Assembly (NCBI GenBank): GCA_030606585.1
Contig: JAUWGD010000001.1
Coordinates: 1-42,662 of the forward strand
Length of the DNA stretch: 42,662 nucleotides
Direction of reading: 5' to 3'
Source of the DNA: Dehalococcoidales bacterium
GTDB taxonomy: Bacteria > Chloroflexota > Dehalococcoidia > Dehalococcoidales > RBG-16-60-22
The notes below the pieces were generated by a model. It was not told where the DNA came from. It saw only the letters and a list, made by a program, of their open reading frames with translations, and ran no database searches. Shown in pieces: positions 1 through 42,662 of the stretch. The position numbers were made by a program, and so were the translations under genes. How positions within the stretch are numbered: the stretch's first letter is position 1; the number at the start of each line of letters is the position of its first letter.

Positions 1-472
1 GTGCCTCAAAAGACATCCCTGCCGTAATAGCGCCATCACCGATAACCGCCACGACATGATAGTCGTCGCCGGAGAGGTCGCGGGCAATGACCATGCCCAG
101 GGCTGCGGAAATCGAAGTGCTGCCGTGGCCGGCACCGAAGGGGTCGTGCTCGCTTTCATCGCGGCAGGTATAGCCTGATAATCCGCCATACTGGCGCAGA
201 GAACCGAACTCGCACCTGCGTCCGGTAAGCAGTTTGTGGACGTAGCTCTGGTGGCCTACATCCCAGATAATTTTATCGCTGGGGCTGTTGAAGACACGAT
301 GGAGAGTAATGGTAAGTTCGACGACTCCCAGGTTGGAAGCCAGATGACCGCCAGTTTTGGTTACCGTGGTAATGATTTCACGTCTGAGCTCGGCAGCCAG
401 TTCTTCCAGCGTCGCCAGCGATAATCCTTTCAGGTCGGCGGGACTATCGATTTTATCCAGTATTTTCGGCAT
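1..472 (-). CDS. dxs: 1-deoxy-D-xylulose-5-phosphate synthase, N-terminal part (gene continues past the left edge)
   Basis: Absent from the ORF track because it is truncated. Manual minus-strand translation from ATG 472..470 gives [61 protein letters not shown]...[43 protein letters not shown]. This has the DXS-type GGHLxSNLG and GDG thiamine-diphosphate motifs. Confidence 0.85.
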
Positions 473-691
473 AGCCTTTAAAATTATCAGTAAGGGGCAC
501 CAATTTCAATACTAACAATGTGGACGAATAATTGTCAAGCTGACGGGCTGTAGTAAGCGTTCATCGGCGGTTGCCTTGACGCTGCCAGTATACATTTGTT
601 AGACTCACTAAGCATATTCTGAGTAAAGGATTGGTTTCATCGCAGGACGATAAATAGCCCCCGAGGGGAACCCCTTCCTGCGAGTAAATAT

Positions 692-1174
692 ATGGATATT
701 TCCGACATCCTGAAAGTTATAGCTATTGCCGCTTCGCCTGTATCGGAACTACGGGGTGCCATTCCGTTTGCCATCAGTGCGTATGATTTCCCCTGGTATT
801 ACGCTTTCCTTTTCGGTGTTATCGGCAATCTCTTGCCGGTCCCGTTTATTATATTGTTTTTATATTACATCGTTCCCATACTTAGTAAAGTGTCTGCTAT
901 AGACCGACTGGCACAACGGTTCTTCGCACGCATGAGACGCAGGGGAAAGATGGTAGAACGGTACGAGAGAATTGGACTGGCACTTTTTGTCGCCATTCCT
1001 TTACCGGTTACTGGTGCCTGGACAGGTTCAGTGCTCGCGGTTCTTTTCGGTCTGAAATTCAGAAATGCATTTTTATCTATACTGGTCGGGGTGTTGGTAG
1101 CAGGCACTGTCGTAACCCTGGCTACACTCCTCGGGTGGTCAATCGCCGGATTAATAGAACCCGAAGTCAATTAA
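692..1174 (+). CDS. small multi-pass membrane protein, 'small multidrug export protein' (COG2426-like) family
   Basis: 160 aa with about 4 hydrophobic segments. The SELRGAIP...GN.LPVPFI and PLPVTGAWTGS motifs are typical of this family as I recall it. Confidence 0.55.
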   Translation: MDISDILKVIAIAASPVSELRGAIPFAISAYDFPWYYAFLFGVIGNLLPVPFIILFLYYIVPILSKVSAIDRLAQRFFARMRRRGKMVERYERIGLALFVAIPLPVTGAWTGSVLAVLFGLKFRNAFLSILVGVLVAGTVVTLATLLGWSIAGLIEPEVN

Positions 1175-1254
1175 GCCTGTTTAAGAGCCACTACCTCACC
1201 AACATATTGACCTCGTTTCTTATTCGTGTTACATTTTTAAGGAAACACAGTCGC

Positions 1255-1331
1255 GTCCCTGTAGCTCAGTTGGATAGAGCGACTGCCTTCTAAGCAGTAG
1301 GTCGTGGGTTCGAGCCCCTCCAGGGACGCCA
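1255..1331 (+). tRNA. tRNA-Arg (anticodon TCT) with encoded CCA
   Basis: Manual cloverleaf: acceptor GTCCCTG/CAGGGAC, U8-A9, D arm GCTC-AGTTGGATA-GAGC, anticodon arm ACTGC-CTTCTAA-GCAGT (anticodon TCT), variable AGGTC, T arm GTGGG-TTCGAGC-CCCTC (one mismatch), discriminator G, CCA at 1329..1331. Confidence 0.9.
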
Positions 1332-1519
1332 TATCAGGCTCGGTTTGAGGCTAAAATTTTACTAAAAAAGAACCTTTCACTTCTAAAGGCCGGACAGCCC
1401 GTTATGCTTGTATATACTCTACAATTTTCTAGTTAACCTGACCTCATGTCATAAGACATGCTTCAGCGAGGGTTGTTTCTTGCTGAAACGGTAACTACTC
1501 TGTATTGATATCGTTCAAG

Positions 1520-2467
1520 TTACCAGTCCGGCGGGCCTACCTGTTTCTGTTTGTCATAAATGTCATTATAGATTATAGTCCCGAAATTCTTGACGATTTC
1601 CCAGCGCTTTTCATTCCGCGGCTCATCAGGGATAGCGCGGATAATAGCATTATGACGCGCGATATAGCCGTCCTTGAACTCAGGATGGGTGTGTATGAAG
1701 AGGTCATTATTCCTGATGCCCCGTACCACCCGCTCACCGGTCTCTATCGGGTCCATGATTACATCTTTCATGTCCATGAACGGCCGCCGGGGTGGAGCGC
1801 CTTTAGGGGGCGGAGGCATTTTTGGCGGCCAGGTTTCTCCCTCGTTCCTGAGATGGGCAGGCCGGTTCTCAAAAGAAGATTTACCCAGATTGGTCATCGT
1901 CGGCCCGGGAATCAGCACTGAAGCCCCGATATTCTTATCCTGAAGTTCCGTGGCGAGACATTCCATCATAGCGCATACAGCATATTTCGTCGTGCAGTAG
2001 ATAATAAATTTGTCTGCGGCAAGAAGGCCGCACGTCGAGGACGTGGCTACGATGTGGCCGCCCTCCCCGTGTTTCAGGATACGCGGTACAATCGTCATGA
2101 TGCTGTTAATGCAGCCTCCCACGTTGACGCCCATGCTGTAGTCCCAATCTTTATACGTCAATTTATCAATCGGGCCGCCGCCGGAGCCTACGCCGGCATT
2201 ACTGACCAGCACGTGTATCTTCCCGAAGACTTTTTCCGCTTCATCGGCGGCCTTAACATAAGCCTCTCGGTCGGTAACGTTCAGTTTTATCGGGTGGACA
2301 GGCTGTTTTTTTTCTTTAAAGTAGGCCATCGCCTCATCCAGGGCGTCCTGGCGCGAATCGGCGATAACCACCTTCATGCCGTATTTGGTACATGCCTTGG
2401 CAATTCCGAGTCCGATGCCGCTGGCGCCACCGGTGATAAAGGCTGTTTTTCCTTCCACATGTTCCAT
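1520..2467 (-). CDS. SDR-family NAD(P)-dependent oxidoreductase (module A)
   Basis: TGGASGIGLG Rossmann motif, NAG, and a YxxxK-type active-site region (YCTTKYAV). I start at the internal Met (MEHVEGKTAFITGG) because AGGAG lies 7 nt upstream and the longer track ORF overlaps the upstream gene. Paralog of 4410..5384. Confidence 0.85.
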   Translation of the reverse strand: MEHVEGKTAFITGGASGIGLGIAKACTKYGMKVVIADSRQDALDEAMAYFKEKKQPVHPIKLNVTDREAYVKAADEAEKVFGKIHVLVSNAGVGSGGGPIDKLTYKDWDYSMGVNVGGCINSIMTIVPRILKHGEGGHIVATSSTCGLLAADKFIIYCTTKYAVCAMMECLATELQDKNIGASVLIPGPTMTNLGKSSFENRPAHLRNEGETWPPKMPPPPKGAPPRRPFMDMKDVIMDPIETGERVVRGIRNNDLFIHTHPEFKDGYIARHNAIIRAIPDEPRNEKRWEIVKNFGTIIYNDIYDKQKQVGPPDW

Positions 2468-2510
2468 TTTTTCTACTCCTATTAACCACGCATTATTTAT
2501 TTGGTCGAGT

Positions 2511-4205
2511 CTAGTGGGAAATCCCGCAGGAACCGTCTTTGCAGACTTCTGCCACCGGCATCCGGAGCGGTTTTGCATCTTTCTTGATGCCGGCTTTAGG
2601 AATCCACGGGTCGATTACTGCCGTCTGGAAATAGGAAAAATCGGTAACAACCCACATCGGGTTCATTTCCCCGCCGGCGACGACGAAGTTCACCATCTCC
2701 GGGCGCTTGAAACGGAGATTCATCTCATTCACGAGCCACTCGCTGAGTTTCATGGGGTCATCGTAGCCTTCCTTCTTACAACTCTTGGCTACCAGCGGGT
2801 CGATGACGAACGTAAACGAGGCTCCGAAGGGACCGCTGATGCTTTTCACAACCTCCAGCATCCGCTGGATAGGGCCGGTGTTAAAGCCGAGGACAGTCCA
2901 ACCGCGGAAAAGACTGACCGTGCTCTCATCGCGTTTGAAACCCTTGCGCACGTGGAAGGGTTCCCAGACACTTAACTCCTCGTTTTCCGCGCAACACATG
3001 TTGTTGTAATTGATAGTGGTTCCGGTACTGGCCGTGAACGTGGCGCCGGGCCGGACATCCCCGAGGTTAATGCTCATCAGGGTCCAGGCACGGCCGATGA
3101 CGGAGTTGGCGTAATTGATCGGACTTAGGGCGCCGAGGCCGTAGTTCATGCCGATTTCGTCGCGGATGGGGCCGTTTACCACCATCATGCTCGCGAAAGA
3201 AGTCGTCGAACTGGGCATGGAAGGCCGTCCGGAAGCGCCTAATGCCAGGATAACCGGGAAATGCTCCGGTCTGGCGCCCGCCATGACGGCGTTCACCGCA
3301 ACCCTCTCCACTGTGTACTGGAGCCGTTCCTCGTGGGTAGTTACGGACATCATGCCGACGTATTCCTGGGGGCCGCGGTCGGTGCCGGTAAGCATCTCCG
3401 CCACGCGCTCTTCGGTCGGCAGGATGATGGGCAGGCCGTCCGTCCAGCCGCTTTCCAGGAAGAACCGGTGAAGGTCGGCCTCGGTGGCCGGTTCGAGCAG
3501 GCGCGGCCGCTCCGGTCTCTTCTCCGGTTTGTAATTCTTCTCGGTTTCCGTCAGCGGCTGGGTGAGGGCGAAGATAACCTCCTCCATGAGGGGTACGCCG
3601 GAAACAGGGTCGTTGCCCTCGATATAGCCATGCAACGTGTCCCGGGAAACCCAGCCGACAGGGTAAGGAGGAAAAGTCCAGCGGAGGTTCATGCCGTGAC
3701 TACGGCCGTCACGCTGCACGTAGTCCGTAAAACGGGCGGTGGCGATAGGGGCTGAAGGTACGCCATAGTCGTGTTCCATCGTCCGGGCAAACTCGGCGAT
3801 ACTCGCCGAACAGCCGTCTCAGCCGCCGACACCGAAGACAACGCCGTCACCATTTTCCTTGATTTCTTTCCAGAGTTCTGGCTCATCGGTGAACATGCTG
3901 GTCTTTTTATGGCGTAACTCGGTTTTGATAGCAGGTCGGTTTTGCGTGAACCAATCCTGAAGCTCCTCCATAAATTCCTTGCTGCCGGCAAATCCCGTAT
4001 TCACCAGGTAAACGGTCTTGCCTTCCAGGCTGTCAAGGCGCGGCGCCATTTTACGTTTCCCGAGGGCTTCAGCCGTGTCTCTCGGCTGGTTTTCGGGGTC
4101 GTGAATAGCGAACATTGGTGAATCAACGTTCAGCCGCCGTCCGAAGATACCGCTGGGCTGGCCTATGGGGTCCAGCACTGTGATTTTCGAATTATTTTTT
4201 GCCAT
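2511..4205 (-). CDS. predicted UxxC selenoprotein (about 564 aa): UGSC-like N-terminal domain fused through in-frame UGA (3821..3819) to a large conserved domain of unknown function
   Basis: Track ORFs 3819..4310(-) and 2511..3779(-) share a frame (42 nt from the UGA first base to the ATG first base). The 39 nt between them has no stop, and ATG 3779 has no RBS. The junction reads GVGG-U-DGCSASIAEFART-MEHDYGVP. A hairpin follows the UGA. The start is moved to ATG 4205 (AGGAG 7 nt upstream). The paralog 5429..7195 has TGA at the aligned position. Confidence 0.68.
3786..3815 (-). promoter_or_regulatory. SECIS-like hairpin downstream of UGA 3821..3819
   Basis: The mRNA reads UGA GAC GGCUGU-UCGGCGA-GUA-UCGCCGA-GUUUGCC. 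There is a perfect 7-bp GC-rich upper stem (3809..3803 / 3799..3793) with a small apical loop, extendable by two G-U pairs and GGC/GCC. It starts 3 nt after the UGA. Confidence 0.5.
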
Positions 4206-4409
4206 GTTTTTTCTCCTAACTGTTTTTACTATGGAAAAAAGATTGTTAAAGTTGATAGTTATCTTGCTCTTACGTGATATTCTATAGTACCTTATACAGT
4301 AAAAATCCACAACTGGAAGATATCGAGTCCATCTTTATGGAGTAATGTCAGAATTTGCATTAGATTGCCATTCATTTTACACTATTTATATAGTACGAAG
4401 GAGGGAATA

Positions 4410-5384
4410 ATGAAAGATTTCGCTGGTAAAATTTTATTTATCACCGGAGGGGCTTCCGGTGCCGGATTCGGTCAGGCAAAGGTGTTTTCAGAAGCAGGCT
4501 GCAAGGTTGTTATCGCGGATATTCGTCAGGACCACCTGGACGAGGCAATGGCGTATTTCCGGGATAAAAAGGCAGAAGTTCACGCGATACAACTGGATAT
4601 TACGGACCGCAAGGCATATGCGGCGGCTGCCGACGAGGTAGAGAAGGTATACGGGAGTCCGCCCCAGATGCTCTTTAATACTGCGGGCGTGAATGCCTTC
4701 GGTCCGGCTGAAGCCTCGACATTTGAAGATTATGACTGGGTTATGGGAGTTTGCCTTGGCGGCGTCGTCAACGGTATGGTGACATTCGTACCGCGCATGA
4801 TACAGGCCGATAAGGGCGGTTATATCGCCACGACTTCCTCGATGGGAGGTTTCATGGGAGGTTCCACGACCGCTCCCTACTCGGCTGCCAAAGCCGCGGT
4901 CAATAACCTCATGGAGAGTTACTTACAGGCGCTCAAGCCTTATGGTATCGGCGTATCCTGCCTGTGCCCGGGCGGTATCAAGTCAAATATCGCCGAAGCA
5001 TCATATACACGGCCAAAGCACCTGGAAAACACCGGGTATAACACCAATGAAAAAACAATCGAGTATATGCATTACCATTACTCTTTTGGGATAGACCCCG
5101 TCGAGCTGGCAAACATACTTAAGAAGGGGATTGAAAACGAGCAGTTCTTCATTATCCCGGTCCCTGACCCGGAAAAGATGCTGCAGGGTATTGTTGAGCG
5201 AATCGTTAATTATGCCACTCCCGAAGGGATGAAAAAACAGGAAGAGCTGATGAAGAAGCGCATGGAAGAAATGAGGAAACGCATGGGCGGTGATGATGGT
5301 CCCATGAAGGGCGCCGCCGAATCCGGATGGGGGAAAGCCAGGCAAGATTTAACCTGGATCAAAGAACGTAAGGGACCCTTTTAA
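4410..5384 (+). CDS. SDR-family NAD(P)-dependent oxidoreductase (module B)
   Basis: MKDFAGKILFITGGASGAGFG Rossmann motif and YSAAK active-site motif. GGAGG lies 6 nt upstream of ATG 4410. It shares DxRQDxLDEAMAYF(K/R)xKK with the module A SDR. Confidence 0.85.
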   Translation: MKDFAGKILFITGGASGAGFGQAKVFSEAGCKVVIADIRQDHLDEAMAYFRDKKAEVHAIQLDITDRKAYAAAADEVEKVYGSPPQMLFNTAGVNAFGPAEASTFEDYDWVMGVCLGGVVNGMVTFVPRMIQADKGGYIATTSSMGGFMGGSTTAPYSAAKAAVNNLMESYLQALKPYGIGVSCLCPGGIKSNIAEASYTRPKHLENTGYNTNEKTIEYMHYHYSFGIDPVELANILKKGIENEQFFIIPVPDPEKMLQGIVERIVNYATPEGMKKQEELMKKRMEEMRKRMGGDDGPMKGAAESGWGKARQDLTWIKERKGPF

Positions 5385-5428
5385 TCAAGGATGCAACTAA
5401 ACCCTGAACATTCGAATGGAGGAATATA

Positions 5429-7195
5429 ATGACAATTGAAGTACGTTTTTCAGTAATGAGTCCTGAAGCTGGAGTCCAGAAGAGTGCAGGTGGACCTCCG
5501 CCGGGTATGGGCGGGCCTCCACCGTCTTCAGCTTCTTTTGCCAAGCGGTTGGATACACTGGAGAACAAGACCGTGTACCTGGTGGATATCGGTTTCGGCG
5601 GAGGCTATGAATTCATGCTGCAATTGCAGAAATGGTTTGCCGATCACATGCCGTCCGTCACCACGATACCAAAACGGAAACCGGGTATGGTGTTCATGGA
5701 TGATAATAATGACCTCTGGGAGGAAATTAAAGTAAAAGGCCATGCCGTTGTCCTTGGCGTAGCCGGCTGACCGGGCTGTATTGCAGCGGTCGCTGCAGGT
5801 AGTACGAATCTTGAACAGAACTATGGTCTCCCGGTTGCTCCTGTCTCAGCATACACGATGGAAAGCGCTGCAAAGAGTAACCCGAGAGCCGCTTCTTTAC
5901 CTTTCATATATACGCCGTTTCCGGTGATAGGTTTGTCTCCTGAAGTCCTCGATAGTTATATTGTAGGCAATGACCCGGATACCGGTAAACCTGTCATCGA
6001 TGAGATATTTGACGTATTGACCAAACCGGTAAGCAAAAAGAAATCGCCGCCTGAGTCTCCTGTACCTGAAAAAGCCGCCCCTCCACAGGTACTCCTGGAA
6101 CCGGATACCGAAGATAATTTACAGCGTCTGTTTTATGAAAAAGGATGGACGGACGGACTGCCCATCATTCTACCCACCGAGGAACGGGTGCAGAAAATGC
6201 TCGCCGGCACCAGCGCTTCTCCGGACGAGATAGTCGCCGAATCATTCTCGTTTGCGACCAGAGAAGTTATTAAGTACACGGTTTCCAGCATCGCGGTTAT
6301 CGCGGTCATGGCCGGCGCCAGGCCGGAACATTTTCCGGTTATCCTGGCTGTTGCCTCTACCAGGCAATCGTCGCTTATGCCCTCAACAACAGCCTTCGGA
6401 ACAATGCTTCTGGTGAACGGGCCGATTCGTAATGAGATCGGTATGAACTGTGGTATCGGCGCGTTCAGTCCGGTGAATCTGGCGAATTCCGTTATCGGAA
6501 GAGCCTGGACATTGATGAGCATTTGCTGGGGGTATGCCAAGCCTAAAGAGACCCTGTGGAGTGCCCAGGGGAATAATTTTATTTACAATAATATGTGCGT
6601 CGGCGAGAACGAAGAGAGCAGCGTCTGGGAGCCTTTCCATGTGGGAAAAGGTTTCAAGTCTGACGAGAGTGTCGTCAGTATCTTCCGGGGATGGGGTTTT
6701 TTCAACAGTCCCGGAACCGCTGCCCACCGGTCGGTAATTGAGGAATTAAATATCCAGCTGGCGGCAATGCCCCCGATGAATTCCATGGCGACGATAATCA
6801 TGGACCCGCTGGTGGCCAGGAATCTAAAGGATAATGAAGGGTTTACAACCAAGCAGGACTTCTGCCGCGCGTTATCCGAGAACATCAAGATGCCGGCGGG
6901 ACAGTACTGGAAAACCGATCATATCGACATGCTGGTGGCATCCCAGGCATACAAGGGAGTGGAGCCTTATGCTTCCTGGAAAAAGCTCCCGGATGATGCG
7001 CTGATAGCTCCCTATCATAACCCGGACAATATCAATATCGTCGTCGTGGGCGGGGAGACAAGTCCCTTATGGAAAACTACGGACTACGGCTGCTCAGGCA
7101 GTGCATCTATCGACAAGTGGAGGGCGAATAAATCCGATGATGAATGCGCTGACGGAACGTGCGGGCTTCCGGATGAACCGGCTGATTATGATTAG
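5429..7195 (+). CDS. predicted UxxC selenoprotein (about 588 aa), paralog of 2511..4205; in-frame UGA at 5768..5770
   Basis: Track ORFs 5429..5770 and 5858..7195 are in the same frame (5858-5768=90). The intervening 87 nt has no stop, and ATG 5858 has no RBS. The junction reads GVAG-U-PGCIAAVAAGSTNLEQNYGLPVAPVSAYT-MESA. GGAGG precedes ATG 5429. Confidence 0.72.
5782..5797 (+). promoter_or_regulatory. SECIS-like hairpin 11 nt downstream of UGA 5768..5770
   Basis: UGCAGC-GGUC-GCUGCA forms a perfect 6-bp stem with a GGUC apical loop. The 11-nt spacing and the G/U-containing loop recall the minimal E. coli fdhF SECIS. Confidence 0.55.
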
Positions 7196-7201
7196 ATTCG
7201 T

Positions 7202-7226
7202 CACGACCTGATTATCGTGTTTTTGT
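7202..7226 (+). terminator. weak candidate intrinsic terminator after the module B selenoprotein gene
   Basis: CACGA-cctgatta-TCGTG followed by TTTTTGTTATT, 7 nt after the stop codon. The stem is only 5 bp. Confidence 0.3.
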
Positions 7227-7491
7227 TATTCAGCATCTATACATTGATAACTGGCAGTTATTGACGTACTCAGTAATGCATTCAGATTTCAGGGAATTTT
7301 ACAGTTTATGAGGCTAACTTAATCCGGAGATTTTAGCAAAATCCGCCGAAGCAGCTGGCCTTGAATTGTTATGTCAACTTACGAGCCGGCTTTAGGTTAC
7401 CACCTATCGTACAGTACCGCCTTACCGTGAAACACGGAATCGGCTCCGGCTCCGTAATATAGCCAATTTGAAAGTAATAATTCGTCGACTA

Positions 7492-8352
7492 TTAACTCTG
7501 ATTGATAACCAGTTCAGCAAAAGGTGTCGGGTAATATTTACCCTGGCTTACATACCTTATCCCTCTGATGAGGTCCGAGCTGGCAGCCTTTTTGGGAATG
7601 AAGCCGTAAGCCCCCGATTGCTTGGCGATAATCATATTCTCTTCTTCATCATACTGGGTTAAAACCAGAACCTTTGTCTCCGGGCATTCCTTGTGTATCA
7701 ATTTAGTCGCTTCTATACCGCTCATTACCGGCATGACTATGTCCACCAGGGCTACGTGCGGCAACAGGCGCAGCGCCTTATCAAACGCGTCCCGTCCATT
7801 GACTGCCTCGCCCACCACCTCCATATCCTTTTGCAGGGACACAACGGAACATATTCCGGTCCTGACCATCGTATGATCATCGACGACGAGTACTCGTATC
7901 TTTCTGGTAGCGGCTTCTAGCAAGCTCTGGATTCGGGGAATGAGAGAAGCTGGCTCGATGGGCTTAAATAAATACTCGTCACCGTCTACCTGTAACCCTT
8001 CGAATCTTCTCCACCCCCTGATTGGCCGTTCCTCATACCGGGCATCGACGACAAGCAACGGTATATCCTTGTATCTCGGATGCTCTCCCAGCCATTTATA
8101 CATGGCAAATGCCTGTCCAGCCGGCGCCATTGTACCCAGAATAATTAGAGCCGGTTCGGCTTTAATAACCTCCTGTGCCTGTGCTTTGTTCGATGCTGTC
8201 ACAACACGGTAGGCTTTAGCTTCCAGAGTTCGCCGACAGGCTTCTACGAAATTGGGTTCGTCATCAATGATGAGGATTCTTTCCTTCTTCTTACGTTTAC
8301 TTTCTCTTTTTGTACTGGATTTATCCGTCCTTTTTCGATTATCGGTATTCAT
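7492..8352 (-). CDS. tandem-receiver (REC-REC) response regulator without an output domain
   Basis: Two CheY-like domains. REC1 (ILIIDDEP...LIILGTMAPAG...LFKPI) has Gly where the phospho-acceptor Asp is expected. REC2 (VLVVDDH...LVDIVMPVMSG...LTQ...IPKK) is a complete NarL-type receiver, but the protein ends without a LuxR HTH. The start is moved to the Met preceded by GGGGAGGAG. Confidence 0.75.
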   Translation of the reverse strand: MNTDNRKRTDKSSTKRESKRKKKERILIIDDEPNFVEACRRTLEAKAYRVVTASNKAQAQEVIKAEPALIILGTMAPAGQAFAMYKWLGEHPRYKDIPLLVVDARYEERPIRGWRRFEGLQVDGDEYLFKPIEPASLIPRIQSLLEAATRKIRVLVVDDHTMVRTGICSVVSLQKDMEVVGEAVNGRDAFDKALRLLPHVALVDIVMPVMSGIEATKLIHKECPETKVLVLTQYDEEENMIIAKQSGAYGFIPKKAASSDLIRGIRYVSQGKYYPTPFAELVINQS

Positions 8353-8421
8353 TTTATTCTCCTCCCCTGCCGTGAATTTGGCCATTCGGGTCGCCTGAGA
8401 ATAGAAGTCATTAAAGGCAGC

Positions 8422-9324
8422 CTAGCGGGACGAACTAACAAGTTCGGCAGCCTCTAAAATATCAGGCACGATATTTTCATTGCCTACCGCCATGATATGC
8501 ACGCCGTGACACAGCTTTTCTTCCCTGATGGTTTTGATGAATCTGGCGGCAATCTCAATGCCTTTCTGAAGTCCCTTCCCCTTTTCCACAGCCGCCAGCT
8601 CATCAATAAGAGATTGGGCAACAATTATACCGGGGACGTTATTATTCATGTACCTGGCCATGCCGGCAGATGAGAGGACAATGATACCGGCCAGGATTTT
8701 AACGTCGAATTGAGATGCATATTGCATAAACCGACGAAAGCTTGCCAGGTCGAATATGCCCTGGGTCTGAAAAAATTGTGCCCCGGCAGCGACCTTCTTA
8801 TCGAATTTTATGAGTTGCGGCTCGATGAAGTCTGCTTCTGGATGGACGGAGGTGCCGATGCAAAATTTCGGGGCAGCCCCTAATTCGTTACCTCCCATGT
8901 CGATTCCGGATTCCAGGGTTCTTATCATCTTTAATAATTGCACGGAATCCAGGTCAAAAACAGGCTTGGCATCTTTGTGGTCGCCTACATCAATCGAATC
9001 CCCCGTAAGAGAAAGTACATTCTTAATATCTCTGGAATAAGCCAGAAGAAGCTCGGACTGCAGCGCCAGACGGTTTCGGTCACGACAAGTCATTTGCAGG
9101 ATTGGCTCACCACCAAGTTCTCTCACCAGCAGGCAGCCCCCTATCGAAGGAAAACGCATCACAGAACTTTGATGGTCCGTGATGTTTATGGCGTCAACCT
9201 TATCCTTGAGTAGCTTGATATGGTGAACCACTTCCGAGACGTCCACACTCTTGGGAGGTCCTATCTCTGTCGTTATAATAAAGTCATTTGAGCTGAGTTT
9301 CTCTTCAAATAATGAATTAGCCAT
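8422..9324 (-). CDS. metF: methylenetetrahydrofolate reductase, acetogen/MetF type
   Basis: About 300 aa. The ...ITTEIGPPK...AINITD...MTCRDRNR...LSLTGD motif pattern is typical of MTHFR. It overlaps the upstream metV-like gene by 8 nt. Confidence 0.85.
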   Translation of the reverse strand: MANSLFEEKLSSNDFIITTEIGPPKSVDVSEVVHHIKLLKDKVDAINITDHQSSVMRFPSIGGCLLVRELGGEPILQMTCRDRNRLALQSELLLAYSRDIKNVLSLTGDSIDVGDHKDAKPVFDLDSVQLLKMIRTLESGIDMGGNELGAAPKFCIGTSVHPEADFIEPQLIKFDKKVAAGAQFFQTQGIFDLASFRRFMQYASQFDVKILAGIIVLSSAGMARYMNNNVPGIIVAQSLIDELAAVEKGKGLQKGIEIAARFIKTIREEKLCHGVHIMAVGNENIVPDILEAAELVSSSR

Positions 9325-10000
9325 TGCTTTCTCCCGTAACAGTCTCTGCTTTACTCATAATCCTTCTCGGCCTGGGAATCGCCCGGAAATTCCGGGGAGG
9401 GTAATACCGGCGCATCTTATCCAGCTGCTGTAGTCTTTCCAAACGCTGATAAATTAAAATCCAGGCGCAGTCCATATCTTTATTGGCCTCGCATTTTCCG
9501 TTCTTGACGCCGGCACAGGGGCCATTGAGTATGCCTTTGGTGCACCTTGTAATAGGACAGATGCCGCCGGTGTCTTCCAATCGGCACTCACCGCAGGCGG
9601 CGCAACGTTCATCCCAGACTCCTGACTCTTTGGTCATGCCCATGAAAGAGGTATTCACACCCGGCAACACCGGCATATCCGGGAGATATTCCGCTATAGC
9701 CTGCACCCCGATGCCGCAACCGAGAGACAGAATTACGTCCACGTCAGCCGTTTTTTCGCCAAGCGCCTCCAGGAATTCAGGGTCACACTGCCTTTTCACA
9801 GTATGTTCGGAAAAGGTATGAGCCCCTTCTCCGCTCCTCGCCTGTGCCAGCTGTAACGCATTATGGAGAAAGGAGACCTCACGCTCGCCGCCGGCATCGC
9901 AAACCGTCATGCAGGTGCCACAACCGAGTATTAATACCCGTTCATAAGGGACAATCATTCGTATGATATCTTCCAGAGGTTTTTGTTCCGCGACTATCAA
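9317..10000 (-). CDS. metV: MTHFR C-terminal-domain FeS/zinc protein (MetV-like)
   Basis: Cys-rich, with CGTC...CAACGEC...CPITRCTKGILNGPCAGVKNGKCE (the NGPC(G/A)G signature of the MTHFR_C family). It overlaps its neighbours at both ends. Confidence 0.75.
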   Translation of the reverse strand: MIVAEQKPLEDIIRMIVPYERVLILGCGTCMTVCDAGGEREVSFLHNALQLAQARSGEGAHTFSEHTVKRQCDPEFLEALGEKTADVDVILSLGCGIGVQAIAEYLPDMPVLPGVNTSFMGMTKESGVWDERCAACGECRLEDTGGICPITRCTKGILNGPCAGVKNGKCEANKDMDCAWILIYQRLERLQQLDKMRRYYPPRNFRAIPRPRRIMSKAETVTGESNG

Positions 10001-12105
10001 CTTTTCACCTCCCCCTTTATTACTGAGGCTAAACGGAGAGAACCTATCTGTTCGACGAACTTGTCCAGTTCCTCGACAGGGTCTTCCGTGGTGGTGCCGA
10101 GGGCGAAAACCTGGAGTCGTTCGGGCTCGAGACCGATTGACCCCAGTACCTTTCTAACCTTCGCCACGCGTTGTTGTACCCAGTAGGTGGTATTTTCCCG
10201 GGCACATTGTTCGCCGCAACCGGCGATGAAGACTCCTTCGGCACCTGTCTCAAAGGCGGATAGTATGTGAGATGCCTCTACCTTGGCTACGCAGAGAACC
10301 GGTACGATACTGACGCCCGCCCCGGCTCCCCTCCATAGATCGGCCAGAGTGCCGGTACCGAAGAGTCCGTACTGGCAGCAGAAACCAATGATAAGCGGCT
10401 TGTTTTTCAGTTCGGCAGCCGATTTTATAGCGTGACTAAGCTCATCATTCACCTGGCGTCGGTCGAACGGCTTTCTTAAGACTATCGCCTTGGCAGGGCA
10501 CTCGGCCACGCATATACCGCAAGCCTGGCACTGGTCAGCAGGTATGCAGATGGCACCGCTGGCGTCCAGATGAGGCACGTGATAAGGACATACTCTCAGG
10601 CAGGTAAGGCAGGTGGCACACTTATCTTGAAACAGGATTTCCACACCAACGCCGCACCGCAGACACCTTCGGGCTTCATTGATAGCCTGTTCCCAGCTAT
10701 ATACGAGTTCTATCGGCTCGAAGTCTCTTGCCCTGACTTCGCTTGCCAGACTCGGCGGCTCAGCTCGCTCTATCTTCTTTATCATCTCTATTGTTTCCGG
10801 CAAAAGGTCTCCGCTTAACTTTTCCTTAGCCTCTTTGACGGGCAGTGGGTACCGGTGCTGGAGGTAATCAACGATGCGGAGCGCCGCGAGTCTGCCGGCC
10901 GCTAACGCCTCGGTTACCGTAGCCGGTCCGGTAACGGCGTCACCCCCGGCAAAAACCCCGGCTCTGTTGGTGGTAAGTGTATTCGGGTCGACCTGAATCG
11001 TGCTACCCTTGCCAATGCGGACCCCAAAATCGTCGGGGGTCTGAGGCGCCTGTCCAATAGCTGCGATGAGGGTATCAATTTGCTCGCTGAATTTGCTGCC
11101 CTTGACCGGCACGGGCCTCTGCCGGCCACTCTCGTCAGGCTTACCGAGCTTCATTTTAATGCAGGTTACATTCAACCTCTTGTTTTCTCTCTTGACCTTG
11201 GTGGGTGTTACCAGGTACCTTATGTCTATTCCTTCTTCCAGTGCTTGCTCAATCTCTGCGGGGTCGGCAGGCATCTCCGCGCGGGTACGGCGGTAAAGGA
11301 TGCTTACCTTTTTTACGCCCAGACGGATTGCCGTACGCGCCGCATCAATGGCTACATTACCCCCTCCCACCACGGCCACCTTTCTTCCCAGCGATGGCTT
11401 CAATCCGAGGTTAACCTCGCGGAGAAAGGTGGCTCCGTCTATTACCCCGGGACTTTCCTCTCCCTCTATCCCCATTCTGAGGCTTTGATGGGCACCGATA
11501 GTAATAAAAATAGCCTTATAGCCCAGCTCAAACAGCAGGTCCAGGGATACTACCCGGGTATCCGTCCTGATTTCAACGCCCATGCGTGTTAATCTCTTGA
11601 CCTCAATATCCAAGACTTCGCGCGGGAGCCGGTACTGGGGAATGCCGACGCGGAGCATACCTCCCAGTTCCGAGTGAGCTTCGAGGACCGTTACAGGATA
11701 GCCGAATTTTTTCAGGTAGTAAGCACAGGCTAAGCCGGCCGGCCCAGAGCCTACGATGGCAACCTTCTCTGCATGCGTGGTTTCGGCTTCAGCCTGGACC
11801 ATCCTGTCGCCGCCGAATTCCACGGCGAACCTCTTCAGCGAACGGATGGCGATGGGTTTATCTACCTGGGAACGCCGGCAGGCATCTTCACAGGGATGAG
11901 TGCAAACGTAGGCGCAGATAGATGGGAACGGATTGCCCGTCCTGATGACCTGTAAAGCCTCCATAATCCTGCCCTGAGAAACCAGACCTACGTATTCTCT
12001 GATATCCATATGCAGGGGGCAGGCATCCTGGCAGGGAGGTACCAGGCTATGGTCCGGAACGTTCTCCGTGCGATTTACAGGGTAGCTCGTATTAGCAACA
12101 TTCAT
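9997..12105 (-). CDS. NfnB/GltD-like FAD/NAD(P) flavoprotein fused to a 2x[4Fe-4S] ferredoxin domain and an MvhD domain
   Basis: N-terminal Cys-rich GltD-type domain (PPCQDACP...CTHPCEDAC), a VAIVGSGPAGLACAYYL dinucleotide fold and a second GGGNVAIDAART fold. These are followed by CLRCG...CLTCLRVCP and CQACGICVAECP, then the MvhD-like segment IIGFCCQYG...VPVLCVAKV...VFIAGCGEQC. Confidence 0.8.
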   Translation of the reverse strand: MNVANTSYPVNRTENVPDHSLVPPCQDACPLHMDIREYVGLVSQGRIMEALQVIRTGNPFPSICAYVCTHPCEDACRRSQVDKPIAIRSLKRFAVEFGGDRMVQAEAETTHAEKVAIVGSGPAGLACAYYLKKFGYPVTVLEAHSELGGMLRVGIPQYRLPREVLDIEVKRLTRMGVEIRTDTRVVSLDLLFELGYKAIFITIGAHQSLRMGIEGEESPGVIDGATFLREVNLGLKPSLGRKVAVVGGGNVAIDAARTAIRLGVKKVSILYRRTRAEMPADPAEIEQALEEGIDIRYLVTPTKVKRENKRLNVTCIKMKLGKPDESGRQRPVPVKGSKFSEQIDTLIAAIGQAPQTPDDFGVRIGKGSTIQVDPNTLTTNRAGVFAGGDAVTGPATVTEALAAGRLAALRIVDYLQHRYPLPVKEAKEKLSGDLLPETIEMIKKIERAEPPSLASEVRARDFEPIELVYSWEQAINEARRCLRCGVGVEILFQDKCATCLTCLRVCPYHVPHLDASGAICIPADQCQACGICVAECPAKAIVLRKPFDRRQVNDELSHAIKSAAELKNKPLIIGFCCQYGLFGTGTLADLWRGAGAGVSIVPVLCVAKVEASHILSAFETGAEGVFIAGCGEQCARENTTYWVQQRVAKVRKVLGSIGLEPERLQVFALGTTTEDPVEELDKFVEQIGSLRLASVIKGEVKS

Positions 12106-12320
12106 CGGTACATACCTCGAATCCTGTCGAGTAGCAGCAACCGGTAGTTATCTGGTTGTCTTATTATGTCACTAGGCTGCCGGAGCCAGCAATAGCAAAT
12201 ACAATGGAAAGCAAGGGGGTGACGTCTTCGGAATATCTACTGGGAAATACCCTGATATGCTTCTGGGGAAAATACTGGTTACAGCCAGACAAAGAACGAG
12301 CGAGACTTTATATCGTACTG

Positions 12321-12974
12321 TTATATCGTTATAATTCGCTTGCGAATGGCATATTTAATAAGGTCGGTCCGGCTGTGTATGTTCAGTTTCTTCATCAGGC
12401 TGTTTTTATACCACTCCACCGTCTTGGGGCTGACGATAAGTATACCGGCGATTTCCCGGCTGGTATGTCCTTCCGCAACGAGTTTAAGCACTTCCCTTTC
12501 CCGGTCAGTTAGCTGCTGATACGGGTCCTGTTCCCCTTCCGATGGTATTTTCTGCTGGTATTCCTCAACAAGAGCCGTGGCGGCTGTAGAAGACAGGTAG
12601 GACTCCCCGTTGTAGGCTGCCTCAATGGCTGCAGCAAGTTCTGAAAATGCCGACATCTTGGTAACAAAGCCGCTGGCACCCGCTTCTATGATAGGGATAA
12701 CATATTCGCTATCGTCATACTGTGTCAGTGCCAGCACTTTAATCGCCGGGAATTCTTTTCGCAGGCGGCGCGTGGCTTCCAAACCGCCCATAACCGGCAT
12801 GGCCAGGTCCATGAGTACCACGTCGGGCATGAGATGCCGTACCTTTCCCAGGGCTTCTTTTCCGTCTGATGCCTCGCCGACCACTTCGATATCTTCAACA
12901 AGCGCCAGCAGGGAACTGATTCCGGCCCTGACGAGTGTATGGTCGTCGACTATCAGCACCTTAATTTTCTTCAT
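12321..12974 (-). CDS. NarL/LuxR-family response regulator (REC + HTH)
   Basis: KVLIVDDH...VLMDLAMPVMGG...LTQY receiver, followed by LTDREREVLKLVAEGHTSREIA...SPKTVEWYK, a LuxR-type HTH. Confidence 0.9.
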   Translation of the reverse strand: MKKIKVLIVDDHTLVRAGISSLLALVEDIEVVGEASDGKEALGKVRHLMPDVVLMDLAMPVMGGLEATRRLRKEFPAIKVLALTQYDDSEYVIPIIEAGASGFVTKMSAFSELAAAIEAAYNGESYLSSTAATALVEEYQQKIPSEGEQDPYQQLTDREREVLKLVAEGHTSREIAGILIVSPKTVEWYKNSLMKKLNIHSRTDLIKYAIRKRIITI

Positions 12975-12977
12975 GTG

Positions 12978-14597
12978 TTAAATTCCCATCAGCGGAACTT
13001 TCACGGTTACTTTGGTACCCTGCCCCGGTCGGGAGTCAATATGGCAGTGGCCTCCGGCCAGGCTTACCCTCTCCTTGAGGGTGAACAAACCAGCACCCCG
13101 GCCGCTGGGGTCCACGCGGGTCAGTTTTTTTACATCGAAGCCTTTGCCATCGTCCTCAATATACAGCATACACTCTTTTTCATCACATTCCAGTTTGATG
13201 AAGGTATTCTTCGCCCCGGAATGTTCGAGGATGTTGCCGATTAATCCCTGGGCGACGCGGAAAAGGGTAACCTCTACTTCCGGGGGGAACCGTTCATCGG
13301 TACCCTTGAACTCTGCGGATACGTCAATTCCTTGAGATTGAAGCGTGTCCTTGGCATAGCGATGGATGGCCGCCGGCATACCAAGTTCGTCAAGCAGGCT
13401 GGGCCGGAGTTCCTTCATAAGCCGCACGATTTCATGACCGGCATGAACGGCAAAGGAGTGCGTCGTTCTAACCTTCTCCATGAATTCGGCATCTCCGATA
13501 CCCTTCATTTCCGCGATTGTCATAATAGCCTGAAGGCTCAGGGTCAGACTGGTAATTGCCTGGGAGGTTTCGTCGTGTAATTCACGAGCGATTCTCTTTC
13601 GTTCCTGCTCTTGTGCCGTCAGAGCGTGTTGCAGGAGAGCCCGATATCTTTCCCCGGCCTGCGCCAGTCGGTCGTACAGCGTTGCCTGCTCGATTGCCGT
13701 ACCCAGATAGTCGCCAATCGACTTGAGTAAAGAGACATCATCAGCCGCAAATCGATTTGCCATATGGCTGGCGATGTTCATCACTCCGGTAACCCTGTCC
13801 TTGGCCTTTAAGGGAATGCTGACAAATCCTCGGAGTCCCTCTGCCAGCACCACGTCAGGTCGGGTAATACGCGGGTCTTTAGAAATGTCCTCCACTATTA
13901 TAGGCTCGCCGAGTTCAGCCGCCTGCCCCGCGATACTCTCACCGAGCGAAACCTGTGTTTCTTCAATGTATTTAGCAGATAAGCCCCGTTGTACACGATA
14001 GCTCAGGTTTTTGGACTCTTCGTCGAAGAGCAGTATTCCTCCGATGTCGCTGTTAATAAGTTCCAGGACATTATCCAGGGCGGTTTTTAATATGGTATCC
14101 AGGTCGTATAGTCCGCTCACGGCACTGGAAATATGGTTCAACGCCAGAAGCTGATGATGCCTCCTTAGTATTTGAGTCTCCAGTTCCCTTTCCGCGGTGA
14201 CATCTCTCCTCAACTCGACTATCGCCCTGGTGTTTCCCTGTTTATCAAGAAGAGGATATGCCGTAATTTTAACGTAATTATGATTGCCATGTTGGGTGAC
14301 CGGATAAATAGCCGTTATCATGTTGCCGGTTTCAATCACCTGTCGCAGCGGGCAGTCCCATAAAGGCTCATGGCAGGGGCCATCCCGGTTATGAAAAACT
14401 TTGTAGCATAATTTACCTATAGGGGACCTGCTTTTCCCCTGATATTTGTTAAGCATAGCGGTGTTGGCGAACCCGACACGGTACTCGAGGTCGACTACCA
14501 GGAGCTCGTCTTCCACGGCATCAATTATTTCCTGCAGGTCGGCTTTCAACCCCGTATCTTTCGGTCTGGGCACTATCGGTTTTTTTATATTCGTCAC
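12978..14597 (-). CDS. soluble sensor histidine kinase: Cys-rich PAS + GAF + HisKA_3 + HATPase
   Basis: H-box ERKRIARELHDETSQ; N/G boxes (NILEHSGA, DDGKGF, GRGAGL); N-terminal PAS with CYKVFHNRDGPCHEPLWDCP. No TM segments are evident. Confidence 0.9.
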   Translation of the reverse strand: MTNIKKPIVPRPKDTGLKADLQEIIDAVEDELLVVDLEYRVGFANTAMLNKYQGKSRSPIGKLCYKVFHNRDGPCHEPLWDCPLRQVIETGNMITAIYPVTQHGNHNYVKITAYPLLDKQGNTRAIVELRRDVTAERELETQILRRHHQLLALNHISSAVSGLYDLDTILKTALDNVLELINSDIGGILLFDEESKNLSYRVQRGLSAKYIEETQVSLGESIAGQAAELGEPIIVEDISKDPRITRPDVVLAEGLRGFVSIPLKAKDRVTGVMNIASHMANRFAADDVSLLKSIGDYLGTAIEQATLYDRLAQAGERYRALLQHALTAQEQERKRIARELHDETSQAITSLTLSLQAIMTIAEMKGIGDAEFMEKVRTTHSFAVHAGHEIVRLMKELRPSLLDELGMPAAIHRYAKDTLQSQGIDVSAEFKGTDERFPPEVEVTLFRVAQGLIGNILEHSGAKNTFIKLECDEKECMLYIEDDGKGFDVKKLTRVDPSGRGAGLFTLKERVSLAGGHCHIDSRPGQGTKVTVKVPLMGI

Positions 14598-14675
14598 TGT
14601 CTACACCCTATATGAATAAAAGTACAGCGAGAATCTTGTGTTGTCAAGATGGGACGAGTATAACTTTATGGCTAA

Positions 14676-15797
14676 TTATACCGTTAGCTCCACAGTAATA
14701 CTAGTCCCTTTATCGGGTTGAGATTGTACCGTTAGTGTGCCGCCTGCCAGCTGGGCACGTTCCTGCATCCCTGTTAAGCCAAGTTTGCCGTTCTTGGCCA
14801 GGTCGCCTATCTTCTCGGGAAGGCGAAAGCCCTTGCCATTATCGGTGATGGTTATTCTTGCCTTGTCCTTGTCGAACTCAACTGTCATTTCAGCTTTGGT
14901 AGCACCGGAGTGTCGCCATACGTTTCTCAGGGCTTCCTGAGTTATGCGGAAGAGAGCTATTGCCGTTTCTTCCGAGAGGCGGCGTTCTTCACCTATGACC
15001 TTGACCTCGGCTTCTATTGCCGAGTGTTCGGTCATGTTAGAGGCCAGCCACTCCAGCGCCGGCAGCAGTCCCAAACGATCCAGCGCTGCCGGTCGCAGGT
15101 CCTGACTCAAACGGCGAACCCCCCGCAGGATGTTATCAGTCTGCTGCCATAACTCTTCCAGGCGGAGCCGGTTCTCTTCGGACAGTCCTTTTTCACCGGA
15201 AGCGAGAGAGTCCAACTGGCGGGAAAGCACCACCAGAGCCTGAATAGTATCATCGTGCAGCTCATGGGAGATACGCTTTCTTTCTTCTTCCTGGGCTCGG
15301 GTGGCCTGCTGTAAATAATAGCGAAGGTTTTGTTGCATCGCACTTAGTTCTTCAGCAATCTTTTGCTGCTCCCGCCGGGCTACTTCCATCTGTGTGCGGT
15401 ATTCTCGCTCTTTTCGTAGTGATGCGAAACTAATGGCTAATACGTTGCCAATGACAAAAACGGCGCTGGTTTCAAAAAGGGCGTCCAGCGGATGTGGCGA
15501 GATAAAGATGGCCCGGGGTAACATGGCGGCGAGAGCGGCCAGTGAAGTGATTAAGGCCCCCCTCCAGCCAAACAGGAAACCTGCCCACACTATCGGTGCC
15601 AGACAGAGGATTCTTTCAAAGGCATGTCTATCCAAGTTAAGATTATTGGTCAGCTGGCTGAGTAAAGCCGGGTACGCCAGAGCTTCCTCATAGTGGGCCA
15701 GCGTAATAAGCGCGAGTATGGCTAGAATAAACCAGAATCCCGGCCTTCGAAGGACACTCGTCAGCCAGTTTATTACTGAATATCGAGTTGCTGCCAT
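14676..15797 (-). CDS. membrane sensor histidine kinase (about 4 TM + HisKA_3 + HATPase)
   Basis: Hydrophobic N-terminal 140 aa, H-box ERKRISHELHDDTIQ, and an ATPase domain with DNGKGF...GLTGMQERA. Confidence 0.85.
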   Translation of the reverse strand: MAATRYSVINWLTSVLRRPGFWFILAILALITLAHYEEALAYPALLSQLTNNLNLDRHAFERILCLAPIVWAGFLFGWRGALITSLAALAAMLPRAIFISPHPLDALFETSAVFVIGNVLAISFASLRKEREYRTQMEVARREQQKIAEELSAMQQNLRYYLQQATRAQEEERKRISHELHDDTIQALVVLSRQLDSLASGEKGLSEENRLRLEELWQQTDNILRGVRRLSQDLRPAALDRLGLLPALEWLASNMTEHSAIEAEVKVIGEERRLSEETAIALFRITQEALRNVWRHSGATKAEMTVEFDKDKARITITDNGKGFRLPEKIGDLAKNGKLGLTGMQERAQLAGGTLTVQSQPDKGTSITVELTV

Positions 15798-15824
15798 ACT
15801 TTATATTTTCCCGGTGCCTAATTA

Positions 15825-16490
15825 TCAGGCCACATCGTCAAGGGTAACCCAGCCCTCTTTCAAGGCATGCACTACGGCTTCGGTTCGCGAACTGACCTGC
15901 AATTTGTTAAAGATATGTCCCAGGTGCGCCTGGACCGTACGCAAGCTGAGAAAAAGCTCATCGGCAATCTCCTGGTTGCTCAAGCCCCGGGTTGCCAACC
16001 GGAGTACTTCCGTCTCTCGCTCGCTCAGTACCTCCGCTTGTTTTTTTTCGGTTGTTTTACCAACGGTGGGTACGAAGCGATTCAGCACTTTACGGGCAAT
16101 CGCCGGATGCAGTACTGACTCCCCGGCGTATACCTGCCGTACGGCATCAATGAGCTCTTTGCCCCGAACGCTTTTTAGCAGGTAACCGGCCGCTCCAGCC
16201 TCTAAAAGCCCGAAGACGAACTGGTCATCATCATAAGCCGTAAGTATCAGCACGGCCACGGCAGGATAAAGTGCCTTGATTTGTCGGGTGGCTTCAATGC
16301 CATCTACTACGGGCATGGCTATGTCGATGATGGCGACGTCCGGTCTGGAACTACCGGCTAATTTTACCGCTTCCTCGCCGTTTACAGCCTCAGCAACAAC
16401 GTTCAGGTCCGCTTCCTGCTCCAGAATCTGCCGCGTACCCTCCCGCACCACGGCATGGTCATCGGCTATTAATATCTTTATCTTACCCAT
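15825..16490 (-). CDS. NarL/LuxR-family response regulator
   Basis: KILIADDH...IIDIAMPVVDG...LTAY receiver plus LSERETEVLRLATRGLSNQEIADELFLSLRTVQAHL HTH. Confidence 0.9.
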   Translation of the reverse strand: MGKIKILIADDHAVVREGTRQILEQEADLNVVAEAVNGEEAVKLAGSSRPDVAIIDIAMPVVDGIEATRQIKALYPAVAVLILTAYDDDQFVFGLLEAGAAGYLLKSVRGKELIDAVRQVYAGESVLHPAIARKVLNRFVPTVGKTTEKKQAEVLSERETEVLRLATRGLSNQEIADELFLSLRTVQAHLGHIFNKLQVSSRTEAVVHALKEGWVTLDDVA

Positions 16491-16590
16491 ATGATATACG
16501 CCTTTTCACCCGGGTATTATTACATTAATCATACACCCTGACGATTAAGTACTCAATCGTTATAATTACCTAATACACAATCCACGCATG

Positions 16591-16606
16591 TAGGTATTAA
16601 TACCTA
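16591..16606. promoter_or_regulatory. perfect 16-bp palindrome TAGGTATTAATACCTA made of NarL-like heptamers; candidate response-regulator operator
   Basis: It lies in the divergent region between the RR gene (start 16490) and the microprotein operon (start 16701). TACCTAT fits the NarL heptamer TACYYMT. A further TACCTAC lies at 16650..16656, next to a TATACT -10-like hexamer (16664..16669). Confidence 0.4.
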
Positions 16607-16700
16607 TGATTTTAAGGTTAGAAATAGGTGTCATGGCGGAAGTTAAATTTACCTACATAGAGCTATACTGAGAGTAGAGATAAGAAAGGAGATAAGAACG

Positions 16701-16871
16701 ATGCAGTGGGAGTTTTTAGTAGCACTGGTAATTGCGATACCCATTATCCTCTTCCCGGTAGCATTTATCTGGTATATAAACATCGGTGGTATCGTTGCCG
16801 CCATCAAAGATGCTCGGACAGCAAGGGTTATCCGCGAGAAGAAGGTGGCGGGAGCGACCAAGATTAAGTAA
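16701..16871 (+). CDS. single-pass membrane microprotein, copy 1 of 3 (56 aa)
   Basis: Below the track size cut-off, so translated by hand: MQWEFLVALVIAIPIILFPVAFIWYINIGGIVAAIKDARTARVIREKKVAGATKIK. AAGGAG lies 8 nt upstream. Clear paralog of the next two ORFs. Confidence 0.6.
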   Translation: MQWEFLVALVIAIPIILFPVAFIWYINIGGIVAAIKDARTARVIREKKVAGATKIK

Positions 16872-16923
16872 CCATGACACGGCAAGGAAGCGATAAAAGT
16901 ATTTAAGAAGGAGTAAAGGAATA

Positions 16924-17139
16924 ATGGAATGGCAGATTATACTAGCTTTAGCAGTGGCAATACCCATCATCCTCTTACCGGTAGCATATGTCTGGTATAT
17001 AAACATCGGTGGTACCGTTGCCGCTATAAAGCGTGCCAGAGAGAAACGTGTTACCCGGAGAGAGGGCAGCCCGGAGCATGAAGTGGAGTACAACACAGCC
17101 CTTACCGAGGCAATCAAGCGATATCCCTGGGATGAATAA
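16924..17139 (+). CDS. single-pass membrane microprotein, copy 2 of 3 (71 aa)
   Basis: MEWQIILALAVAIPIILLPVAYVWYINIGGTVAAIKRAREKRV..., with GAAGGAG upstream. Confidence 0.65.
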   Translation: MEWQIILALAVAIPIILLPVAYVWYINIGGTVAAIKRAREKRVTRREGSPEHEVEYNTALTEAIKRYPWDE

Positions 17140-17196
17140 TAGCGGTTCGGTAAATAATATGTTTCGTTGGGAGAAATTTTAAGGAGGGCTAATAAA

Positions 17197-17367
17197 ATGG
17201 AATGGCAGATTATAGTGGCTCTGGTAGTAGCAATCCCCATCATTCTTTTCCCGGTGGCATTCGTCTGGTATCTGAATGCCGGTGGTATCTACACTGCCGT
17301 CAAGGAAGCTCGAGCGAGACGAGTCGCCCGGGAAAAAGATGCCAAAGAAAGGATAAAAGTGAAGTAA
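17197..17367 (+). CDS. single-pass membrane microprotein, copy 3 of 3 (56 aa)
   Basis: MEWQIIVALVVAIPIILFPVAFVWYLNAGGIYTAVKEARARRVAREKDAKERIKVK. The start is moved to the ATG preceded by AAGGAGGG at 8-nt spacing, since the track call starts at an upstream TTG. Confidence 0.65.
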   Translation: MEWQIIVALVVAIPIILFPVAFVWYLNAGGIYTAVKEARARRVAREKDAKERIKVK

Positions 17368-17413
17368 ATCGTGCTTAATAAGTTAACAGTATCAGGGAGG
17401 AAGGAGCCGATTT

Positions 17414-18295
17414 ATGAAATTGAACCGTAGAACTTTCTTGAAAGTCTCGGCAGGGACAACCGGCCTTATATTGTTAAATAAACCGAAAAAATCTTCCGCG
17501 AGTGATACCCCAAATAAATCGGGTAAAGCGGTACTGGTAGATACCTCAAAGTGTGTAGGCTGCTGGTGGTGCTATGCCGCCTGTAAGCATGCCCACAACT
17601 TACCCGAAACAATCAGACCTGATAAAGAACATCCGCCGGAGCTTGATTCTAATATCTTGACGACCCTGAGTACCATGAAGAATGGCGACGAATGGCTCTA
17701 CGCCAAGCGTCAGTGCATGCACTGCGAGTACCCGGCCTGTGTGACCGCCTGCCCGGTGGGCGCTCTACAGAAGACACCGGAAGGACCGGTTATCTATGAC
17801 AGTAGTAAATGCTTCGGGTGCCGTTACTGCATGGTGGTCTGCCCGTTTGGCGTGCCCGACTTTGAATGGGAAGACCCTACCCCATGGATATGCAAGTGTG
17901 ATTTTTGTACCGACCGCCTGGCAGCGGGACTGGAACCGGCCTGTGTGGATGCCTGCACCACGGGTGCTCTTAAGTTAGGTAATCGAGAGGAACTCATCGC
18001 CGAGGCCAGAGAACGCATCGCGGCCGAACCGGGTAAGTACATAGACCACATCTACGGAGAGAAAGAGGCGGGTGGCACTTCGTGGCTGTATCTCTCCACT
18101 ATTCCCCTGGAAAAGATAGGATTTCCTTCTCTGGAATCCAAGCCGGTGACCCTTGACGCTGAACGCGCCATGGGTGCCGTTCCGCCGGTGCTCCTAGGTG
18201 TGGCGGCAGCTATGTCCAGTATCTTCTGGCTCGTTAAACGACGTAATCAAATGAGTCAGGAAAAACCCGGAGATAAGAAGGAGGGCAGAAAATGA
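17414..18295 (+). CDS. Tat-exported four-cluster [4Fe-4S] protein with C-terminal TM anchor (HybA/NrfC/DmsB-like)
   Basis: Twin-arginine signal MKLNRRTFLKVSAGTTGLILL. Four Cys groups (CVGCWWCYAAC, CMHCEYPACVTACP, CFGCRYCMVVCP, CDFC...CVDAC). Hydrophobic C-terminal helix VPPVLLGVAAAMSSIFWLV. Confidence 0.85.
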   Translation: MKLNRRTFLKVSAGTTGLILLNKPKKSSASDTPNKSGKAVLVDTSKCVGCWWCYAACKHAHNLPETIRPDKEHPPELDSNILTTLSTMKNGDEWLYAKRQCMHCEYPACVTACPVGALQKTPEGPVIYDSSKCFGCRYCMVVCPFGVPDFEWEDPTPWICKCDFCTDRLAAGLEPACVDACTTGALKLGNREELIAEARERIAAEPGKYIDHIYGEKEAGGTSWLYLSTIPLEKIGFPSLESKPVTLDAERAMGAVPPVLLGVAAAMSSIFWLVKRRNQMSQEKPGDKKEGRK

Positions 18296-19113
18296 CCTTA
18301 GCCGTGCTGTACGACGCTAATAAATGCATCGGCTGCCGGGGATGTCAGGTAGCCTGCAAGCAGTGGAATGAGAATGACGAGTTCATACCCACTGAGGAAA
18401 ACGGGGTGCAGTCGAAGAACTGGGGCAGCAATGAAAATCCGCCTCAATTGTCCGCCCGTACCTGGACGAAGATACGCTTTACGGAACTGGATTATAACGG
18501 TAAATTTCACTGGGTCTTTACCAAGCTCCAGTGCATGCACTGCGAGCACCCGGCCTGTGTGACAGCCTGCCCGGTGGGCGCTTTAGAGAAGACACCGGAA
18601 GGACCGGTTATCTATGACGATACCAAATGCTTCGGGTGCCGTTACTGCATGTTGGCCTGTCCCTTCGGGATACCTTCCTTCGAGTGGGACAGCCCCCTGC
18701 CCTGGATTCGTAAGTGCACCTTCTGCGCGGACCGTTTAGGCGCGGGATTGGAACCAGCCTGTGTTCAGACCTGCCCTACCAAAGCGCTTAAATTGGGGGA
18801 GCGGGAAGAATTAATAGCAGAAGCCCGGGAGCGTATCAACACTTCTCCCGATAAATATATAAATCACATCTACGGAGAGAACGAGGTGGGCGGCACATCA
18901 TGGCTGTATCTCTCTCCAGTGCCCTTTGAAATGATAGGGCTGCCGACTCTCGGGTCCGAGCCGGTGACCCTTGACGCCGAACGCGCTATGGGTGCCGTTC
19001 CGCCGGTCCTCATGGGGGTGGCGGCGGCTATGTCCGGTATTTACTGGGTCATCAAACGACGTGAGCGTATCAGCCGTGAAAGAACCGAGGAGAAAGAAGA
19101 GGTAACGAAATGA
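18292..19113 (+). CDS. four-cluster [4Fe-4S] protein, paralog of 17414..18295 but without a signal peptide; C-terminal TM anchor retained
   Basis: Starts MTLAVLYDANKCIGCRGCQVAC with no Tat motif. It has the same four Cys groups and the VPPVLMGVAAAMSGIYWVI helix. ATGA overlaps occur at both ends. Confidence 0.85.
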   Translation: MTLAVLYDANKCIGCRGCQVACKQWNENDEFIPTEENGVQSKNWGSNENPPQLSARTWTKIRFTELDYNGKFHWVFTKLQCMHCEHPACVTACPVGALEKTPEGPVIYDDTKCFGCRYCMLACPFGIPSFEWDSPLPWIRKCTFCADRLGAGLEPACVQTCPTKALKLGEREELIAEARERINTSPDKYINHIYGENEVGGTSWLYLSPVPFEMIGLPTLGSEPVTLDAERAMGAVPPVLMGVAAAMSGIYWVIKRRERISRERTEEKEEVTK

Positions 19114-20276
19114 TGCCCAAAAAACATTCATTTCCTGTCGGCACCTTTATTCTGAGCATCCTGGTTGTCGTTGGTCTGGCGGTAGTGATTTATAGATACA
19201 TCTACGGACTGGGTGCCATCAGTAACCTGAGTGACGGCCGTGCCTGGGGCCTGTGGATAAGTTTCGACCTTTATTGCGGCGTGGCACTGGCGGCGGGCGG
19301 CTTCACCCTGGCTGGCGCCGTTTATATCTTTAACCTTAAAAAGTATCGTTCCGTGGTGAGGCCGGCTATCCTGACCGCCTTCCTGGGCTATACGCTGGTA
19401 ATCCTGGCTCTGCTGGTTGACCTGGGACATCCCTGGTACATCTGGCATATCATCATTAACTGGAACGTTCATTCGCCGCTGTTTGAAGTAGGTATGTGCG
19501 TCATGTTTTATACGGCAGTGCTGGCCCTCGAGTTTAGCCCGGCGGTATTTGAAGGCTTAAGTAAAAGCAACCTCCCGGTCGTCAGGCACATCAACTGGCA
19601 TTTCCCCTGGCGTGTCATCCGGGCAATTCAGATACCCCTGGTAATCGCCGGCGTTGTCCTTTCCACACTGCATCAGTCCTCACTGGGGTCGATGCTGCTG
19701 ATGATGCCGGAAACATTACACGAACTATGGTACACACCAATCCTGCCGATACTGTTCCTCATTTCAGCCGTAGCCGTAGGTCCGGCCATGGTCATCTTCG
19801 AGTCGACCCTCAGCACCAGAGTCTTCGGCCATAAGTTAGACATTGATGTGCTAAGCGGTTTAGCCAGGGTTATTCCCTACATCCTGGGGCTTTACCTTCT
19901 ATTGAAAGTGATTGAACTGACGGCGGTGGGAGAACTGGGACTCATCTTTACCGCATACCCGCAGAACCTGCTGTGGTGGGGTGAAATTATCATCGGGGTT
20001 ATAGTGCCCATCATCCTCTTCTCGATGTCCGATGTGAGGCAAAACCGGAGCGCCGTATTCTGGACTTCAGTTCTGATCATCATTGGGCTGGTAATTAATC
20101 GCTTCAACGTGAGCATGCTGGCGCTGGGCATGCGCCCGGGTTATTTTTACTTCCCTCACTGGATGGAGTTTGCCGTCTCGGTGGGTCTGGTTGCCGACGC
20201 CTTACTCGTCATCTGGCTGGCCCACCGGTTCCTGCCGATTGCCCACCAAGAGCAAATAGTGGAGGCTGAAATTTAA
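19110..20276 (+). CDS. NrfD/HybB/PsrC-family integral membrane protein
   Basis: 388 aa with 8 or more hydrophobic segments. The motif GLGAISNLSDGRAWGLWISFDLYCGVALAAGGF is typical of the NrfD/HybB/DsrP family. Confidence 0.85.
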   Translation: MMPKKHSFPVGTFILSILVVVGLAVVIYRYIYGLGAISNLSDGRAWGLWISFDLYCGVALAAGGFTLAGAVYIFNLKKYRSVVRPAILTAFLGYTLVILALLVDLGHPWYIWHIIINWNVHSPLFEVGMCVMFYTAVLALEFSPAVFEGLSKSNLPVVRHINWHFPWRVIRAIQIPLVIAGVVLSTLHQSSLGSMLLMMPETLHELWYTPILPILFLISAVAVGPAMVIFESTLSTRVFGHKLDIDVLSGLARVIPYILGLYLLLKVIELTAVGELGLIFTAYPQNLLWWGEIIIGVIVPIILFSMSDVRQNRSAVFWTSVLIIIGLVINRFNVSMLALGMRPGYFYFPHWMEFAVSVGLVADALLVIWLAHRFLPIAHQEQIVEAEI

Positions 20277-21001
20277 TGAGCAAAGCCGCTTTTAAGCCGT
20301 TCATCTTGCCCTTACTCCTGTTAATATGTGCTCTGTTCTATTACTTCGGAGAACTGGTGGACTGGGCCACCTGGAATGCTCTGCGCAAGAATTTCTTCTA
20401 CGGAGTTCATGACATACACCGCCTGTTGTTCCTGATACCGATAATCTACGCCGCTTACACCGCCAGAGTTAAAGGGGCGATTATCATGACGCTGGTAAGT
20501 CTCGCCATTTTCCTGCCGCGGGCTTTTTTCGTCTCTCCCTATCCCGACCCGTTACTCAGAATGATAATTTTCACTCTGGGAGCCGGTGTTATAGGCTACC
20601 TCGTAGCGAGGATTCGTAATGAAGGGGAAAAATCCCGGCAGTTGGAGGTTATGATAACCATTGAAAGGGATAAGCTACGAAAAATTGTAGGTGGCATGGC
20701 AGATGGTATTATCATCACTGGCCAGGATTACAGGATACGTTTTATGAATTCAAAAATGGTGGATGCTTTTGGTGAGGGTACTGGCCTCCCCTGCTATAAA
20801 CTCCTGCGTGATATTGATGCCCCGTGTCAACAGGAATGCCACATACCAGACGTGATTCACGATAAACACATCAGAAAGTGGGAATGTAGCTTTCCATCTG
20901 GTAAAACCTACGAAATATTGGCGGCACCCTACGTTGATTCCGATGAAACAGTTTGTCAAATTTCCATATTCAGGGACATCACAAAGCGCAAGAATAATTA
21001 G
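20276..21001 (+). CDS. membrane-anchored Cys-rich PAS sensor protein without a kinase or other output domain
   Basis: The N-terminal about 110 aa membrane domain resembles that of HK 14676..15797 (LPRAFFVSPYPDPL vs LPRAIFISPHPLDAL). The C-terminal PAS resembles that of HK 12978..14597 (PCYKLLRDIDAPCQQEC vs LCYKVFHNRDGPCHEPLWDC). The start overlaps the NrfD stop (TAATG). Confidence 0.7.
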   Translation: MSKAAFKPFILPLLLLICALFYYFGELVDWATWNALRKNFFYGVHDIHRLLFLIPIIYAAYTARVKGAIIMTLVSLAIFLPRAFFVSPYPDPLLRMIIFTLGAGVIGYLVARIRNEGEKSRQLEVMITIERDKLRKIVGGMADGIIITGQDYRIRFMNSKMVDAFGEGTGLPCYKLLRDIDAPCQQECHIPDVIHDKHIRKWECSFPSGKTYEILAAPYVDSDETVCQISIFRDITKRKNN

Positions 21002-21079
21002 CATAACGCATCGCGTTCAACCGGCTTTTTTCAGACTTTCCCCACAATAAGGTATAATGCGATACAAAGGATTTTAGTG

Positions 21080-21193
21080 GGAGTGAAGGTATGAACCCCG
21101 AATGGGTTATCAGGATTATCCTTTTTGGCATAGCCCACTGGATACTGGCCGGGTTCTTACTCAATGATTTAGCATCAAGACAGAAGGTGTTCG
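21080..21193 (+). repeat. direct repeat copy 1 (RBS and first about 35 codons of the PLDc_N-like gene)
   Basis: Aligns by eye with 25974..26079 at roughly 85-90 percent identity, with a 9-nt gap in copy 2. Confidence 0.8.
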
Positions 21194-21306
21194 GGCGCCG
21201 TAAAGCGCCGTGGGTAATAGTTGTAATAATAATCCCCTGCTTCGGCTCGATATTATACCTGCTGTTCCATCCCCAGATTTTCCATCCGGATGATAACCAG
21301 AAGTAA
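21091..21306 (+). CDS. small two-TM membrane protein, PLD-nuclease N-terminal (PLDc_N)-like
   Basis: 71 aa with the pattern W...L.D......K..W.......P..G...YL typical of the PLDc_N small proteins. Confidence 0.55.
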   Translation: MNPEWVIRIILFGIAHWILAGFLLNDLASRQKVFGRRKAPWVIVVIIIPCFGSILYLLFHPQIFHPDDNQK

Positions 21307-21501
21307 CACGATTCCGATAAGCCTGAGAAGCGAGATAATTAGCAGGATGAAATTAAGCCCCGAACCCGCATGCGTGCCCAGGGCTTATCCGGTACTGTTA
21401 TTCACCTGTAATGAAAACGGACTTTCTTCCGGTTACTTCTTCTCTTTCGTATACGCTCCGCCGGTGTCCGCTCCCACGTAGCTGAATCCCGCTAGCAGAA
21501 A

Positions 21502-22971
21502 CTAGACGAGTGAACCTCCCGATGGTGATACTCCATTCGGATCAAGTGCTTCTGTAATTTTCTGCCACCATAAATGGTAATTTAATAGAGCTGGTCCGAT
21601 TTCATCTTGTGGTCCCATTGTCGATGCGAAGTAGCGTTCAGTAAAAGCCCTCCTATTCTGCTCTTTTTGCCACCCTTCTACGGCTGCCTTGGCTTCAGGG
21701 TTGCCGGGATCGAACTTGCAGAATATTTCCGTTTTACCAAGATGCCCCTGTTCAACTCCCCATCCAAAAAAGGCCCCGCCATCATCCACTATATAGCCCT
21801 TTTCTATCAAGGGCTCCTTCGCTTTGCCGGCTCCTATCGCCCACTTGATGGTCAAGTCTCTCTGGCCCATGATAGGAATTGAATTAAAGGCTCCGCCGTT
21901 ACGGAATGTCTCCCTGATGGAGGCGGAGATTCTGGTGCACTGGCACATCAGAATTCCTTCTATCCTGGGGTCTTCGACCGCCTTTAAAGACTTCCCGTCA
22001 TTTTCACTGACAATCTTCTCTAATACTCGTTGCTTGTATTCGAAGTCTGCCGGAGTGTCGCCGACTACGATTACGAAGAAGCCGGGCCCCTGCACTTCCT
22101 TGTTCAGGCGGTTGAAGGTCTCCTCTTCTTCTTCATTGCTTGTCGTGATATTCGCAGCTACCATTGAAATGTTAAAGCCCATCAACTCGAAACATATTTC
22201 ACTTTCACCTATCTTGAGCTCCGCCTGCCACATCTTTTCTACTGACGGGAAGCTGAAATACCGTGCCATCATGTTCGGCGGTATCTCGCTCAGGGAGTAA
22301 TGCGGTGATATCCCCTCGACCGGGTAGGCAGAAGGCCCCGACCAGTGATAAAGCTTTACTGCAGCCTTCGTAAACACACCCGGCGTTACGCCCGGCGGCA
22401 CGGCACTGGTAAGTATGCTCCTCAAAGACGGACCCGGTCCGTCACCACAGAACCACTCATCCGAAGACCCCAGCGAACCTGACCTGACTATGTCCCCTTC
22501 AGGAGTTATCCATTCTATAGCCAGATGGTTTCGGTCATCACCACTTGTGGTTTGATCCATATGTCCGTGACCCCTGAGCATTGCCGTACAGTTAGTCCCG
22601 GCCCCCTTTATGCAAAAATTCAAGCCCCTTTTCATTAGCTCAGCTTGTAGCTGTGACGAGATTACATACGGCTCAACCACGGCATACATGTTTTTCTCGT
22701 TGATTTCAATTATACGGTTCATCCTTCTCAGGTCTAACAAGATAATACCCGGAGGGAACATCCCCGTCCAGCCGGTGCATATGGGTCTGAATTGCATCTT
22801 GTGTTTGTTGCACAGCTTAACTATCGCTTGAACTTCCGCCGTGTTCCCCGGAAGAATTACGGCAGCGAACTCAGTCGAGAAATACGCAGGCATTATTGCC
22901 GGGTCATTACAGATATTTTCCTCTCCCACCACATCTTCGAATTCCTTATATACTTCTTTGTTTAAAGCCAT
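21502..22971 (-). CDS. FAD-binding (PCMH-type) oxidoreductase, GlcD/GlcE-like
   Basis: 489 aa. The N-terminal FAD_binding_4-like region (AAVILPGNTAEVQAIVKLCNKHKMQFRP...) is divergent. Confidence 0.7.
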   Translation of the reverse strand: MALNKEVYKEFEDVVGEENICNDPAIMPAYFSTEFAAVILPGNTAEVQAIVKLCNKHKMQFRPICTGWTGMFPPGIILLDLRRMNRIIEINEKNMYAVVEPYVISSQLQAELMKRGLNFCIKGAGTNCTAMLRGHGHMDQTTSGDDRNHLAIEWITPEGDIVRSGSLGSSDEWFCGDGPGPSLRSILTSAVPPGVTPGVFTKAAVKLYHWSGPSAYPVEGISPHYSLSEIPPNMMARYFSFPSVEKMWQAELKIGESEICFELMGFNISMVAANITTSNEEEEETFNRLNKEVQGPGFFVIVVGDTPADFEYKQRVLEKIVSENDGKSLKAVEDPRIEGILMCQCTRISASIRETFRNGGAFNSIPIMGQRDLTIKWAIGAGKAKEPLIEKGYIVDDGGAFFGWGVEQGHLGKTEIFCKFDPGNPEAKAAVEGWQKEQNRRAFTERYFASTMGPQDEIGPALLNYHLWWQKITEALDPNGVSPSGGSLV

Positions 22972-22990
22972 GATTCATTAACCCCCTTTC

Positions 22991-24259
22991 TTATATCGCC
23001 TTCTCTACTAATTCAACGATATCATACACCTTCAGGTTACTACCGTTTTCTTTGATGGTTTCGCTGAAGTTCTTCTCACACCAGGGACAGGCGGTAACAA
23101 TCGCCTCGGCCCCGGTAGACCCGGCTTCCTCTATTCTCTCCCGGGCAGTCCATCTGGCAAACCCGGGATTTGACTCATTGACACCGCCACCGGCCCCACA
23201 GCACCAGGCGTATTCCTTGATCCTGGTCATTTCCGTGAGTTTTACGCCGGGAATGCTCTTGAGTACATCCCGAGGCGGTTCATAGACGCCTTTAGTGCCC
23301 CGCCGATATTCCTTCGGCGGGTCGAAAACAAATCTGTCCCCTGGAACCTTTTTCCCTTCCCAGTGTATCCAAGGCTCTCCCAGCCGGCCGAGGCGACAGG
23401 GGTCATGATAGGTGACATTCAAATTAACTTTCTTATTCAGCTTGAGCTTGCCATCTTTTATCAGCTTGTCGATGTATTCCGAGATATGCAGCACTTCGAG
23501 GTCGCCCTTGAGATTGTATTTGTCGTAGAGGACCTTGAAAGCCTGGTAGCCATCGGCGCAGCCCGTGACCAGAGTCTTGATACCGGCTTTCTTAATCATG
23601 TCCATGTTCTTTTTAGCCTGATTAAGGAAGTCTTCTTTATAGCCCATCTGGTAGGCCCGGCCGCCGCAGCATGTCTCGGCGTTACCGGCAATACCGAAAT
23701 TGACGCCGGCTTTCTGCAGTATCTTTACGGTGGCTTTGGCCAGCTTCTGCATGTTCTTGTCGTAACTCGTCAGACAACCGACATGGTAGAGCACATCCAC
23801 CTTTTCTTTGGTAGCGTCCTTCAGTTTCAGGCCGGTAGCCCAGTCGCCGCGTTTGCCTTTGGCACCGGGTACCATGGTGCCCTGCTTTTGGAGACCGGCG
23901 ATTACCTTATCGAGGGCCGGGTTGGTTTTTCCATCCTCGACACACCTTAGCCTGAATTCACTGATAGGCTGGAGGACTTCCATATCCATGGCATAGTTAC
24001 ACGAGACACCACAGGCGCCACAAAGCTGGCAGTTATATACTATATCAAGCAGCTTATCCGTATATTTAAATCCATCCTTCAACATTGCCGCTGCGATATT
24101 CAATCTTCCGCCGGCTGAGTAGGCGTGGAAATTATATTTAGCTATACTGGGGCACACATTTACATACTGAGCTCCCTTCACCTTTTGCATGGGTATAAAT
24201 TTGCAGGTCGAACACCGGCAGCACATCTCCATATCGCCTCGGTAATCTTCTAGTGCCAT
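22991..24259 (-). CDS. FeS protein with two CCG domains (GlcF/HdrD/LldF-like)
   Basis: CCRCSTCKFIP...CPS and CQLCGACGVSC ferredoxin-type motifs, plus two CCG-type repeats (HVGC...ETCCGG; HDPC...AWCCGAGGG). Confidence 0.85.
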   Translation of the reverse strand: MALEDYRGDMEMCCRCSTCKFIPMQKVKGAQYVNVCPSIAKYNFHAYSAGGRLNIAAAMLKDGFKYTDKLLDIVYNCQLCGACGVSCNYAMDMEVLQPISEFRLRCVEDGKTNPALDKVIAGLQKQGTMVPGAKGKRGDWATGLKLKDATKEKVDVLYHVGCLTSYDKNMQKLAKATVKILQKAGVNFGIAGNAETCCGGRAYQMGYKEDFLNQAKKNMDMIKKAGIKTLVTGCADGYQAFKVLYDKYNLKGDLEVLHISEYIDKLIKDGKLKLNKKVNLNVTYHDPCRLGRLGEPWIHWEGKKVPGDRFVFDPPKEYRRGTKGVYEPPRDVLKSIPGVKLTEMTRIKEYAWCCGAGGGVNESNPGFARWTARERIEEAGSTGAEAIVTACPWCEKNFSETIKENGSNLKVYDIVELVEKAI

Positions 24260-24308
24260 CTCCGTTCCCTCCTAAATTTATTCAATGATGAATTTCTATT
24301 ATCCATGG

Positions 24309-25775
24309 TTAAAAGCACACTTTGCCCGGATTCATAATACTGTTTGGATCAAACATCTTCTTAAGCTTATCTAACACAGCGACGGTAGCCGCATCTCTAT
24401 TTAAAATCATATTTGCATTTTCACCATACGGCCTTGAGAAGAACGCATCCTTAGCCATTAAGCTCTTGACGGCTGAGTTAGATAATCCCCTGACTCGATT
24501 TAGCTCACTTGGATTTCCGGGATCATAAAACAGATTAAACTCACAGTGACAGCCAGTGCCCTGTACTATCGGCTGGATGTAAACACCCATTTCTGAAGCG
24601 GAGTAGTCAGCTTTTTCAGCCAGTTCATTCATAACCCCGATTTGCCCTTCGAGCTTATCATTGATGGTCAAAAAGAATATGTCCTCGCAGGCCCCTTTAT
24701 AGCGAAGCTTCCAGTAGGGCTCCCCGGAAGGCTGCTGGACCGCTTTCAGTATTTCATTTGCTGAAACTCCACCGGCTGCTTTAACTGCTTCCACCCCCAA
24801 CCGCTGGGTTATTTCAGTGATGCCTTTAATATGAGAGCTAATCCTTTCCTCCGGCAAATACTCGTAGCCGGCCACAGTATAGAAAAGAGTCCATGCGGGT
24901 AAGGAATCCTTGAGGTTCTGATAGCCCCTGGGCCATTTCTTCGTAAAGATAGCCGCCAGGTTGGTATTATTGAGTATAAAGCATTCGTTGACCATTCTCA
25001 GTCTTATCAGCCAGGAAATCATCTCGAGCAGCGTATCGAGGTTGGAGGAGCCAACCACGAAGGGCTCTTCAAGACTGGGGAGTATTTCACACCTCATTGA
25101 TGCCCACGTTACGATGCCCATGGTTCCCTGCGCCCCCTGGATAAGCCTGTGCCAGGAAGCCACGCCAGGCCCGTACGGCGCTTTTTGCACGCCCCCGACT
25201 GCCCACTGCTCCTTTACCGTACCCGGTCCGGCCGCCTGCCCGGTCCTGAACTCATCACCAGACCCAAAGATTACCTCAACACAAGACAACGGGTCTGATA
25301 TATCCCATTGATACTTGGGCATTATTACAGGCTCTCTCTCGAGTATACTGCCGATAACGGTCTTCGACTTTCGCGGCAGTAGCGGCATATTAAGCCTGAT
25401 GCCCTCCTTTTCCGCCGCTGGTATGAGTTCACCGAATGTCACGCCCGGCTCGACCATGGCAACCCGGCGCGCCCGGTCGACATTGATGATCTTTTTCATT
25501 TTGCTTAAATCTACGATTACAGCCCCTCCGATGCCGGGGACGGTATCACCACGGAAATGAGGAGGGCCCGAGCTTACCGGTACCAGCGGTGTTTGAGTCT
25601 TATTAGCCAGGTTTACTATCTTCCGTACGTCACTGGCATTTTTTGGCTTTACCACACATACCGGCCTGACCGCATTGACGAAACTAATGTCTTTGGAATA
25701 TTCGTCTAATGTCTTTTGTTCATACGATACGTTGCCGGCGCCGACGATTTTCACCAGCTTCTCTTTTCCAATCAT
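24309..25775 (-). CDS. FAD-binding (PCMH-type) oxidoreductase, GlcD-like
   Basis: 488 aa with VRPVCVVKPKNASDVRKIVNLANKTQTPLVPVSSG...VIVDLSKM...VMVEPGVTF, typical of FAD-linked oxidases. Confidence 0.8.
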   Translation of the reverse strand: MIGKEKLVKIVGAGNVSYEQKTLDEYSKDISFVNAVRPVCVVKPKNASDVRKIVNLANKTQTPLVPVSSGPPHFRGDTVPGIGGAVIVDLSKMKKIINVDRARRVAMVEPGVTFGELIPAAEKEGIRLNMPLLPRKSKTVIGSILEREPVIMPKYQWDISDPLSCVEVIFGSGDEFRTGQAAGPGTVKEQWAVGGVQKAPYGPGVASWHRLIQGAQGTMGIVTWASMRCEILPSLEEPFVVGSSNLDTLLEMISWLIRLRMVNECFILNNTNLAAIFTKKWPRGYQNLKDSLPAWTLFYTVAGYEYLPEERISSHIKGITEITQRLGVEAVKAAGGVSANEILKAVQQPSGEPYWKLRYKGACEDIFFLTINDKLEGQIGVMNELAEKADYSASEMGVYIQPIVQGTGCHCEFNLFYDPGNPSELNRVRGLSNSAVKSLMAKDAFFSRPYGENANMILNRDAATVAVLDKLKKMFDPNSIMNPGKVCF

Positions 25776-25973
25776 TTTTGCCCCCTTTCGCTTTTTACAT
25801 AGTTAAACGGCTCTATCTAAAGGAATATACTGGTGCTATTGATTCAGATTTGCCTCTGGAAGACGGCTATTTCCTGTCCGTCCTGGAAAATTAATATACC
25901 AAAATATAGTATTCTTCTTTGCGTCCCCATGTCAAGTGTGAGAGGCTTTTACGCAAAGTAATAGAGCCTGGCG

Positions 25974-26079
25974 AGAGTTAAGGTATAAACCCCGAATGGA
26001 TTATCCTTTTTGGCATAGCGTACTGGATATTGGCCGGGTTCTTACTCAATGATTTAGTATCAAGGCAGAGAGTTTTCGA
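25974..26079 (+). pseudogene. degenerate second copy of the 5' end of the PLDc_N-like gene (direct repeat copy 2)
   Basis: The start codon ATG is changed to ATA (25985..25987), with an in-frame TAA just upstream. There is a 9-nt in-frame deletion (codons VIR). About 35 codons otherwise align with 21091.. (INPEW-IILFGIAYWILAGFLLNDLVSRQRVF), after which homology ends. Confidence 0.7.
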
Positions 26080-26118
26080 GTTCCTCAAGGGATGCCGTAA
26101 CAGTCTCAACAAGTATTA

Positions 26119-27504
26119 TCATAACCCGTACGGCGGTAGGTCAATTTCCCACCATGCTTCGGGGTCTTTCCCATAACCGGGGTCGGTATCCAGCTTTCTG
26201 AACATTCCATTGAATACCGATGTGGCAGATAATATTTGCCTCACTAAATTGTGTATATGTATAAACGATTTATCTAGCTTAGTGAAGGGGCAGGCAGCCA
26301 GGCAGATGCCGCAATCGTGTCCTCCTATCCTCAGCCAATGTGAGAAACAGTTAGGGGCTTTCTCGTAGTACGTCTTGACGCCGGGGTTATTCCAAGGCCC
26401 TTGTATCTCCCACGATGGTTCAGTTTCCATACTGAGGGCATTACTCGGACAGACCTCGGCGCATTTCTTGCAGGTACGGCAAAAGCGGAATATACCGGCA
26501 TCTATCGGCTTGGTGGGAGCCAGAGGTAAATCGGTAATCACCTTGTATACCCGCACCAATGGGCCCCAATACGGAGAAATCATCCTGTTCAAACGGCTTA
26601 ACTCGCCCAACCCGGCCAGCACGCCGAAACCAGGGCTATTACCCGAGGTACCCATGTTGCCATCAGCCAGGCACTGATAGCCAAGTCTGCTTATAAACTG
26701 CTGGAGGCGAAGCTGGACTGAGGTACCCTCGGAATAGGCCAGCGAAGAGGCAGCCGTGGCCAGAGCCGCCGGTGCTGTGGCCAGGGATAGTGGTGACATC
26801 CGGATGGTATAGACAATCATCCATTTCGCTTTATAGGGTATCACCTTCTTCTTATCCGTCTCATACGCCTTGTCCACATCCTCAAACTCCCACTTCCTGC
26901 CGTCCCAACCATCAAATTCGTAGATCAGTTTGCGGGTATTCTCATCGAGTTCTACCACGCCAACAGAATCGGCCCCATAAAGCTTAGCTGCTGCCCTGAC
27001 CATTCGTGTATTTTCCTCGGGTGTGCCCTCATAACGAGGGTAGTCAAGGTCGTCGGGTATGCCCGCCATGCTGAAGGGAACCTTAAGGCCGGGACCGAGG
27101 AAGGCATGCTCCATAGTTAAGAGTGATGTTAGCCATCCGCCGGCGACCAGTGCCTTTTCCCTCAGCGTATACCCCGACTCGTTTTCAAGTATAGATTTTG
27201 TAGCTGCCTCCCCAGCTTCCCCCCCCAACTTCATAGCATTATCGGGGCCGACGGCCTGGGCAAAACCATTGACAAACATGATATTACTGGAGTCAAAGCG
27301 CTTCATCTGGCTCCAGTCAATCTCCACGGTAGGTTTATCGACCTCCTTTATCCACCATGGCAGTTTCCGCTCCGCTACTGGTGATGCCTTTATCTCGTCA
27401 AGGTCACGGTATTGCGAAGAGCCTGAGCCACCAGCATCAGTGTTTCCCTCCAATCCCAATGTCTTCATAAAGCTTCTCTTACTCCAGGTAGTGTGATACT
27501 TCAC
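26119..27504 (-). CDS. rdhA: reductive dehalogenase catalytic subunit homolog
   Basis: Dehalococcoides-type N-terminus (SKRSFMKTLGL...LPWWIKEVDKPTVEIDW) and C-terminal CRTCKKCAEVCP and C...CGICLAACP FeS motifs. GTG start with AGGGGGG 7 nt upstream. Confidence 0.9.
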   Translation of the reverse strand: MKYHTTWSKRSFMKTLGLEGNTDAGGSGSSQYRDLDEIKASPVAERKLPWWIKEVDKPTVEIDWSQMKRFDSSNIMFVNGFAQAVGPDNAMKLGGEAGEAATKSILENESGYTLREKALVAGGWLTSLLTMEHAFLGPGLKVPFSMAGIPDDLDYPRYEGTPEENTRMVRAAAKLYGADSVGVVELDENTRKLIYEFDGWDGRKWEFEDVDKAYETDKKKVIPYKAKWMIVYTIRMSPLSLATAPAALATAASSLAYSEGTSVQLRLQQFISRLGYQCLADGNMGTSGNSPGFGVLAGLGELSRLNRMISPYWGPLVRVYKVITDLPLAPTKPIDAGIFRFCRTCKKCAEVCPSNALSMETEPSWEIQGPWNNPGVKTYYEKAPNCFSHWLRIGGHDCGICLAACPFTKLDKSFIHIHNLVRQILSATSVFNGMFRKLDTDPGYGKDPEAWWEIDLPPYGL

Positions 27505-27554
27505 AGTTATACCCCCCTATGCAAAATCTCGAATAAGGCACTATTTTTAGCCCG

Positions 27555-27583
27555 ATTATACACCCATTGTTGACAGCAAGCAA
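27555..27583 (-). promoter_or_regulatory. candidate sigma70-type promoter for rdhA
   Basis: The minus strand reads TTGCTT - 17 nt - TATAAT. The -10 (27560..27555) lies about 50 nt upstream of the GTG. Confidence 0.4.
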
Positions 27584-27600
27584 AACTTAATCTTTTTAGT

Positions 27601-27627
27601 TAGTTGTATTAATGTGAATAACAACTA
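27601..27627. promoter_or_regulatory. inverted repeat TAGTTGT-N13-ACAACTA just upstream of the candidate rdhA -35
   Basis: Perfect 7-bp arms. The position suits an activator or repressor site for rdhA. Confidence 0.25.
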
Positions 27628-27694
27628 TTTACTCTTTCTTCCTTCTTGACTACATCTTTGTCAGTTGATGTTTGATTATTATGAAATATACAAC

Positions 27695-27723
27695 TTGACA
27701 CTTAATCTCAAAGAACACATAAT
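27695..27723 (+). promoter_or_regulatory. candidate sigma70-type promoter for the plus-strand genes starting at 27792
   Basis: TTGACA (27695..27700) - 17 nt - CATAAT (27718..27723), about 70 nt upstream of ATG 27792. Confidence 0.4.
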
Positions 27724-27791
27724 TTTCAAAGGGGAAAAATACCGGAAACGGAAAACACTGAAAGAATAAGGAATTCTTTCACAGGTAGAAA

Positions 27792-28055
27792 ATGACTGAG
27801 TTATTAGTTGTCATTCTGGTTCTAATCGTTCTGGCCCGCGTTACCGGCGAGGTAATGCAGAGATTGGGCCAGCTTGCCATACTCGGTGAACTGCTTATCG
27901 GGATAGCGCTGTGGGCTATTATAGCTTACGGCCCGTTCACCCAGCCCGTGCCGGTGCCACTGATTGTAAGCGCTGTTTTCTCCAGTATCGTTATCATGGC
28001 CATTGTGACTACCGTAATCGTCCCTCTGACTATGAAACCACTGCTAAAGGTCTAG
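27792..28055 (+). CDS. 87-aa three-TM protein whose N-terminus matches cation:proton antiporter (CPA2/Kef-type) N-termini; possible gene remnant
   Basis: LARVTGEVMQRLGQLAILGELLIGIAL is the canonical start of CPA2 transporters, which are normally 400 aa or longer. Confidence 0.45.
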   Translation: MTELLVVILVLIVLARVTGEVMQRLGQLAILGELLIGIALWAIIAYGPFTQPVPVPLIVSAVFSSIVIMAIVTTVIVPLTMKPLLKV

Positions 28056-28080
28056 GTGTATATAAGAAAGGAGAGATAAT

Positions 28081-28512
28081 ATGGCGGAGAATAAGAAACA
28101 CGGCGAATATATAACGGAACTCGGCACACTCAAATCCATGTATAAACAGGTAGTCGCCGACCAGGTAGCTGTAATGGGTGCCAGGGATTTGAACGGCGCC
28201 GATTTTTCACTGGGCTGGTCATATCTAACCGAGCCATTCCTCATGGTAGGAGACGCACATACGCATGATTTCGACCAGATTATTTTCTTCCTCGGCGGCG
28301 ACCCTAACAATATCGGGGAGTTCGGCGCCGAGGTCGAGATGCACCTGGACAATAAGAAACAAATTATCAATTACACTTCATGCGTTTATATACCTGCCGG
28401 GCTATCGCACGGCCCCCTTGATGTTAAAATAGTTAACAAGCCTGTTATATTCATCGATATTACGCTTTCGCCCGGGCATTCCATCAGACCGGTCCCGCCG
28501 GCGTCTAAGTAA
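28081..28512 (+). CDS. cupin-fold protein
   Basis: GDAHTHDFDQIIFFLGG (cupin motif 1 with Q in place of E) and IPAGLSHGP (motif 2). GGAGAG RBS upstream. Confidence 0.6.
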   Translation: MAENKKHGEYITELGTLKSMYKQVVADQVAVMGARDLNGADFSLGWSYLTEPFLMVGDAHTHDFDQIIFFLGGDPNNIGEFGAEVEMHLDNKKQIINYTSCVYIPAGLSHGPLDVKIVNKPVIFIDITLSPGHSIRPVPPASK

Positions 28513-28530
28513 AAGGAGGAGTAAATTCAA

Positions 28531-29019
28531 ATGGCCGAATCAAAATACGACAAGTTTTTCTTTTCCGATTTTAAAGAACCATCCAATCTTTCCGCCGTAG
28601 CCGGGCCGCAGGCTTACTTTCGGGGTTCCCGGCAGATTCCCGGCGCCAACATGAACATGGGGTGGCAGGTCTTCGTAGAGCCTATCTACCTGGAAAAAGA
28701 GCCTCATACCCACGATGTTGACGAGTACCTTATTTTCCTGGGGGGTAGACTCCCGGATTTATTCGAGTCTTTTCAGGCGGAAATAGATTTCTGTATCGGC
28801 GAAGAACAGGAAGAGCACCTTATCAATAAACCCACGATTATCTTCATTCCGAAGGGGATGGTACACTGTCCGCTGAACTTCAGAAAAATCGATAAACCTC
28901 TCCTATTCCATGCCCTTCTCCTATCGCCCAGGTTCACCAAGACCATGGGAGACAAGGAGTTCTCTTATGACGGCCCGACCGCGCCGGGAGCCGGAGGCCC
29001 TGCTGTTTTAGACCTTTAA
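28531..29019 (+). CDS. cupin-fold protein, paralog of 28081..28512
   Basis: PHTHDVDEYLIFLGG fits HxH(x)3E(x)6G. IPKGMVHCPLN fits PxG(x)2H(x)3N. AGGAGGAG RBS upstream. Confidence 0.65.
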   Translation: MAESKYDKFFFSDFKEPSNLSAVAGPQAYFRGSRQIPGANMNMGWQVFVEPIYLEKEPHTHDVDEYLIFLGGRLPDLFESFQAEIDFCIGEEQEEHLINKPTIIFIPKGMVHCPLNFRKIDKPLLFHALLLSPRFTKTMGDKEFSYDGPTAPGAGGPAVLDL

Positions 29020-29100
29020 CTATCCGTTATGACTATCCCTACCCTCAATGGTATAATGCCCAAGGACACGGAGAATATATAGAGGACTGATAGATACGAT

Positions 29101-29991
29101 TTGAAACTTAAATTCTGGTTTCTGGAGACACGTCCGCAATTCCTGACGCTGACCGTGGTGCTGGCTTTCCTCGGCACTGTCATCGCCTGGTATTATGACT
29201 ATTTCCACCTCGGGCACGCGATACTCGCCGGCATAGGTCTTTTATTTGCCCATATCAGCGTAAACACACTCAACGACTATTTCGATTACCGGAGCGGCAT
29301 CGACCTGGCTACAAAACGCACCCCCTTCAGCGGGGGTAGCGGTATCCTTCCTGAAAAGTTGCTCAGTCCGCGGCAGGTGCTGTGGCTGGGGATGGGCTCT
29401 TTAATACTGGCGGTGCCTATCGGCATCTACTTTACCGTGGTCAGCGGCTGGCAGTTGCTGCCGCTGCTCCTGGTGGCCGCGTTCTTCATACTGCTTTACT
29501 GCCCCTTTATCCTCAAGCGACCCTGGCCGGAGTGGGTAGCCGGAGCCGGTATGGGCACGCTGCCGATACTGGGCATGGCCTTTGTACAGATGGGCTCCTA
29601 TACCTGGGAAACCGTGATCGCCGCCATCCCTTCCGGATTTCTGGTGCATAATCTTCTCCTGCTTAACGAGTTTCCCGATGCCGAAGCCGACCGGCAGGCT
29701 GGACGTAAGACAATAGTGATTACCATCGGCAAGAAAAAGGCTGCTATATTCTACGTGGTAGTAGCCATAGCCGTGTATGTCTGGATAATTGCCTGGGTGG
29801 CGGCTGGTTATATGCCCGTCTGGACCCTGCTTGCCCTGATTACCCTGCCGCTTACCGCCAGGGCTATCAACGGCGCCATCCACCCTGACGACCCTTCCAA
29901 ACTCATGCCGGGTATGGCGGCCAACGTGATGGCGATGCTGGGGACGCAACTGCTGATAGGAATCGGGTTTATTCTCGGTCGCGTTTTGTAA
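29101..29991 (+). CDS. menA: UbiA-family prenyltransferase, MenA-like (1,4-dihydroxy-2-naphthoate polyprenyltransferase)
   Basis: Polytopic membrane protein with NTLNDYFDYRSGID and a second Asp-rich motif NEFPDAEADRQAG. TTG start as given in the track. Confidence 0.75.
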   Translation: MKLKFWFLETRPQFLTLTVVLAFLGTVIAWYYDYFHLGHAILAGIGLLFAHISVNTLNDYFDYRSGIDLATKRTPFSGGSGILPEKLLSPRQVLWLGMGSLILAVPIGIYFTVVSGWQLLPLLLVAAFFILLYCPFILKRPWPEWVAGAGMGTLPILGMAFVQMGSYTWETVIAAIPSGFLVHNLLLLNEFPDAEADRQAGRKTIVITIGKKKAAIFYVVVAIAVYVWIIAWVAAGYMPVWTLLALITLPLTARAINGAIHPDDPSKLMPGMAANVMAMLGTQLLIGIGFILGRVL

Positions 29992-29992
29992 C

Positions 29993-30727
29993 ATGGCTAT
30001 GGAAAGCCCCAATCCTCCCCGAAAGCCCGAACCGCTACACGGTATGTTCACGGCGGTTCTGCCAAGCTACGACCTGATAAATCATGTTGTTAGCCTGGGT
30101 ATGGATAAGCGATGGCGGCGACTGGCGGCCCAGACCTGTTTAGAGGAGAATCCCCGGCATGTCCTCGACCTGGGGTGCGGTACGGGCGATTTAACCATCA
30201 GTCTAGCCCGTCTGGCCGACGAACATGCTGAAATAATCGGACTGGACTACAGCCTGCCCATGCTGGAGCGGGCACGAAAGAAAGCAGACCGGGCCGGCGT
30301 GGGAGAGAAAATCAAATTCAGCCACGGCGAAGCCACGAATATACCCTTCCCCGACGGTCACCTCGACTGCGTGGGGATATCATTCGCTTTCCGTAACCTT
30401 ACCTATAAAACTCCGCTATGCCTGCCCCACCTTGCCGAGGTGAAGAGAGTGCTTAAACCGGGCGGTAGATATGTCATCGTGGAGTCGAGTCAGCCGGCGA
30501 ACCGGGCAATCAGAACGCTGTTTCATCTGTACATGCGTACCGTGGCGCAGTCAGTGGGCGCAATCATCTCCACCAACCGGGGCGCCTACCGCTATCTGGC
30601 AGAGTCGATGTCGCGCTTCTACACGCCAGCGGAAGTCAGGGAGATGTTGCTTTCGACGGGATTCAGGAGTGTCAGCTACCGTCCTCTGCTCCTGGGCGCC
30701 GTTGGACTGCACGTGGCTATCAGCTAA
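29993..30727 (+). CDS. ubiE: demethylmenaquinone/ubiquinone C-methyltransferase (UbiE/MenG family)
   Basis: F..V...YDL.N...S.G.D..WRR N-terminal signature and the VLDLGCGTGD SAM motif. It begins 1 nt after the menA stop. Confidence 0.85.
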   Translation: MAMESPNPPRKPEPLHGMFTAVLPSYDLINHVVSLGMDKRWRRLAAQTCLEENPRHVLDLGCGTGDLTISLARLADEHAEIIGLDYSLPMLERARKKADRAGVGEKIKFSHGEATNIPFPDGHLDCVGISFAFRNLTYKTPLCLPHLAEVKRVLKPGGRYVIVESSQPANRAIRTLFHLYMRTVAQSVGAIISTNRGAYRYLAESMSRFYTPAEVREMLLSTGFRSVSYRPLLLGAVGLHVAIS

Positions 30728-30729
30728 AG

Positions 30730-32016
30730 TTAAATCTGGTGTTCGATGCAGTGTTCACGCAGGGTATTAAGGGCGGCGAAGAAGTCCCGCATCATCACGC
30801 TCACCGGGTACATCCCTTTCCCGGTAACATGCAGTACGCCGTTTCCGGAAACCAGCCCGAAGGTCTTAAAAAAGGTAATCTCCGCCCACAGCTTACTCTG
30901 AGCGTTATTGCCGAAGCGACGTTGCAGCGCTTCCGTATCCAGCTTCATACCGAAAAGCTTTGTTAAAATATAATAGCGTAGATTTTCTTTTTCGGATAGT
31001 CTACGCCAGCCTATTATCGGTAATCGCCCGGCACCGGTAAGCTCATGATAACGGTCGAGTGAGAAAGAATTAACAAAGAAGTTGCCGCGCACGATGCTTA
31101 CCGAACCCGAGCCGATGCCGATATAGTCGTCAAATTCGATGATATACTCGTCAATCATCCGTTCGCCGCGGGAGAAACACCACGCCGTCGAGGCTCTATA
31201 GCCACCACGGTAGAGTTCGCGCAGGATAACATCGTAAAACTGCTTTTCGCGTGAATTGTCCACACGGTTGAACCTGCGCTCCATCGCGTCCTTCTTGTGG
31301 GGAGAAGCCATAAGCGGGTAGAACGTGGCCTGGTCGATGCCCAGTTCCTTGAAAGCGGCCACATCGGCGGCTAACTGCTCGATTCTCTGGCCGGGGAAAT
31401 TAAAAACGAAATCCACGTTCAGCGTATCGAACTGCCCTTCGGCCATGAGGAGTCGGCTCTTAACCTCGTCGGCGGGACCGTTAACCCGTCCCATCGTCTT
31501 CAGCACCGATTCCTCGAAGCTCTGCACACCGATGGAGAGTCGATTTATACCCATCTCCCTTAAAAGTCCGATGTTCCGCTCTGTCAGCTCCCGGGGCGTT
31601 GTCTCCAGAGAGACTTCGCCGACATCAAACTGCGTCCGCAGGTAACTGATAAATGAAGTAAGCTCGTCCATGAGCACCGTGGGCGTTCCCCCACCGAAGT
31701 AAATGCTGGAGAAGCTGAAGCCGCGCCGTATGTATAACCCAAGCTCTTTCTTCAGGTCGATAAAATAACGGCGCGCCAGCTCTTCATCAAACAGGTAGCG
31801 GTTAAAGCAGCAGAACGGACAAAGGGAGCGACAGAACGGTATATGCACGTACAGCGATATACCTGCCTTACCCCCCAGTTCCTCCCCGTTTATAACTGAA
31901 TCGTCAAAGGTGGGATTCAGATTGCGGAATTTGCGACCCTCACGCCTGGTAACAAAGCTTACGAGCTCCGGTATCATCTCTGTCTCAGTATCGTCTCCTC
32001 TAAAAAATGATACCAT
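30730..32016 (-). CDS. HemN-like class-C radical SAM enzyme (candidate menaquinone methyltransferase MenK/MqnK type)
   Basis: LYVHIPFCRSLCPFCCF (CxxxCxxC), GGGTP, and a HemN-like C-terminal domain. It contains QATFYPLM. Confidence 0.8.
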   Translation of the reverse strand: MVSFFRGDDTETEMIPELVSFVTRREGRKFRNLNPTFDDSVINGEELGGKAGISLYVHIPFCRSLCPFCCFNRYLFDEELARRYFIDLKKELGLYIRRGFSFSSIYFGGGTPTVLMDELTSFISYLRTQFDVGEVSLETTPRELTERNIGLLREMGINRLSIGVQSFEESVLKTMGRVNGPADEVKSRLLMAEGQFDTLNVDFVFNFPGQRIEQLAADVAAFKELGIDQATFYPLMASPHKKDAMERRFNRVDNSREKQFYDVILRELYRGGYRASTAWCFSRGERMIDEYIIEFDDYIGIGSGSVSIVRGNFFVNSFSLDRYHELTGAGRLPIIGWRRLSEKENLRYYILTKLFGMKLDTEALQRRFGNNAQSKLWAEITFFKTFGLVSGNGVLHVTGKGMYPVSVMMRDFFAALNTLREHCIEHQI

Positions 32017-32099
32017 ACGGCAGTGACTTTGGCGAACACGGGGCGCAAGACAAAATCAGAGGAATCTTCTGAAAAACCGGGGCAATAGACAGTTGAGAG

Positions 32100-33392
32100 T
32101 TATTTTTTAGACAAACGGGACCTGACAAATCCGGAGTTGAACGCTTTGACGGCGACGGGGCAGAACTGGGTGCGCGCGTGCTTATGCAACTCGGCAAAGG
32201 CCTGCTGCCGGCTGAGCGCCTGACGATAGACATGGTCGGTAGTCATATTATCAAAAGCATCCGCTACGGCTATCAACCTGGCTCCTATCGGCAGCGTTTC
32301 TGACTTGATTCCCTGCGGATATCCCTTGCCGTCATACCTTTCATGATGATATAGAATGAGCTTACTGGCTTCTTTAAGAAACGGAACTTCTTTCAGAAGG
32401 TCATAACCTATCACCGGGTGCTTTCGTATCATCTCCCATTCTTCATCGGTAAGGGTGCCGGACTTGTTCAGTATGCTGTCAGGAATACTGAGCTTACCTA
32501 TATCATGAAGAATGGCGGCGTATTCGAGACTTTGTTTCTCCTCTTTTGAAAGCGACAACTCCCTGGCTCCGGTGAGAGCGTACTCCATTACCCGGCGCGA
32601 GTGTCCACCTCCACTGGCTTCTTTGGTATCCGCCAGGGACACGAGCGCCTTGATAGTACCATTGTAGGAATTTAGCAGGTTCGCATTCATTCTGGTGGTT
32701 TCGATAGTCATAGCGGTAGTATCTGCCACGCCCAGCATTGTTCTCAGGTCCTGCTTATTGAAATCGGTACCGTCCGCTTTATTGAGTACTTCAATTACCC
32801 CGATTACCTTATCCCCGATAACAATCGGTACGCCGATGATAGACTTCGTCTCAAAACCGGTAGCATTGTCTATCTGTTTGTAAAAATTCGCATTCTTCTC
32901 GGCGTTATTCACCACCAGGGGTTTGGCGTTCCTGACTATCCACCCGGCAATACCCGACTGCCGACTGATATGTAATCTTTTAAGTTGCTGTCCCACCGGG
33001 CCATCGGCAAACTTGAAATACAGTTCCTGGGTCTCATCATCCAGCAGTAGTAAAGAGGATGCTGAAGAACCGAGGGCATTATGCGTCAGCCGCATGATGC
33101 TATTAATTAACTCACCTTCTTTGTCTTCCGGTTTAGCCCTGGCCCAGAGCTTCTCAAGAAGGTCAATTTTAGACGTGCCGACCTGCGGTATTAAATTTAC
33201 AGGCTTAGGCATCTTGTCGTCGTTACTACCTTTCACTTCAACATGTGCCGCTTTATTAACAGGCATCGACACCTTACCACCACTACTGCCGCTCATTTTT
33301 ACCTGAGCCATCCTGCGGCGAAGTCCCGGTATCTTCACGGCTTGACCGGCTTTTACTTTTACCGGTACTAATCTGACAGGCAAACGCCTCAT
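32100..33392 (-). CDS. GAF + HD-GYP domain signalling protein (probable c-di-GMP phosphodiesterase)
   Basis: HDIGKLSIP...LTDEEWEMIRKHP...HHERYDGKGYPQG is the HD-GYP signature. A GAF-like region precedes it. GGAGGA lies just upstream of ATG 33392. Confidence 0.85.
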   Translation of the reverse strand: MRRLPVRLVPVKVKAGQAVKIPGLRRRMAQVKMSGSSGGKVSMPVNKAAHVEVKGSNDDKMPKPVNLIPQVGTSKIDLLEKLWARAKPEDKEGELINSIMRLTHNALGSSASSLLLLDDETQELYFKFADGPVGQQLKRLHISRQSGIAGWIVRNAKPLVVNNAEKNANFYKQIDNATGFETKSIIGVPIVIGDKVIGVIEVLNKADGTDFNKQDLRTMLGVADTTAMTIETTRMNANLLNSYNGTIKALVSLADTKEASGGGHSRRVMEYALTGARELSLSKEEKQSLEYAAILHDIGKLSIPDSILNKSGTLTDEEWEMIRKHPVIGYDLLKEVPFLKEASKLILYHHERYDGKGYPQGIKSETLPIGARLIAVADAFDNMTTDHVYRQALSRQQAFAELHKHARTQFCPVAVKAFNSGFVRSRLSKK

Positions 33393-33570
33393 TTCTCCTC
33401 CACGAGTTTACGAAATCGCCGTTTTTAACTATATTTCTCTCATTCTGGCAATAAGTCGATAAATTAAAAATAAACATTCACATTTAAAAACTAAAAATTA
33501 TGTAAACATTCGCCCTGCTGCTGGTGGTAGGGAAACATCAATAACGACTACATAGAGTTTAATCTGTTGA

Positions 33571-34800
33571 CTACCGCAGGCTGTCAGCCAGGTCTTCGCG
33601 GCTGGCCATACCGGTAACGGCATCCAGGAACTCTCTGAGAGAAACACTCCTGCTTCTTAGTTCCTTCAGTTCGGTCCCGATGGGGCTTATTGAGGTGGGG
33701 CTGTCAGCATAAGCTCCGTGGAAAGCAAAATAAGCCTGGTTCAGTTTCCTGATATAATACCCGTTTTCGGCCAGATACTGCCGCTTCTGCTCCATAAATT
33801 CCTCGGCCTGTTCTATTTCACCCCGGGCAAGGTAATCATCCACGGCTTTCCTGATTTCTCTCATTGCTTTATTGAAATCAAAACCCGATTCCGCCACCTG
33901 TTCCGCGTCATCCCCTTCACCATTCGCATAATACTGCTCATAGATAATCGCGCCGATTTCCTTGCTAATCATGCTGGCGACGGTCTCGTTCATAGTGGCA
34001 ATATCATAGTCCCTGCGGATACCGGCCAGGTCCAGCACATAGAGAAACCCCAGCGGGGTAAAGGCCAGATACTGGTGTAGCCACTCTTCGCCGGCGGTAT
34101 CGAGCATGAACCGGACGTCCGCCTTATCCGTAACGTAGCTCGGGTAGGTTGACAAGCCACCCAGGTTGACCACCAGTGCGGAGACACCGAGGCTGTCAAT
34201 CTCAGCCTCGATGCTCGCCATGTCCTCTTCACTCATGTCCGGCAGGAGAGTAACTTCCCTGATGCTTTCTATCCTGTCCCTGGGCGACACTACCAGCAGG
34301 TGGGGAGGCTTGGCTAGGTGAATATTGACCGGGGGATAACCGATTCTGATACTTACGCACTTATCCAGGGGATTATAGATACCCTGTTGGGAAAAGGCCT
34401 CTCTTATCTGCGTTTCCAGATGTCTTTCAACAAGTTCGGCCAGTTCCGCGTTCTGCCGCTGCCGTTCGCCGAGTTCATCTTCAAGCGATGCCAGGTCTCC
34501 CTGCCGTTTTCCCGCCCCAACGGCTCTTATTTCCCATTCCAGTCTCTGAATCCGTTCTATATTGGTGAAAAACACGGCGGTTGCATTATCCGTGTTTTCG
34601 TCGCGGCGACTGAATAACTTACCCGCCTCGCTGATAAGGGCGTTGAATTCCCAATTGACGAGGTCAAAGCGGTGGGGCCCGGTGATTTCACGCAGCTGTG
34701 TGTCGAAGTCATGGTCCGGAGCACAGCCGGCTGCCAGCGAAAGAAGCAGTAATACGATAGTGACCGGTAGCAGTGCGAATTTACATCGGGATTTAATCAA
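33571..34800 (-). CDS. hypothetical lipoprotein
   Basis: The signal peptide with lipobox LSLAAGC follows a basic N-terminus. No domain was recognised. Confidence 0.55.
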   Translation of the reverse strand: MIKSRCKFALLPVTIVLLLLSLAAGCAPDHDFDTQLREITGPHRFDLVNWEFNALISEAGKLFSRRDENTDNATAVFFTNIERIQRLEWEIRAVGAGKRQGDLASLEDELGERQRQNAELAELVERHLETQIREAFSQQGIYNPLDKCVSIRIGYPPVNIHLAKPPHLLVVSPRDRIESIREVTLLPDMSEEDMASIEAEIDSLGVSALVVNLGGLSTYPSYVTDKADVRFMLDTAGEEWLHQYLAFTPLGFLYVLDLAGIRRDYDIATMNETVASMISKEIGAIIYEQYYANGEGDDAEQVAESGFDFNKAMREIRKAVDDYLARGEIEQAEEFMEQKRQYLAENGYYIRKLNQAYFAFHGAYADSPTSISPIGTELKELRSRSVSLREFLDAVTGMASREDLADSLR

Positions 34801-34854
34801 TTCAATTCCCTGAAACGCCCTCAGGATTTTTAGAAGATACGCCTATCTATTTAG

Positions 34855-35628
34855 CTATGCCGATAGTTTTTCTTTAACCCGGGCGATTATTTTGGTAAGA
34901 GTCTCGCCCGTTTTTTCACCGATGACGACATCGGCGTGATGGTCGTGAGGAGTTTCTCCGATGTTTAGAATAACCAGTTTGGCGCCGCCGCGCTTGGCGA
35001 TGACCGGCATCTGCGCGGCGGGATAGACCACCAGCGACGAACCGGCGGCCAGGAACAGGTCGCACGCGGCAGACCTTACCTCGGATTCACGTGTCTCCCT
35101 CTCCGGCATCGACTGGCCGTAAGCGACTGTCGCCGGCTTGAGAATACCGTTACAGGTATCGCACCGGGGGACTACCTCACCGGCAAGCATCTTTTGGTGA
35201 ACTTCCTCCCGGGGATATCTGCGCTGGCAGTCGAGACAATCGACCCAGTGCATCGTGCCGTGCAGTTCCAGCACCTTCTCGTCCGGCACACCGGCTTTCT
35301 GGTGGAGGCCGTCGGTATTCTGCGTTATAATGCAGTCCAGCTTGCCCATATTATTAAGCTCGGCAACGGCATAGTGACCGCTGTTGGGCTCGGCTTCTCT
35401 TACCGTTTCCCAGAACATCTTGTGCACCTGCCAGTATTTCTCCCTGATTTCTTCGCTCCGCAGAAAATTCGGCAGATTCAATTCGCTGGGGTCGAACTGG
35501 CTCCAGACCCCCTGCGGACCGCGAAAATCGGGAACGTCCGATTCAGTACTGAATCCGGCTCCGGTAAAGACGACGACCTTTTTCGACTCTACAATCATAT
35601 CAGCTACAGCTTCAATATGCTCCATCAT
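34855..35628 (-). CDS. cobB: NAD-dependent protein deacylase, Sir2 family
   Basis: GAGFSTESDVPDFRG, ITQNTDGLH, HG, a CxxC...CxxC zinc ribbon, and the VVYP motif. Confidence 0.9.
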   Translation of the reverse strand: MMEHIEAVADMIVESKKVVVFTGAGFSTESDVPDFRGPQGVWSQFDPSELNLPNFLRSEEIREKYWQVHKMFWETVREAEPNSGHYAVAELNNMGKLDCIITQNTDGLHQKAGVPDEKVLELHGTMHWVDCLDCQRRYPREEVHQKMLAGEVVPRCDTCNGILKPATVAYGQSMPERETRESEVRSAACDLFLAAGSSLVVYPAAQMPVIAKRGGAKLVILNIGETPHDHHADVVIGEKTGETLTKIIARVKEKLSA

Positions 35629-35672
35629 TAACCTCCGTAAAAATTGTGGACTCTTTTAAAAATAAAATCCGG

Positions 35673-36320
35673 CTAACTTACCCTGATCACGGCCTTAGCC
35701 AGTCCCCAGGAATACTCATACAGGTGCAATCCCTTGCTCATGGCTACCAATTCGCCGTCTTCAATACCTATCTCGCCAGCCATGTATTCCTTGAGGAGTT
35801 GAATGGCCGCCAGGTTCGAAGGAAAGCCCGCCCATAAATCCCACGACCGGAAATAGGCGATGAACTTCAGCCTGCCATCACGAATCCTGGTATCAATCAT
35901 TCTGAGGCATGGCGGGTCACGCTGCGAGAGAGAACGGCTACTCCCCACCGACATGAAAGCCTGGTTGGTGTTATAACCGTCCTCCCGGTACATCCTGATT
36001 ACCCTGGCTATCTGTTTTTCAAGATACTGTCCGTAGGTGTACTGCTCTCCCTTTTTCCGGTGGGACGTCATGAGGTAAGGCAAATAACTTTCCACATAAT
36101 CCATGGTACTGGGCGGGGGTACGCCCTGGGGTACGTCCGGTACCAGCGGCCGCGTGCCGGGATAACTGATTTGAATAACGGCTAAATCAAGTTCCTTGCG
36201 TTTCTGACCGGCGTAACTACCCCGGTCTATTTTATATTCGTAGCCTTTGTCCATAGCCTCACACAAGCACATGAACCATGCTTCGGAAAGGTCTCTGGCT
36301 TCAACTACCGAAATTTTCAT
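35673..36320 (-). CDS. archaeal/methanogen-type thymidylate synthase-like protein
   Basis: 215 aa. The PPCLRMIDTRIRDGRLKFIAYFRSWDLWAGFPSNL pattern resembles the short ThyA-like family of methanogens. Confidence 0.6.
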   Translation of the reverse strand: MKISVVEARDLSEAWFMCLCEAMDKGYEYKIDRGSYAGQKRKELDLAVIQISYPGTRPLVPDVPQGVPPPSTMDYVESYLPYLMTSHRKKGEQYTYGQYLEKQIARVIRMYREDGYNTNQAFMSVGSSRSLSQRDPPCLRMIDTRIRDGRLKFIAYFRSWDLWAGFPSNLAAIQLLKEYMAGEIGIEDGELVAMSKGLHLYEYSWGLAKAVIRVS

Positions 36321-36345
36321 GAATAATCCTTTCCTGCCTGAAATT

Positions 36346-37050
36346 CTATTTCCTGCCCCTGACCAGCGTGAAAAACCTGTCCTGGTACTCCTCGAAGACG
36401 CCCCAGTGGTTCAGTTCCCGTTCGAGCTCGTAGGCTTTAATTTCACCCATGGCTACCTGCTGGAACATCTCCTCGATTTTCTGCCGGGCGCCGACGGGCA
36501 CTCCGCCGTGACTCATGCCAAGCAATCCCCTGGAGCCAAGCTGGGCGATATTCTCCGGCATGGAGCGGGTGGTAATCTCGTAAATAAACTTCAGCAGGGA
36601 TACATCCCAGAGTTCGTCCTGCCCCTTGATGATGGAAGCCAGGGGGTCGCCCTTTTTATCAATTTCTTCATTCAACCTGTCCACCACGACCGGCCAGCTG
36701 TCCGAGACGATATTAAGTTCCTTCGGCTCGTTTTTATAGGTATAAAACAGGCCGGGAGTATCCGGGCCGTGCATTCTGAGTAGCATCTCGAAATACCGGC
36801 GGGCATCGTAACTGAACCCTTCAAGCTGGGTCAGATAATAAGGCGTGACAATCTTCGGCCTCTCGGCGATAACCCTGCCCTCTCTGATTACCGTTTCGCT
36901 GACATCTTTAACAAGCTCCGAGTAGATAGGCTCGGTGACGATGTAGTAATAGACATTGGTAACCCCGAAGGTGGCCAGGTGCTGCCGGGGATGCCTCAGT
37001 ATTTCAGTGTGGCGAGCCGCGTGTTCGATTTTATCGCTATCAGCATCCAT
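36346..37050 (-). CDS. conserved hypothetical protein
   Basis: Long ORF in an operon-like array. No domain was recognised. Confidence 0.5.
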   Translation of the reverse strand: MDADSDKIEHAARHTEILRHPRQHLATFGVTNVYYYIVTEPIYSELVKDVSETVIREGRVIAERPKIVTPYYLTQLEGFSYDARRYFEMLLRMHGPDTPGLFYTYKNEPKELNIVSDSWPVVVDRLNEEIDKKGDPLASIIKGQDELWDVSLLKFIYEITTRSMPENIAQLGSRGLLGMSHGGVPVGARQKIEEMFQQVAMGEIKAYELERELNHWGVFEEYQDRFFTLVRGRK

Positions 37051-37058
37051 GATTATTC

Positions 37059-37652
37059 CTAGTCGATTGCCGCCAGTTCCAGCTTGTATTCATCCAGCAC
37101 CGAGATATACTGCGCTTCCATCTGGGACTGCACTCTCTGCCACTCCTCCAGGAACTGCGGCTGTTTTTCCACATCTATATTCATCCTGGCGCTGCTGACG
37201 CCGGTCTGCTGCTTGATAGCCTCCTGTATCTTAGCCTCAAATTCGGTCTTTAAAGATTCGTAGGCCTGCTGCTTCTGCTGGGCTCCTTCCTGCAGATAGT
37301 GGTCCAGCACTTTCCTTATCTTGCTGAAAACATTCTCGGCGGCTACTTTATCGTTTTTCAGAGCCTTCAAGCCGTCCATTGCTTCGTTATTGGTCCTCCG
37401 GGCGGCCTCATTCCTGGGGAGGCTGATATTCCTCAGAAGAATATCGTTGACGCTGGTTACGACAACCTTCCTGGCTTTATCGTCATACTTGCTTACCTCA
37501 CTGACCAGATTGCAGTTTTCTCTCAGGTAGTGAGCCGCCAGTTTTTCGCCCTCCGGGCCGTACTTCCACTTGAGGCGTTCTTCTTCCGTAGGTTCGCCTA
37601 TTTTGGCCAGTTTTTCCCTGGCTATCTCGGCGGCACTCTTTATCTCGCCCAT
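37059..37652 (-). CDS. hypothetical protein, predicted largely helical
   Basis: Long ORF with GGAG upstream. No domain was recognised. Confidence 0.5.
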   Translation of the reverse strand: MGEIKSAAEIAREKLAKIGEPTEEERLKWKYGPEGEKLAAHYLRENCNLVSEVSKYDDKARKVVVTSVNDILLRNISLPRNEAARRTNNEAMDGLKALKNDKVAAENVFSKIRKVLDHYLQEGAQQKQQAYESLKTEFEAKIQEAIKQQTGVSSARMNIDVEKQPQFLEEWQRVQSQMEAQYISVLDEYKLELAAID

Positions 37653-37787
37653 TTGACTCCTCCAAACCTGTCTTGAAATGAATTATTCAGCTTCAATAAC
37701 TATTATACACCAACAGGGGAACATCAGAAAGGGAAACCAGGGGTCAGGGTGGGAAAAGATAACTATGGCGAGGGGTGGAGTGTGAAC

Positions 37788-39374
37788 CTAACCCTTTTGC
37801 TTGAGCAGCCAGTACTCCAGGCCGTCGGCTAAAGCCAGCCAGCTGGCCTCGATGATATTGGTGGAGCCGCCGACGGTAACCCATTCATCAACGCCGTCAG
37901 AGGACTCAATGAGGACGCGTACCTGCGACTCCGTGCCGGTGCTCTCCTCAAGAATACGCACCTTATAGTCGACGAGCTTGACCTGCTTCAGGCTGGGATA
38001 GAACTGCAGCAGGGCTTTACGCAACGCCCGGTCCAAGGCGTTTACGGGACCGTCGCCTTCCGCCGCCGTGTGTATTATTTCCTTGCCCACCCTTACCTTG
38101 ACCATGGCCTCGGAGATCATTTCCTCGGCGGCCTTGCGCGTGGAGGGACGCCGCTTCGACTCCACGACCACCATAAAGTCGACCAGTTCAAAGGGCGCTT
38201 TGTAGTCCGGCTCAGCCCGGTGGAGGAGTAACTCAAAAGACGCCTCGGCATTGTCATACTGAAAGCCGCGGCTTTCCAAGAATTTAATGTGCGCTAGAAG
38301 TTCTTTAGTGTCTTTCACGTCCGACGATAGGTCGATGCCCAGTTCTTTAGCCTTGGTGATGATATTACGCTTGCCGGACTGGTCGGATACTACCGTCCGC
38401 TGCTTATTGCCAACCTTCGAGGGGTTAATATGCTGGTAGGCCTCCGGCCACTTGGTCATACCGTCCATGTGATAGCCCGCCTTGTGGCTGAAGGCGCTGG
38501 CACCGACGTACGGCGCGTAGGGGTCGGGAGCTTTGTTGGCTATCTCGCTGATAGCATGAGAGATATCCGTCACTTTAGCCAGCTGCTCATCGGTAACGCA
38601 GTCTATACCCATTTTCAGCTTCAAAGCGGGTATGACGGTACAAAGGTTGGTATTGCCGGTACGTTCCCCGTAGCCGTTGATGGTGCCCTGTACCTGGGTC
38701 GCCCCCGCCTGCACCGCCGCCAGCGTATTAGCCAGCGCCAACCCGCCATCGTTATGCGCATGAATCCCCAGCGTAACCGAGGTTGCCTTGGCCGCCGCCT
38801 TGACCGCCTCGGTGATTTCTTCAGGCAGGGCACCGCCGTTAGTATCGCACAGCACCAGGCAGTCGGCCCCGGCATCGGCGGCTACCTCCAGCGTCTTGAG
38901 CGCGTATTTCGCATCGGACTTATAGCCGTCGAAGTAGTGTTCGGCATCGAAGAATACTGAAATTCCTTTCGACTTAATAAAGCGTATGGAATCGGCAATC
39001 ATATTGAGGTTCTCTTCCAGCGTGGTCTTCAGAACACGGACAACCTGTAAGTCCGAACTTTTGGCGACAAGCGTAGCAATCTTAACGCCGGCTTCCACCA
39101 GCATGATGAGGTTATTGTCCTCCTCCGCTCTGGTATCACGGCGCCGGGTGCTGCCGAAACCGACTATTCGTGCGTTCCGCAGCGAGAGTCCCTTCACCTT
39201 CTGATAGAACTCGGCGTCCTTGGGATTGGAACCGGGCCAGCCGCCTTCGATGTAGCGGATGCCCAGTTCATCGAGCTTCCGGGCGATATGCAGCTTATCC
39301 ACCACGGAGAAGGATATACCCTCGCTCTGTGCCCCGTCACGCAGCGTGGTATCGTAAAGCTCAATCTTTACCAA
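37788..39374 (-). CDS. cimA: citramalate synthase (2-isopropylmalate synthase family)
   Basis: YDTTLRDGAQSEGISFS, GWPGSNPKD, HAHND, and a length of about 528 aa with a LeuA-dimer C-terminal domain. This is typical of CimA. Confidence 0.8.
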   Translation of the reverse strand: MVKIELYDTTLRDGAQSEGISFSVVDKLHIARKLDELGIRYIEGGWPGSNPKDAEFYQKVKGLSLRNARIVGFGSTRRRDTRAEEDNNLIMLVEAGVKIATLVAKSSDLQVVRVLKTTLEENLNMIADSIRFIKSKGISVFFDAEHYFDGYKSDAKYALKTLEVAADAGADCLVLCDTNGGALPEEITEAVKAAAKATSVTLGIHAHNDGGLALANTLAAVQAGATQVQGTINGYGERTGNTNLCTVIPALKLKMGIDCVTDEQLAKVTDISHAISEIANKAPDPYAPYVGASAFSHKAGYHMDGMTKWPEAYQHINPSKVGNKQRTVVSDQSGKRNIITKAKELGIDLSSDVKDTKELLAHIKFLESRGFQYDNAEASFELLLHRAEPDYKAPFELVDFMVVVESKRRPSTRKAAEEMISEAMVKVRVGKEIIHTAAEGDGPVNALDRALRKALLQFYPSLKQVKLVDYKVRILEESTGTESQVRVLIESSDGVDEWVTVGGSTNIIEASWLALADGLEYWLLKQKG

Positions 39375-39377
39375 CTT

Positions 39378-40472
39378 TTAGCCTCCCGCCTTCCCGGCAA
39401 TAAGGTCGCCCATCTCTTTGGTGCCGACCTTAGTTTTCCCTTCACTCATTATATCATAGGTGCGGTAGCCTTCATTCAGGACAGCTTCAACGGCAGATTC
39501 GACCGCCTGCGCTTCTTTCTCCAGCGCACAGGAGTAACGCAGCATCATGGCGACGCTCAGGATTATAGCGATGGGATTGACCATATCGAGTCCGGCACGG
39601 CGTGGCGCGCTGCCGTGAATAGGCTCATACAGTCCGAATATCCTGACGCCCGCCTCGGGTACGCCCGCCAGACTCGCCGAGGGCAACATACCCATCGAGC
39701 CCGCCAGCATGGAAGCCTCGTCGGTGAGAATATCGCCGAAGGTATTTTCCGTAACCAGCGTGTCCAGGTATTTGGGATTCTGGATGATGCGCATGGAGCA
39801 GGCATCCACGAGCATGTGCTCCAGAGTGACATCCGGGTAACTCTCGGCGACTTCCACAGCGACCTGCCGCCAGAGTCGTGACGACTCCAGCACGTTGGCC
39901 TTATCTACCGAGATGAGCTTTTTCTGCCGTCTTTGCGCCAGCTCAAAGCCTACCCGCACGATACGCTCGATCTCCTGCTCAGAGTACGCCATGGAGTCGA
40001 CGGCGCGCCTGCCCTTCGCTGTCTGCCACCGCCGCTTGGGCTTGCCGAAATACAGTCCGCCGGTCAGCTCGCGCACGAAGATAAATTCGACGCCCTCGAT
40101 TACCTCCGGCTTGAAGTTGGTAGAGTCGACCAGCACCGGAAAGACCTTGACCGGGCGGAGGTTGGCAAAAAGCCCCAGGTATTTACGCATTTCCAGCAGG
40201 CCATCCTCGGGGCGTACCTTGTTCAGGGGGTCGTCCCACTTGGGACCGCCCACGGCGCCCAGCAGAACGGCATCGCTTTTCTTACACTGTGCTAACGTAT
40301 CCCCGGATACAGCCACGCCTTCCGCATCGATAGCCGCCCCACCGATAAGCCTGTTTTCGAGGTAAAAACCGTGGCCGAATTTTTTACCGACCGCCTGCAA
40401 CGCCTTGATTGCTTCGGCGGTAACATCAGGGCCAACGCCGTCACCGGGTAATACTGTCAGGTTAAAATTCAC
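39378..40472 (-). CDS. leuB: 3-isopropylmalate dehydrogenase
   Basis: LPGDGVGPDV, SVDKANVL, and NLFGDILSD-type (NTFGDILTDEAS) motifs. Confidence 0.9.
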   Translation of the reverse strand: MNFNLTVLPGDGVGPDVTAEAIKALQAVGKKFGHGFYLENRLIGGAAIDAEGVAVSGDTLAQCKKSDAVLLGAVGGPKWDDPLNKVRPEDGLLEMRKYLGLFANLRPVKVFPVLVDSTNFKPEVIEGVEFIFVRELTGGLYFGKPKRRWQTAKGRRAVDSMAYSEQEIERIVRVGFELAQRRQKKLISVDKANVLESSRLWRQVAVEVAESYPDVTLEHMLVDACSMRIIQNPKYLDTLVTENTFGDILTDEASMLAGSMGMLPSASLAGVPEAGVRIFGLYEPIHGSAPRRAGLDMVNPIAIILSVAMMLRYSCALEKEAQAVESAVEAVLNEGYRTYDIMSEGKTKVGTKEMGDLIAGKAGG

Positions 40473-40973
40473 TTAAGTCCTCCTGGCCAATCGTTGTTTG
40501 GTATATTCGATTAATCCCCCGGCCGAAATCAGCTCGGCCATGAATTCGGGAAAAGGCTCGGCGGTAAAGTCCACGCTCCGGGTGACGTTCTTAATTTTGC
40601 CCTTCGAAAGGTCGACTTCCAGGACGTCTCCGGCTTCGGTTTTATCAACCGCCTGCGGGCACTCCAGAAGCGGCAGGCCGATGTTGATGGCGTTGCGGAA
40701 GAAGATGCGGGCGAAGCTTTTGGCGATAACGCAGGATACCCCAACCGCTTTGATAGCCAGCGGGGCGTGCTCCCGCGAGGAGCCGCAGCCGAAGTTGGTG
40801 GTGGCCATGATGATATCGCCGGGCTTGACCGTTTTCAGGAATTCCGCATCGATATCTTCCATGCAGTGTTCGGCTAATTCATCGGGGTCGGACATGCTGA
40901 GGTAACGGGCGGGGATAATAACATCCGTGTTAACATCGGCGCCGTATTTAAAGACTTTGCCTTTGAGTTTCAT
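40473..40973 (-). CDS. leuD: 3-isopropylmalate dehydratase small subunit (short, archaeal-type)
   Basis: 166 aa with [11 protein letters not shown] and [12 protein letters not shown]. Confidence 0.9.
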
Positions 40974-40982
40974 CTTGGCTCC

Positions 40983-42278
40983 TTAATTTACACTCTCACC
41001 TTTCCAACGATACGCATGACGAAAACCCTTAGCTTCTGCTTCGGTAATCGTTCCAACATAACACTCCAATCTTTCTTCTTCTATTAATGCAGTGTCATAT
41101 TGCTGGTCAAATGGTAGATGATATATTTGTTCTTCAGTTCTCCGAGCTACATTACATTTTACAGAAGGGTAAGGCGGAATAAGTTTGGGAAATGGAACGA
41201 CTTCAACTGCTACACCGAGCACTTTAGCAACTTGCTCCGCCTTGTCAGAAACCTTCGCCGTTGCTATCAGCTTGGGAATTACATTTCTCTTACCAATAAG
41301 TTCAGGAAATATAGATAACTGCAATTTCTCTTTGTCACTAAAGTTTTCTAAATAATATTCGACCGTTGTGCCGAACAAATAAAAAATGTGTTTTTCATGT
41401 ATAACTTTCTCTTGTGCCCAACGTTTACACTGGATTATCTCTATTATATTATCCTTTTTACATATTAAATCTCTCCCCAAATCCTCAAAACCTTTCTTTC
41501 CATGATAATACACCTTCCAGCCTATTGTCTCATACAAATATCCAATATACCTTTCATAATCCCTCCCGATTTGCCAATCGGATTTGTTAGGTTTTCCCCA
41601 ATACCAATCTAACTTTCTCTGCAACTTCTCATTAGGTGTGAGCCCTTCATAATATTTAGGCCCGTAATGCCTTTTTACTTCCTCATCAAACTCTTTCTCT
41701 TTTTTCTCCCACGCTGAATGTATCTCTTTTATAATTTCATCTAACTCGTTAGCGTCAACTCCAATATAGTCATCCAACCAAGGAGCTAGATACCTAGAAT
41801 AATCTAAAAGGTAATTAGCCAACCTTGCCGCCTTTTCAGACTCACGACGTTCCTTAGATATTTGCCTAATTTGTTCTGCAGCTTTCAATGCTGGATGGGA
41901 TTTATATACTAAATGTCGTGCTAAGTTCGAGTCATGTAGAAAAAAGTAATCGTCGTAAGCTTTAACTAACCAAGGAAACCCTTCAGTTTTTTCTTTAACA
42001 AAAATCTCTAAATCTGTCTTCTGTTTTTTTAGCTCTGCCTCTTTTGACTCCAGCTCCTTTTTAAGTTTGTATTCCCTCTTTTCCGCTTCACGTCTCTCTT
42101 GCTCTGCTTTTTGCCTTAATTTGGCTTCTATTGAATCCAACTCCTCTAATTTTTCCAACTTGGGCTTCAGTTCAGCGTATTTTCTCGCCTGCTCTTGCAG
42201 TCTTGATAACCTACTATTAAGCCACACAATAAGCCAAATACCAGCTACTACGGCAATAAATATTAGCCAACCTTCCAT
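40983..42278 (-). CDS. membrane-anchored coiled-coil protein with an Mrr-type (PD-(D/E)xK) restriction endonuclease domain
   Basis: N-terminal TM helix (WLIFIAVVAGIWLIVWL), a long charged coiled coil, then GRDYERYIGYLYE..GWKV....K.GFEDLGRDLICKKDNIIEIIQCKRW (Mrr_cat-like D...E.xQCK) and a C-terminal IYHLP...EAEAKGFRHA tail. It is visibly more AT-rich than the flanking leu genes. Confidence 0.65.
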   Translation of the reverse strand: MEGWLIFIAVVAGIWLIVWLNSRLSRLQEQARKYAELKPKLEKLEELDSIEAKLRQKAEQERREAEKREYKLKKELESKEAELKKQKTDLEIFVKEKTEGFPWLVKAYDDYFFLHDSNLARHLVYKSHPALKAAEQIRQISKERRESEKAARLANYLLDYSRYLAPWLDDYIGVDANELDEIIKEIHSAWEKKEKEFDEEVKRHYGPKYYEGLTPNEKLQRKLDWYWGKPNKSDWQIGRDYERYIGYLYETIGWKVYYHGKKGFEDLGRDLICKKDNIIEIIQCKRWAQEKVIHEKHIFYLFGTTVEYYLENFSDKEKLQLSIFPELIGKRNVIPKLIATAKVSDKAEQVAKVLGVAVEVVPFPKLIPPYPSVKCNVARRTEEQIYHLPFDQQYDTALIEEERLECYVGTITEAEAKGFRHAYRWKGESVN

Positions 42279-42332
42279 ACCTGCCCCCTACACCCTACAC
42301 TCAAACCACCACCAGCTTACTCTCCCGGCCCT

Positions 42333-42662
42333 TCACACACTGTTATTTTCATCTTTCCTGTGTCCCATAACATCGTCGGGGCTGACAATTCTGCCCGCCA
42401 CGGCGCTGGCGGCGGCAACCGCCGGATTAGCCAGGTAGACCTCCGATTTCGGACTGCCCATCCTGCCGACGAAGTTACGGTTGGTAGTCGAGATACAGCG
42501 CTCGCCCTCAGCCAGGACGCCCATGTGTCCGCCGAGACACGGCCCGCAGGTCGGTGTGCTGACCACCGCCCCCGCCTTGATAAACGTCTCTAGCAAACCT
42601 TCCAATAAAGCAGCGAGGTACACCTGCTGCGTGCCGGGTATGATAATACAGCGTATCCTCTC
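42333..42662 (-). CDS. leuC: 3-isopropylmalate dehydratase large subunit, C-terminal part (gene continues past the right edge)
   Basis: [32 protein letters not shown] is the aconitase-family LeuC signature. The reading frame stays open to the window end. Confidence 0.9.

What the first reader, a model, noticed from the sequence alone, without database searches (positions are those of the whole stretch)
1520..7195. Paired, divergently transcribed SDR + UxxC-selenoprotein modules with a conserved C-terminal CxDG(S/T)CG motif: a candidate uncharacterised redox system
The two modules face away from a shared AT-rich 204-bp region (4206..4409). Gene order differs between them: module A is selenoprotein then SDR, and module B is SDR then selenoprotein. 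So this is not a simple inverted duplication. Both selenoproteins share an identical GWTDGLPIILPTEERV block and AVMAGARPEHFPVILA. Both end with a Cys pair in the same context (CKDGSCG and CADGTCG), which could act as a resolving or relay dithiol for the N-terminal UxxC centre. An NAD(P)-dependent dehydrogenase coupled to a selenol/thiol redox protein recalls substrate-reductase logic such as the Grd/Prd-type systems. However, I recognise none of those families here. The block lies directly beside tRNA-Arg.
Basis: inference. Interest (0 to 1): 0.75.

Follow-up and report, generated by a model that had tools for sequence, protein, structure and literature searches.

The report
Paired UGSC selenoprotein plus dehydrogenase modules
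Two adjacent gene pairs each encode a selenium-containing, two-domain protein of the catalogued but functionally unexplained 'UGSC' family next to a short-chain dehydrogenase; the pairing is real and conserved in close relatives, but the family is not new and its chemistry is still unknown.

Summary
Window 1520..7195 holds two diverged modules (42% identity for both the selenoproteins and the SDRs). Each module pairs an NAD-type SDR with a ~570-aa protein read through an in-frame UGA (GVGG-U-DGC and GVAG-U-PGC).

Selenocysteine is strongly supported. All 81 homologous genes interrupted at this column use TGA. Cys forms align exactly. A GGUC/GUA-loop hairpin with compensatory changes follows the UGA.

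The ~330-aa C-terminal domain has no Pfam, NCBIfam or PDB relative, by sequence, profile or fold.

SDR linkage is near-universal in close relatives (27/30 and 7/8 loci, with pairs kept intact through at least four rearrangements). It disappears below ~70% identity. More distant members instead sit beside thioredoxin-reductase-like, Hdr-like, nitroreductase or FMN-reductase genes.

The CxDGxCG tail is confined to the A and B clades. It is conserved in A (114/119) and dispensable in B (26/48).

Best reading: a selenol/thiol-dependent reductase of unknown substrate, with the SDR acting on the substrate. This is a divergent variant of a known, uncharacterised family. Interest is moderate.

The parts
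1520..2467 (-). SDR-A: classical short-chain dehydrogenase (315 aa) directly downstream of selenoprotein A
   Evidence: Pfam adh_short scores 154 bits. The best NCBIfam hit is PRK06194 at 198 bits, below its cutoff of 308. The sequence shows TGGASGIG, NAG, S...YxxxK, and Asp at the end of beta-2 (VVIAD). An SDR-A-like gene lies directly downstream of A-type genes in 7/8 assessable close loci.
2511..4205 (-). Selenoprotein A (564 codons, read through the UGA): UGSC-like domain, uncharacterised C-domain and Cys-pair tail
   Evidence: Translation. It is 42% identical to protein B. The Cys-form full-length homologue P0091 is 60% identical.
3633..4085 (-). UGSC domain of protein A (residues 41-191)
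   Evidence: PF24696 scores 69.8 bits against a gathering score of 25. NF041046 scores 44.6 bits, below its cutoff of 125.
3819..3821 (-). Sec codon (UGA) of protein A, in GVGG-U-DGC
   Evidence: It aligns with Cys in P0091 (GVAGCDGC) and with TGA in all interrupted homologues.
3792..3810 (-). SECIS-like hairpin A (UUCGGCGA-GUA-UCGCCGAG), starting 11 nt after the UGA
   Evidence: Folding. The same hairpin is kept, with compensatory changes, in A-type orthologues; for example GCGGCCA-GUG-UGGCCGC in L008.
2604..3500 (-). Uncharacterised C-terminal domain of protein A (about residues 236-534). Motifs: GWTDGLPIxPPTEERV, AVMAGA, VNGPI, ANxxIGRA, AENEE, VVGG
   Evidence: No Pfam or NCBIfam hit. No PDB relative by sequence or profile. 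The AF2 model has pLDDT 92.3, and the best Foldseek match in the PDB has E=0.036 and probability 0.35.
2523..2543 (-). C-terminal CKDGSCG motif of protein A
   Evidence: The motif is kept in 114/119 A-type cluster representatives, and the distal Cys in 118/119. The corresponding tail has low confidence in the models: the last blocks average 66, 64 and 41 in the window A model, and 84, 61 and 43 in the P0091 model.
4206..4409 (.). Shared divergent intergenic region, 204 bp, 30.9% GC
   Evidence: A promoter-like site TTGCCA-18-TATAGT lies at 4365..4394 (+), upstream of SDR-B.
4410..5384 (+). SDR-B: classical short-chain dehydrogenase (324 aa) directly upstream of selenoprotein B
   Evidence: Pfam adh_short scores 139 bits. 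An SDR-B-like gene lies directly upstream on the same strand in 27/30 assessable B-type loci at >=72% identity.
5429..7195 (+). Selenoprotein B (588 codons, read through the UGA)
   Evidence: Translation. UGSC scores 32.6 bits over residues 35-174. A terminator-like hairpin lies at 7202..7219.
5768..5770 (+). Sec codon (UGA) of protein B, in GVAG-U-PGC
5781..5798 (+). SECIS-like hairpin B (UUGCAGC-GGUC-GCUGCAG)
   Evidence: In the 48-sequence alignment A5 this 7-bp helix is paired in 81.5% of cells against 65.6+-1.6 in shuffles (0/500). All 7 pairs show changes on both sides. G28 and U29 of the loop are invariant.
6092..7120 (+). Uncharacterised C-terminal domain of protein B
   Evidence: Alignment with protein A and the family.
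7145..7165 (+). C-terminal CADGTCG motif of protein B
   Evidence: The motif is present in only 26/48 close B-type orthologues.

Best explanation
Each large gene encodes a cytoplasmic two-domain selenoenzyme.

Domain roles:
- The N-terminal alpha/beta UGSC-type domain carries a redox-active Sec-x-x-Cys pair. The pair sits at the junction between a beta-strand and the N-terminus of a helix.
- The ~330-aa C-terminal domain has no characterised relative. Its conserved residues are polar rather than Cys (D/T/E of GWTDG..PTEE, N of NGP, R of IGRA, E-N-E), so it most likely binds the substrate.

Proposed cycle (inferred):
- The selenolate attacks or reduces a small-molecule substrate held by the C-domain.
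- The neighbouring Cys resolves the intermediate into a selenenylsulfide.
- The selenenylsulfide is re-reduced from outside.

Electron supply (inferred):
- Across most of the family, the reductant appears to be a dedicated NAD(P)H- or flavin-linked partner encoded next door: thioredoxin-reductase-like, Hdr-like, nitroreductase or FMN reductase.
- In the A and B clades found here, a flexible C-terminal C-x4-C-G tail probably shuttles the disulfide to a general thiol reductant. Known flexible Cys-bearing tails work this way in ribonucleotide reductase R1, PAPS reductase and MsrA.

Role of the SDRs (inferred):
- The adjacent NAD-type SDRs are not the electron donors.
- They act on the same substrate or its product as an alcohol/ketone step before or after the selenium-dependent step.

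The two modules are ancient paralogues for two related substrates or isomers.

Shown: selenocysteine coding, domain identity, the conserved pairing, and the distribution of the tail and of the partner genes. Inferred: the catalytic cycle, the tail relay and the role of the SDRs.
For: Sec coding:
- All 81 distinct homologous genes interrupted at this column use TGA, never TAA or TAG, in the context G-x-G-x-U-x-x-C.
- Twelve of the 13 mapped uninterrupted homologues carry Cys at that column, 11 as GHCSTC and one as GHCAGC; the 13th has no Cys there.
- The downstream hairpin carries a GGUC, GUA or GUC loop. It shows covariation of 0.442 against 0.164 in shuffles (0/500) and <=0.13 when the partners are slid.
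- The hairpin is more stable in Sec forms than in non-Sec forms encoding nearly the same peptide (-11.5 vs -7.4 kcal/mol, p=5e-4).

Redox-domain identity:
- PF24696 UGSC matches above its gathering score.
- In the model of P0091, the CxxC follows strand 153-157 and starts helix 162-179.

Reductase partners:
- TrxR-like genes with CA(S/T)C motifs occur in 14 loci, 10 of them within 300 nt of the gene (median gap 22 nt). They score 262-308 bits on TIGR01292, below the cutoff of 343.
- An HdrA/FlpD/CCG cluster surrounds P0091.
- A nitroreductase (L002) and an FMN reductase (L015) are adjacent in other loci.

SDR coupling:
- 27/30 and 7/8 close loci carry the SDR. The pairs remain intact through at least four different arrangements of the two modules.
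- PRK06194-like SDRs also lie next to A-type genes in Bacillota (L004) and Acidobacteriaceae (L009), and next to a B-type gene in Thermodesulfobacteriota (L017).

Tail:
- 114/119 A-type orthologue representatives keep it.
- It has low model confidence, consistent with flexibility.

Small-molecule substrate (hint only): SBP_bac_5 ABC transporter genes are adjacent in several loci.
Against: - No invariant Cys exists in the C-domain.
- About two thirds of the uninterrupted full-length cluster representatives I aligned (about 19 of 30) have lost both redox residues; examples are MDTL, SSST and TVTS. The C-domain therefore can function, or at least persist, without the redox pair.
- The B-type tail is missing in about half of close orthologues. 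A relay through it cannot be essential for B.
- SDR linkage vanishes beyond ~70% identity.
- No thioredoxin or TrxR gene lies in the window block.
- The difference in TrxR adjacency between tail-bearing and tail-less loci (0 of about 11 vs about 13 of about 75) is not statistically convincing. I did not run a test.
- I could not read model coordinates, so the proximity of Sec to the conserved C-domain residues is untested.
- No substrate is identified.
Confidence: 0.5

Rival explanations
1. The C-terminal domain is a non-redox enzyme or binding module, such as a hydrolase, isomerase or lyase. The UxxC pair is only a regulatory or protective redox switch, or a vestige, and is not part of catalysis.
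For: - Many full-length homologues lack both redox residues while keeping every C-domain motif.
- The conserved C-domain residues are D, T, E, N and R rather than Cys.
- The redox-less member P0122 sits between two glycyl-radical enzymes and their activase.
- Proteins of ~710 aa match the C-domain in two stretches and show no Pfam domain at all, UGSC included.
Against: - In the genome-based sample, about 80 of about 95 genes keep Sec and another 12 of the 13 mapped uninterrupted genes keep Cys. Maintaining costly Sec with a SECIS implies the residue is functionally central.
- Dedicated TrxR-like or Hdr-like neighbours argue for stoichiometric electron flow rather than occasional switching.
Confidence: 0.2
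2. The protein is a dedicated redox carrier or disulfide relay, a large thioredoxin-like shuttle. It passes electrons between Hdr-like or TrxR-like reductases and other enzymes, and the C-domain serves only as a docking scaffold.
For: - P0091 is embedded in an HdrA/FlpD/CCG cluster beside a DUF1573 protein, another reported selenoprotein family (PMC13188914).
- TrxR-like neighbours are common.
- A and B paralogues are adjacent in distant phyla even without SDRs.
Against: - A 330-aa, highly conserved domain with invariant polar residues and a confident globular model is unusual for a mere docking module.
- The tandem paralogue expansions (L004, L010, L084) look like substrate diversification.
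Confidence: 0.15
3. The protein handles or detoxifies a metal or metalloid (Hg, As, Se, Te or organometals). Ligands would be passed between the Sec/Cys pair and a C-terminal Cys pair, by analogy with MerA.
For: Only the arrangement of a Sec-Cys pair plus a flexible Cys pair. Other recently recognised selenoproteins act in organometallic chemistry (bioRxiv 10.1101/2022.07.06.499078, abstract only).
Against: - No mer, ars or other metal-resistance genes were seen in any neighbourhood examined.
- The tail is absent from most of the family.
Confidence: 0.05
4. The in-frame TGAs are true stops, so these are split genes or pseudogenes and no selenoprotein is made.
For: Gene callers in public databases split the genes. 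Most hits are 422-aa 'hypothetical proteins'. No Sec machinery is encoded in this window.
Against: - TGA is used exclusively at one aligned column, in at least 10 major bacterial lineages by record title.
- Cys is the alternative residue at that column.
- The covarying SECIS hairpin is absent from non-Sec forms.
- The reading frame and its conservation continue across the TGA.
- Dehalococcoidia are reported to be selenoprotein-rich (PMC13326102).
Confidence: 0.01

Closest known systems
UGSC-containing selenoprotein family (Pfam PF24696; NCBIfam NF041046; Zhang & Gladyshev, PMC1976440 and PMC2398784)
   Same: - The N-terminal domain matches PF24696 above its gathering score.
- The UxxC motif is in the same place.
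- Sec forms far outnumber Cys forms, as reported for GOS (255 Sec vs 21 Cys).
- Function is unknown in both cases.
- The 2008 paper mentions a 'UGSC/Unknown_1' fusion.
- NCBI names a 560-aa Cys homologue (WP_358488424.1) 'UGSC family (seleno)protein'.
   Different: - Both window proteins score far below the NF041046 cutoff (44.6 and 25.9 bits vs 125).
- The motifs are UDGC and UPGC, not UGSC.
- They carry a C-x4-C-G tail and a conserved SDR partner, neither of which I found described in the papers I read.
- I could not verify that 'Unknown_1' is this C-domain, because the figure is held only as an image.
Glycine / D-proline reductase selenoprotein B (GrdB/PrdB, PF07355) with the thioredoxin system
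   Same: It works alike in outline. A UxxC selenoprotein is combined with a substrate-specific part. Electrons come from NAD(P)H through a thioredoxin-reductase-type flavoprotein encoded nearby; TrxR-like genes lie next to 14 family loci.
   Different: - No PF07355 match, even at E<=10.
- No pyruvoyl proprotein (GrdE/PrdA), GrdA or GrdC/D partner was seen in the neighbourhoods examined.
- The C-domain is unrelated to any Grd/Prd component found in Pfam or the PDB.
- The partner here is an SDR.
Flexible C-terminal cysteine tails: class Ia ribonucleotide reductase R1 (C-x4-C), PAPS reductase (ECGLH), MsrA. Recalled from established knowledge, not tested here.
   Same: A Cys pair with C-x4-C spacing, ending in CG(I/L), lies on a low-confidence (flexible) C-terminal extension of a thiol/selenol-dependent protein. 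In those enzymes the tail carries the disulfide to thioredoxin or glutaredoxin.
   Different: There is no sequence or fold relationship. The tail is clade-specific and is lost in half of the close B-type orthologues. The relay function is an inference only.
SDR plus thiol-dependent cleavage pathways (LigD/LigF/LigG beta-etherase pathway; R-/S-hydroxypropyl-CoM dehydrogenases with 2-ketopropyl-CoM oxidoreductase). Recalled from established knowledge.
   Same: The logic fits. An NAD-dependent SDR makes or removes a keto group next to the bond that a thiol or dithiol enzyme then cleaves reductively. In the CoM pathway two paralogous SDRs serve two enantiomers, which would explain the two modules here.
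   Different: There is no homology between the selenoproteins and GSTs or DSOR flavoproteins. No substrate is known. This is an analogy offered as a testable idea.

Membership tests
Selenoprotein (bacterial Sec decoding) | In-frame UGA aligned with Cys in homologues, with the reading frame conserved on both sides | tested here: met
   TGA is the only interrupting codon in 81 distinct genes. Twelve of the 13 mapped uninterrupted homologues have Cys at that column, such as GHCSTC aligning with GHUSTC.
Selenoprotein (bacterial Sec decoding) | SECIS stem-loop a short, fixed distance 3' of the UGA, with G/U in the apical loop | tested here: met
   The loop lies at +20..+24 and reads GGUC, GUA or GUC. 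All 7 pairs of the 7-bp helix covary. Non-Sec forms lack the hairpin. The single-sequence energy z-scores of the two window hairpins are not significant on their own (-0.5 and -0.35).
Selenoprotein (bacterial Sec decoding) | selA, selB, selC and selD present in the genome | not testable with these tools
   None are in the 42.6-kb window. The only tRNA is tRNA-Arg, and the ORFs scanned showed no Sec genes. The rest of the genome is not available.
UGSC family (Pfam PF24696) | HMM match above the gathering score (25 bits) | tested here: met
   Protein A scores 69.8 bits and protein B 32.6 bits. 54 of 67 aligned relatives also match.
UGSC family equivalog (NCBIfam NF041046) | Score at or above the curated cutoff of 125 bits | tested here: not met
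   44.6 and 25.9 bits. The five other long homologues tested also fall below the cutoff, at 40.6-85.7 bits.
UGSC family | Literal U-G-S-C motif | tested here: not met
   The motifs here are UDGC and UPGC. Relatives show USTC, UGGC, UWGC and UHGC. UxxC spacing is kept in all but a few paralogues.
Thioredoxin fold (proposed for UGSC in PMC2398784) | Trx-like beta-alpha-beta topology with CxxC at a helix N-terminus | tested here: inconclusive
   CxxC does sit at a strand-to-helix junction. However, all of the weak Foldseek hits to the N-domain are flavodoxin- or Rossmann-like alpha/beta domains, and none is a thioredoxin. I could not inspect the coordinates.
Glycine/proline reductase protein B (GRDB, PF07355) | Match to PF07355 | tested here: not met
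   No hit at E<=0.01, 0.1 or 10.
Glycine/proline reductase system | Pyruvoyl proprotein (GrdE/PrdA) and GrdA/GrdCD partners in the operon | tested here: not met
   The block's only partners are two SDRs. The scanned window ORFs and neighbouring loci showed none of these.
Classical short-chain dehydrogenase/reductase | adh_short match, TGxxxGxG, NAG, and the Ser-Tyr-Lys catalytic residues | tested here: met
   154 and 139 bits against a cutoff of 26.6. The motifs can be read directly. No NCBIfam equivalog cutoff is reached; the best is PRK06194 at 198 and 188 bits against 308.
Any solved-structure family for the C-domain | Significant sequence, profile or fold match in the PDB | tested here: not met
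   phmmer best E=0.055, to an unrelated lipase segment. Profile searches gave nothing. The best Foldseek E-values were 0.0042 (N-domain only) and 0.036 (C-domain, probability 0.35, TM<=0.33), from models with pLDDT 89 and 92.

The most novel reading that the evidence does not exclude
The two modules form a previously unrecognised selenium-dependent substrate-reductase system. It would share the logic of Grd/Prd but be built from unrelated parts.
- An NAD-dependent SDR installs or removes a keto group next to a C-X bond of an imported small molecule.
- The new-fold C-domain binds that intermediate.
- Sec-x-x-Cys cleaves the bond reductively.
- The C-x4-C tail relays electrons from thioredoxin.
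- The A and B modules serve two stereoisomers or two sequential steps, possibly as an A/B hetero-complex.
Probability: 0.15. Interest if true: 0.85.

Novelty: new variant of a known kind. Interest (0 to 1): 0.55.

Why it matters
UGSC-type proteins have been listed among the most abundant selenoproteins in aquatic metagenomes since 2005-2008, and they still have no assigned function.

This analysis shows four things:
- The long, two-domain form is widespread.
- It is overwhelmingly Sec-encoded, and therefore systematically split into two 'hypothetical' ORFs in databases.
- Its large domain has no solved structural analogue.
- It has recurring partners: an SDR in the Dehalococcoidia-type clade, and TrxR-like or Hdr-like reductases elsewhere.

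These partners turn 'what does UGSC do?' into a testable problem. They define co-expression constructs and candidate electron donors. They also point to organisms that carry Cys forms and have a genome record not labelled as a MAG, such as Pseudonocardia sp. NPDC046786 and Rhodobacterales HKCCE4037.

For annotation, the result gives a clear rule for joining the two ORFs across the UGA.

Tried and rejected
- **Sequence and profile searches of the C-domain against the PDB**: only chance-level hits.
- **Foldseek of two confident AF2 models against the PDB**: nothing at E<=1e-3. I rejected the weak class I fumarase and 'Toblerone-fold' amidohydrolase hits (probability <=0.35, rmsd 11-18 A) as unreliable.
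- **Pfam on all 67 aligned relatives, on the isolated domains at E<=10, and on longer (~710-1226 aa) architectures**: only UGSC appeared, plus one Cu-amine-oxidase N-terminal domain. There was no informative fusion partner.
- **Grd/Prd membership**: rejected. There is no PF07355 match and no pyruvoyl partner.
- **Checking whether 'Unknown_1' of Zhang & Gladyshev 2008 is this domain**: the figure is an image, and the stored sequence supplements are truncated and contain none of the motifs. This remains unresolved.
- **The search for related loci with the 70-sequence alignment** failed for lack of a conserved stretch. The 32-sequence alignment worked.
- **A strict one-to-one pairing of SDR type with selenoprotein type**: rejected. 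SDR-B-like genes flank A-type genes in L004 and L009.
- **'The L001 B orthologue has lost its tail'**: rejected. The tail is intact in the +1 frame after a one-base insertion.
- **Tail presence versus TrxR-neighbour absence**: the trend is there, but the numbers are too small to claim it.
- **Single-sequence folding energies of the two window SECIS hairpins** are not significant. The SECIS evidence is comparative.

Full report
**1. What is there**

ORF listing and frame-1 translations confirm the anatomy.

- Minus strand: a 564-codon reading frame runs 4205->2511, interrupted once by TGA (3821..3819, ...GVGG-U-DGCSAS...). After a 43-nt gap comes an SDR at 2467->1520.
- Plus strand: an SDR lies at 4410..5384. 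After a 44-nt gap comes a 588-codon frame at 5429..7195, interrupted once by TGA (5768..5770, ...GVAG-U-PGCIAA...).
- All four genes have ATG starts and Shine-Dalgarno-like sequences, read.
- The 204-bp divergent spacer is 30.9% GC. It holds a 10/12 sigma-70-like match upstream of SDR-B. A terminator-like hairpin follows selB.
- The two large proteins are 42% identical (E=9e-145), and so are the SDRs (E=6e-61).
- tRNA-Arg(TCT) is at 1255..1331.

**2. They are selenoproteins**

A scan of species-representative genomes returned 80 loci from many phyla.

- Every one of the 81 distinct homologous genes interrupted at this alignment column is interrupted by TGA, never TAA or TAG. The context is G-x-G-(G/H/L/T)-U-x-x-C.
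- Twelve of the 13 mapped uninterrupted homologues have Cys there (GHCSTC vs GHUSTC). The closest full-length Cys form, P0091, reads GVAGCDGC.
- Immediately 3' of the UGA, every Sec gene has a hairpin whose apical loop lies at +20..+24 and reads GGUC (most clades), GUA/GUG/GUC (A-type) or GUC (an acidobacterial group). The hairpins fall into three different registers.
- For the 48 GGUC-register sequences, the 7-bp helix is paired in 81.5% of cells against 65.6+-1.6 in shuffles (0/500). All seven pairs show double-sided changes. Covariation is 0.442 against 0.164 in shuffles and <=0.13 in slid controls.
- Non-Sec genes encoding nearly the same peptide lack the hairpin (mean -7.4 vs -11.5 kcal/mol, p=5e-4; shuffle z 0.03 vs -1.5).
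- The two window hairpins are not significant by single-sequence energy. The case for a SECIS is comparative.
- No Sec machinery is in the window, so that criterion is untested.

**3. What the domains are**

- Residues 41-191 of protein A and 35-174 of protein B match Pfam PF24696 'UGSC family' (69.8 and 32.6 bits, gathering score 25).
- Both fall well below the NCBIfam equivalog NF041046 cutoff (44.6 and 25.9 bits vs 125).
- UGSC-containing proteins are a published selenoprotein family of unknown function. They are abundant in GOS metagenomes (255 Sec vs 21 Cys sequences). The same paper notes a 'UGSC/Unknown_1' fusion (PMC2398784; also PMC1976440 and PMC13188914).
- NCBI names a 560-aa Cys homologue from Pseudonocardia 'UGSC family (seleno)protein'.
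- The remaining ~330-aa domain carries the motifs GWTDGLPIxPPTEERV, TVEKVAxNAVMAGA, VNGPI...G.GALGP.N.AN..IGRA, AENEE.SPW and VVGG.
- This domain has no Pfam or NCBIfam model and no PDB relative by phmmer or profile.
- Two confident AF2 models were made: P0091 full length (pLDDT 89, pTM 0.88) and the window's own C-terminal ORF (pLDDT 92.3, pTM 0.90). Neither gives a Foldseek hit at E<=1e-3.
- The weak hits of the full-length model are flavodoxin- or Rossmann-like alpha/beta domains of ~130-140 columns. By their fold and length I attribute them to the N-domain; the output does not give the query range. The CxxC sits between strand 153-157 and helix 162-179.
- In the alignments, no Cys of the C-domain is invariant.

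**4. How big and how varied the family is**

- More than 5,755 proteins match at E<=1e-3 among the 8,000 candidates scored. The closest are 422-aa 'hypothetical proteins' of Dehalococcoidales, which are the downstream halves of split Sec genes.
- Among 50%-identity representatives, 3,969 match at E<=1e-3 and 290 at E<=1e-30.
- Recognisable subtypes are: GGUDGC (window A), AGUPGC (window B), GHUSTC, GLUSTC, GTUPGC, AGUWGC, and some UxxA paralogues.
- Among uninterrupted cluster representatives, about 19 of 30 have lost both redox residues.
- Tandem paralogues are common.

**5. The C-terminal Cys pair**

- It is confined to the A and B clades. Every GHUSTC, GLUSTC and Cys-form member in the loci ends at ...SIDxWR or a close variant, with no Cys-bearing tail.
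- In A-type orthologues it is under clear constraint. 114/119 keep C-x-[DNE][GD]-x-C-G, and the distal Cys is kept in 118/119. In metagenome loci the count is 10/10.
- In B-type orthologues at >=72% identity only 26/48 have it. L011 and L015 truly lack it. L001 carries it in the +1 frame after a one-base insertion.
- The tail is the least confident part of the models.

**6. Neighbourhoods**

Family-wide, PRK06194-like SDRs adjoin the gene in only about 8 of 80 genome loci. In the clade of the window the link is tight:

- SDR-B-like genes lie directly upstream, on the same strand, in 27/30 assessable B-type loci at >=72% identity. The figures are 1/12 at 60-72% and 0/7 below 60%.
- SDR-A-like genes lie directly downstream of A-type genes in 7/8 loci (also L083 and L084).

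The two pairs co-localise in at least 19 loci, in at least four arrangements:

- divergent, as in the window;
- all four genes in tandem (sdrB-selB-selA-sdrA);
- convergent;
- selA-sdrA-sdrB-selB.

Each pair stays intact in these arrangements. L001 matches the window only across 1402..7284. This is good evidence that each pair is a functional unit and that the two pairs belong together.

- Related SDRs also flank A-type genes in Bacillota (L004) and Acidobacteriaceae (L009, with four in the SDR-A/B family within ~2.2 kb and a fifth, weaker SDR hit ~5 kb away), and a B-type gene in Thermodesulfobacteriota (L017). The SDR subtype does not track the selenoprotein subtype.
- A- and B-type paralogues are adjacent in distant lineages without any SDR.

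Elsewhere the recurrent neighbours are reductases:

- TrxR-like flavoproteins with CA(S/T)C occur in 14 loci, 10 of them within 300 nt of the gene (median gap 22 nt; 262-308 bits on TIGR01292, below cutoff).
- An HdrA/FlpD/CCG cluster surrounds P0091.
- A nitroreductase and an FMN reductase are adjacent in other loci.

SBP_bac_5 ABC transporters recur. A Pfam-less ~190-aa protein is present in 7 loci, within 300 nt of the gene in most. The redox-less member P0122 lies between two glycyl-radical enzymes.

**7. Mechanism**

What is shown: a Sec-x-x-Cys pair on an alpha/beta domain, fused to a conserved domain of unknown fold; reductase genes next door across the family; and SDR genes next door in this clade.

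What is inferred:

- The protein is a selenol/thiol-dependent reductase.
- Its C-domain binds a small-molecule substrate.
- The selenenylsulfide is recycled by a dedicated TrxR-like or Hdr-like partner. In the A/B clades it is recycled through the flexible C-x4-C-G tail, by analogy with RNR R1, PAPS reductase and MsrA (established knowledge, not tested here).
- The SDRs have intact catalytic residues and an Asp at the end of beta-2. In classical SDRs that Asp indicates NAD rather than NADP (established knowledge). They most plausibly act on the substrate or product, not on the disulfide.

The main counter-evidence is the existence of redox-less family members and the dispensability of the B tail. 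I put about 0.5 on the general redox-enzyme reading and much less on its details.

**8. Comparison, novelty and score**

- The proteins are members of the Pfam UGSC family. They are not members of the NCBIfam equivalog, and not Grd/Prd proteins.
- They work 'like' Grd/Prd only in outline.
- The finding is a divergent variant of a known but uncharacterised family. The clade has a conserved SDR partner and a Cys-pair tail, neither of which I found described in the papers I read.
- The residual interest lies in three things: a very widespread, Sec-dominated, mis-annotated enzyme; a structurally unrepresented domain; and partner genes that now make function testable.

**9. Limits**

- I used a crude ORF caller for the loci. 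Shadow ORFs were filtered, but not perfectly.
- Contigs are short, so many loci were not assessable.
- I had no access to model coordinates.
- No AFDB fold search and no multimer prediction were available.
- The window's taxonomic origin is inferred only from its closest relative, the Dehalococcoidales MAG L001, at 80-85% nucleotide identity.

Noticed in passing
window 8422..12105 (-): MetF (MTHFR), a MetV-like protein (MTHFR C-terminal domain) and an HdrA-type flavoprotein fused to an MvhD/FlpD domain lie in a row, 1.2 kb from the block and separated from it by a response regulator. The Cys homologue P0091 lies inside an HdrA/FlpD/CCG cluster, so a link to Hdr-type electron supply may be worth testing.
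   Followed up: partly
window 26119..27504 (-): A reductive dehalogenase homologue (Dehalogenase plus 4Fe-4S domains). Nearby are NrfD/Fer4_11 genes (17414..20276) and FAD_binding_4 and CCG-domain genes (21502..25775). This is consistent with a Dehalococcoidia-like host.
   Followed up: no
window 12321..16490 (-) and 7492..8385 (-): A cluster of two LuxR-type response regulators and two HisKA_3 histidine kinases (one with PAS and GAF domains). A separate double-receiver response regulator lies directly beside selB. I did not examine whether any of them controls the block.
   Followed up: no
window 40983..42278 (-) and 41001..42000: GC drops to 0.37 at the 3' end of the window. The 431-aa ORF there has no Pfam hit at E<=1e-6, although it follows leuA/leuB/leuD-like genes.
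   Followed up: no
L006 3418..4860, 5202..6641, 15324..16778: Three paralogues in one Chloroflexia MAG have Sec but no resolving Cys (GVAW-U-SNAV, GVAW-U-SGAV, GVCW-U-TGAV). They carry their own hairpin type. This would be a different redox chemistry, or a single-selenol mechanism.
   Followed up: no
L001 ~150..330 (-); also L102 and L151: The B-type orthologue ends 'RANKSR*' because of an extra C. The tail ECSDGTCGLPDEPADYD remains intact in the +1 frame. Two metagenome contigs show the same ending. It could therefore be a real recent frameshift rather than an assembly error.
   Followed up: partly
L082 (locus of P0122): A family member lacking both redox residues (GHMDTL), together with a second paralogue, lies between two glycyl-radical enzymes, a radical-SAM activase, a nitroreductase and an amino-acid permease.
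   Followed up: no
P0178, P0193, P0205, P0209, P0265 (~710 aa): These homologues have no Pfam domain at all and match the C-domain in two stretches. They may be UGSC-less tandem duplications of the unknown domain.
   Followed up: no
L024, L032, L033, L042, L053, L058, L069: A family of proteins, mostly ~190 aa in the clean ORF calls, without any Pfam match and (for the one member tested) any NCBIfam match, is present in 7 loci. It lies within 300 nt of the selenoprotein gene in most of them (median gap 68 nt).
   Followed up: partly
L081 7804..8547: A DUF1573 protein lies immediately downstream of the Cys-form homologue P0091. DUF1573 is itself listed as a selenoprotein family in PMC13188914.
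   Followed up: no
P0200, P0229, P0091, P0130, P0160, P0162, P0171 (alignment A1): Several family members carry N-terminal hydrophobic or twin-arginine-like leaders, for example SRRSFFRDLAITGAG and RRRFLQAGLTLPAAG. Part of the family may therefore be exported. The window proteins have no such leader.
   Followed up: no

What the first reader, a model, noticed from the sequence alone, without database searches (positions are those of the whole stretch)
2511..4205. Second, independent in-frame UGA with hairpin at the same aligned position (module A selenoprotein)
On the minus strand, ORF 3819..4310 ends at TGA (3821..3819), and ORF 2511..3779 starts 42 nt later in the same frame. There is no intervening stop and no RBS. 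The junction reads GVGG-U-DGC. A hairpin (UCGGCGA-GUA-UCGCCGA) with flanking GGC/GCC and G-U extensions starts 3 nt after the UGA. Two diverged paralogs (roughly half of positions identical by eye) both keep TGA at the same column and both keep a downstream stem-loop. This argues strongly against a sequencing error or a pseudogene.
Basis: partly seen in the sequence, partly recalled or inferred. Interest (0 to 1): 0.8.

Follow-up and report, generated by a model that had tools for sequence, protein, structure and literature searches.

The report
Split-annotated UGSC-type selenoprotein gene
The "stop" codon in the middle of this gene almost certainly encodes selenocysteine, so the two annotated ORFs form one 564-residue redox protein from a known but functionally uncharacterised selenoprotein family (UGSC) that gene callers routinely cut in two.

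Summary
On the minus strand, one reading frame runs 4205..2511 and is interrupted only by TGA at 3821..3819 (GVGG-U-DGC). A 7-bp hairpin with a GUA loop follows. A 42-45% identical paralog (5429..7195, +) has TGA at the same column.

The selenocysteine reading is strongly supported:
- 88 of 90 homologous gene copies in 78 loci from at least seven phyla have TGA at this exact codon.
- The Cys three residues later is invariant, although it lies after the "stop".
- The supposed restart Met is present in only 21 of 88 copies.
- A 60% identical full-length homolog has Cys in place of Sec (CDGC).
- The hairpin sits at a fixed distance, has an invariant GU in its loop, and shows compensatory base changes.
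- The two copies with Leu instead of Sec lack the hairpin.

It is not a new kind of thing. The N-terminal domain belongs to Pfam PF24696, the UGSC family, a selenoprotein family described in 2007-2008 with a UxxC motif and a strong preference for Sec. Relatives that pass NCBI's UGSC model carry the same C-terminal domain.

Several points are less ordinary. The roughly 370-residue C-terminal domain has no Pfam family and no PDB fold match. A short-chain dehydrogenase is often the adjacent gene. All public annotations split the gene into "hypothetical proteins". Function is unknown. Sec machinery could not be checked.

The parts
2511..4205 (-). Module A: one 564-codon selenoprotein gene. Residues ~41-191 form a UGSC-like domain and the C-terminal ~370 residues form an unnamed domain. 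It ends in a CxxxxC tail (C555, C560).
   Evidence: Translation. Pfam PF24696 scores 69.8 bits against a gathering cut-off of 25. A full-length Cys homolog, P0091, is 60% identical over 99% of the query.
3819..3821 (-). In-frame TGA read as selenocysteine (U129), the first residue of a U-D-G-C redox motif.
   Evidence: TGA sits at this column in 88/90 homologous copies. Stop-free relatives have Cys there. C132 is invariant in 88/88 copies.
3782..3815 (-). SECIS-like stem-loop. The 7-bp core UCGGCGA/UCGCCGA with loop GUA lies at 3809..3793. The flanking G-U and GGC/GCC extension reaches out to about 3815..3782.
   Evidence: Sequence and fold. In 48 distinct orthologous sequences 93.1% of cells are paired and 5 of 9 pairs show double changes; 0 of 500 shuffles reach this. 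The loop GU is invariant.
3780..3818 (-). The 13 codons (DGCSASIAEFART) between the TGA and the ATG that gene callers use as the start of the downstream ORF. They are translated as part of the protein.
   Evidence: pN is 0.03-0.07 here, against flanking pS of 0.6-0.8. The Met at +14 is present in only 21/88 copies, with Leu in 54.
4210..4218 (-). Ribosome-binding site (AGGAG) upstream of the true start codon at 4205.
   Evidence: Upstream sequence AGTAAAAACAGTTAGGAGAAAAAAC.
1520..2467 (-). Short-chain dehydrogenase/reductase gene immediately downstream of module A, a recurrent adjacent gene.
   Evidence: An SDR of this type is the next gene in 35 of 80 loci. adh_short matched 28 of 131 immediate neighbours and is by far the commonest neighbour family.
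5429..7195 (+). Module B: a paralogous selenoprotein gene of 588 codons. TGA lies at 5768..5770 (GVAG-U-PGC). The hairpin UUGCAGC-GGUC-GCUGCAG lies at 5781..5798.
   Evidence: B-type hairpin covariation is 0.428 against 0.176 in shuffles; 0 of 500 shuffles reach it.
4410..5384 (+). Second SDR paralog, immediately upstream of module B.

Best explanation
Window 4205..2511 (minus strand) is a single gene for a 564-residue selenoprotein.

How the UGA is read (inferred from standard bacterial Sec decoding): the UGA at 3821..3819 is decoded as selenocysteine by SelB and Sec-tRNA(Sec). SelB is recruited by the stem-loop that lies inside the coding sequence just 3' of the UGA and carries a conserved GU in its apical loop.

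What the sequence and the model show: Sec129 and Cys132 form a UxxC motif. In the AlphaFold model of the Cys homolog the motif sits between a beta-strand and the N-terminus of a helix in an alpha/beta domain that belongs to the UGSC family.

Likely function (inferred, not shown): the protein is a selenol/thiol redox enzyme. The UxxC pair would cycle between selenol/thiol and selenenylsulfide. It may relay electrons to or from the large conserved C-terminal domain, whose activity is unknown. That domain has conserved D, T, R, N and E-x-E residues, a mostly conserved Cys404, and a C-terminal CxxxxC tail. In Dehalococcoidales the protein probably works with the adjacent NAD(P)-dependent short-chain dehydrogenase.

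Module B (5429..7195) is a diverged paralog that works the same way.
For: Shown by the sequence and by tool results:
- The frame is continuous, and an RBS precedes only ATG 4205.
- TGA occupies the same column in 88/90 copies from Dehalococcoidales, Acidobacteriota, Desulfobacterota, Bacillota, Actinomycetota, Chloroflexia and Binatia, across identities of about 35-100%.
- All 88 copies stay open in frame past the TGA, with a median of 450 codons downstream.
- Cys at +3 is invariant, and the residues from -4 to +21 are conserved. The Met used as the restart codon is present in only 21/88 copies.
- The 13 junction codons have pN of 0.03-0.07 while flanking pS is 0.6-0.8. Their own pS is usually depressed (0.0-0.3 in most pairs, up to 0.5-0.6 in a few), as expected for an overlapping RNA structure.
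- Cys replaces Sec in P0091 (GVAGCDGC). Other stop-free relatives have CSTC, CPGC or CGSC there.
- The hairpin lies at a fixed distance from the UGA. It has compensatory changes (GC to AU, UA and CG), including one pair achieved through amino-acid changes (L007: A to P and A to G). The loop GU is invariant in 48/48 A-type and 34/34 B-type sequences.
- The two Leu-substituted copies lack the hairpin. In the Cys copy the loop GU is lost (AGU to AGC) and the stem is weakened.
- The N-terminal domain matches PF24696 (69.8 bits, cut-off 25) and, more weakly, NF041046 "UGSC family (seleno)protein".
- UGSC-containing proteins are an established UxxC selenoprotein family with 255 Sec forms against 21 Cys forms in the GOS data (PMC2398784).
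- TGA still ends 5 of 35 long ORFs in the window, so the code is not globally reassigned.
- Some Dehalococcoidia genomes are reported to encode 46-49 selenoproteins (PMC13326102).
Against: - No Sec machinery (selA, selB, selC, selD) is in the window or in any fetched locus, so its presence in this genome is untested.
- The hairpin of the single sequence is no more stable than shuffled controls.
- No Rfam family matches the hairpin.
- There is no protein-level or selenium-labelling evidence.
- The redox role, the relay to the C-terminal domain and the partnership with the SDR are inferences. The SDR neighbour is absent from more than half of the loci.
- The C-terminal domain has no Pfam match and no PDB fold match, so nothing constrains its chemistry.
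Confidence: 0.9

Rival explanations
1. These are two separate genes. Translation terminates at TGA 3821..3819 to give a 128-residue UGSC-like fragment, and an independent 422-residue protein starts at ATG 3779. This is how public pipelines annotate the locus.
For: Gene callers split the locus this way (128 aa with PF24696 plus 422 aa). All database entries for close relatives are 393-424-residue "hypothetical proteins".
Against: - There is no RBS before ATG 3779.
- The Met is replaced by Leu, Ile, Val or Phe in 67 of 88 copies.
- The 13 codons between the stop and the ATG are among the best conserved of the protein, and the Cys at +3 is invariant.
- Stop-free homologs span the junction colinearly.
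- A 128-residue product would end one residue before its own redox motif.
Confidence: 0.04
2. The gene is a pseudogene, or the TGA is a sequencing or assembly error in an ordinary Cys-containing gene.
For: A single in-frame stop is what a nonsense mutation or a base-calling error would produce. TGC or TGT to TGA is a one-base change.
Against: The same TGA is present in 88/90 independent copies from many assemblies and phyla, and in both paralogs of this window. dN/dS is well below 1 on both sides of the stop.
Confidence: 0.01
3. The UGA is read through, but not as selenocysteine. It could be decoded as Trp, Gly or Cys by near-cognate or suppressor decoding, or by a reassigned genetic code. The hairpin would then only stimulate read-through.
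For: UGA reassignment exists in some uncultivated bacteria (my own knowledge). TGA is the rarest stop among long ORFs in the window (5/35). Sec machinery was not observed.
Against: - TGA still terminates five long ORFs here, and only two in-frame TGAs in 42.7 kb are plausible, both at the same column of one family.
- The position aligns with Cys in CxxC forms.
- The loci come from at least seven phyla that use the standard code.
- The domain family is a recognised Sec family.
Confidence: 0.04
4. The gene gives two products. Sec insertion is inefficient or depends on selenium supply, so the gene yields both the full-length selenoprotein and a truncated 128-residue N-terminal fragment that has a role of its own.
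For: Bacterial Sec insertion competes with RF2 termination (established knowledge, not tested here). The N-terminal fragment is a nearly complete alpha/beta domain.
Against: The fragment would lack both redox residues and the following helix (model). Nothing in the comparative data requires a function for the truncated form.
Confidence: 0.1

Closest known systems
UGSC family (seleno)protein (Pfam PF24696; NCBIfam NF041046; the "UGSC-containing protein" of Zhang & Gladyshev 2007/2008)
   Same: - The N-terminal domain matches PF24696 above the gathering cut-off.
- It has a UxxC motif at the same column as the CGSC of relatives that pass the NCBIfam model.
- It shows the same strong preference for Sec over Cys: 88/90 here, against 255 versus 21 in GOS.
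- Function is unknown in both.
- Fusion to an unnamed conserved domain was already noted in 2008 ("UGSC/Unknown_1 fusion").
- P0258, which passes NF041046 (133.1 bits against a cut-off of 125), carries the same C-terminal domain.
   Different: - The motif is U-D-G-C (module A) or U-P-G-C (module B), not U-G-S-C.
- The score against the NCBIfam equivalog is 44.6 bits, far below the cut-off of 125, so NCBI's pipeline does not name it.
- The protein has 564 residues and two domains, whereas the model describes about 147 residues.
- The lineage is Dehalococcoidales, next to SDR genes.
- The 2008 paper guessed a thioredoxin-like fold. The weak fold matches here are to flavodoxin-like or Rossmann-like alpha/beta domains, which is inconclusive.
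Bacterial SECIS element, as in E. coli fdhF
   Same: It is a stem-loop inside the coding sequence directly 3' of the UGA. The apical loop starts 16-17 nt after the UGA and contains GU. The module B loop is GGUC, the same four bases as the fdhF apical loop (the fdhF sequence is from my own knowledge).
   Different: The module A loop has only 3 nt (GUA), and the stem has no obvious bulged U. No Rfam covariance model matches. SelB binding was not tested.
UxxC/CxxU thiol-oxidoreductase-like selenoproteins (Trx-like, Prx-like, PrdB, GrdB)
   Same: Sec is paired with a Cys two residues away, at a strand-to-helix junction. The likely chemistry is a selenenylsulfide redox cycle.
   Different: There is no sequence match to Trx, Prx or GRDB Pfam families. 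The attached catalytic-size domain has no known relative.

Membership tests
Bacterial selenoprotein gene (UGA-Sec with SECIS) | An in-frame UGA conserved at one column among homologs, with the reading frame continuing | tested here: met
   88/90 copies have TGA at the column. All stay open downstream, with a median of 450 codons.
Bacterial selenoprotein gene (UGA-Sec with SECIS) | Homologs with Cys at the Sec position | tested here: met
   P0091 has GVAGCDGC. Other stop-free relatives have CSTC, CPGC or CGSC at the same column.
Bacterial selenoprotein gene (UGA-Sec with SECIS) | A stem-loop immediately 3' of the UGA with a conserved G (GU) in the apical loop, supported by covariation | tested here: met
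   The loop GU is invariant. A-type hairpins are 93.1% paired and B-type 82.8%, and 0 of 500 shuffles reach the observed covariation. The single-sequence stability z-score is not significant.
Bacterial selenoprotein gene (UGA-Sec with SECIS) | selA, selB, selD and tRNA-Sec present in the same genome | not testable with these tools
   None is in the 42.7 kb window or in the 78 loci, and the rest of the genome is not available. The literature reports Sec-rich Dehalococcoidia (PMC13326102).
Bacterial selenoprotein gene (UGA-Sec with SECIS) | Selenium physically present in the protein | not testable with these tools
   This needs 75Se labelling or mass spectrometry.
UGSC family (Pfam PF24696) | Domain match above Pfam's gathering score | tested here: met
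   69.8 bits against a cut-off of 25, covering residues 41-191. The public gene call for the 128-residue fragment also carries PF24696.
UGSC family (seleno)protein, NCBIfam NF041046 (equivalog) | Score at or above the curated cut-off of 125 bits | tested here: not met
   44.6 bits. The relative P0258, which has the same two-domain architecture, does pass with 133.1 bits.
UGSC family (seleno)protein, NCBIfam NF041046 (equivalog) | A U/C-G-S-C motif | tested here: not met
   The motif is U-D-G-C in module A and U-P-G-C in module B. Only the UxxC spacing is kept.
Thioredoxin-fold oxidoreductases | A thioredoxin fold around the CxxC/UxxC motif | tested here: inconclusive
   In the AF2 model (pLDDT 85.8) the motif lies between strand 153-157 and helix 162-179 of P0091. 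Foldseek finds no PDB match with E below 1e-3. The weak hits are flavodoxin-like or periplasmic-binding-protein-like alpha/beta domains, not thioredoxins.

The most novel reading that the evidence does not exclude
The most novel reading not excluded by the evidence is this. The two-domain proteins of modules A and B form a large, undescribed class of selenium-dependent enzymes: more than 5,700 database proteins and at least 569 stretches encoding a relative among the first 600 pattern matches in the GTDB species-representative genomes. Their roughly 370-residue C-terminal domain would have a new fold and carry out an unknown reaction. The fused UxxC selenol/thiol module would supply or remove electrons, and in Dehalococcoidales and some Acidobacteriota a dedicated NAD(P)-dependent SDR would be the partner. 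That would be a new selenoenzyme system, not just another thioredoxin-like selenoprotein.
Probability: 0.3. Interest if true: 0.65.

Novelty: new member of a known kind. Interest (0 to 1): 0.4.

Why it matters
Two practical points follow.

First, standard gene callers and NCBI annotation cut every close relative of this gene into a 113-128-residue fragment and a 393-445-residue "hypothetical protein". The family is therefore absent from functional catalogues in its true form, and selenoprotein counts for Dehalococcoidales, Acidobacteriota and others are too low.

Second, the family uses Sec almost exclusively (88/90). It is widespread and often present in several copies per genome. It joins a known selenoprotein module to a large, confidently modelled domain with no Pfam family and no PDB fold match. 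That makes it a good target for finding a new selenium-dependent activity in organohalide-respiring and soil bacteria.

The Sec-decoding mechanism itself is textbook.

Tried and rejected
- **Rfam.** I searched the whole window at gathering thresholds and 3700..5900 at E up to 10. No SECIS or other family matched at the hairpins.
- **Single-sequence folding.** Hairpin stability is not distinguishable from shuffles, so it cannot serve as evidence on its own.
- **PDB sequence search with the full protein.** It gave only chance-level lipase hits, at E of 0.08 or worse.
- **Foldseek against the PDB.** I searched with the full-length Cys homolog model and with the C-terminal domain model. Nothing scored below E = 1e-3. 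The repeated weak hits to Toblerone-fold cyclic amide hydrolases have rmsd of 12-15 Å and probability of about 0.1 or less, so I rejected them.
- **Pfam search of the C-terminal domain at E up to 5.** No hits.
- **Comparison with the 2008 "UGSC/Unknown_1 fusion".** Figure S1A is held only as an image, and the stored sequence supplement is truncated. Motif searches (WTDGLP, MAGARPE, GUDGC and others) found nothing, so identity with "Unknown_1" is undetermined.
- **Literature search for UDGC, UPGC and "UGSC family".** Nothing relevant.
- **Search for tRNA-Sec in the window and in all fetched loci.** None found.
- **Global UGA reassignment.** Rejected, because TGA ends 5 of 35 long ORFs and only two in-frame TGAs are plausible.
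- **Hdr-type partner.** An HdrA/FlpD/CCG neighbourhood surrounds the Cys homolog. I saw it at only that one locus, and it did not recur in the neighbour census.
Full report
**1. What is in the sequence**

On the minus strand, a single frame is open from ATG 4205 to TAG 2513..2511, 564 codons long. Its only interruption is TGA at 3821..3819.

The junction reads VFGVGG-*-DGCSASIAEFART-MEHDYG. The ATG that opens the downstream ORF lies 13 codons after the TGA. An AGGAG precedes ATG 4205, and nothing comparable precedes ATG 3779.

The 7-bp hairpin UCGGCGA-GUA-UCGCCGA starts 9 nt after the UGA. A weaker G-U and GGC/GCC extension brings the base of the structure to 3 nt after the UGA.

The paralog ("module B") lies at 5429..7195 on the plus strand. 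Its TGA is at 5768..5770 (GVAG-*-PGC), followed by the hairpin UUGCAGC-GGUC-GCUGCAG. Identity to module A is 42% by tblastn and 45% by MAFFT.

On the single sequences, neither hairpin is more stable than dinucleotide shuffles (z = -0.60 and +0.09).

A scan of all six frames looked for in-frame TGA codons flanked by at least 60 open codons on each side. It found only these two plausible cases. The other hits lie antisense to clear genes.

**2. Comparative test of the recoding**

The read-through protein matches Pfam PF24696, the UGSC family, at 69.8 bits against a gathering score of 25, over residues 41-191. It also matches NCBIfam NF041046, "UGSC family (seleno)protein", but more weakly: 44.6 bits against a cut-off of 125.

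A search of 5.8 billion proteins gave more than 5,755 hits. The closest 90 are 393-427-residue "hypothetical proteins", many named from Dehalococcoidales or Chloroflexi. They cover only the C-terminal 69-75% of the query, so they are the downstream half as cut by gene callers. Public gene calls for this very sequence give 128 aa (PF24696) plus 422 aa, and 113 aa plus 445 aa for module B.

One hit, P0091, comes from a Desulfobacteraceae MAG. It is full length (599 aa, 60% identity, 99% coverage) and reads GVAG-C-DGCSASLAEF, with Cys where the window has TGA.

A scan of one genome per GTDB species found at least 569 stretches encoding a relative, and I kept 78 loci. They come from Dehalococcoidales, Acidobacteriota, Desulfobacterota, Bacillota, Actinomycetota, Chloroflexia and Binatia. 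With the two window genes, these hold 90 gene copies.
- The codon aligned with residue 129 is TGA in 88 copies. The other two have Leu (GQLDTC and GQLDTN).
- All 88 TGA copies remain open in the same frame, with a median of 450 codons after the TGA.
- The Cys at +3 is invariant (88/88), and positions -4 to +21 are strongly conserved.
- The Met used as the "start" of the downstream ORF is present in only 21/88 copies. It is Leu in 54.

I computed Nei-Gojobori estimates between module A and 16 orthologs. The 13 junction codons have pN of 0.03-0.07 in the comparisons with Dehalococcoidales, Desulfobacteraceae, Bacillota and several other orthologs, where synonymous sites in the flanks are near saturation (pS 0.6-0.8). 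The synonymous rate within the junction is usually depressed (pS 0.0-0.3 in most pairs, up to 0.5-0.6 in a few). That is what an RNA structure overlapping the codons predicts.

Stop-free representatives at 30-45% identity have Cys at the same column in CxxC motifs (CSTC, CPGC, CGSC) or non-redox residues (M, T, S, G).

**3. The hairpin**

I stacked the 63 nt that begin at the UGA codon from all copies. Every TGA copy has a stem-loop at a fixed distance from the UGA.
- The U-D/E-x-C subfamily (module A type) has a 7-bp stem and a GUN loop that starts 16 nt after the UGA.
- The U-P/I/S-x-C subfamilies (module B type) have a 5-7-bp stem and a 4-nt RGUY loop.
- The U-H/W-G-C copies have a 5-nt loop (CGUGA), which also contains GU.

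In 48 distinct A-type sequences, 93.1% of cells pair and 5 of 9 pairs show changes on both sides (GC to AU, UA or CG). None of 500 shuffles reaches the observed values, and slid registers drop to 27-46% paired. In 34 B-type sequences, 82.8% of cells pair. The covariation score is 0.428 against 0.176 in shuffles (0/500), and 42 cells have double changes.

The loop GU is invariant in both sets. In the A type it forces the Ser codon to be AGU in 48/48 sequences, although Ser has six codons. In L007 the pairing is kept through two amino-acid changes: UCGCCGA/UCGGCGA, with Ala to Pro and Ala to Gly.

The controls agree. The two Leu copies have no hairpin at this place. In the Cys copy the Ser codon is AGC, so the loop GU is lost, and the top of the stem is disrupted.

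No Rfam model matches. This is unsurprising, because no curated Rfam model describes this hairpin.

**4. Alternatives**

- *Global reassignment of UGA* is unlikely. TGA ends 5 of 35 long ORFs in the window, and the loci come from many phyla that use the standard code.
- *A pseudogene or sequencing error* is excluded by the 88-fold recurrence.
- *Termination followed by restart* is contradicted by the missing RBS, the non-conserved Met, the invariant Cys after the stop, and the colinear stop-free homologs.
- *Presence of selA, selB, selC and selD in this genome* could not be tested. None lies in the window or in the fetched loci. The literature does report Dehalococcoidia genomes with 46-49 selenoproteins (PMC13326102) and Sec-containing formate dehydrogenases in deep-sea Dehalococcoidia (PMC5736913).

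**5. What the protein is**

"UGSC-containing protein" is an established selenoprotein family of unknown function. It was first listed in 2007 (PMC1976440). In the GOS metagenomes it was among the most abundant families, with a UxxC motif and 255 Sec forms against 21 Cys forms. That paper also noted a fusion to a conserved domain it called "Unknown_1" (PMC2398784). The family is still listed as uncharacterised in a 2026 review (PMC13188914).

The window proteins are divergent members. They pass Pfam's threshold but not NCBIfam's equivalog threshold, and their motif is UDGC or UPGC instead of UGSC. P0258 (549 aa, GDCGSC) has the same two-domain layout and does pass NF041046, with 133.1 bits against 125. 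The fused architecture therefore lies inside the recognised family. I could not verify that "Unknown_1" is this C-terminal domain.

AlphaFold models are confident. The full-length Cys homolog has pLDDT 85.8 and pTM 0.85. The window's own C-terminal 422 residues have pLDDT 91.2 and pTM 0.90. The redox motif lies between a beta-strand and the N-terminus of a helix in an alpha/beta domain.

Foldseek finds no PDB structure with E below 1e-3 for either model. The best E for the C-terminal part is 0.099. The C-terminal domain also has no Pfam match, even at E up to 5.

Among the 88 Sec forms, the conserved residues include the following:
- W254-T-D256 and P263-T264, then R267, which lie in the GWTDGLP / PTEERV motifs;
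- M308-A-G310;
- N344-G-P346;
- G371-R372;
- E407 and E409;
- Cys404, present in 75/88 copies;
- a C-terminal CxxxxC pair, present in about 60/88 copies.

**6. Context**

The window looks like Dehalococcoidales. The closest loci are 90% and 87% identical and come from Dehalococcoidales MAGs. A reductive dehalogenase homolog lies at 26119..27504.

Each module sits next to an SDR paralog, 1520..2467 (-) and 4410..5384 (+). The same pairing recurs in 35 of 80 loci, with the A type followed by an sdrA-like gene and the B type preceded by an sdrB-like gene. In a Pfam census of 131 immediate neighbours, adh_short was the only frequent family (28 members). The next families, FMN_red, MarR and MFS, have 4 each.

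The Cys homolog sits instead among HdrA-like, FlpD and CCG-domain genes. Many genomes carry several copies, and some have two or three in tandem (L043, L046).

**7. Mechanism and its status**

- *Shown:* one gene; a conserved UGA at a UxxC site; a conserved, covarying stem-loop with GU in its loop directly downstream; a Sec/Cys pair among homologs; membership of the UGSC domain family.
- *Inferred from established knowledge of bacterial Sec decoding:* SelB with Sec-tRNA(Sec) binds the hairpin and inserts Sec at the UGA.
- *Inferred from the motif and its position:* Sec129 and Cys132 cycle through a selenenylsulfide.
- *Speculative:* the UxxC module exchanges electrons with the C-terminal domain, with Cys404 or with the C-terminal Cys pair, and the neighbouring SDR supplies or consumes NAD(P)H-linked reducing equivalents.

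**8. Verdict**

The object is a divergent, fused member of an already known selenoprotein family, decoded in the standard way.

The residual interest has four sources. The gene is systematically mis-annotated. The family uses Sec almost exclusively. It is widespread. And its large C-terminal domain has no family or fold assignment, so a new selenium-dependent activity may be hidden here.

Interest is 0.4. Novelty is "new member of a known kind". It borders on a new variant, because the NCBIfam equivalog criteria are not met.

Noticed in passing
window 5429..7195 (+), TGA at 5768..5770: Module B is a second selenoprotein gene of the same family (GVAG-U-PGC, hairpin loop GGUC). Public gene calls split it into 113 aa plus 445 aa.
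   Followed up: yes
window 16681..17303: Three direct copies of a ~127-nt unit (100/78/68% identity, spacing 223 and 273 nt) lie in the gap between a response-regulator gene and an Fe-S protein gene. ORF 16716..17243 (-) looks like a spurious product of this repeat.
   Followed up: partly
window 26119..27504 (-): A reductive dehalogenase homolog (TIGR02486, 295.8 bits against a cut-off of 160), consistent with a Dehalococcoidales origin.
   Followed up: partly
window 8422..12105 (-): A cluster of three genes. A 702-residue protein (9997..12105) matches GltD-type NAD(P)-binding subunit models over most of its length and HdrA2/VhuD-type models at its C-terminus. Next to it are a Cys-rich 227-residue protein with no NCBIfam match (9317..10000) and a MetF-like methylene-THF reductase (8422..9324). 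This may be an electron-bifurcating MetF complex. It is not linked to the finding.
   Followed up: no
L060 6265 and L078 6265: Two homologs, from Chloroflexia and Acidobacteriota MAGs, have Leu (CTG/CTA) in place of Sec (GQLDTC, GQLDTN), and neither has the downstream hairpin. They appear to be non-redox derivatives of the family.
   Followed up: partly
L043 4572/6232/8239 and L046 4497/6232/8185: Acidobacteriota loci carry three tandem paralogs, each with its own in-frame TGA and a different motif (U-SYC, U-PGC, U-HGC). This points to rapid paralog expansion.
   Followed up: partly
L079 8001..9800 and flanks: The Cys-containing full-length homolog (CDGC) lies among HdrA-like, FlpD/MvhD, CCG-domain and HGD-D genes. 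Its former SECIS region keeps a weakened stem but has lost the loop GU (AGU to AGC), which looks like a recent Sec-to-Cys conversion.
   Followed up: partly
window, 35 long ORFs: Stop codon usage is TAA 19, TAG 11 and TGA 5. TGA is the rarest stop but is still used.
   Followed up: yes

What the first reader, a model, noticed from the sequence alone, without database searches (positions are those of the whole stretch)
5429..7195. In-frame UGA plus SECIS-like hairpin fuses two called ORFs into one large UxxC selenoprotein (module B)
ORF 5429..5770 stops at TGA 5768..5770, and ORF 5858..7195 lies in the same frame. The 87 nt between them has no stop codon, and ATG 5858 has no Shine-Dalgarno. That stretch translates to PGCIAAVAAGSTNLEQNYGLPVAPVSAYT. 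This aligns residue-for-residue with the sequence after the equivalent TGA in the paralog (DGCSASIAEFARTMEHDYGVPSAPIATARFT). So the supposed intergenic DNA is under protein-level conservation. Eleven nt after the UGA sits a perfect GC-rich hairpin, UGCAGC-GGUC-GCUGCA. Its spacing and G/U apical loop recall the minimal E. coli fdhF SECIS. The resulting G-U-P-G-C is a UxxC redox motif. The upstream domain (KTVYLVDIGFGG...FM..LQ.WF...VVLGVAGU) recalls the UGSC-type (seleno)protein family, here fused to a 445-aa domain I cannot place. Standard gene callers would annotate two unrelated hypothetical proteins.
Basis: partly seen in the sequence, partly recalled or inferred. Interest (0 to 1): 0.85.

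Follow-up and report, generated by a model that had tools for sequence, protein, structure and literature searches.

The report
Split selenoprotein gene, UGSC family fusion
Two neighbouring "genes" are really one 588-residue selenoprotein whose UGA codon is read as selenocysteine; it belongs to a known but uncharacterised selenoprotein family (UGSC) that gene callers routinely cut in two.

Summary
ORF 5429..5770 ends at TGA 5768..5770. The next 87 nt are open and in frame with ORF 5858..7195. A 7-bp hairpin with a GGUC loop sits 5781..5798. The selenocysteine reading is strongly supported:

- The Pfam UGSC domain (PF24696) matches straight across the TGA.
- All 79 homologous loci with an aligned start, from at least six phyla, keep TGA at this codon with conserved protein on both sides.
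- More distant full-length homologues are single ORFs with Cys-x-x-Cys at the same place.
- The hairpin is kept at the same spacing, with compensatory changes and restricted synonymous codons.

A paralogue on the minus strand (4205..2511, TGA 3821..3819) has the same build.

This is not a new kind of thing. UGSC selenoproteins have been known since 2007-2008, a UGSC fusion to an unknown domain was reported then, and NCBI already names the truncated halves "UGSC family (seleno)protein".

What remains open is function. The roughly 345-residue C-terminal domain has no Pfam, NCBIfam or convincing PDB relative. It is widespread: 3,729 cluster representatives matched. In Dehalococcoidales and one distant lineage it sits next to short-chain dehydrogenase genes. 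It often ends in a flexible C-x-D-G-x-C-G tail.

The parts
5429..7195 (+). Module B: one coding sequence of 588 codons (UGA read as Sec at codon 114), stop TAG 7193..7195
   Evidence: The Pfam UGSC match spans the TGA. 79 of 79 homologous loci are open through the TGA.
5418..5422 (+). Shine-Dalgarno GGAGG, 6 nt before ATG 5429. ATG 5858 has none.
   Evidence: read directly from the sequence.
5768..5770 (+). Selenocysteine codon UGA, in the motif G-U-P-G-C (UxxC)
   Evidence: TGA in 79 of 79 loci. Cys at this column in full-length homologues.
5781..5798 (+). SECIS-type hairpin: 7-bp stem (5781-5787 with 5792-5798) and loop GGUC 5788..5791, which begins 17 nt after the UGA
   Evidence: Folding. 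Covariation: 70 cells changed on both sides against 32.3 +/- 3.5 in shuffles, 0 of 500 shuffles as high. Restricted synonymous codons. Same loop and spacing with a different stem in L085.
5531..5950 (+). UGSC domain (residues 35-174 of the fused protein), alpha/beta, with Sec at the end of a beta-strand
   Evidence: PF24696, 32.6 bits against cut-off 25. AF2 model of the Cys homologue P0135, pLDDT 89.
6089..7123 (+). Uncharacterised C-terminal domain of about 345 residues (WTDGLPIILPTEERV ... VNGPIR.EIGMN ... ENEE ... SIDKWR)
   Evidence: No Pfam or NCBIfam match. No PDB sequence match. AF2 pLDDT 91.3. Best Foldseek PDB hit only E = 1.6e-3, TM 0.2. 3,729 cluster representatives with E <= 1e-3.
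7145..7174 (+). C-terminal tail motif C-A-D-G-T-C-G-L-P-D (a Cys pair on a flexible arm)
   Evidence: Found in roughly 60% of the Sec-type loci with a readable C-terminus. pLDDT below 50. Absent from the Cys-type and Cys-less full-length forms examined.
4365..5384 (+). Short-chain dehydrogenase/reductase gene directly upstream of module B, a likely partner
   Evidence: PF00106, E = 1.7e-40. An orthologue lies directly upstream in nearly all Dehalococcoidales loci and in the distant loci L085 and L086.
2511..4205 (-). Module A: paralogous fused selenoprotein of 564 codons, motif G-U-D-G-C, tail VCKDGSCGISH
   Evidence: PF24696 at 69.8 bits across the TGA. Orthologues L080 and L081 keep the TGA.
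3819..3821 (-). Selenocysteine codon UGA of module A
3792..3810 (-). SECIS-type hairpin of module A: 8-bp stem and loop GUA, which begins 16 nt after the UGA
   Evidence: z = -5.0. Codons +4 to +6 and +8 are invariant at synonymous sites in all 10 sequences of this class; +7 varies only in its amino acid, I or V.
1520..2578 (-). Short-chain dehydrogenase/reductase gene directly downstream of module A
   Evidence: PF00106, E = 3.3e-45. An sdrA-like gene lies 21-36 nt downstream in L080 and L081.

Best explanation
Positions 5429..7195 are one gene. The ribosome starts at ATG 5429. At UGA 5768..5770 it inserts selenocysteine, directed by the hairpin 5781..5798, which would bind the Sec-specific elongation factor SelB. 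Translation then continues to TAG 7195.

The product is a 588-residue, two-domain selenoprotein:
- an N-terminal UGSC-family alpha/beta domain carrying a U-P-G-C (UxxC) redox centre;
- a linker;
- a conserved domain of about 345 residues with unknown function;
- a flexible C-terminal tail with a Cys pair.

Shown: single-gene status, family membership, conservation of the UGA, Cys replacement in homologues, and a conserved, covarying hairpin.

Inferred (about 0.4 likely in outline): the UxxC cycles between selenol/thiol and selenenylsulfide, and passes reducing equivalents to or from a substrate held by the C-terminal domain. On this reading the protein works with the adjacent NAD(P)-dependent short-chain dehydrogenase, and the C-x-D-G-x-C-G tail acts as a swinging dithiol relay.

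The paralogue at 4205..2511 works the same way.
For: - PF24696 matches residues 35-174 (module B) and 41-191 (module A) of the fused proteins, across Sec-114 in module B and the equivalent Sec in module A.
- A genome-collection scan seeded only with peptides downstream of the TGA returned 80 loci. These came from MAGs labelled Dehalococcoidales, Acidobacteriota/Acidiferrales, Desulfatiglans/Desulfobacteraceae, Spirochaetes, Actinomycetes and Baltobacteraceae.
- All 79 loci with an aligned start have TGA at the codon, with conserved residues on both sides and 31 to 347 open codons upstream.
- Full-length single-ORF homologues of 544-569 aa carry CxxC at the same column.
- Hairpin: 78.5% of cells paired against 66.3% in shuffles. 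70 cells changed on both sides against 32.3 +/- 3.5, with 0 of 500 shuffles as high. The named register beats all slid registers.
- Val+7 uses only GTC/GTT and Ala+8 only GCT/GCC, whereas the same amino acids upstream of the UGA use all four codons.
- A distant homologue (L085) has GCCGGA-GGUC-UCCGGC at the same spacing, encoding different amino acids.
- The loop starts 16-17 nt after the UGA and contains G-U. From memory, this fits the bSECISearch model (Zhang and Gladyshev 2005) and the E. coli fdhF SECIS.
- Dehalococcoidia are documented Sec users (PMC4918011). BSepDB lists Dehalococcoidia genomes with 46-49 selenoproteins (PMC13326102).
- UGSC is a recognised selenoprotein family (PMC1976440, PMC2398784).
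- SDR linkage.
Against: - No selA, selB, selC or selD in the window, and no tRNA-Sec in the 81 related loci scanned (L001-L081). Sec competence of this particular genome is therefore unverified.
- No Rfam SECIS family matches.
- Resampling synonymous codons gives only a modest stability excess: mean z = -0.88, and winB alone z = -0.1. Part of the hairpin follows from the Ala-Ala-Val-Ala-Ala peptide itself.
- NF041046 scores only 25.9 and 44.6 bits against a cut-off of 125.
- The functional part rests on context and analogy only. SDR neighbours are absent from the Acidobacteriota and Desulfobacterota loci. Many full-length superfamily members lack both Cys residues, so the C-terminal domain does not strictly need the redox motif.
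Confidence: 0.92

Rival explanations
1. These are two real genes. UGA 5768 terminates a 113-aa protein, and the 445-aa protein is started separately at ATG 5858 or another start, perhaps by translational coupling.
For: Gene callers produce exactly this split. All 120 closest database entries begin after the TGA. TGA is used as a stop elsewhere in the window (5 of 37 ORFs).
Against: - There is no Shine-Dalgarno before 5858.
- The called starts of homologues vary (407-479 aa), while the 29 'intergenic' codons are conserved as protein in 79 loci.
- The UGSC domain model needs residues on both sides of the TGA.
- Cys-type homologues are single ORFs.
Confidence: 0.03
2. The UGA is read through, but not as selenocysteine. 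It could be read by near-cognate Trp or Cys insertion, or through a reassigned UGA codon.
For: Sec machinery was not found in the window, and no Rfam SECIS match was obtained.
Against: - UGA is not reassigned here. It ends 5 of 37 long ORFs, and only the two paralogous modules have a well-supported internal in-frame UGA: a scan for ORFs bridged by one TGA recovered module A, and its other candidates do not coincide with the window's Pfam-supported genes.
- The position is Cys in the homologues and part of a UxxC/CxxC motif.
- A conserved, covarying hairpin sits at canonical SECIS spacing.
- The family is an established selenoprotein family.
Confidence: 0.04
3. The gene is a pseudogene, or the stop is a sequencing or assembly error in an otherwise Cys-encoding gene.
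For: Nothing specific. It is a generic possibility for any in-frame stop in a metagenome-derived contig.
Against: The same TGA occurs in 79 independent assemblies and in the paralogue within this window. There is no other frame disruption, and protein-level conservation is strong on both sides.
Confidence: 0.01

Closest known systems
UGSC-containing selenoprotein family (Pfam PF24696; NCBIfam NF041046; Zhang and Gladyshev 2007/2008; example ABI76733.1 of Hyphomonas neptunium)
   Same: - The same domain, with a Pfam match above threshold that spans the Sec codon.
- Sec as the first residue of a UxxC motif after a beta-strand.
- A SECIS hairpin immediately downstream.
- Function unknown, presumed redox.
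   Different: - The motif is U-P-G-C or U-D-G-C, not U-G-S-C.
- The protein is 588 or 564 aa, with a further domain of about 345 aa, rather than the roughly 150-aa stand-alone protein that NF041046 models. Scores are 25.9 and 44.6 bits against a cut-off of 125.
'UGSC/Unknown_1 fusion' reported from Global Ocean Sampling reads (Zhang and Gladyshev 2008, PMC2398784, Fig. S1A)
   Same: [quoted passage not shown]
   Different: It could not be established whether Unknown_1 is the same domain. The figure is held only as an image, and the stored sequence dataset is truncated.
E. coli fdhF SECIS / bacterial SECIS consensus (bSECISearch model; recalled from memory)
   Same: A hairpin inside the coding sequence just 3' of the UGA. 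The apical loop GGUC begins 17 nt after the UGA (about 18 nt in fdhF) and has G-U in the loop.
   Different: The stem is a short perfect helix with no bulged U. No SelB-binding data exist. No Rfam model covers it.
Substrate-reducing clostridial selenoproteins GrdB and PrdB (UxxC after a beta-strand in an alpha/beta domain; recalled from memory)
   Same: The local pattern is similar: beta-strand, then U-x-x-C, then a helix, then '...G-[IV]-P-x-[VA]'. The idea of a selenol acting on a bound substrate is also shared.
   Different: No detectable sequence relationship. Pfam GRDB (PF07355) does not appear even at E <= 10. There are no Grd/Prd partner genes nearby. This is an analogy only.
C-terminal redox arms (thioredoxin reductase GCUG/CxxxxC tails, DsrC)
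   Same: A disordered C-terminal extension carrying two Cys residues next to a main redox centre.
   Different: The motif here is C-x-D-G-x-C-G-[LI]-P. It is present in only about 60% of Sec-type members, and its redox role is untested.

Membership tests
Bacterial selenoprotein gene (Sec-decoded UGA) | In-frame UGA conserved among orthologues, with protein conservation on both sides | tested here: met
   79 of 79 loci have TGA, with GV[AG]G before it and [PDE]-[GA]-C after it.
Bacterial selenoprotein gene (Sec-decoded UGA) | Homologues with Cys at the aligned position | tested here: met
   CxxC in P0135, P0141, P0144, P0150, P0179, P0274-P0279, P0352-P0355 and P0372.
Bacterial selenoprotein gene (Sec-decoded UGA) | SECIS stem-loop just 3' of the UGA, with the apical loop about 16-37 nt downstream and a G in its first two positions | tested here: met
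   Loops GGUC and GUA start 17 and 16 nt after the UGA. Covariation and synonymous-site constraint support the stem. The criterion itself is recalled from memory.
Bacterial selenoprotein gene (Sec-decoded UGA) | selA, selB, selC and selD present in the same genome | not testable with these tools
   None in the 42.6-kb window. No tRNA-Sec in the related loci scanned. Only taxon-level literature is available (PMC4918011, PMC13326102).
Bacterial selenoprotein gene (Sec-decoded UGA) | Selenium demonstrably incorporated (75Se labelling or mass spectrometry) | not testable with these tools
   This needs an experiment.
UGSC family (Pfam PF24696) | Score above the Pfam gathering threshold | tested here: met
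   32.6 bits (module B) and 69.8 bits (module A) against 25.
UGSC family (seleno)protein, NCBIfam NF041046 equivalog | Score above the curated cut-off of 125 bits, for a small stand-alone protein of about 147 aa | tested here: not met
   25.9 and 44.6 bits. The protein is a 588-aa fusion. NCBI nevertheless names truncated relatives 'UGSC family (seleno)protein'.
UGSC family | U/C-G-S-C motif | tested here: inconclusive
   The UxxC spacing and position are kept, but the residues are U-P-G-C and U-D-G-C.
GrdB/PrdB reductase selenoproteins (PF07355) | Sequence match to the GRDB family | tested here: not met
   No hit even at E <= 10.
Class I (Fe-S) fumarate hydratase fold, for the C-terminal domain | Convincing structural superposition and conserved Cys ligands | tested here: not met
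   Best Foldseek hit has E = 1.6e-3, TM 0.21 and rmsd 17 A. No nearly invariant Cys in the domain.

The most novel reading that the evidence does not exclude
The fused UGSC proteins are a large, cross-phylum family of two-domain selenoenzymes that is systematically mis-annotated. Their roughly 345-residue catalytic domain would have a fold not yet represented in the PDB. They would carry out an undescribed selenium-dependent redox reaction together with short-chain dehydrogenases, using a C-x-D-G-x-C-G swinging arm to relay electrons to the U-x-x-C centre.
Probability: 0.25. Interest if true: 0.6.

Novelty: new member of a known kind. Interest (0 to 1): 0.35.

Why it matters
Practical value: this window shows a recurring annotation error. 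Thousands of database entries for this family are N-terminally truncated halves that lack the catalytic selenocysteine, and some already carry the family name. Correct gene models would add two selenoproteins to this genome and many to Dehalococcoidia, Acidobacteriota, Actinomycetota and Desulfobacterota selenoproteomes.

Scientific value: the family pairs one of the most abundant environmental selenoprotein domains of unknown function with a large conserved domain that has no family or structural assignment. The conserved neighbourhood with short-chain dehydrogenases, and the existence of natural CxxC versions that can be expressed without Sec machinery, give a concrete route to finding what UGSC proteins do.

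It does not change what is known about Sec decoding.

Tried and rejected
- **Rfam.** The whole window at gathering threshold, and 3600..6000 at E <= 10, gave no SECIS family, only noise.
- **Thermodynamic stability of the wider region.** The 63-nt and 101-nt contexts are not distinguishable from shuffles. Synonymous-codon resampling gave only mean z = -0.88. I therefore relied on covariation and codon restriction instead.
- **A simple perfect-stem hairpin finder.** It picked competing stems and was discarded.
- **PDB sequence searches.** Neither the single protein nor the family profile gave anything.
- **Foldseek against PDB.** The full-length Cys homologue model hit only generic Rossmann-like folds for the N-terminal domain. 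The window's C-terminal domain gave class I fumarate hydratase and 'Toblerone'-fold hits at TM about 0.2, which I rejected as unconvincing.
- **Pfam at E <= 10.** The N-terminal domain and the C-terminal domain, scanned separately, showed no GRDB or other relationship.
- **'Unknown_1' of Zhang and Gladyshev 2008.** Comparison failed because the figure is an image and the dataset is cut.
- **Sec machinery and tRNA-Sec.** Searches of the window and of the related loci L001-L081 found none.
- **Neighbourhoods outside Chloroflexota and Actinomycetota.** They gave no consistent partner: PEP-utilising enzymes, MMPL, lipocalin, response regulators.
Full report
**1. The observation**

Reading 5300..7300 and translating 5429..7195 confirms every stated coordinate.
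- The ORF starts at ATG 5429, preceded by GGAGG at 5418..5422, and runs to TGA 5768..5770.
- The next 87 nt (5771..5857) contain no stop and are in frame with ATG 5858 (429 nt apart).
- That ATG has no Shine-Dalgarno in the preceding 25 nt.
- The frame then stays open to TAG 7193..7195, so the whole read is 588 codons.
- The peptide across the gap is PGCIAAVAAGSTNLEQNYGLPVAPVSAYT, as reported.

Eleven nt after the UGA lies UGCAGC-GGUC-GCUGCA (5782..5797). A U-G pair extends it to 7 bp (5781..5798).

The paralogue is real. It lies on the minus strand, from ATG 4205 through TGA 3821..3819 to the stop at 2511. It has G-U-D-G-C and its own hairpin UUCGGCGA-GUA-UCGCCGAG at 3810..3792.

**2. Is the UGA decoded?**

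Four independent lines say yes.

(a) Domain continuity. Pfam PF24696 (UGSC) matches residues 35-174 of fused module B and 41-191 of module A. Scores are 32.6 and 69.8 bits against a threshold of 25. The domain model needs sequence on both sides of the stop.

(b) Conservation of the codon. I scanned one genome per species of GTDB using peptide patterns taken only from downstream of the TGA, so the scan is blind to the codon itself. It returned 80 loci from MAGs labelled Dehalococcoidales/Dehalococcoidia, Acidobacteriota (Acidiferrales, Terriglobia), Desulfatiglans/Desulfobacteraceae, Spirochaetes, Actinomycetes and Baltobacteraceae. In all 79 with an aligned start, the codon is TGA. It is flanked by ...LWxEIKxxGxAxxxGV[AG]G and [PDE]-[GA]-C..., and 31 to 347 further open codons lie upstream.

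(c) Cys homologues. An exhaustive HMMER search of 1.84 billion cluster representatives, using the post-TGA translation, found 3,729 relatives. Among them are single-ORF proteins of 544-569 aa in which the same column is Cys within CxxC: SCPGC, HCSTC, GCSTC and HCSSC. A second word-index search, seeded with one of these (P0135), again returned mostly 441-456-aa entries that begin just after the Sec position. One of them (P0377, locus L085) was confirmed to carry an in-frame TGA in G-V-G-T-U-P-G-C.

(d) The RNA element. I aligned 73 distinct sequences without gaps (A1).
- The stem at columns 26-32 with 37-43 is paired in 78.5% of cells, against 66.3% in shuffles.
- It has 70 cells changed on both sides, against 32.3 +/- 3.5, with 0 of 500 shuffles as high. 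It beats every slid register.
- Pair 30-39 switches A-U (38 sequences) to G-C (24). Pair 27-42 uses U-A, G-C, G-U and A-U.
- Codon usage is restricted exactly where the stem needs it. Val+7 is only GTC/GTT and Ala+8 only GCT/GCC, while Val-3 and Ala-2 use all four codons.
- In the module-A class, codons +4 to +6 and +8 show no synonymous variation in 10 sequences; +7 varies only in its amino acid, I or V.
- The distant L085 has GCCGGA-GGUC-UCCGGC at the same spacing while encoding different amino acids.

The loop begins 16-17 nt after the UGA and contains G-U. To my recollection, this fits the bacterial SECIS model of Zhang and Gladyshev (2005) and the E. coli fdhF element.

Caveats on the RNA evidence:
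- Overall folding energy of the region is unremarkable.
- Synonymous resampling gives only mean z = -0.88, and -0.1 for module B itself. Part of the stem is a by-product of the Ala-Ala-Val-Ala-Ala peptide.
- Rfam has no matching family.

**3. Sec competence of the host**

The window has no selA/B/C/D. Its only tRNA is tRNA-Arg. No tRNA-Sec lies in the related loci scanned (L001-L081). This criterion is therefore untested for this genome.

At taxon level, Dehalogenimonas has selC, Sec-synthesis genes, selB and selenoproteins (PMC4918011). BSepDB lists Dehalococcoidia genomes with 46-49 selenoprotein genes (PMC13326102).

UGA is not reassigned here. It ends 5 of 37 long ORFs. A scan for ORFs bridged by one TGA recovered module A, and its other candidates do not coincide with the window's Pfam-supported genes. 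Module B was identified by direct reading.

**4. What the protein is**

- The N-terminal part is a UGSC domain. An AlphaFold2 model of the Cys homologue P0135 (pLDDT 89, pTM 0.90) shows an alpha/beta domain, with the CxxC at the end of strand 94-100 and the start of helix 105-118.
- After a linker comes a conserved domain of about 345 residues. Its nearly invariant motifs are W-T-D-x-L-P-x-x-x-P-T-E, V-A-V-N-A-V-M-A-G-A, V-N-G-P-I-R-x-E-x-G-M-N, A-N-x-x-I-G-R-A, E-N-E-E-x-S-x-W-x-P-x-H and S-x-D-x-W-R.
- This domain has no Pfam or NCBIfam match and no PDB sequence relative, even with a family profile.
- A confident model of the window's own domain (pLDDT 91.3) finds nothing convincing in the PDB. 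The best hit is class I fumarate hydratase at E = 1.6e-3, TM 0.21 and rmsd 17 A.
- No Cys is conserved in this domain.
- Many full-length relatives have lost both Cys residues of the N-terminal motif. The fusion is therefore old, and the redox centre is a feature of only some subfamilies.

**5. Context and a mechanistic proposal**

Each module sits beside a short-chain dehydrogenase gene: 4365..5384 upstream of module B, and 2578..1520 downstream of module A.
- The sdrB orthologue is directly upstream in nearly all Dehalococcoidales loci. An sdrA-like gene lies directly downstream in the module-A orthologues L080 and L081.
- A distant Sec-type locus (L085/L086) has two SDR genes upstream. L086 also has a thioredoxin-reductase-like flavoprotein downstream.
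- A Cys-type member lies beside an NmrA/3-beta-HSD-type reductase and a polyketide synthase.
- The link is not universal. Acidobacteriota and Eremiobacterota loci instead carry tandem arrays of three or four paralogues, with small signal-peptide ORFs between them and PEP-utilising enzyme genes nearby.

Roughly 60% of the Sec-type loci with a readable C-terminus, including both window copies, end in a tail C-x-D-G-x-C-G-[LI]-P. It is modelled as disordered. It was absent from the Cys-type and Cys-less full-length forms I examined.

My best guess is an oxidoreductase in which three things happen:
- The U-x-x-C cycles through a selenenylsulfide.
- The tail dithiol relays electrons.
- The C-terminal domain binds the substrate, with the SDR doing the adjacent NAD(P)-dependent step.

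This is inference, at about 0.4 probability in outline.

**6. Comparison with what is known**

- UGSC-containing proteins were reported as selenoproteins of unknown function in 2007 (PMC1976440).
- They were among the most abundant selenoprotein families in Global Ocean Sampling data: 255 Sec forms against 21 Cys forms, UxxC motif (PMC2398784).
- The same paper mentions a 'UGSC/Unknown_1' fusion. I could not verify whether Unknown_1 is this domain.
- Pfam and NCBIfam both have UGSC models.
- NCBI names truncated relatives 'UGSC family (seleno)protein' (HSW57649.1, MEE8413432.1, HEY7692435.1).

The window genes pass the Pfam threshold but not the NF041046 equivalog cut-off. Their motif is UPGC/UDGC. 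I therefore file them as fused, divergent members of the UGSC superfamily, not as equivalogs of the small UGSC protein.

**7. Verdict**

It is a new member of a known kind, and an instance of a known annotation failure. The residual interest lies in the uncharacterised, widespread C-terminal domain, the SDR linkage and the Cys-pair tail. Interest 0.35.

Noticed in passing
window 7145..7174 (+), and about 2514..2546 (-): Both paralogues end in a C-x-D-G-x-C-G-[LI]-P/S tail after the conserved ...D-x-W-R end of the large domain. The tail is predicted disordered. It is present in roughly 60% of Sec-type loci across several phyla, and was not seen in the Cys-type or Cys-less full-length relatives examined. 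Some very close relatives of module B (L003, L005, L006, L008) lack it.
   Followed up: partly
L050, L052, L054, L063, L065, L069, L070, L072 (Acidobacteriota and Eremiobacterota loci): These loci carry tandem arrays of several paralogous copies of the fused selenoprotein gene; L050 and L054, whose ORFs were read, have three or four. In those two loci, small ORFs of about 140 aa with signal-peptide-like N-termini (MNRRKMLALLGASPALAA...) and no Pfam match sit between the copies. Split PEP-utilising enzyme genes (PPDK_N plus mobile domain) lie upstream.
   Followed up: partly
L085 9838..10287, L086 9354..10280: A thioredoxin-reductase-like flavoprotein gene (Pyr_redox_2) lies directly downstream of a distant Sec-type member that also has two SDR genes upstream. 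It is a candidate reductant for the UxxC centre.
   Followed up: no
window 8422..12105 (-): MetF-like MTHFR (8422..9324), a MetV-like protein with the MTHFR C-terminal domain (9317..10000), and a 702-aa HdrA-like flavoprotein with a fused MvhD domain (9997..12105). Together they resemble the acetogen-type electron-bifurcating methylene-THF reductase module. The HdrA-like protein is a single ORF, so it is a Cys form rather than a Sec form.
   Followed up: no
window 26119..27504 (-): A reductive dehalogenase homologue (PF13486 plus 4Fe-4S domains). No obvious rdhB anchor gene was examined.
   Followed up: no
window 17414..20276 (+): Two 4Fe-4S dicluster proteins followed by an NrfD/PsrC-type membrane subunit. 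No catalytic molybdopterin subunit is in the same run.
   Followed up: no
window 40983..42278 (-): A 431-aa ORF next to leuD/leuB/leuA-like genes is not LeuC. It has an N-terminal membrane helix, a long coiled coil and a C-terminal region that looks like an Mrr-type restriction endonuclease. Pfam gave no hit at E <= 0.001.
   Followed up: partly
window 5486..5530 (+): The N-terminus of module B has a Gly/Pro-rich low-complexity stretch (GGPPPGMGGPPPSS) before the UGSC domain. The paralogue does not share it.
   Followed up: no

What the first reader, a model, noticed from the sequence alone, without database searches (positions are those of the whole stretch)
16701..17367. Three tandem paralogous single-pass membrane microproteins heading the FeS/NrfD operon
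Three consecutive small ORFs (56, 71 and 56 aa) each have their own strong RBS. The first is invisible in the ORF track. All share an almost invariant N-terminal TM segment, M(E/Q)W(Q/E)(I/F)(I/L)(V/L)AL(V/A)(V/I)AIPIIL(F/L)PVA(F/Y)(V/I)WY(I/L)N(I/A)GG, followed by divergent, strongly basic tails (AIKDARTARVIREKK / AIKRAREKRVTRRE / AVKEARARRVAREKD). Conservation is at the protein level, while third-codon positions differ, so they look expressed and selected. I cannot assign them to a known family. Their position directly upstream of Tat-FeS, FeS and NrfD genes suggests small accessory or anchor subunits, or assembly factors, of a membrane redox complex. The long minus-strand ORFs across this region (16649..16885, 16716..17243) are shadows of the repeat.
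Basis: seen in the sequence. Interest (0 to 1): 0.7.

Follow-up and report, generated by a model that had tools for sequence, protein, structure and literature searches.

The report
Regulated tandem membrane microproteins of Dehalococcoidia
Three real, strongly conserved genes for tiny single-helix membrane proteins belong to an unannotated family found only in Dehalococcoidia; the family travels with its own promoter, operator and two-component sensor, not with any one respiratory enzyme.

Summary
Three co-directional ORFs (16701-16871, 16924-17139, 17197-17367) each have a Shine-Dalgarno site. Each encodes an N-out/C-in single-pass microprotein with a near-identical TM helix and a basic tail. 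They are under purifying selection (orthologue dN/dS about 0.12).

They belong to a large unannotated family: about 1850 clusters at 90% identity and 489 at 50%, all from Dehalococcoidia/Chloroflexota, with no Pfam, NCBIfam or literature match.

The interpretation as FeS/NrfD subunits is only partly supported. Elsewhere the same microproteins head HdrABC/MvhADG-like, Fdh-like molybdoenzyme and NuoEF-like operons, or operons with no enzyme. Related HybA/NrfD operons exist without them.

The constant features are:
- a conserved promoter box plus a 7-2-7 palindrome (window 16591-16606);
- a divergent NarL-type response regulator;
- sensor proteins whose only input is a shared 4-TM domain.

Copies 1 and 2 are ancient position-specific paralogues. 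They are sometimes fused through a linker TM, or fused to a flavoenzyme. This points to a hetero-oligomeric membrane docking module.

My best reading (about 0.4) is regulator-induced adaptor microproteins that partner with the 4-TM sensors. Anchoring of redox enzymes is the close rival.

The parts
16591..16606 (.). Perfect 7-2-7 palindrome TAGGTAT-TA-ATACCTA, the predicted operator of the divergent NarL/LuxR-type response regulator.
   Evidence: It is the only match in the 42.6-kb window, even allowing 2 mismatches. The same motif, TA[AG]G[CT]AT-WW-AT[AG]C[CT]TA, scores >=9/10 in 35 of 40 regulator-microprotein intergenic regions, against 0.42 expected from shuffles. It also scores >=9/10 in 24 of 42 microprotein upstream regions that have no adjacent regulator gene. 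That the regulator binds it is inferred by analogy with NarL heptamers.
16622..16642 (+). Conserved promoter box AAATAGGTGTCATGGCGGAAG: a third TAGGTRT heptamer (16625-16631) followed by GGCGGAAG (16635-16642).
   Evidence: GGCGGAAG (<=1 mismatch), preceded by the consensus AAATAGGTATCAC, is present upstream of 64 of 79 first microprotein genes, against 8.25 expected. The distance from the box to the ATG peaks at 65-69 nt; in the window it is 66 nt.
16664..16669 (+). Predicted -10 hexamer TATACT. The inferred transcription start is near 16676, leaving a leader of about 25 nt.
   Evidence: 46 of the 64 box-bearing loci have an extended -10 (TGnTAnnnT) 14-38 nt after the box. The window copy lacks the TG. 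The transcription start is inferred, not measured. No Rfam family matches in 16300-17600.
16701..16871 (+). Microprotein 1 (56 aa): MQWE, then a TM helix (about residues 5-27), the WYINIGG motif and a basic tail. It is the copy-1 type.
   Evidence: The family HMM scores 104 bits. The Shine-Dalgarno site AAAGGAG is at 16685-16691. AlphaFold2 with 55 homologues gives one helix over residues 3-55, pLDDT 83.
16924..17139 (+). Microprotein 2 (71 aa): the same module plus a C-terminal extension, EYNTALTEAIKRYPWDE.
   Evidence: HMM 99 bits. The Shine-Dalgarno site AAGGAG is at 16908-16913. The extension subtype recurs in L026, L029 and L038, including all three loci that carry the Tat-HybA gene.
17197..17367 (+). 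Microprotein 3 (56 aa), the copy most similar to the family consensus.
   Evidence: HMM 117 bits. The Shine-Dalgarno site AAGGAGG is at 17181-17187. The family alignment places the start at ATG 17197 rather than TTG 17167.
15825..16490 (-). Divergent response regulator (REC + LuxR/GerE helix-turn-helix, 221 aa).
   Evidence: Pfam and NCBIfam. Orthologues that are 74-91% identical lie divergently and immediately upstream of the microproteins in 38 of 77 clusters with enough flank.
14676..15797 (-). Histidine kinase (373 aa): a 4-TM N-terminal domain, HisKA_3 and HATPase, with no other input domain.
   Evidence: Pfam gives HisKA_3, HATPase_c and a weak MASE1 match over residues 25-126. Sequence. 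Recurs next to the regulator in related loci.
17414..18295 (+). HybA/HmcB-like 4x[4Fe-4S] protein with a Tat signal and a C-terminal TM anchor.
   Evidence: Present in only 3 of the related loci.
18292..19113 (+). Second HybA/HmcB-like FeS protein, without a Tat signal and with a C-terminal TM anchor.
19110..20276 (+). NrfD/HybB/HmcC-like integral membrane subunit (388 aa).
20276..21001 (+). 4TM-PAS protein (241 aa). Its membrane domain is homologous to that of the kinase. Its PAS domain is cysteine-rich, and it has no output domain.
   Evidence: 35% identity to the kinase N-terminus, E=3e-16. PAS_8 match. 572 homologues, all Dehalococcoidales/Chloroflexota, one of them carrying DUF4118. 20 of 23 such genes lie downstream of microprotein genes in the same direction, and 10 are immediately adjacent to one.

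Best explanation
The three ORFs are genuine genes of a Dehalococcoidia-specific family of N-out/C-in single-pass membrane microproteins. Each has an acidic or neutral 4-residue N-terminus. The TM helix carries an AxxxA motif, two prolines and a WYxNxGG juxtamembrane motif. An Arg/Lys-rich cytoplasmic helix follows.

They are the promoter-proximal genes of a regulon unit. That unit consists of a 7-2-7 palindrome, a conserved promoter box, the microproteins, and then a variable cargo operon. The unit is driven by a dedicated NarL/LiaR-class two-component system whose kinase has only a 4-TM membrane domain as input.

I propose that the position-specific paralogues (types 1 and 2, with a third here) assemble into a small hetero-oligomeric TM bundle. 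This bundle would act as a membrane docking and adaptor module. Its most likely partner is the shared 4-TM domain of the kinase and of the 4TM-PAS protein. By docking there, the regulator-induced microproteins would feed the expression state of the operon back to the sensor. Where the module is fused to a flavoenzyme or Cys-rich domain, it would carry that redox domain to the sensor. This is analogous to small membrane proteins that modulate intramembrane-sensing kinases.

Shown: the genes are real and under selection; the topology follows the charge rule; the family is widespread; the promoter and operator are conserved; paralogy is position-specific; natural fusions exist.

Inferred: the regulator binds the palindrome; the copies form a hetero-oligomer; they contact the 4-TM sensor domain; the contact gives feedback or co-sensing.
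For: Reality and selection:
- About 1850 homologues at 90% clustering and 489 clusters at 50%.
- Orthologue dN/dS of 0.12, with the sense frame best of all six frames.
- The TM segment is more constrained than the tail (pN 0.08 against 0.25). That is unusual for a mere anchor and suggests specific helix-helix contacts.

Regulatory unit:
- The palindrome is present in 35 of 40 regulator-adjacent and 24 of 42 non-adjacent upstream regions.
- The promoter box is present in 64 of 79 upstream regions against 8.25 expected.
- The palindrome is unique in the window.

Link to signalling:
- 34 of 44 fully flanked clusters have the regulator, kinase or 4TM-PAS protein within 5 kb.
- 8 clusters have only signalling genes and no enzyme, for example L012, L029, L067 and L073.
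- An additional microprotein gene, with its own operator, sits directly before the 4TM-PAS gene when that gene follows NrfD (L027, L036, L065, L075).
- The kinase has no input other than 4 TM helices, and shares that domain with the PAS protein.
- The flavoenzyme that is fused to the module in L001 occurs fused to a receiver domain next to a microprotein gene in L052.

Hetero-oligomer:
- The nearest relative of a copy 1 in other loci is a copy 1 in 47 of 49 cases, and of a copy 2 a copy 2 in 41 of 49.
- Natural fusions of the form module-linker TM-module, sometimes with a further linker TM and module, preserve N-out/C-in topology for every module.
Against: - No physical interaction could be tested. 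AlphaFold2 of a natural double-module fusion gave low confidence (pLDDT 66.5, pTM 0.30), so it says nothing about packing.
- Association with redox genes is about as frequent as association with signalling genes: 32 of 44 clusters. 6 clusters have redox genes and no two-component system within 5 kb.
- The module is a plain N-terminal anchor for a 558-aa flavoenzyme and for Cys-rich domains. This fits a generic anchor role equally well.
- At least one locus has the regulator-kinase pair next to HybA/NrfD with no microprotein (L096), so the sensor can work without them.
- No expression data are available.
Confidence: 0.4

Rival explanations
1. Generic membrane tether or accessory subunit for the co-expressed redox enzymes. 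The TM bundle anchors or organises otherwise soluble or weakly anchored modules at the membrane through the basic tail. Candidate cargo includes HdrABC/MvhADG-like, NuoEF-like and flavoenzyme modules, and the HybA tail anchors. The two-component system merely regulates the operon.
For: - 32 of 44 fully flanked clusters have redox genes within 5 kb, and 6 have redox genes but no two-component system.
- The microproteins head operons for soluble complexes that have no other membrane subunit.
- The module is naturally fused as the N-terminus of a Pyr_redox_2 flavoenzyme inside an Hdr/Mvh-type operon, and to Cys-rich or zinc-ribbon domains.
- The tail-extension subtype occurs in all 3 loci that carry the Tat-HybA gene.
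Against: - 8 clusters have no enzyme gene in or near the operon.
- The cargo is too diverse for one conserved TM sequence to recognise.
- The tail, the presumed cargo-binding part, is the less conserved part.
- Related HybA/NrfD operons lack the microproteins.
- One extension-subtype locus (L029) has no HybA gene.
Confidence: 0.3
2. One reading: dedicated small subunits or assembly factors of the Tat-FeS/FeS/NrfD complex encoded directly downstream.
For: - They sit in the same apparent operon in the window.
- HybA/NrfD is the most common single cargo type, present in 24 of about 79 loci.
Against: - Most family members are not next to NrfD.
- The reverse search from NrfD found the microproteins in only a few close relatives and in none of about 58 more distant HybA/NrfD loci.
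- The Tat-HybA gene is present in only 3 related loci.
Confidence: 0.07
3. Stand-alone effectors of the regulon. On this reading the microproteins are membrane-active small proteins induced by the two-component system. They would act on the membrane itself or on unlinked complexes, for example by stabilisation, ion leak or pore formation, or modulation of transporters. The first small membrane protein of the LiaRS regulon is a comparable case.
For: - They are the first and best conserved target of the promoter/operator.
- Some loci contain the regulator-kinase pair plus two microproteins and nothing else co-directional (L067, L073).
- Oligomer-forming features are present: AxxxA, prolines, and a conserved Asn and Trp.
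Against: - The microproteins are regularly in operons with specific redox cargo.
- Fusions to enzymes argue for a docking role.
- There is no polar pore-lining face apart from E2/Q4 and N27.
Confidence: 0.12
4. Not functional proteins at all. The region would instead be an untranslated leader, a DNA repeat, a type I toxin cassette, or translation-arrest or monitoring peptides.
For: - Tandem small hydrophobic ORFs in an intergenic-looking stretch.
- Long antisense ORFs overlap them.
Against: - Purifying selection in the sense frame only.
- Strong Shine-Dalgarno sites.
- Hundreds of homologue clusters with conserved length.
- Position-specific orthology.
- Fusion to enzymes.
- No Rfam match.
- The conserved part is the TM helix, not a C-terminal arrest motif.
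Confidence: 0.03

Closest known systems
Small membrane-protein modulators of sensor kinases (MgrB-PhoQ, SafA-PhoQ, MzrA-EnvZ)
   Same: Single-pass proteins of about 50 aa. Their expression is placed under the cognate response regulator. The kinase perceives them within or at the membrane. Their genes sit next to, or in the regulon of, the two-component system.
   Different: - No sequence similarity (Pfam and NCBIfam negative).
- Here there are 2-3 anciently diverged tandem paralogues.
- They lead large redox operons.
- They occur fused to enzymes.
- Interaction with the kinase has not been shown.
LiaFSR/LiaIH-type systems (HisKA_3 kinase plus LuxR-type regulator, intramembrane sensing, with a small membrane protein as first target gene)
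   Same: The same two-component class: HisKA_3 with REC-GerE, with weak NCBIfam similarity to LiaS and MadRS. The kinase has essentially only TM helices as input. Accessory and target membrane proteins are encoded alongside.
   Different: The 4-TM domain here resembles DUF4118/MASE1 rather than the 2-TM LiaS domain. The cargo is redox enzymes, not envelope-stress proteins. There is no homology to LiaF or LiaI.
Small TM subunits or anchors of respiratory enzymes (RdhB of reductive dehalogenases, NapE/TorE, CcoQ, CydX)
   Same: Tiny hydrophobic proteins encoded in respiratory operons. They often go unannotated, and they act as anchors or stabilisers.
   Different: - Those proteins are each tied to one enzyme family, whereas this family moves between unrelated cargo operons.
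- No homology was detected.
- RdhB has 2-3 TM helices and sits next to rdhA, whereas the rdhA-like gene of the window lies 9 kb away.
TatA/TatE
   Same: A superficially similar layout: a short N-out tail, one TM helix, a glycine hinge and a cytoplasmic helix. In the window they precede a Tat substrate.
   Different: - No match to the TatA Pfam model, even at E<=10.
- The TM helix is about 23 residues, not short.
- The cytoplasmic helix is not amphipathic (hydrophobic moment 0.08-0.21).
- Most cargo operons of Hdr/Mvh type are not evident Tat substrates.

Membership tests
Any curated protein family (Pfam-A, NCBIfam) | A significant HMM match | tested here: not met
   No family matched the three window proteins at E<=0.01. 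At E<=10 over 55 members only compositional TM hits appeared (Sid-5, PsaM, Vpu and similar; best E 0.006), all below their thresholds.
TatA/TatE | A match to PF02416, and a short TM helix followed by an FG hinge and an amphipathic helix | tested here: not met
   No PF02416 hit. The hinge is NxGG. The tail hydrophobic moment is 0.08-0.21 with a negative mean hydrophobicity.
NrfD/PsrC-type complex subunit | Obligate co-occurrence with the NrfD and HybA genes | tested here: not met
   HybA and NrfD are present in only 24 of about 79 loci. 12 of 44 fully flanked clusters have no redox gene within 5 kb. The reverse query found NrfD loci without the microproteins.
RdhB (reductive dehalogenase anchor) | About 90 aa, 2-3 TM helices, and a position immediately adjacent to rdhA | tested here: not met
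   These proteins have a single TM helix and are 50-75 aa long. The nearest rdhA-like gene, 26119-27504, is 9 kb away on the other strand.
Small-protein modulators of sensor kinases (a functional class) | A single-pass small membrane protein | tested here: met
   Hydropathy of 2.8-3.1 over residues 5-23, the charge distribution, and the AlphaFold2 helix.
Small-protein modulators of sensor kinases (a functional class) | Transcription under the cognate response regulator | tested here: inconclusive
   A conserved palindrome and heptamers of NarL type lie upstream of the genes. Binding by the regulator and activation by it are inferred, not measured.
Small-protein modulators of sensor kinases (a functional class) | Physical and functional interaction with the kinase | not testable with these tools
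   Only genomic association is available. No multimer prediction tool was available.
Type I toxin or arrest peptide | An overlapping antisense RNA or a conserved C-terminal arrest motif, a lineage-restricted and unstable distribution, and no fusions to enzymes | tested here: not met
   Conservation peaks in the TM helix, not at the C-terminus. Orthology is stable and position-specific. Fusions to enzymes exist.

The most novel reading that the evidence does not exclude
The microproteins are the intramembrane input and feedback subunits of a previously undescribed split sensor. The sensor would consist of the 4-TM kinase, the 4-TM Cys-rich PAS protein and a hetero-oligomeric microprotein bundle. 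Dehalococcoidia would use it to couple the assembly or redox state of their respiratory and hydrogen-cycling complexes to transcription. The module would also serve as a portable docking tag that brings redox enzymes to that sensor.
Probability: 0.2. Interest if true: 0.75.

Novelty: new variant of a known kind. Interest (0 to 1): 0.6.

Why it matters
Dehalococcoidia are abundant in sediments and aquifers and are important for dehalogenation. Their energy metabolism is poorly understood, and most of them cannot be grown or manipulated.

This family is invisible to standard annotation. Yet it is the best conserved first gene of a recurrent regulon that controls Hdr/Mvh-like, formate-dehydrogenase-like and HybA/NrfD-type operons. 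Three consequences follow:
- The family, its promoter box and its operator give a sequence handle for predicting which redox operons are co-regulated in these uncultured organisms.
- It offers a concrete candidate for how a kinase with no sensory domain receives its signal.
- It adds a sizeable, testable family to the growing list of functional bacterial microproteins.

Tried and rejected
- **Pfam and NCBIfam scans,** including E<=10 over 55 members: nothing meaningful.
- **Rfam on 16300-17600:** no match.
- **Literature searches,** by topic and by motif strings such as WYLNIGG and AIPIILFP: no paper found.
- **TatA analogy:** rejected, because there is no HMM match and the tail is not amphipathic.
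- **AlphaFold2 of microprotein 1:** a single long helix, which is uninformative beyond secondary structure.
- **AlphaFold2 of a natural module-TM-module fusion:** pLDDT 66.5 and pTM 0.30, so helix packing cannot be read from it. No fold search was attempted on these models.
- **Context look-up of a tail-extended relative (P0183):** only contigs under 1 kb.
- **Test of whether the gap between NrfD and the PAS gene hides diverged microproteins:** in L005 and L045 the gap encodes an unrelated soluble 60-aa protein. Only L063 has a diverged module there.
- **Sigma-54 promoter reading of the GGCGGAAG box:** rejected by inspection, because there is no GG-N10-GC spacing.
- **Type I toxin, arrest-peptide and DNA-repeat readings:** rejected on selection pattern, orthology and fusions.
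- **Simple sigma-70 scan of the window region:** it missed the -10 inferred from the cross-locus comparison and returned only generic matches.
Full report
**Observation**

The region 16701-17367 holds three co-directional small ORFs on the + strand: 16701-16871 (56 aa), 16924-17139 (71 aa) and 17197-17367 (56 aa).

- Each has a Shine-Dalgarno sequence 9-10 nt before its ATG.
- The three proteins share 26 invariant positions out of 56, concentrated in residues 1-30.
- The layout is a four-residue acidic or neutral N-terminus (M-E/Q-W-Q/E), then a very hydrophobic stretch of about 23 residues (Kyte-Doolittle 2.8-3.1).
- That stretch contains A8xxxA12, P14, P19 and W24-Y25. It is followed by N27-x-G29-G30 and an Arg/Lys-rich tail.
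- By the positive-inside rule this is a reverse signal-anchor with the N-terminus out and the C-terminus in. It is not a cleavable signal peptide.
- AlphaFold2 with 55 homologues models one helix spanning residues 3-55, with pLDDT 83.
- The tail is charged rather than amphipathic.

**They are real genes**

- A profile of the three copies retrieves about 1850 clusters at 90% identity. All are hypothetical proteins from Chloroflexota or Dehalococcoidales, and most are 56-63 aa long.
- An exhaustive profile search of 1.84 billion representatives gives 489 clusters at 50% identity. Nearly all are 50-100 aa, and the module is almost always the N-terminus of the coding region.
- In the species-representative genome set all 78 loci come from Dehalococcoidia/Chloroflexota metagenome-assembled genomes, with several loci per genome.
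- Across 892 orthologue pairs the median dN/dS is 0.12. The window paralogues give 0.14-0.30. The TM segment is more constrained than the tail.
- Of the six reading frames, the sense frame has the lowest pN/pS (0.21). The antisense frames give 0.36-2.25.
- The long minus-strand ORFs are therefore shadows, even though such ORFs often stay open.
- No Pfam, NCBIfam or Rfam family and no paper in the searchable library matches.

**Surroundings in the window**

- Downstream, with gaps of 46-57 nt between the microprotein genes, overlapping stop/start codons between the larger genes, and no terminator, lie four genes:
  - a Tat-signal HybA/HmcB-like FeS protein;
  - a second HybA paralogue without a Tat signal;
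  - an NrfD/HybB/HmcC-like membrane protein;
  - a 241-aa protein made of a 4-TM domain and a cysteine-rich PAS domain.
- No catalytic subunit is encoded.
- Upstream and divergent lie a REC-LuxR response regulator and a HisKA_3 kinase. The kinase's only input region is a 4-TM domain.
- That domain is homologous to the membrane domain of the PAS protein (35% identity, E=3e-16). The pair therefore looks like a split sensor.
- In other loci kinases of about 650 aa carry an insert between the two parts.

**What travels with the family**

I called genes in 83 related loci and marked family members with a local HMM. This gave 161 copies. Two or three tandem copies are the norm: 44 double, 8 triple and 33 single clusters, with some singles cut by contig ends.

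The cargo behind the microproteins varies:
- HybA-NrfD-PAS, the window type;
- a Tat molybdoenzyme (often split in ORF calls by a UGA at a position where a Cys-containing homologue reads through, presumably selenocysteine) plus HybA plus NrfD;
- HdrC/HdrB/HdrA-like genes (HdrA likewise split at a UGA) plus MvhD/G/A-like hydrogenase;
- NuoE plus a NuoF-GltD fusion;
- HycI plus a flavoenzyme-receiver fusion;
- just the 4TM-PAS gene.

Of 44 clusters with full flanks:

| Genes within 5 kb | Clusters |
|---|---|
| Regulator, kinase or PAS protein (all) | 34 |
| Redox genes (all) | 32 |
| Both | 26 |
| Signalling only | 8 |
| Redox only | 6 |
| Neither | 4 |

- The orthologous regulator (74-91% identical) is the immediate divergent neighbour in 38 of 77 clusters.
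- Of 23 4TM-PAS genes, 20 lie downstream of microprotein genes in the same direction. Ten are directly preceded by one, including an extra internal copy inserted between NrfD and the PAS gene.
- A reverse search starting from NrfD found microproteins only in some of the closest relatives (L087, L089, L103, L107).
- It found none in a 17-kb locus whose NrfD is 69% identical (L096), and none in about 58 loci with NrfD at 52% identity or less.
- The family is therefore not a core HybA/NrfD subunit.

**A dedicated promoter and operator**

- The regulator-microprotein intergenic regions share a 16-bp 7-2-7 palindrome, TA[AG]G[CT]AT-WW-AT[AG]C[CT]TA. It scores >=9/10 in 35 of 40 regions, against 0.42 expected.
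- The window copy, TAGGTATTAATACCTA at 16591-16606, is the only match in 42.6 kb.
- The palindrome also precedes microprotein clusters that have no adjacent regulator gene (24 of 42). This includes the internal copies before the PAS gene.
- Downstream of it, 64 of 79 first-copy upstream regions carry the box AAATAGGTATCAyGGCGGAAG, against 8.25 expected by chance.
- 46 of these have an extended -10 (TGnTAnnnT) 14-38 nt further on. The distance from the box to the ATG peaks at 65-69 nt.
- In the window the elements lie as follows: heptamer 16625-16631, GGCGGAAG 16635-16642, TATACT 16664-16669.
- This places the inferred transcription start near 16676, leaving a leader of about 25 nt. The palindrome then sits near -85 to -70 and the heptamer near -50.
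- That geometry suits an activator. Binding and activation by the regulator are inferred by analogy with NarL heptamer sites.

**Clues to mechanism**

- The duplication is old and ordered. The nearest relative of a copy 1 in other loci is a copy 1 in 47 of 49 cases, and of a copy 2 a copy 2 in 41 of 49.
- Natural fusions join two or three modules through linker TM helices, so every module keeps N-out/C-in topology. This is a Rosetta-stone argument that the tandem products assemble with one another.
- The module also forms the N-terminus of a 558-aa Pyr_redox_2 flavoenzyme inside an Hdr/Mvh-type operon that is itself headed by free microproteins. It is fused to Cys-rich or zinc-ribbon domains as well.
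- A Pyr_redox_2 flavoenzyme of the same domain type occurs fused to a receiver domain next to a microprotein gene in L052.
- A tail-extension subtype (EYNxALxEAIKRYPW), to which window copy 2 belongs, is present in all three loci with the Tat-HybA gene. It is also present in one locus with no HybA gene. The loci are closely related, so this is only a lead.

**Interpretation**

The tightest and most general associations are these:
- the conserved operator and promoter;
- the NarL-type two-component system with its 4-TM input domain;
- the 4TM-PAS protein.

Cargo enzymes are interchangeable and sometimes absent. The TM helix is conserved far beyond what anchoring needs.

I therefore favour (about 0.4) regulator-induced, hetero-oligomeric docking microproteins that partner with the 4-TM sensor domains. 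They would provide feedback or co-sensing, and in fused forms would deliver redox domains to the sensor.

The close rival (about 0.3) is a generic tether or organiser for the co-expressed redox complexes. The two are not mutually exclusive. None of the proposed contacts could be tested here. AlphaFold2 of a natural fusion was too uncertain to read packing.

**Comparison with known systems**

- Functionally, the nearest analogues are small membrane modulators of sensor kinases (MgrB, SafA, MzrA) and the LiaFSR/LiaIH arrangement. The latter has the same HisKA_3/LuxR class, intramembrane sensing, and a small membrane protein as first target gene.
- Small respiratory subunits such as RdhB, NapE, CcoQ and CydX are the analogues for the rival reading.
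- There is no homology to any of these. The defining features of TatA, RdhB and an obligate NrfD-complex subunit were tested and not met.

**Verdict**

This is a real, well-supported and unannotated family with a distinctive regulatory cassette. Its function is unresolved but is narrowed to two testable models. Interest is moderate to high for small-protein and Dehalococcoidia specialists.

Noticed in passing
window 20276-21001 and 14676-15797: The 241-aa PAS protein and the 373-aa kinase share a homologous 4-TM N-terminal domain with the motif LPRAxFxSPxP (35% identity, E=3e-16). The PAS domain carries five cysteines and has no output domain. Together they look like a split redox sensor. Kinases of about 650 aa in other loci carry an insert between the membrane domain and the kinase core.
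   Followed up: partly
window 21091-21306: A 71-aa two-TM protein (MNPEWVIRIILFGIAHW...PCFGSILYLLFHP) lies just after the PAS gene. Homologues of about 76 aa follow the PAS gene in 15 related loci. One of them is annotated with a SHOCT domain in L005.
   Followed up: partly
window 18292-19113: The second HybA/HmcB-like FeS protein has no Tat signal but keeps the C-terminal TM anchor. Most related loci carry only this signal-less form. It may be exported by hitchhiking on a Tat partner, or it may face the cytoplasm. No catalytic subunit is encoded in the window operon.
   Followed up: no
L007 8608-11634; L001 9971-11932: In related loci the Tat molybdoenzyme (187 + 813 aa) and the HdrA-like protein (194 + 453 aa) are each split by an in-frame UGA. 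At the same position, Cys-containing homologues (972 aa in L013, 666 aa in L009) read through. These are probably selenocysteine codons.
   Followed up: partly
L052 2636-4387; L001 11979-13655: A Pyr_redox_2/Pyr_redox_dim flavoenzyme occurs fused to a C-terminal receiver domain in L052, next to a microprotein gene and HycI. In L001 a flavoenzyme with the same domains is fused to an N-terminal microprotein module.
   Followed up: partly
window 26119-27504 (-): A reductive-dehalogenase-like gene (461 aa, with Dehalogenase and Fer4 domains) lies 9 kb downstream. Next to it are two FAD-binding oxidase genes and a CCG-domain (HdrD/GlcF-like) gene at 21502-25775.
   Followed up: no
window 8422-12105 (-): A cluster of MTHFR, an MTHFR C-terminal domain protein, and a 702-aa fusion of Pyr_redox_2, Fer4 and an MvhD-like domain. 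It resembles the acetogen-type MetFV/HdrA/MvhD methylene-THF reductase arrangement.
   Followed up: no
window 12321-14597 (-): A second two-component pair (a PAS-GAF HisKA_3 kinase of 539 aa and a LuxR-type regulator of 217 aa) sits directly behind the first pair. L096 shows a similar doubling.
   Followed up: no
L005 10618-10800; L045 10348-10536: A conserved soluble ORF of about 60 aa (MKEWKKV.F..G..YA.GN.RK...) fills the gap between NrfD and the PAS gene in some loci. It is unrelated to the microprotein family.
   Followed up: no
window 41001-42000: GC content drops to 0.37 with a strong negative GC skew at the end of the window, against about 0.50 elsewhere.
   Followed up: no
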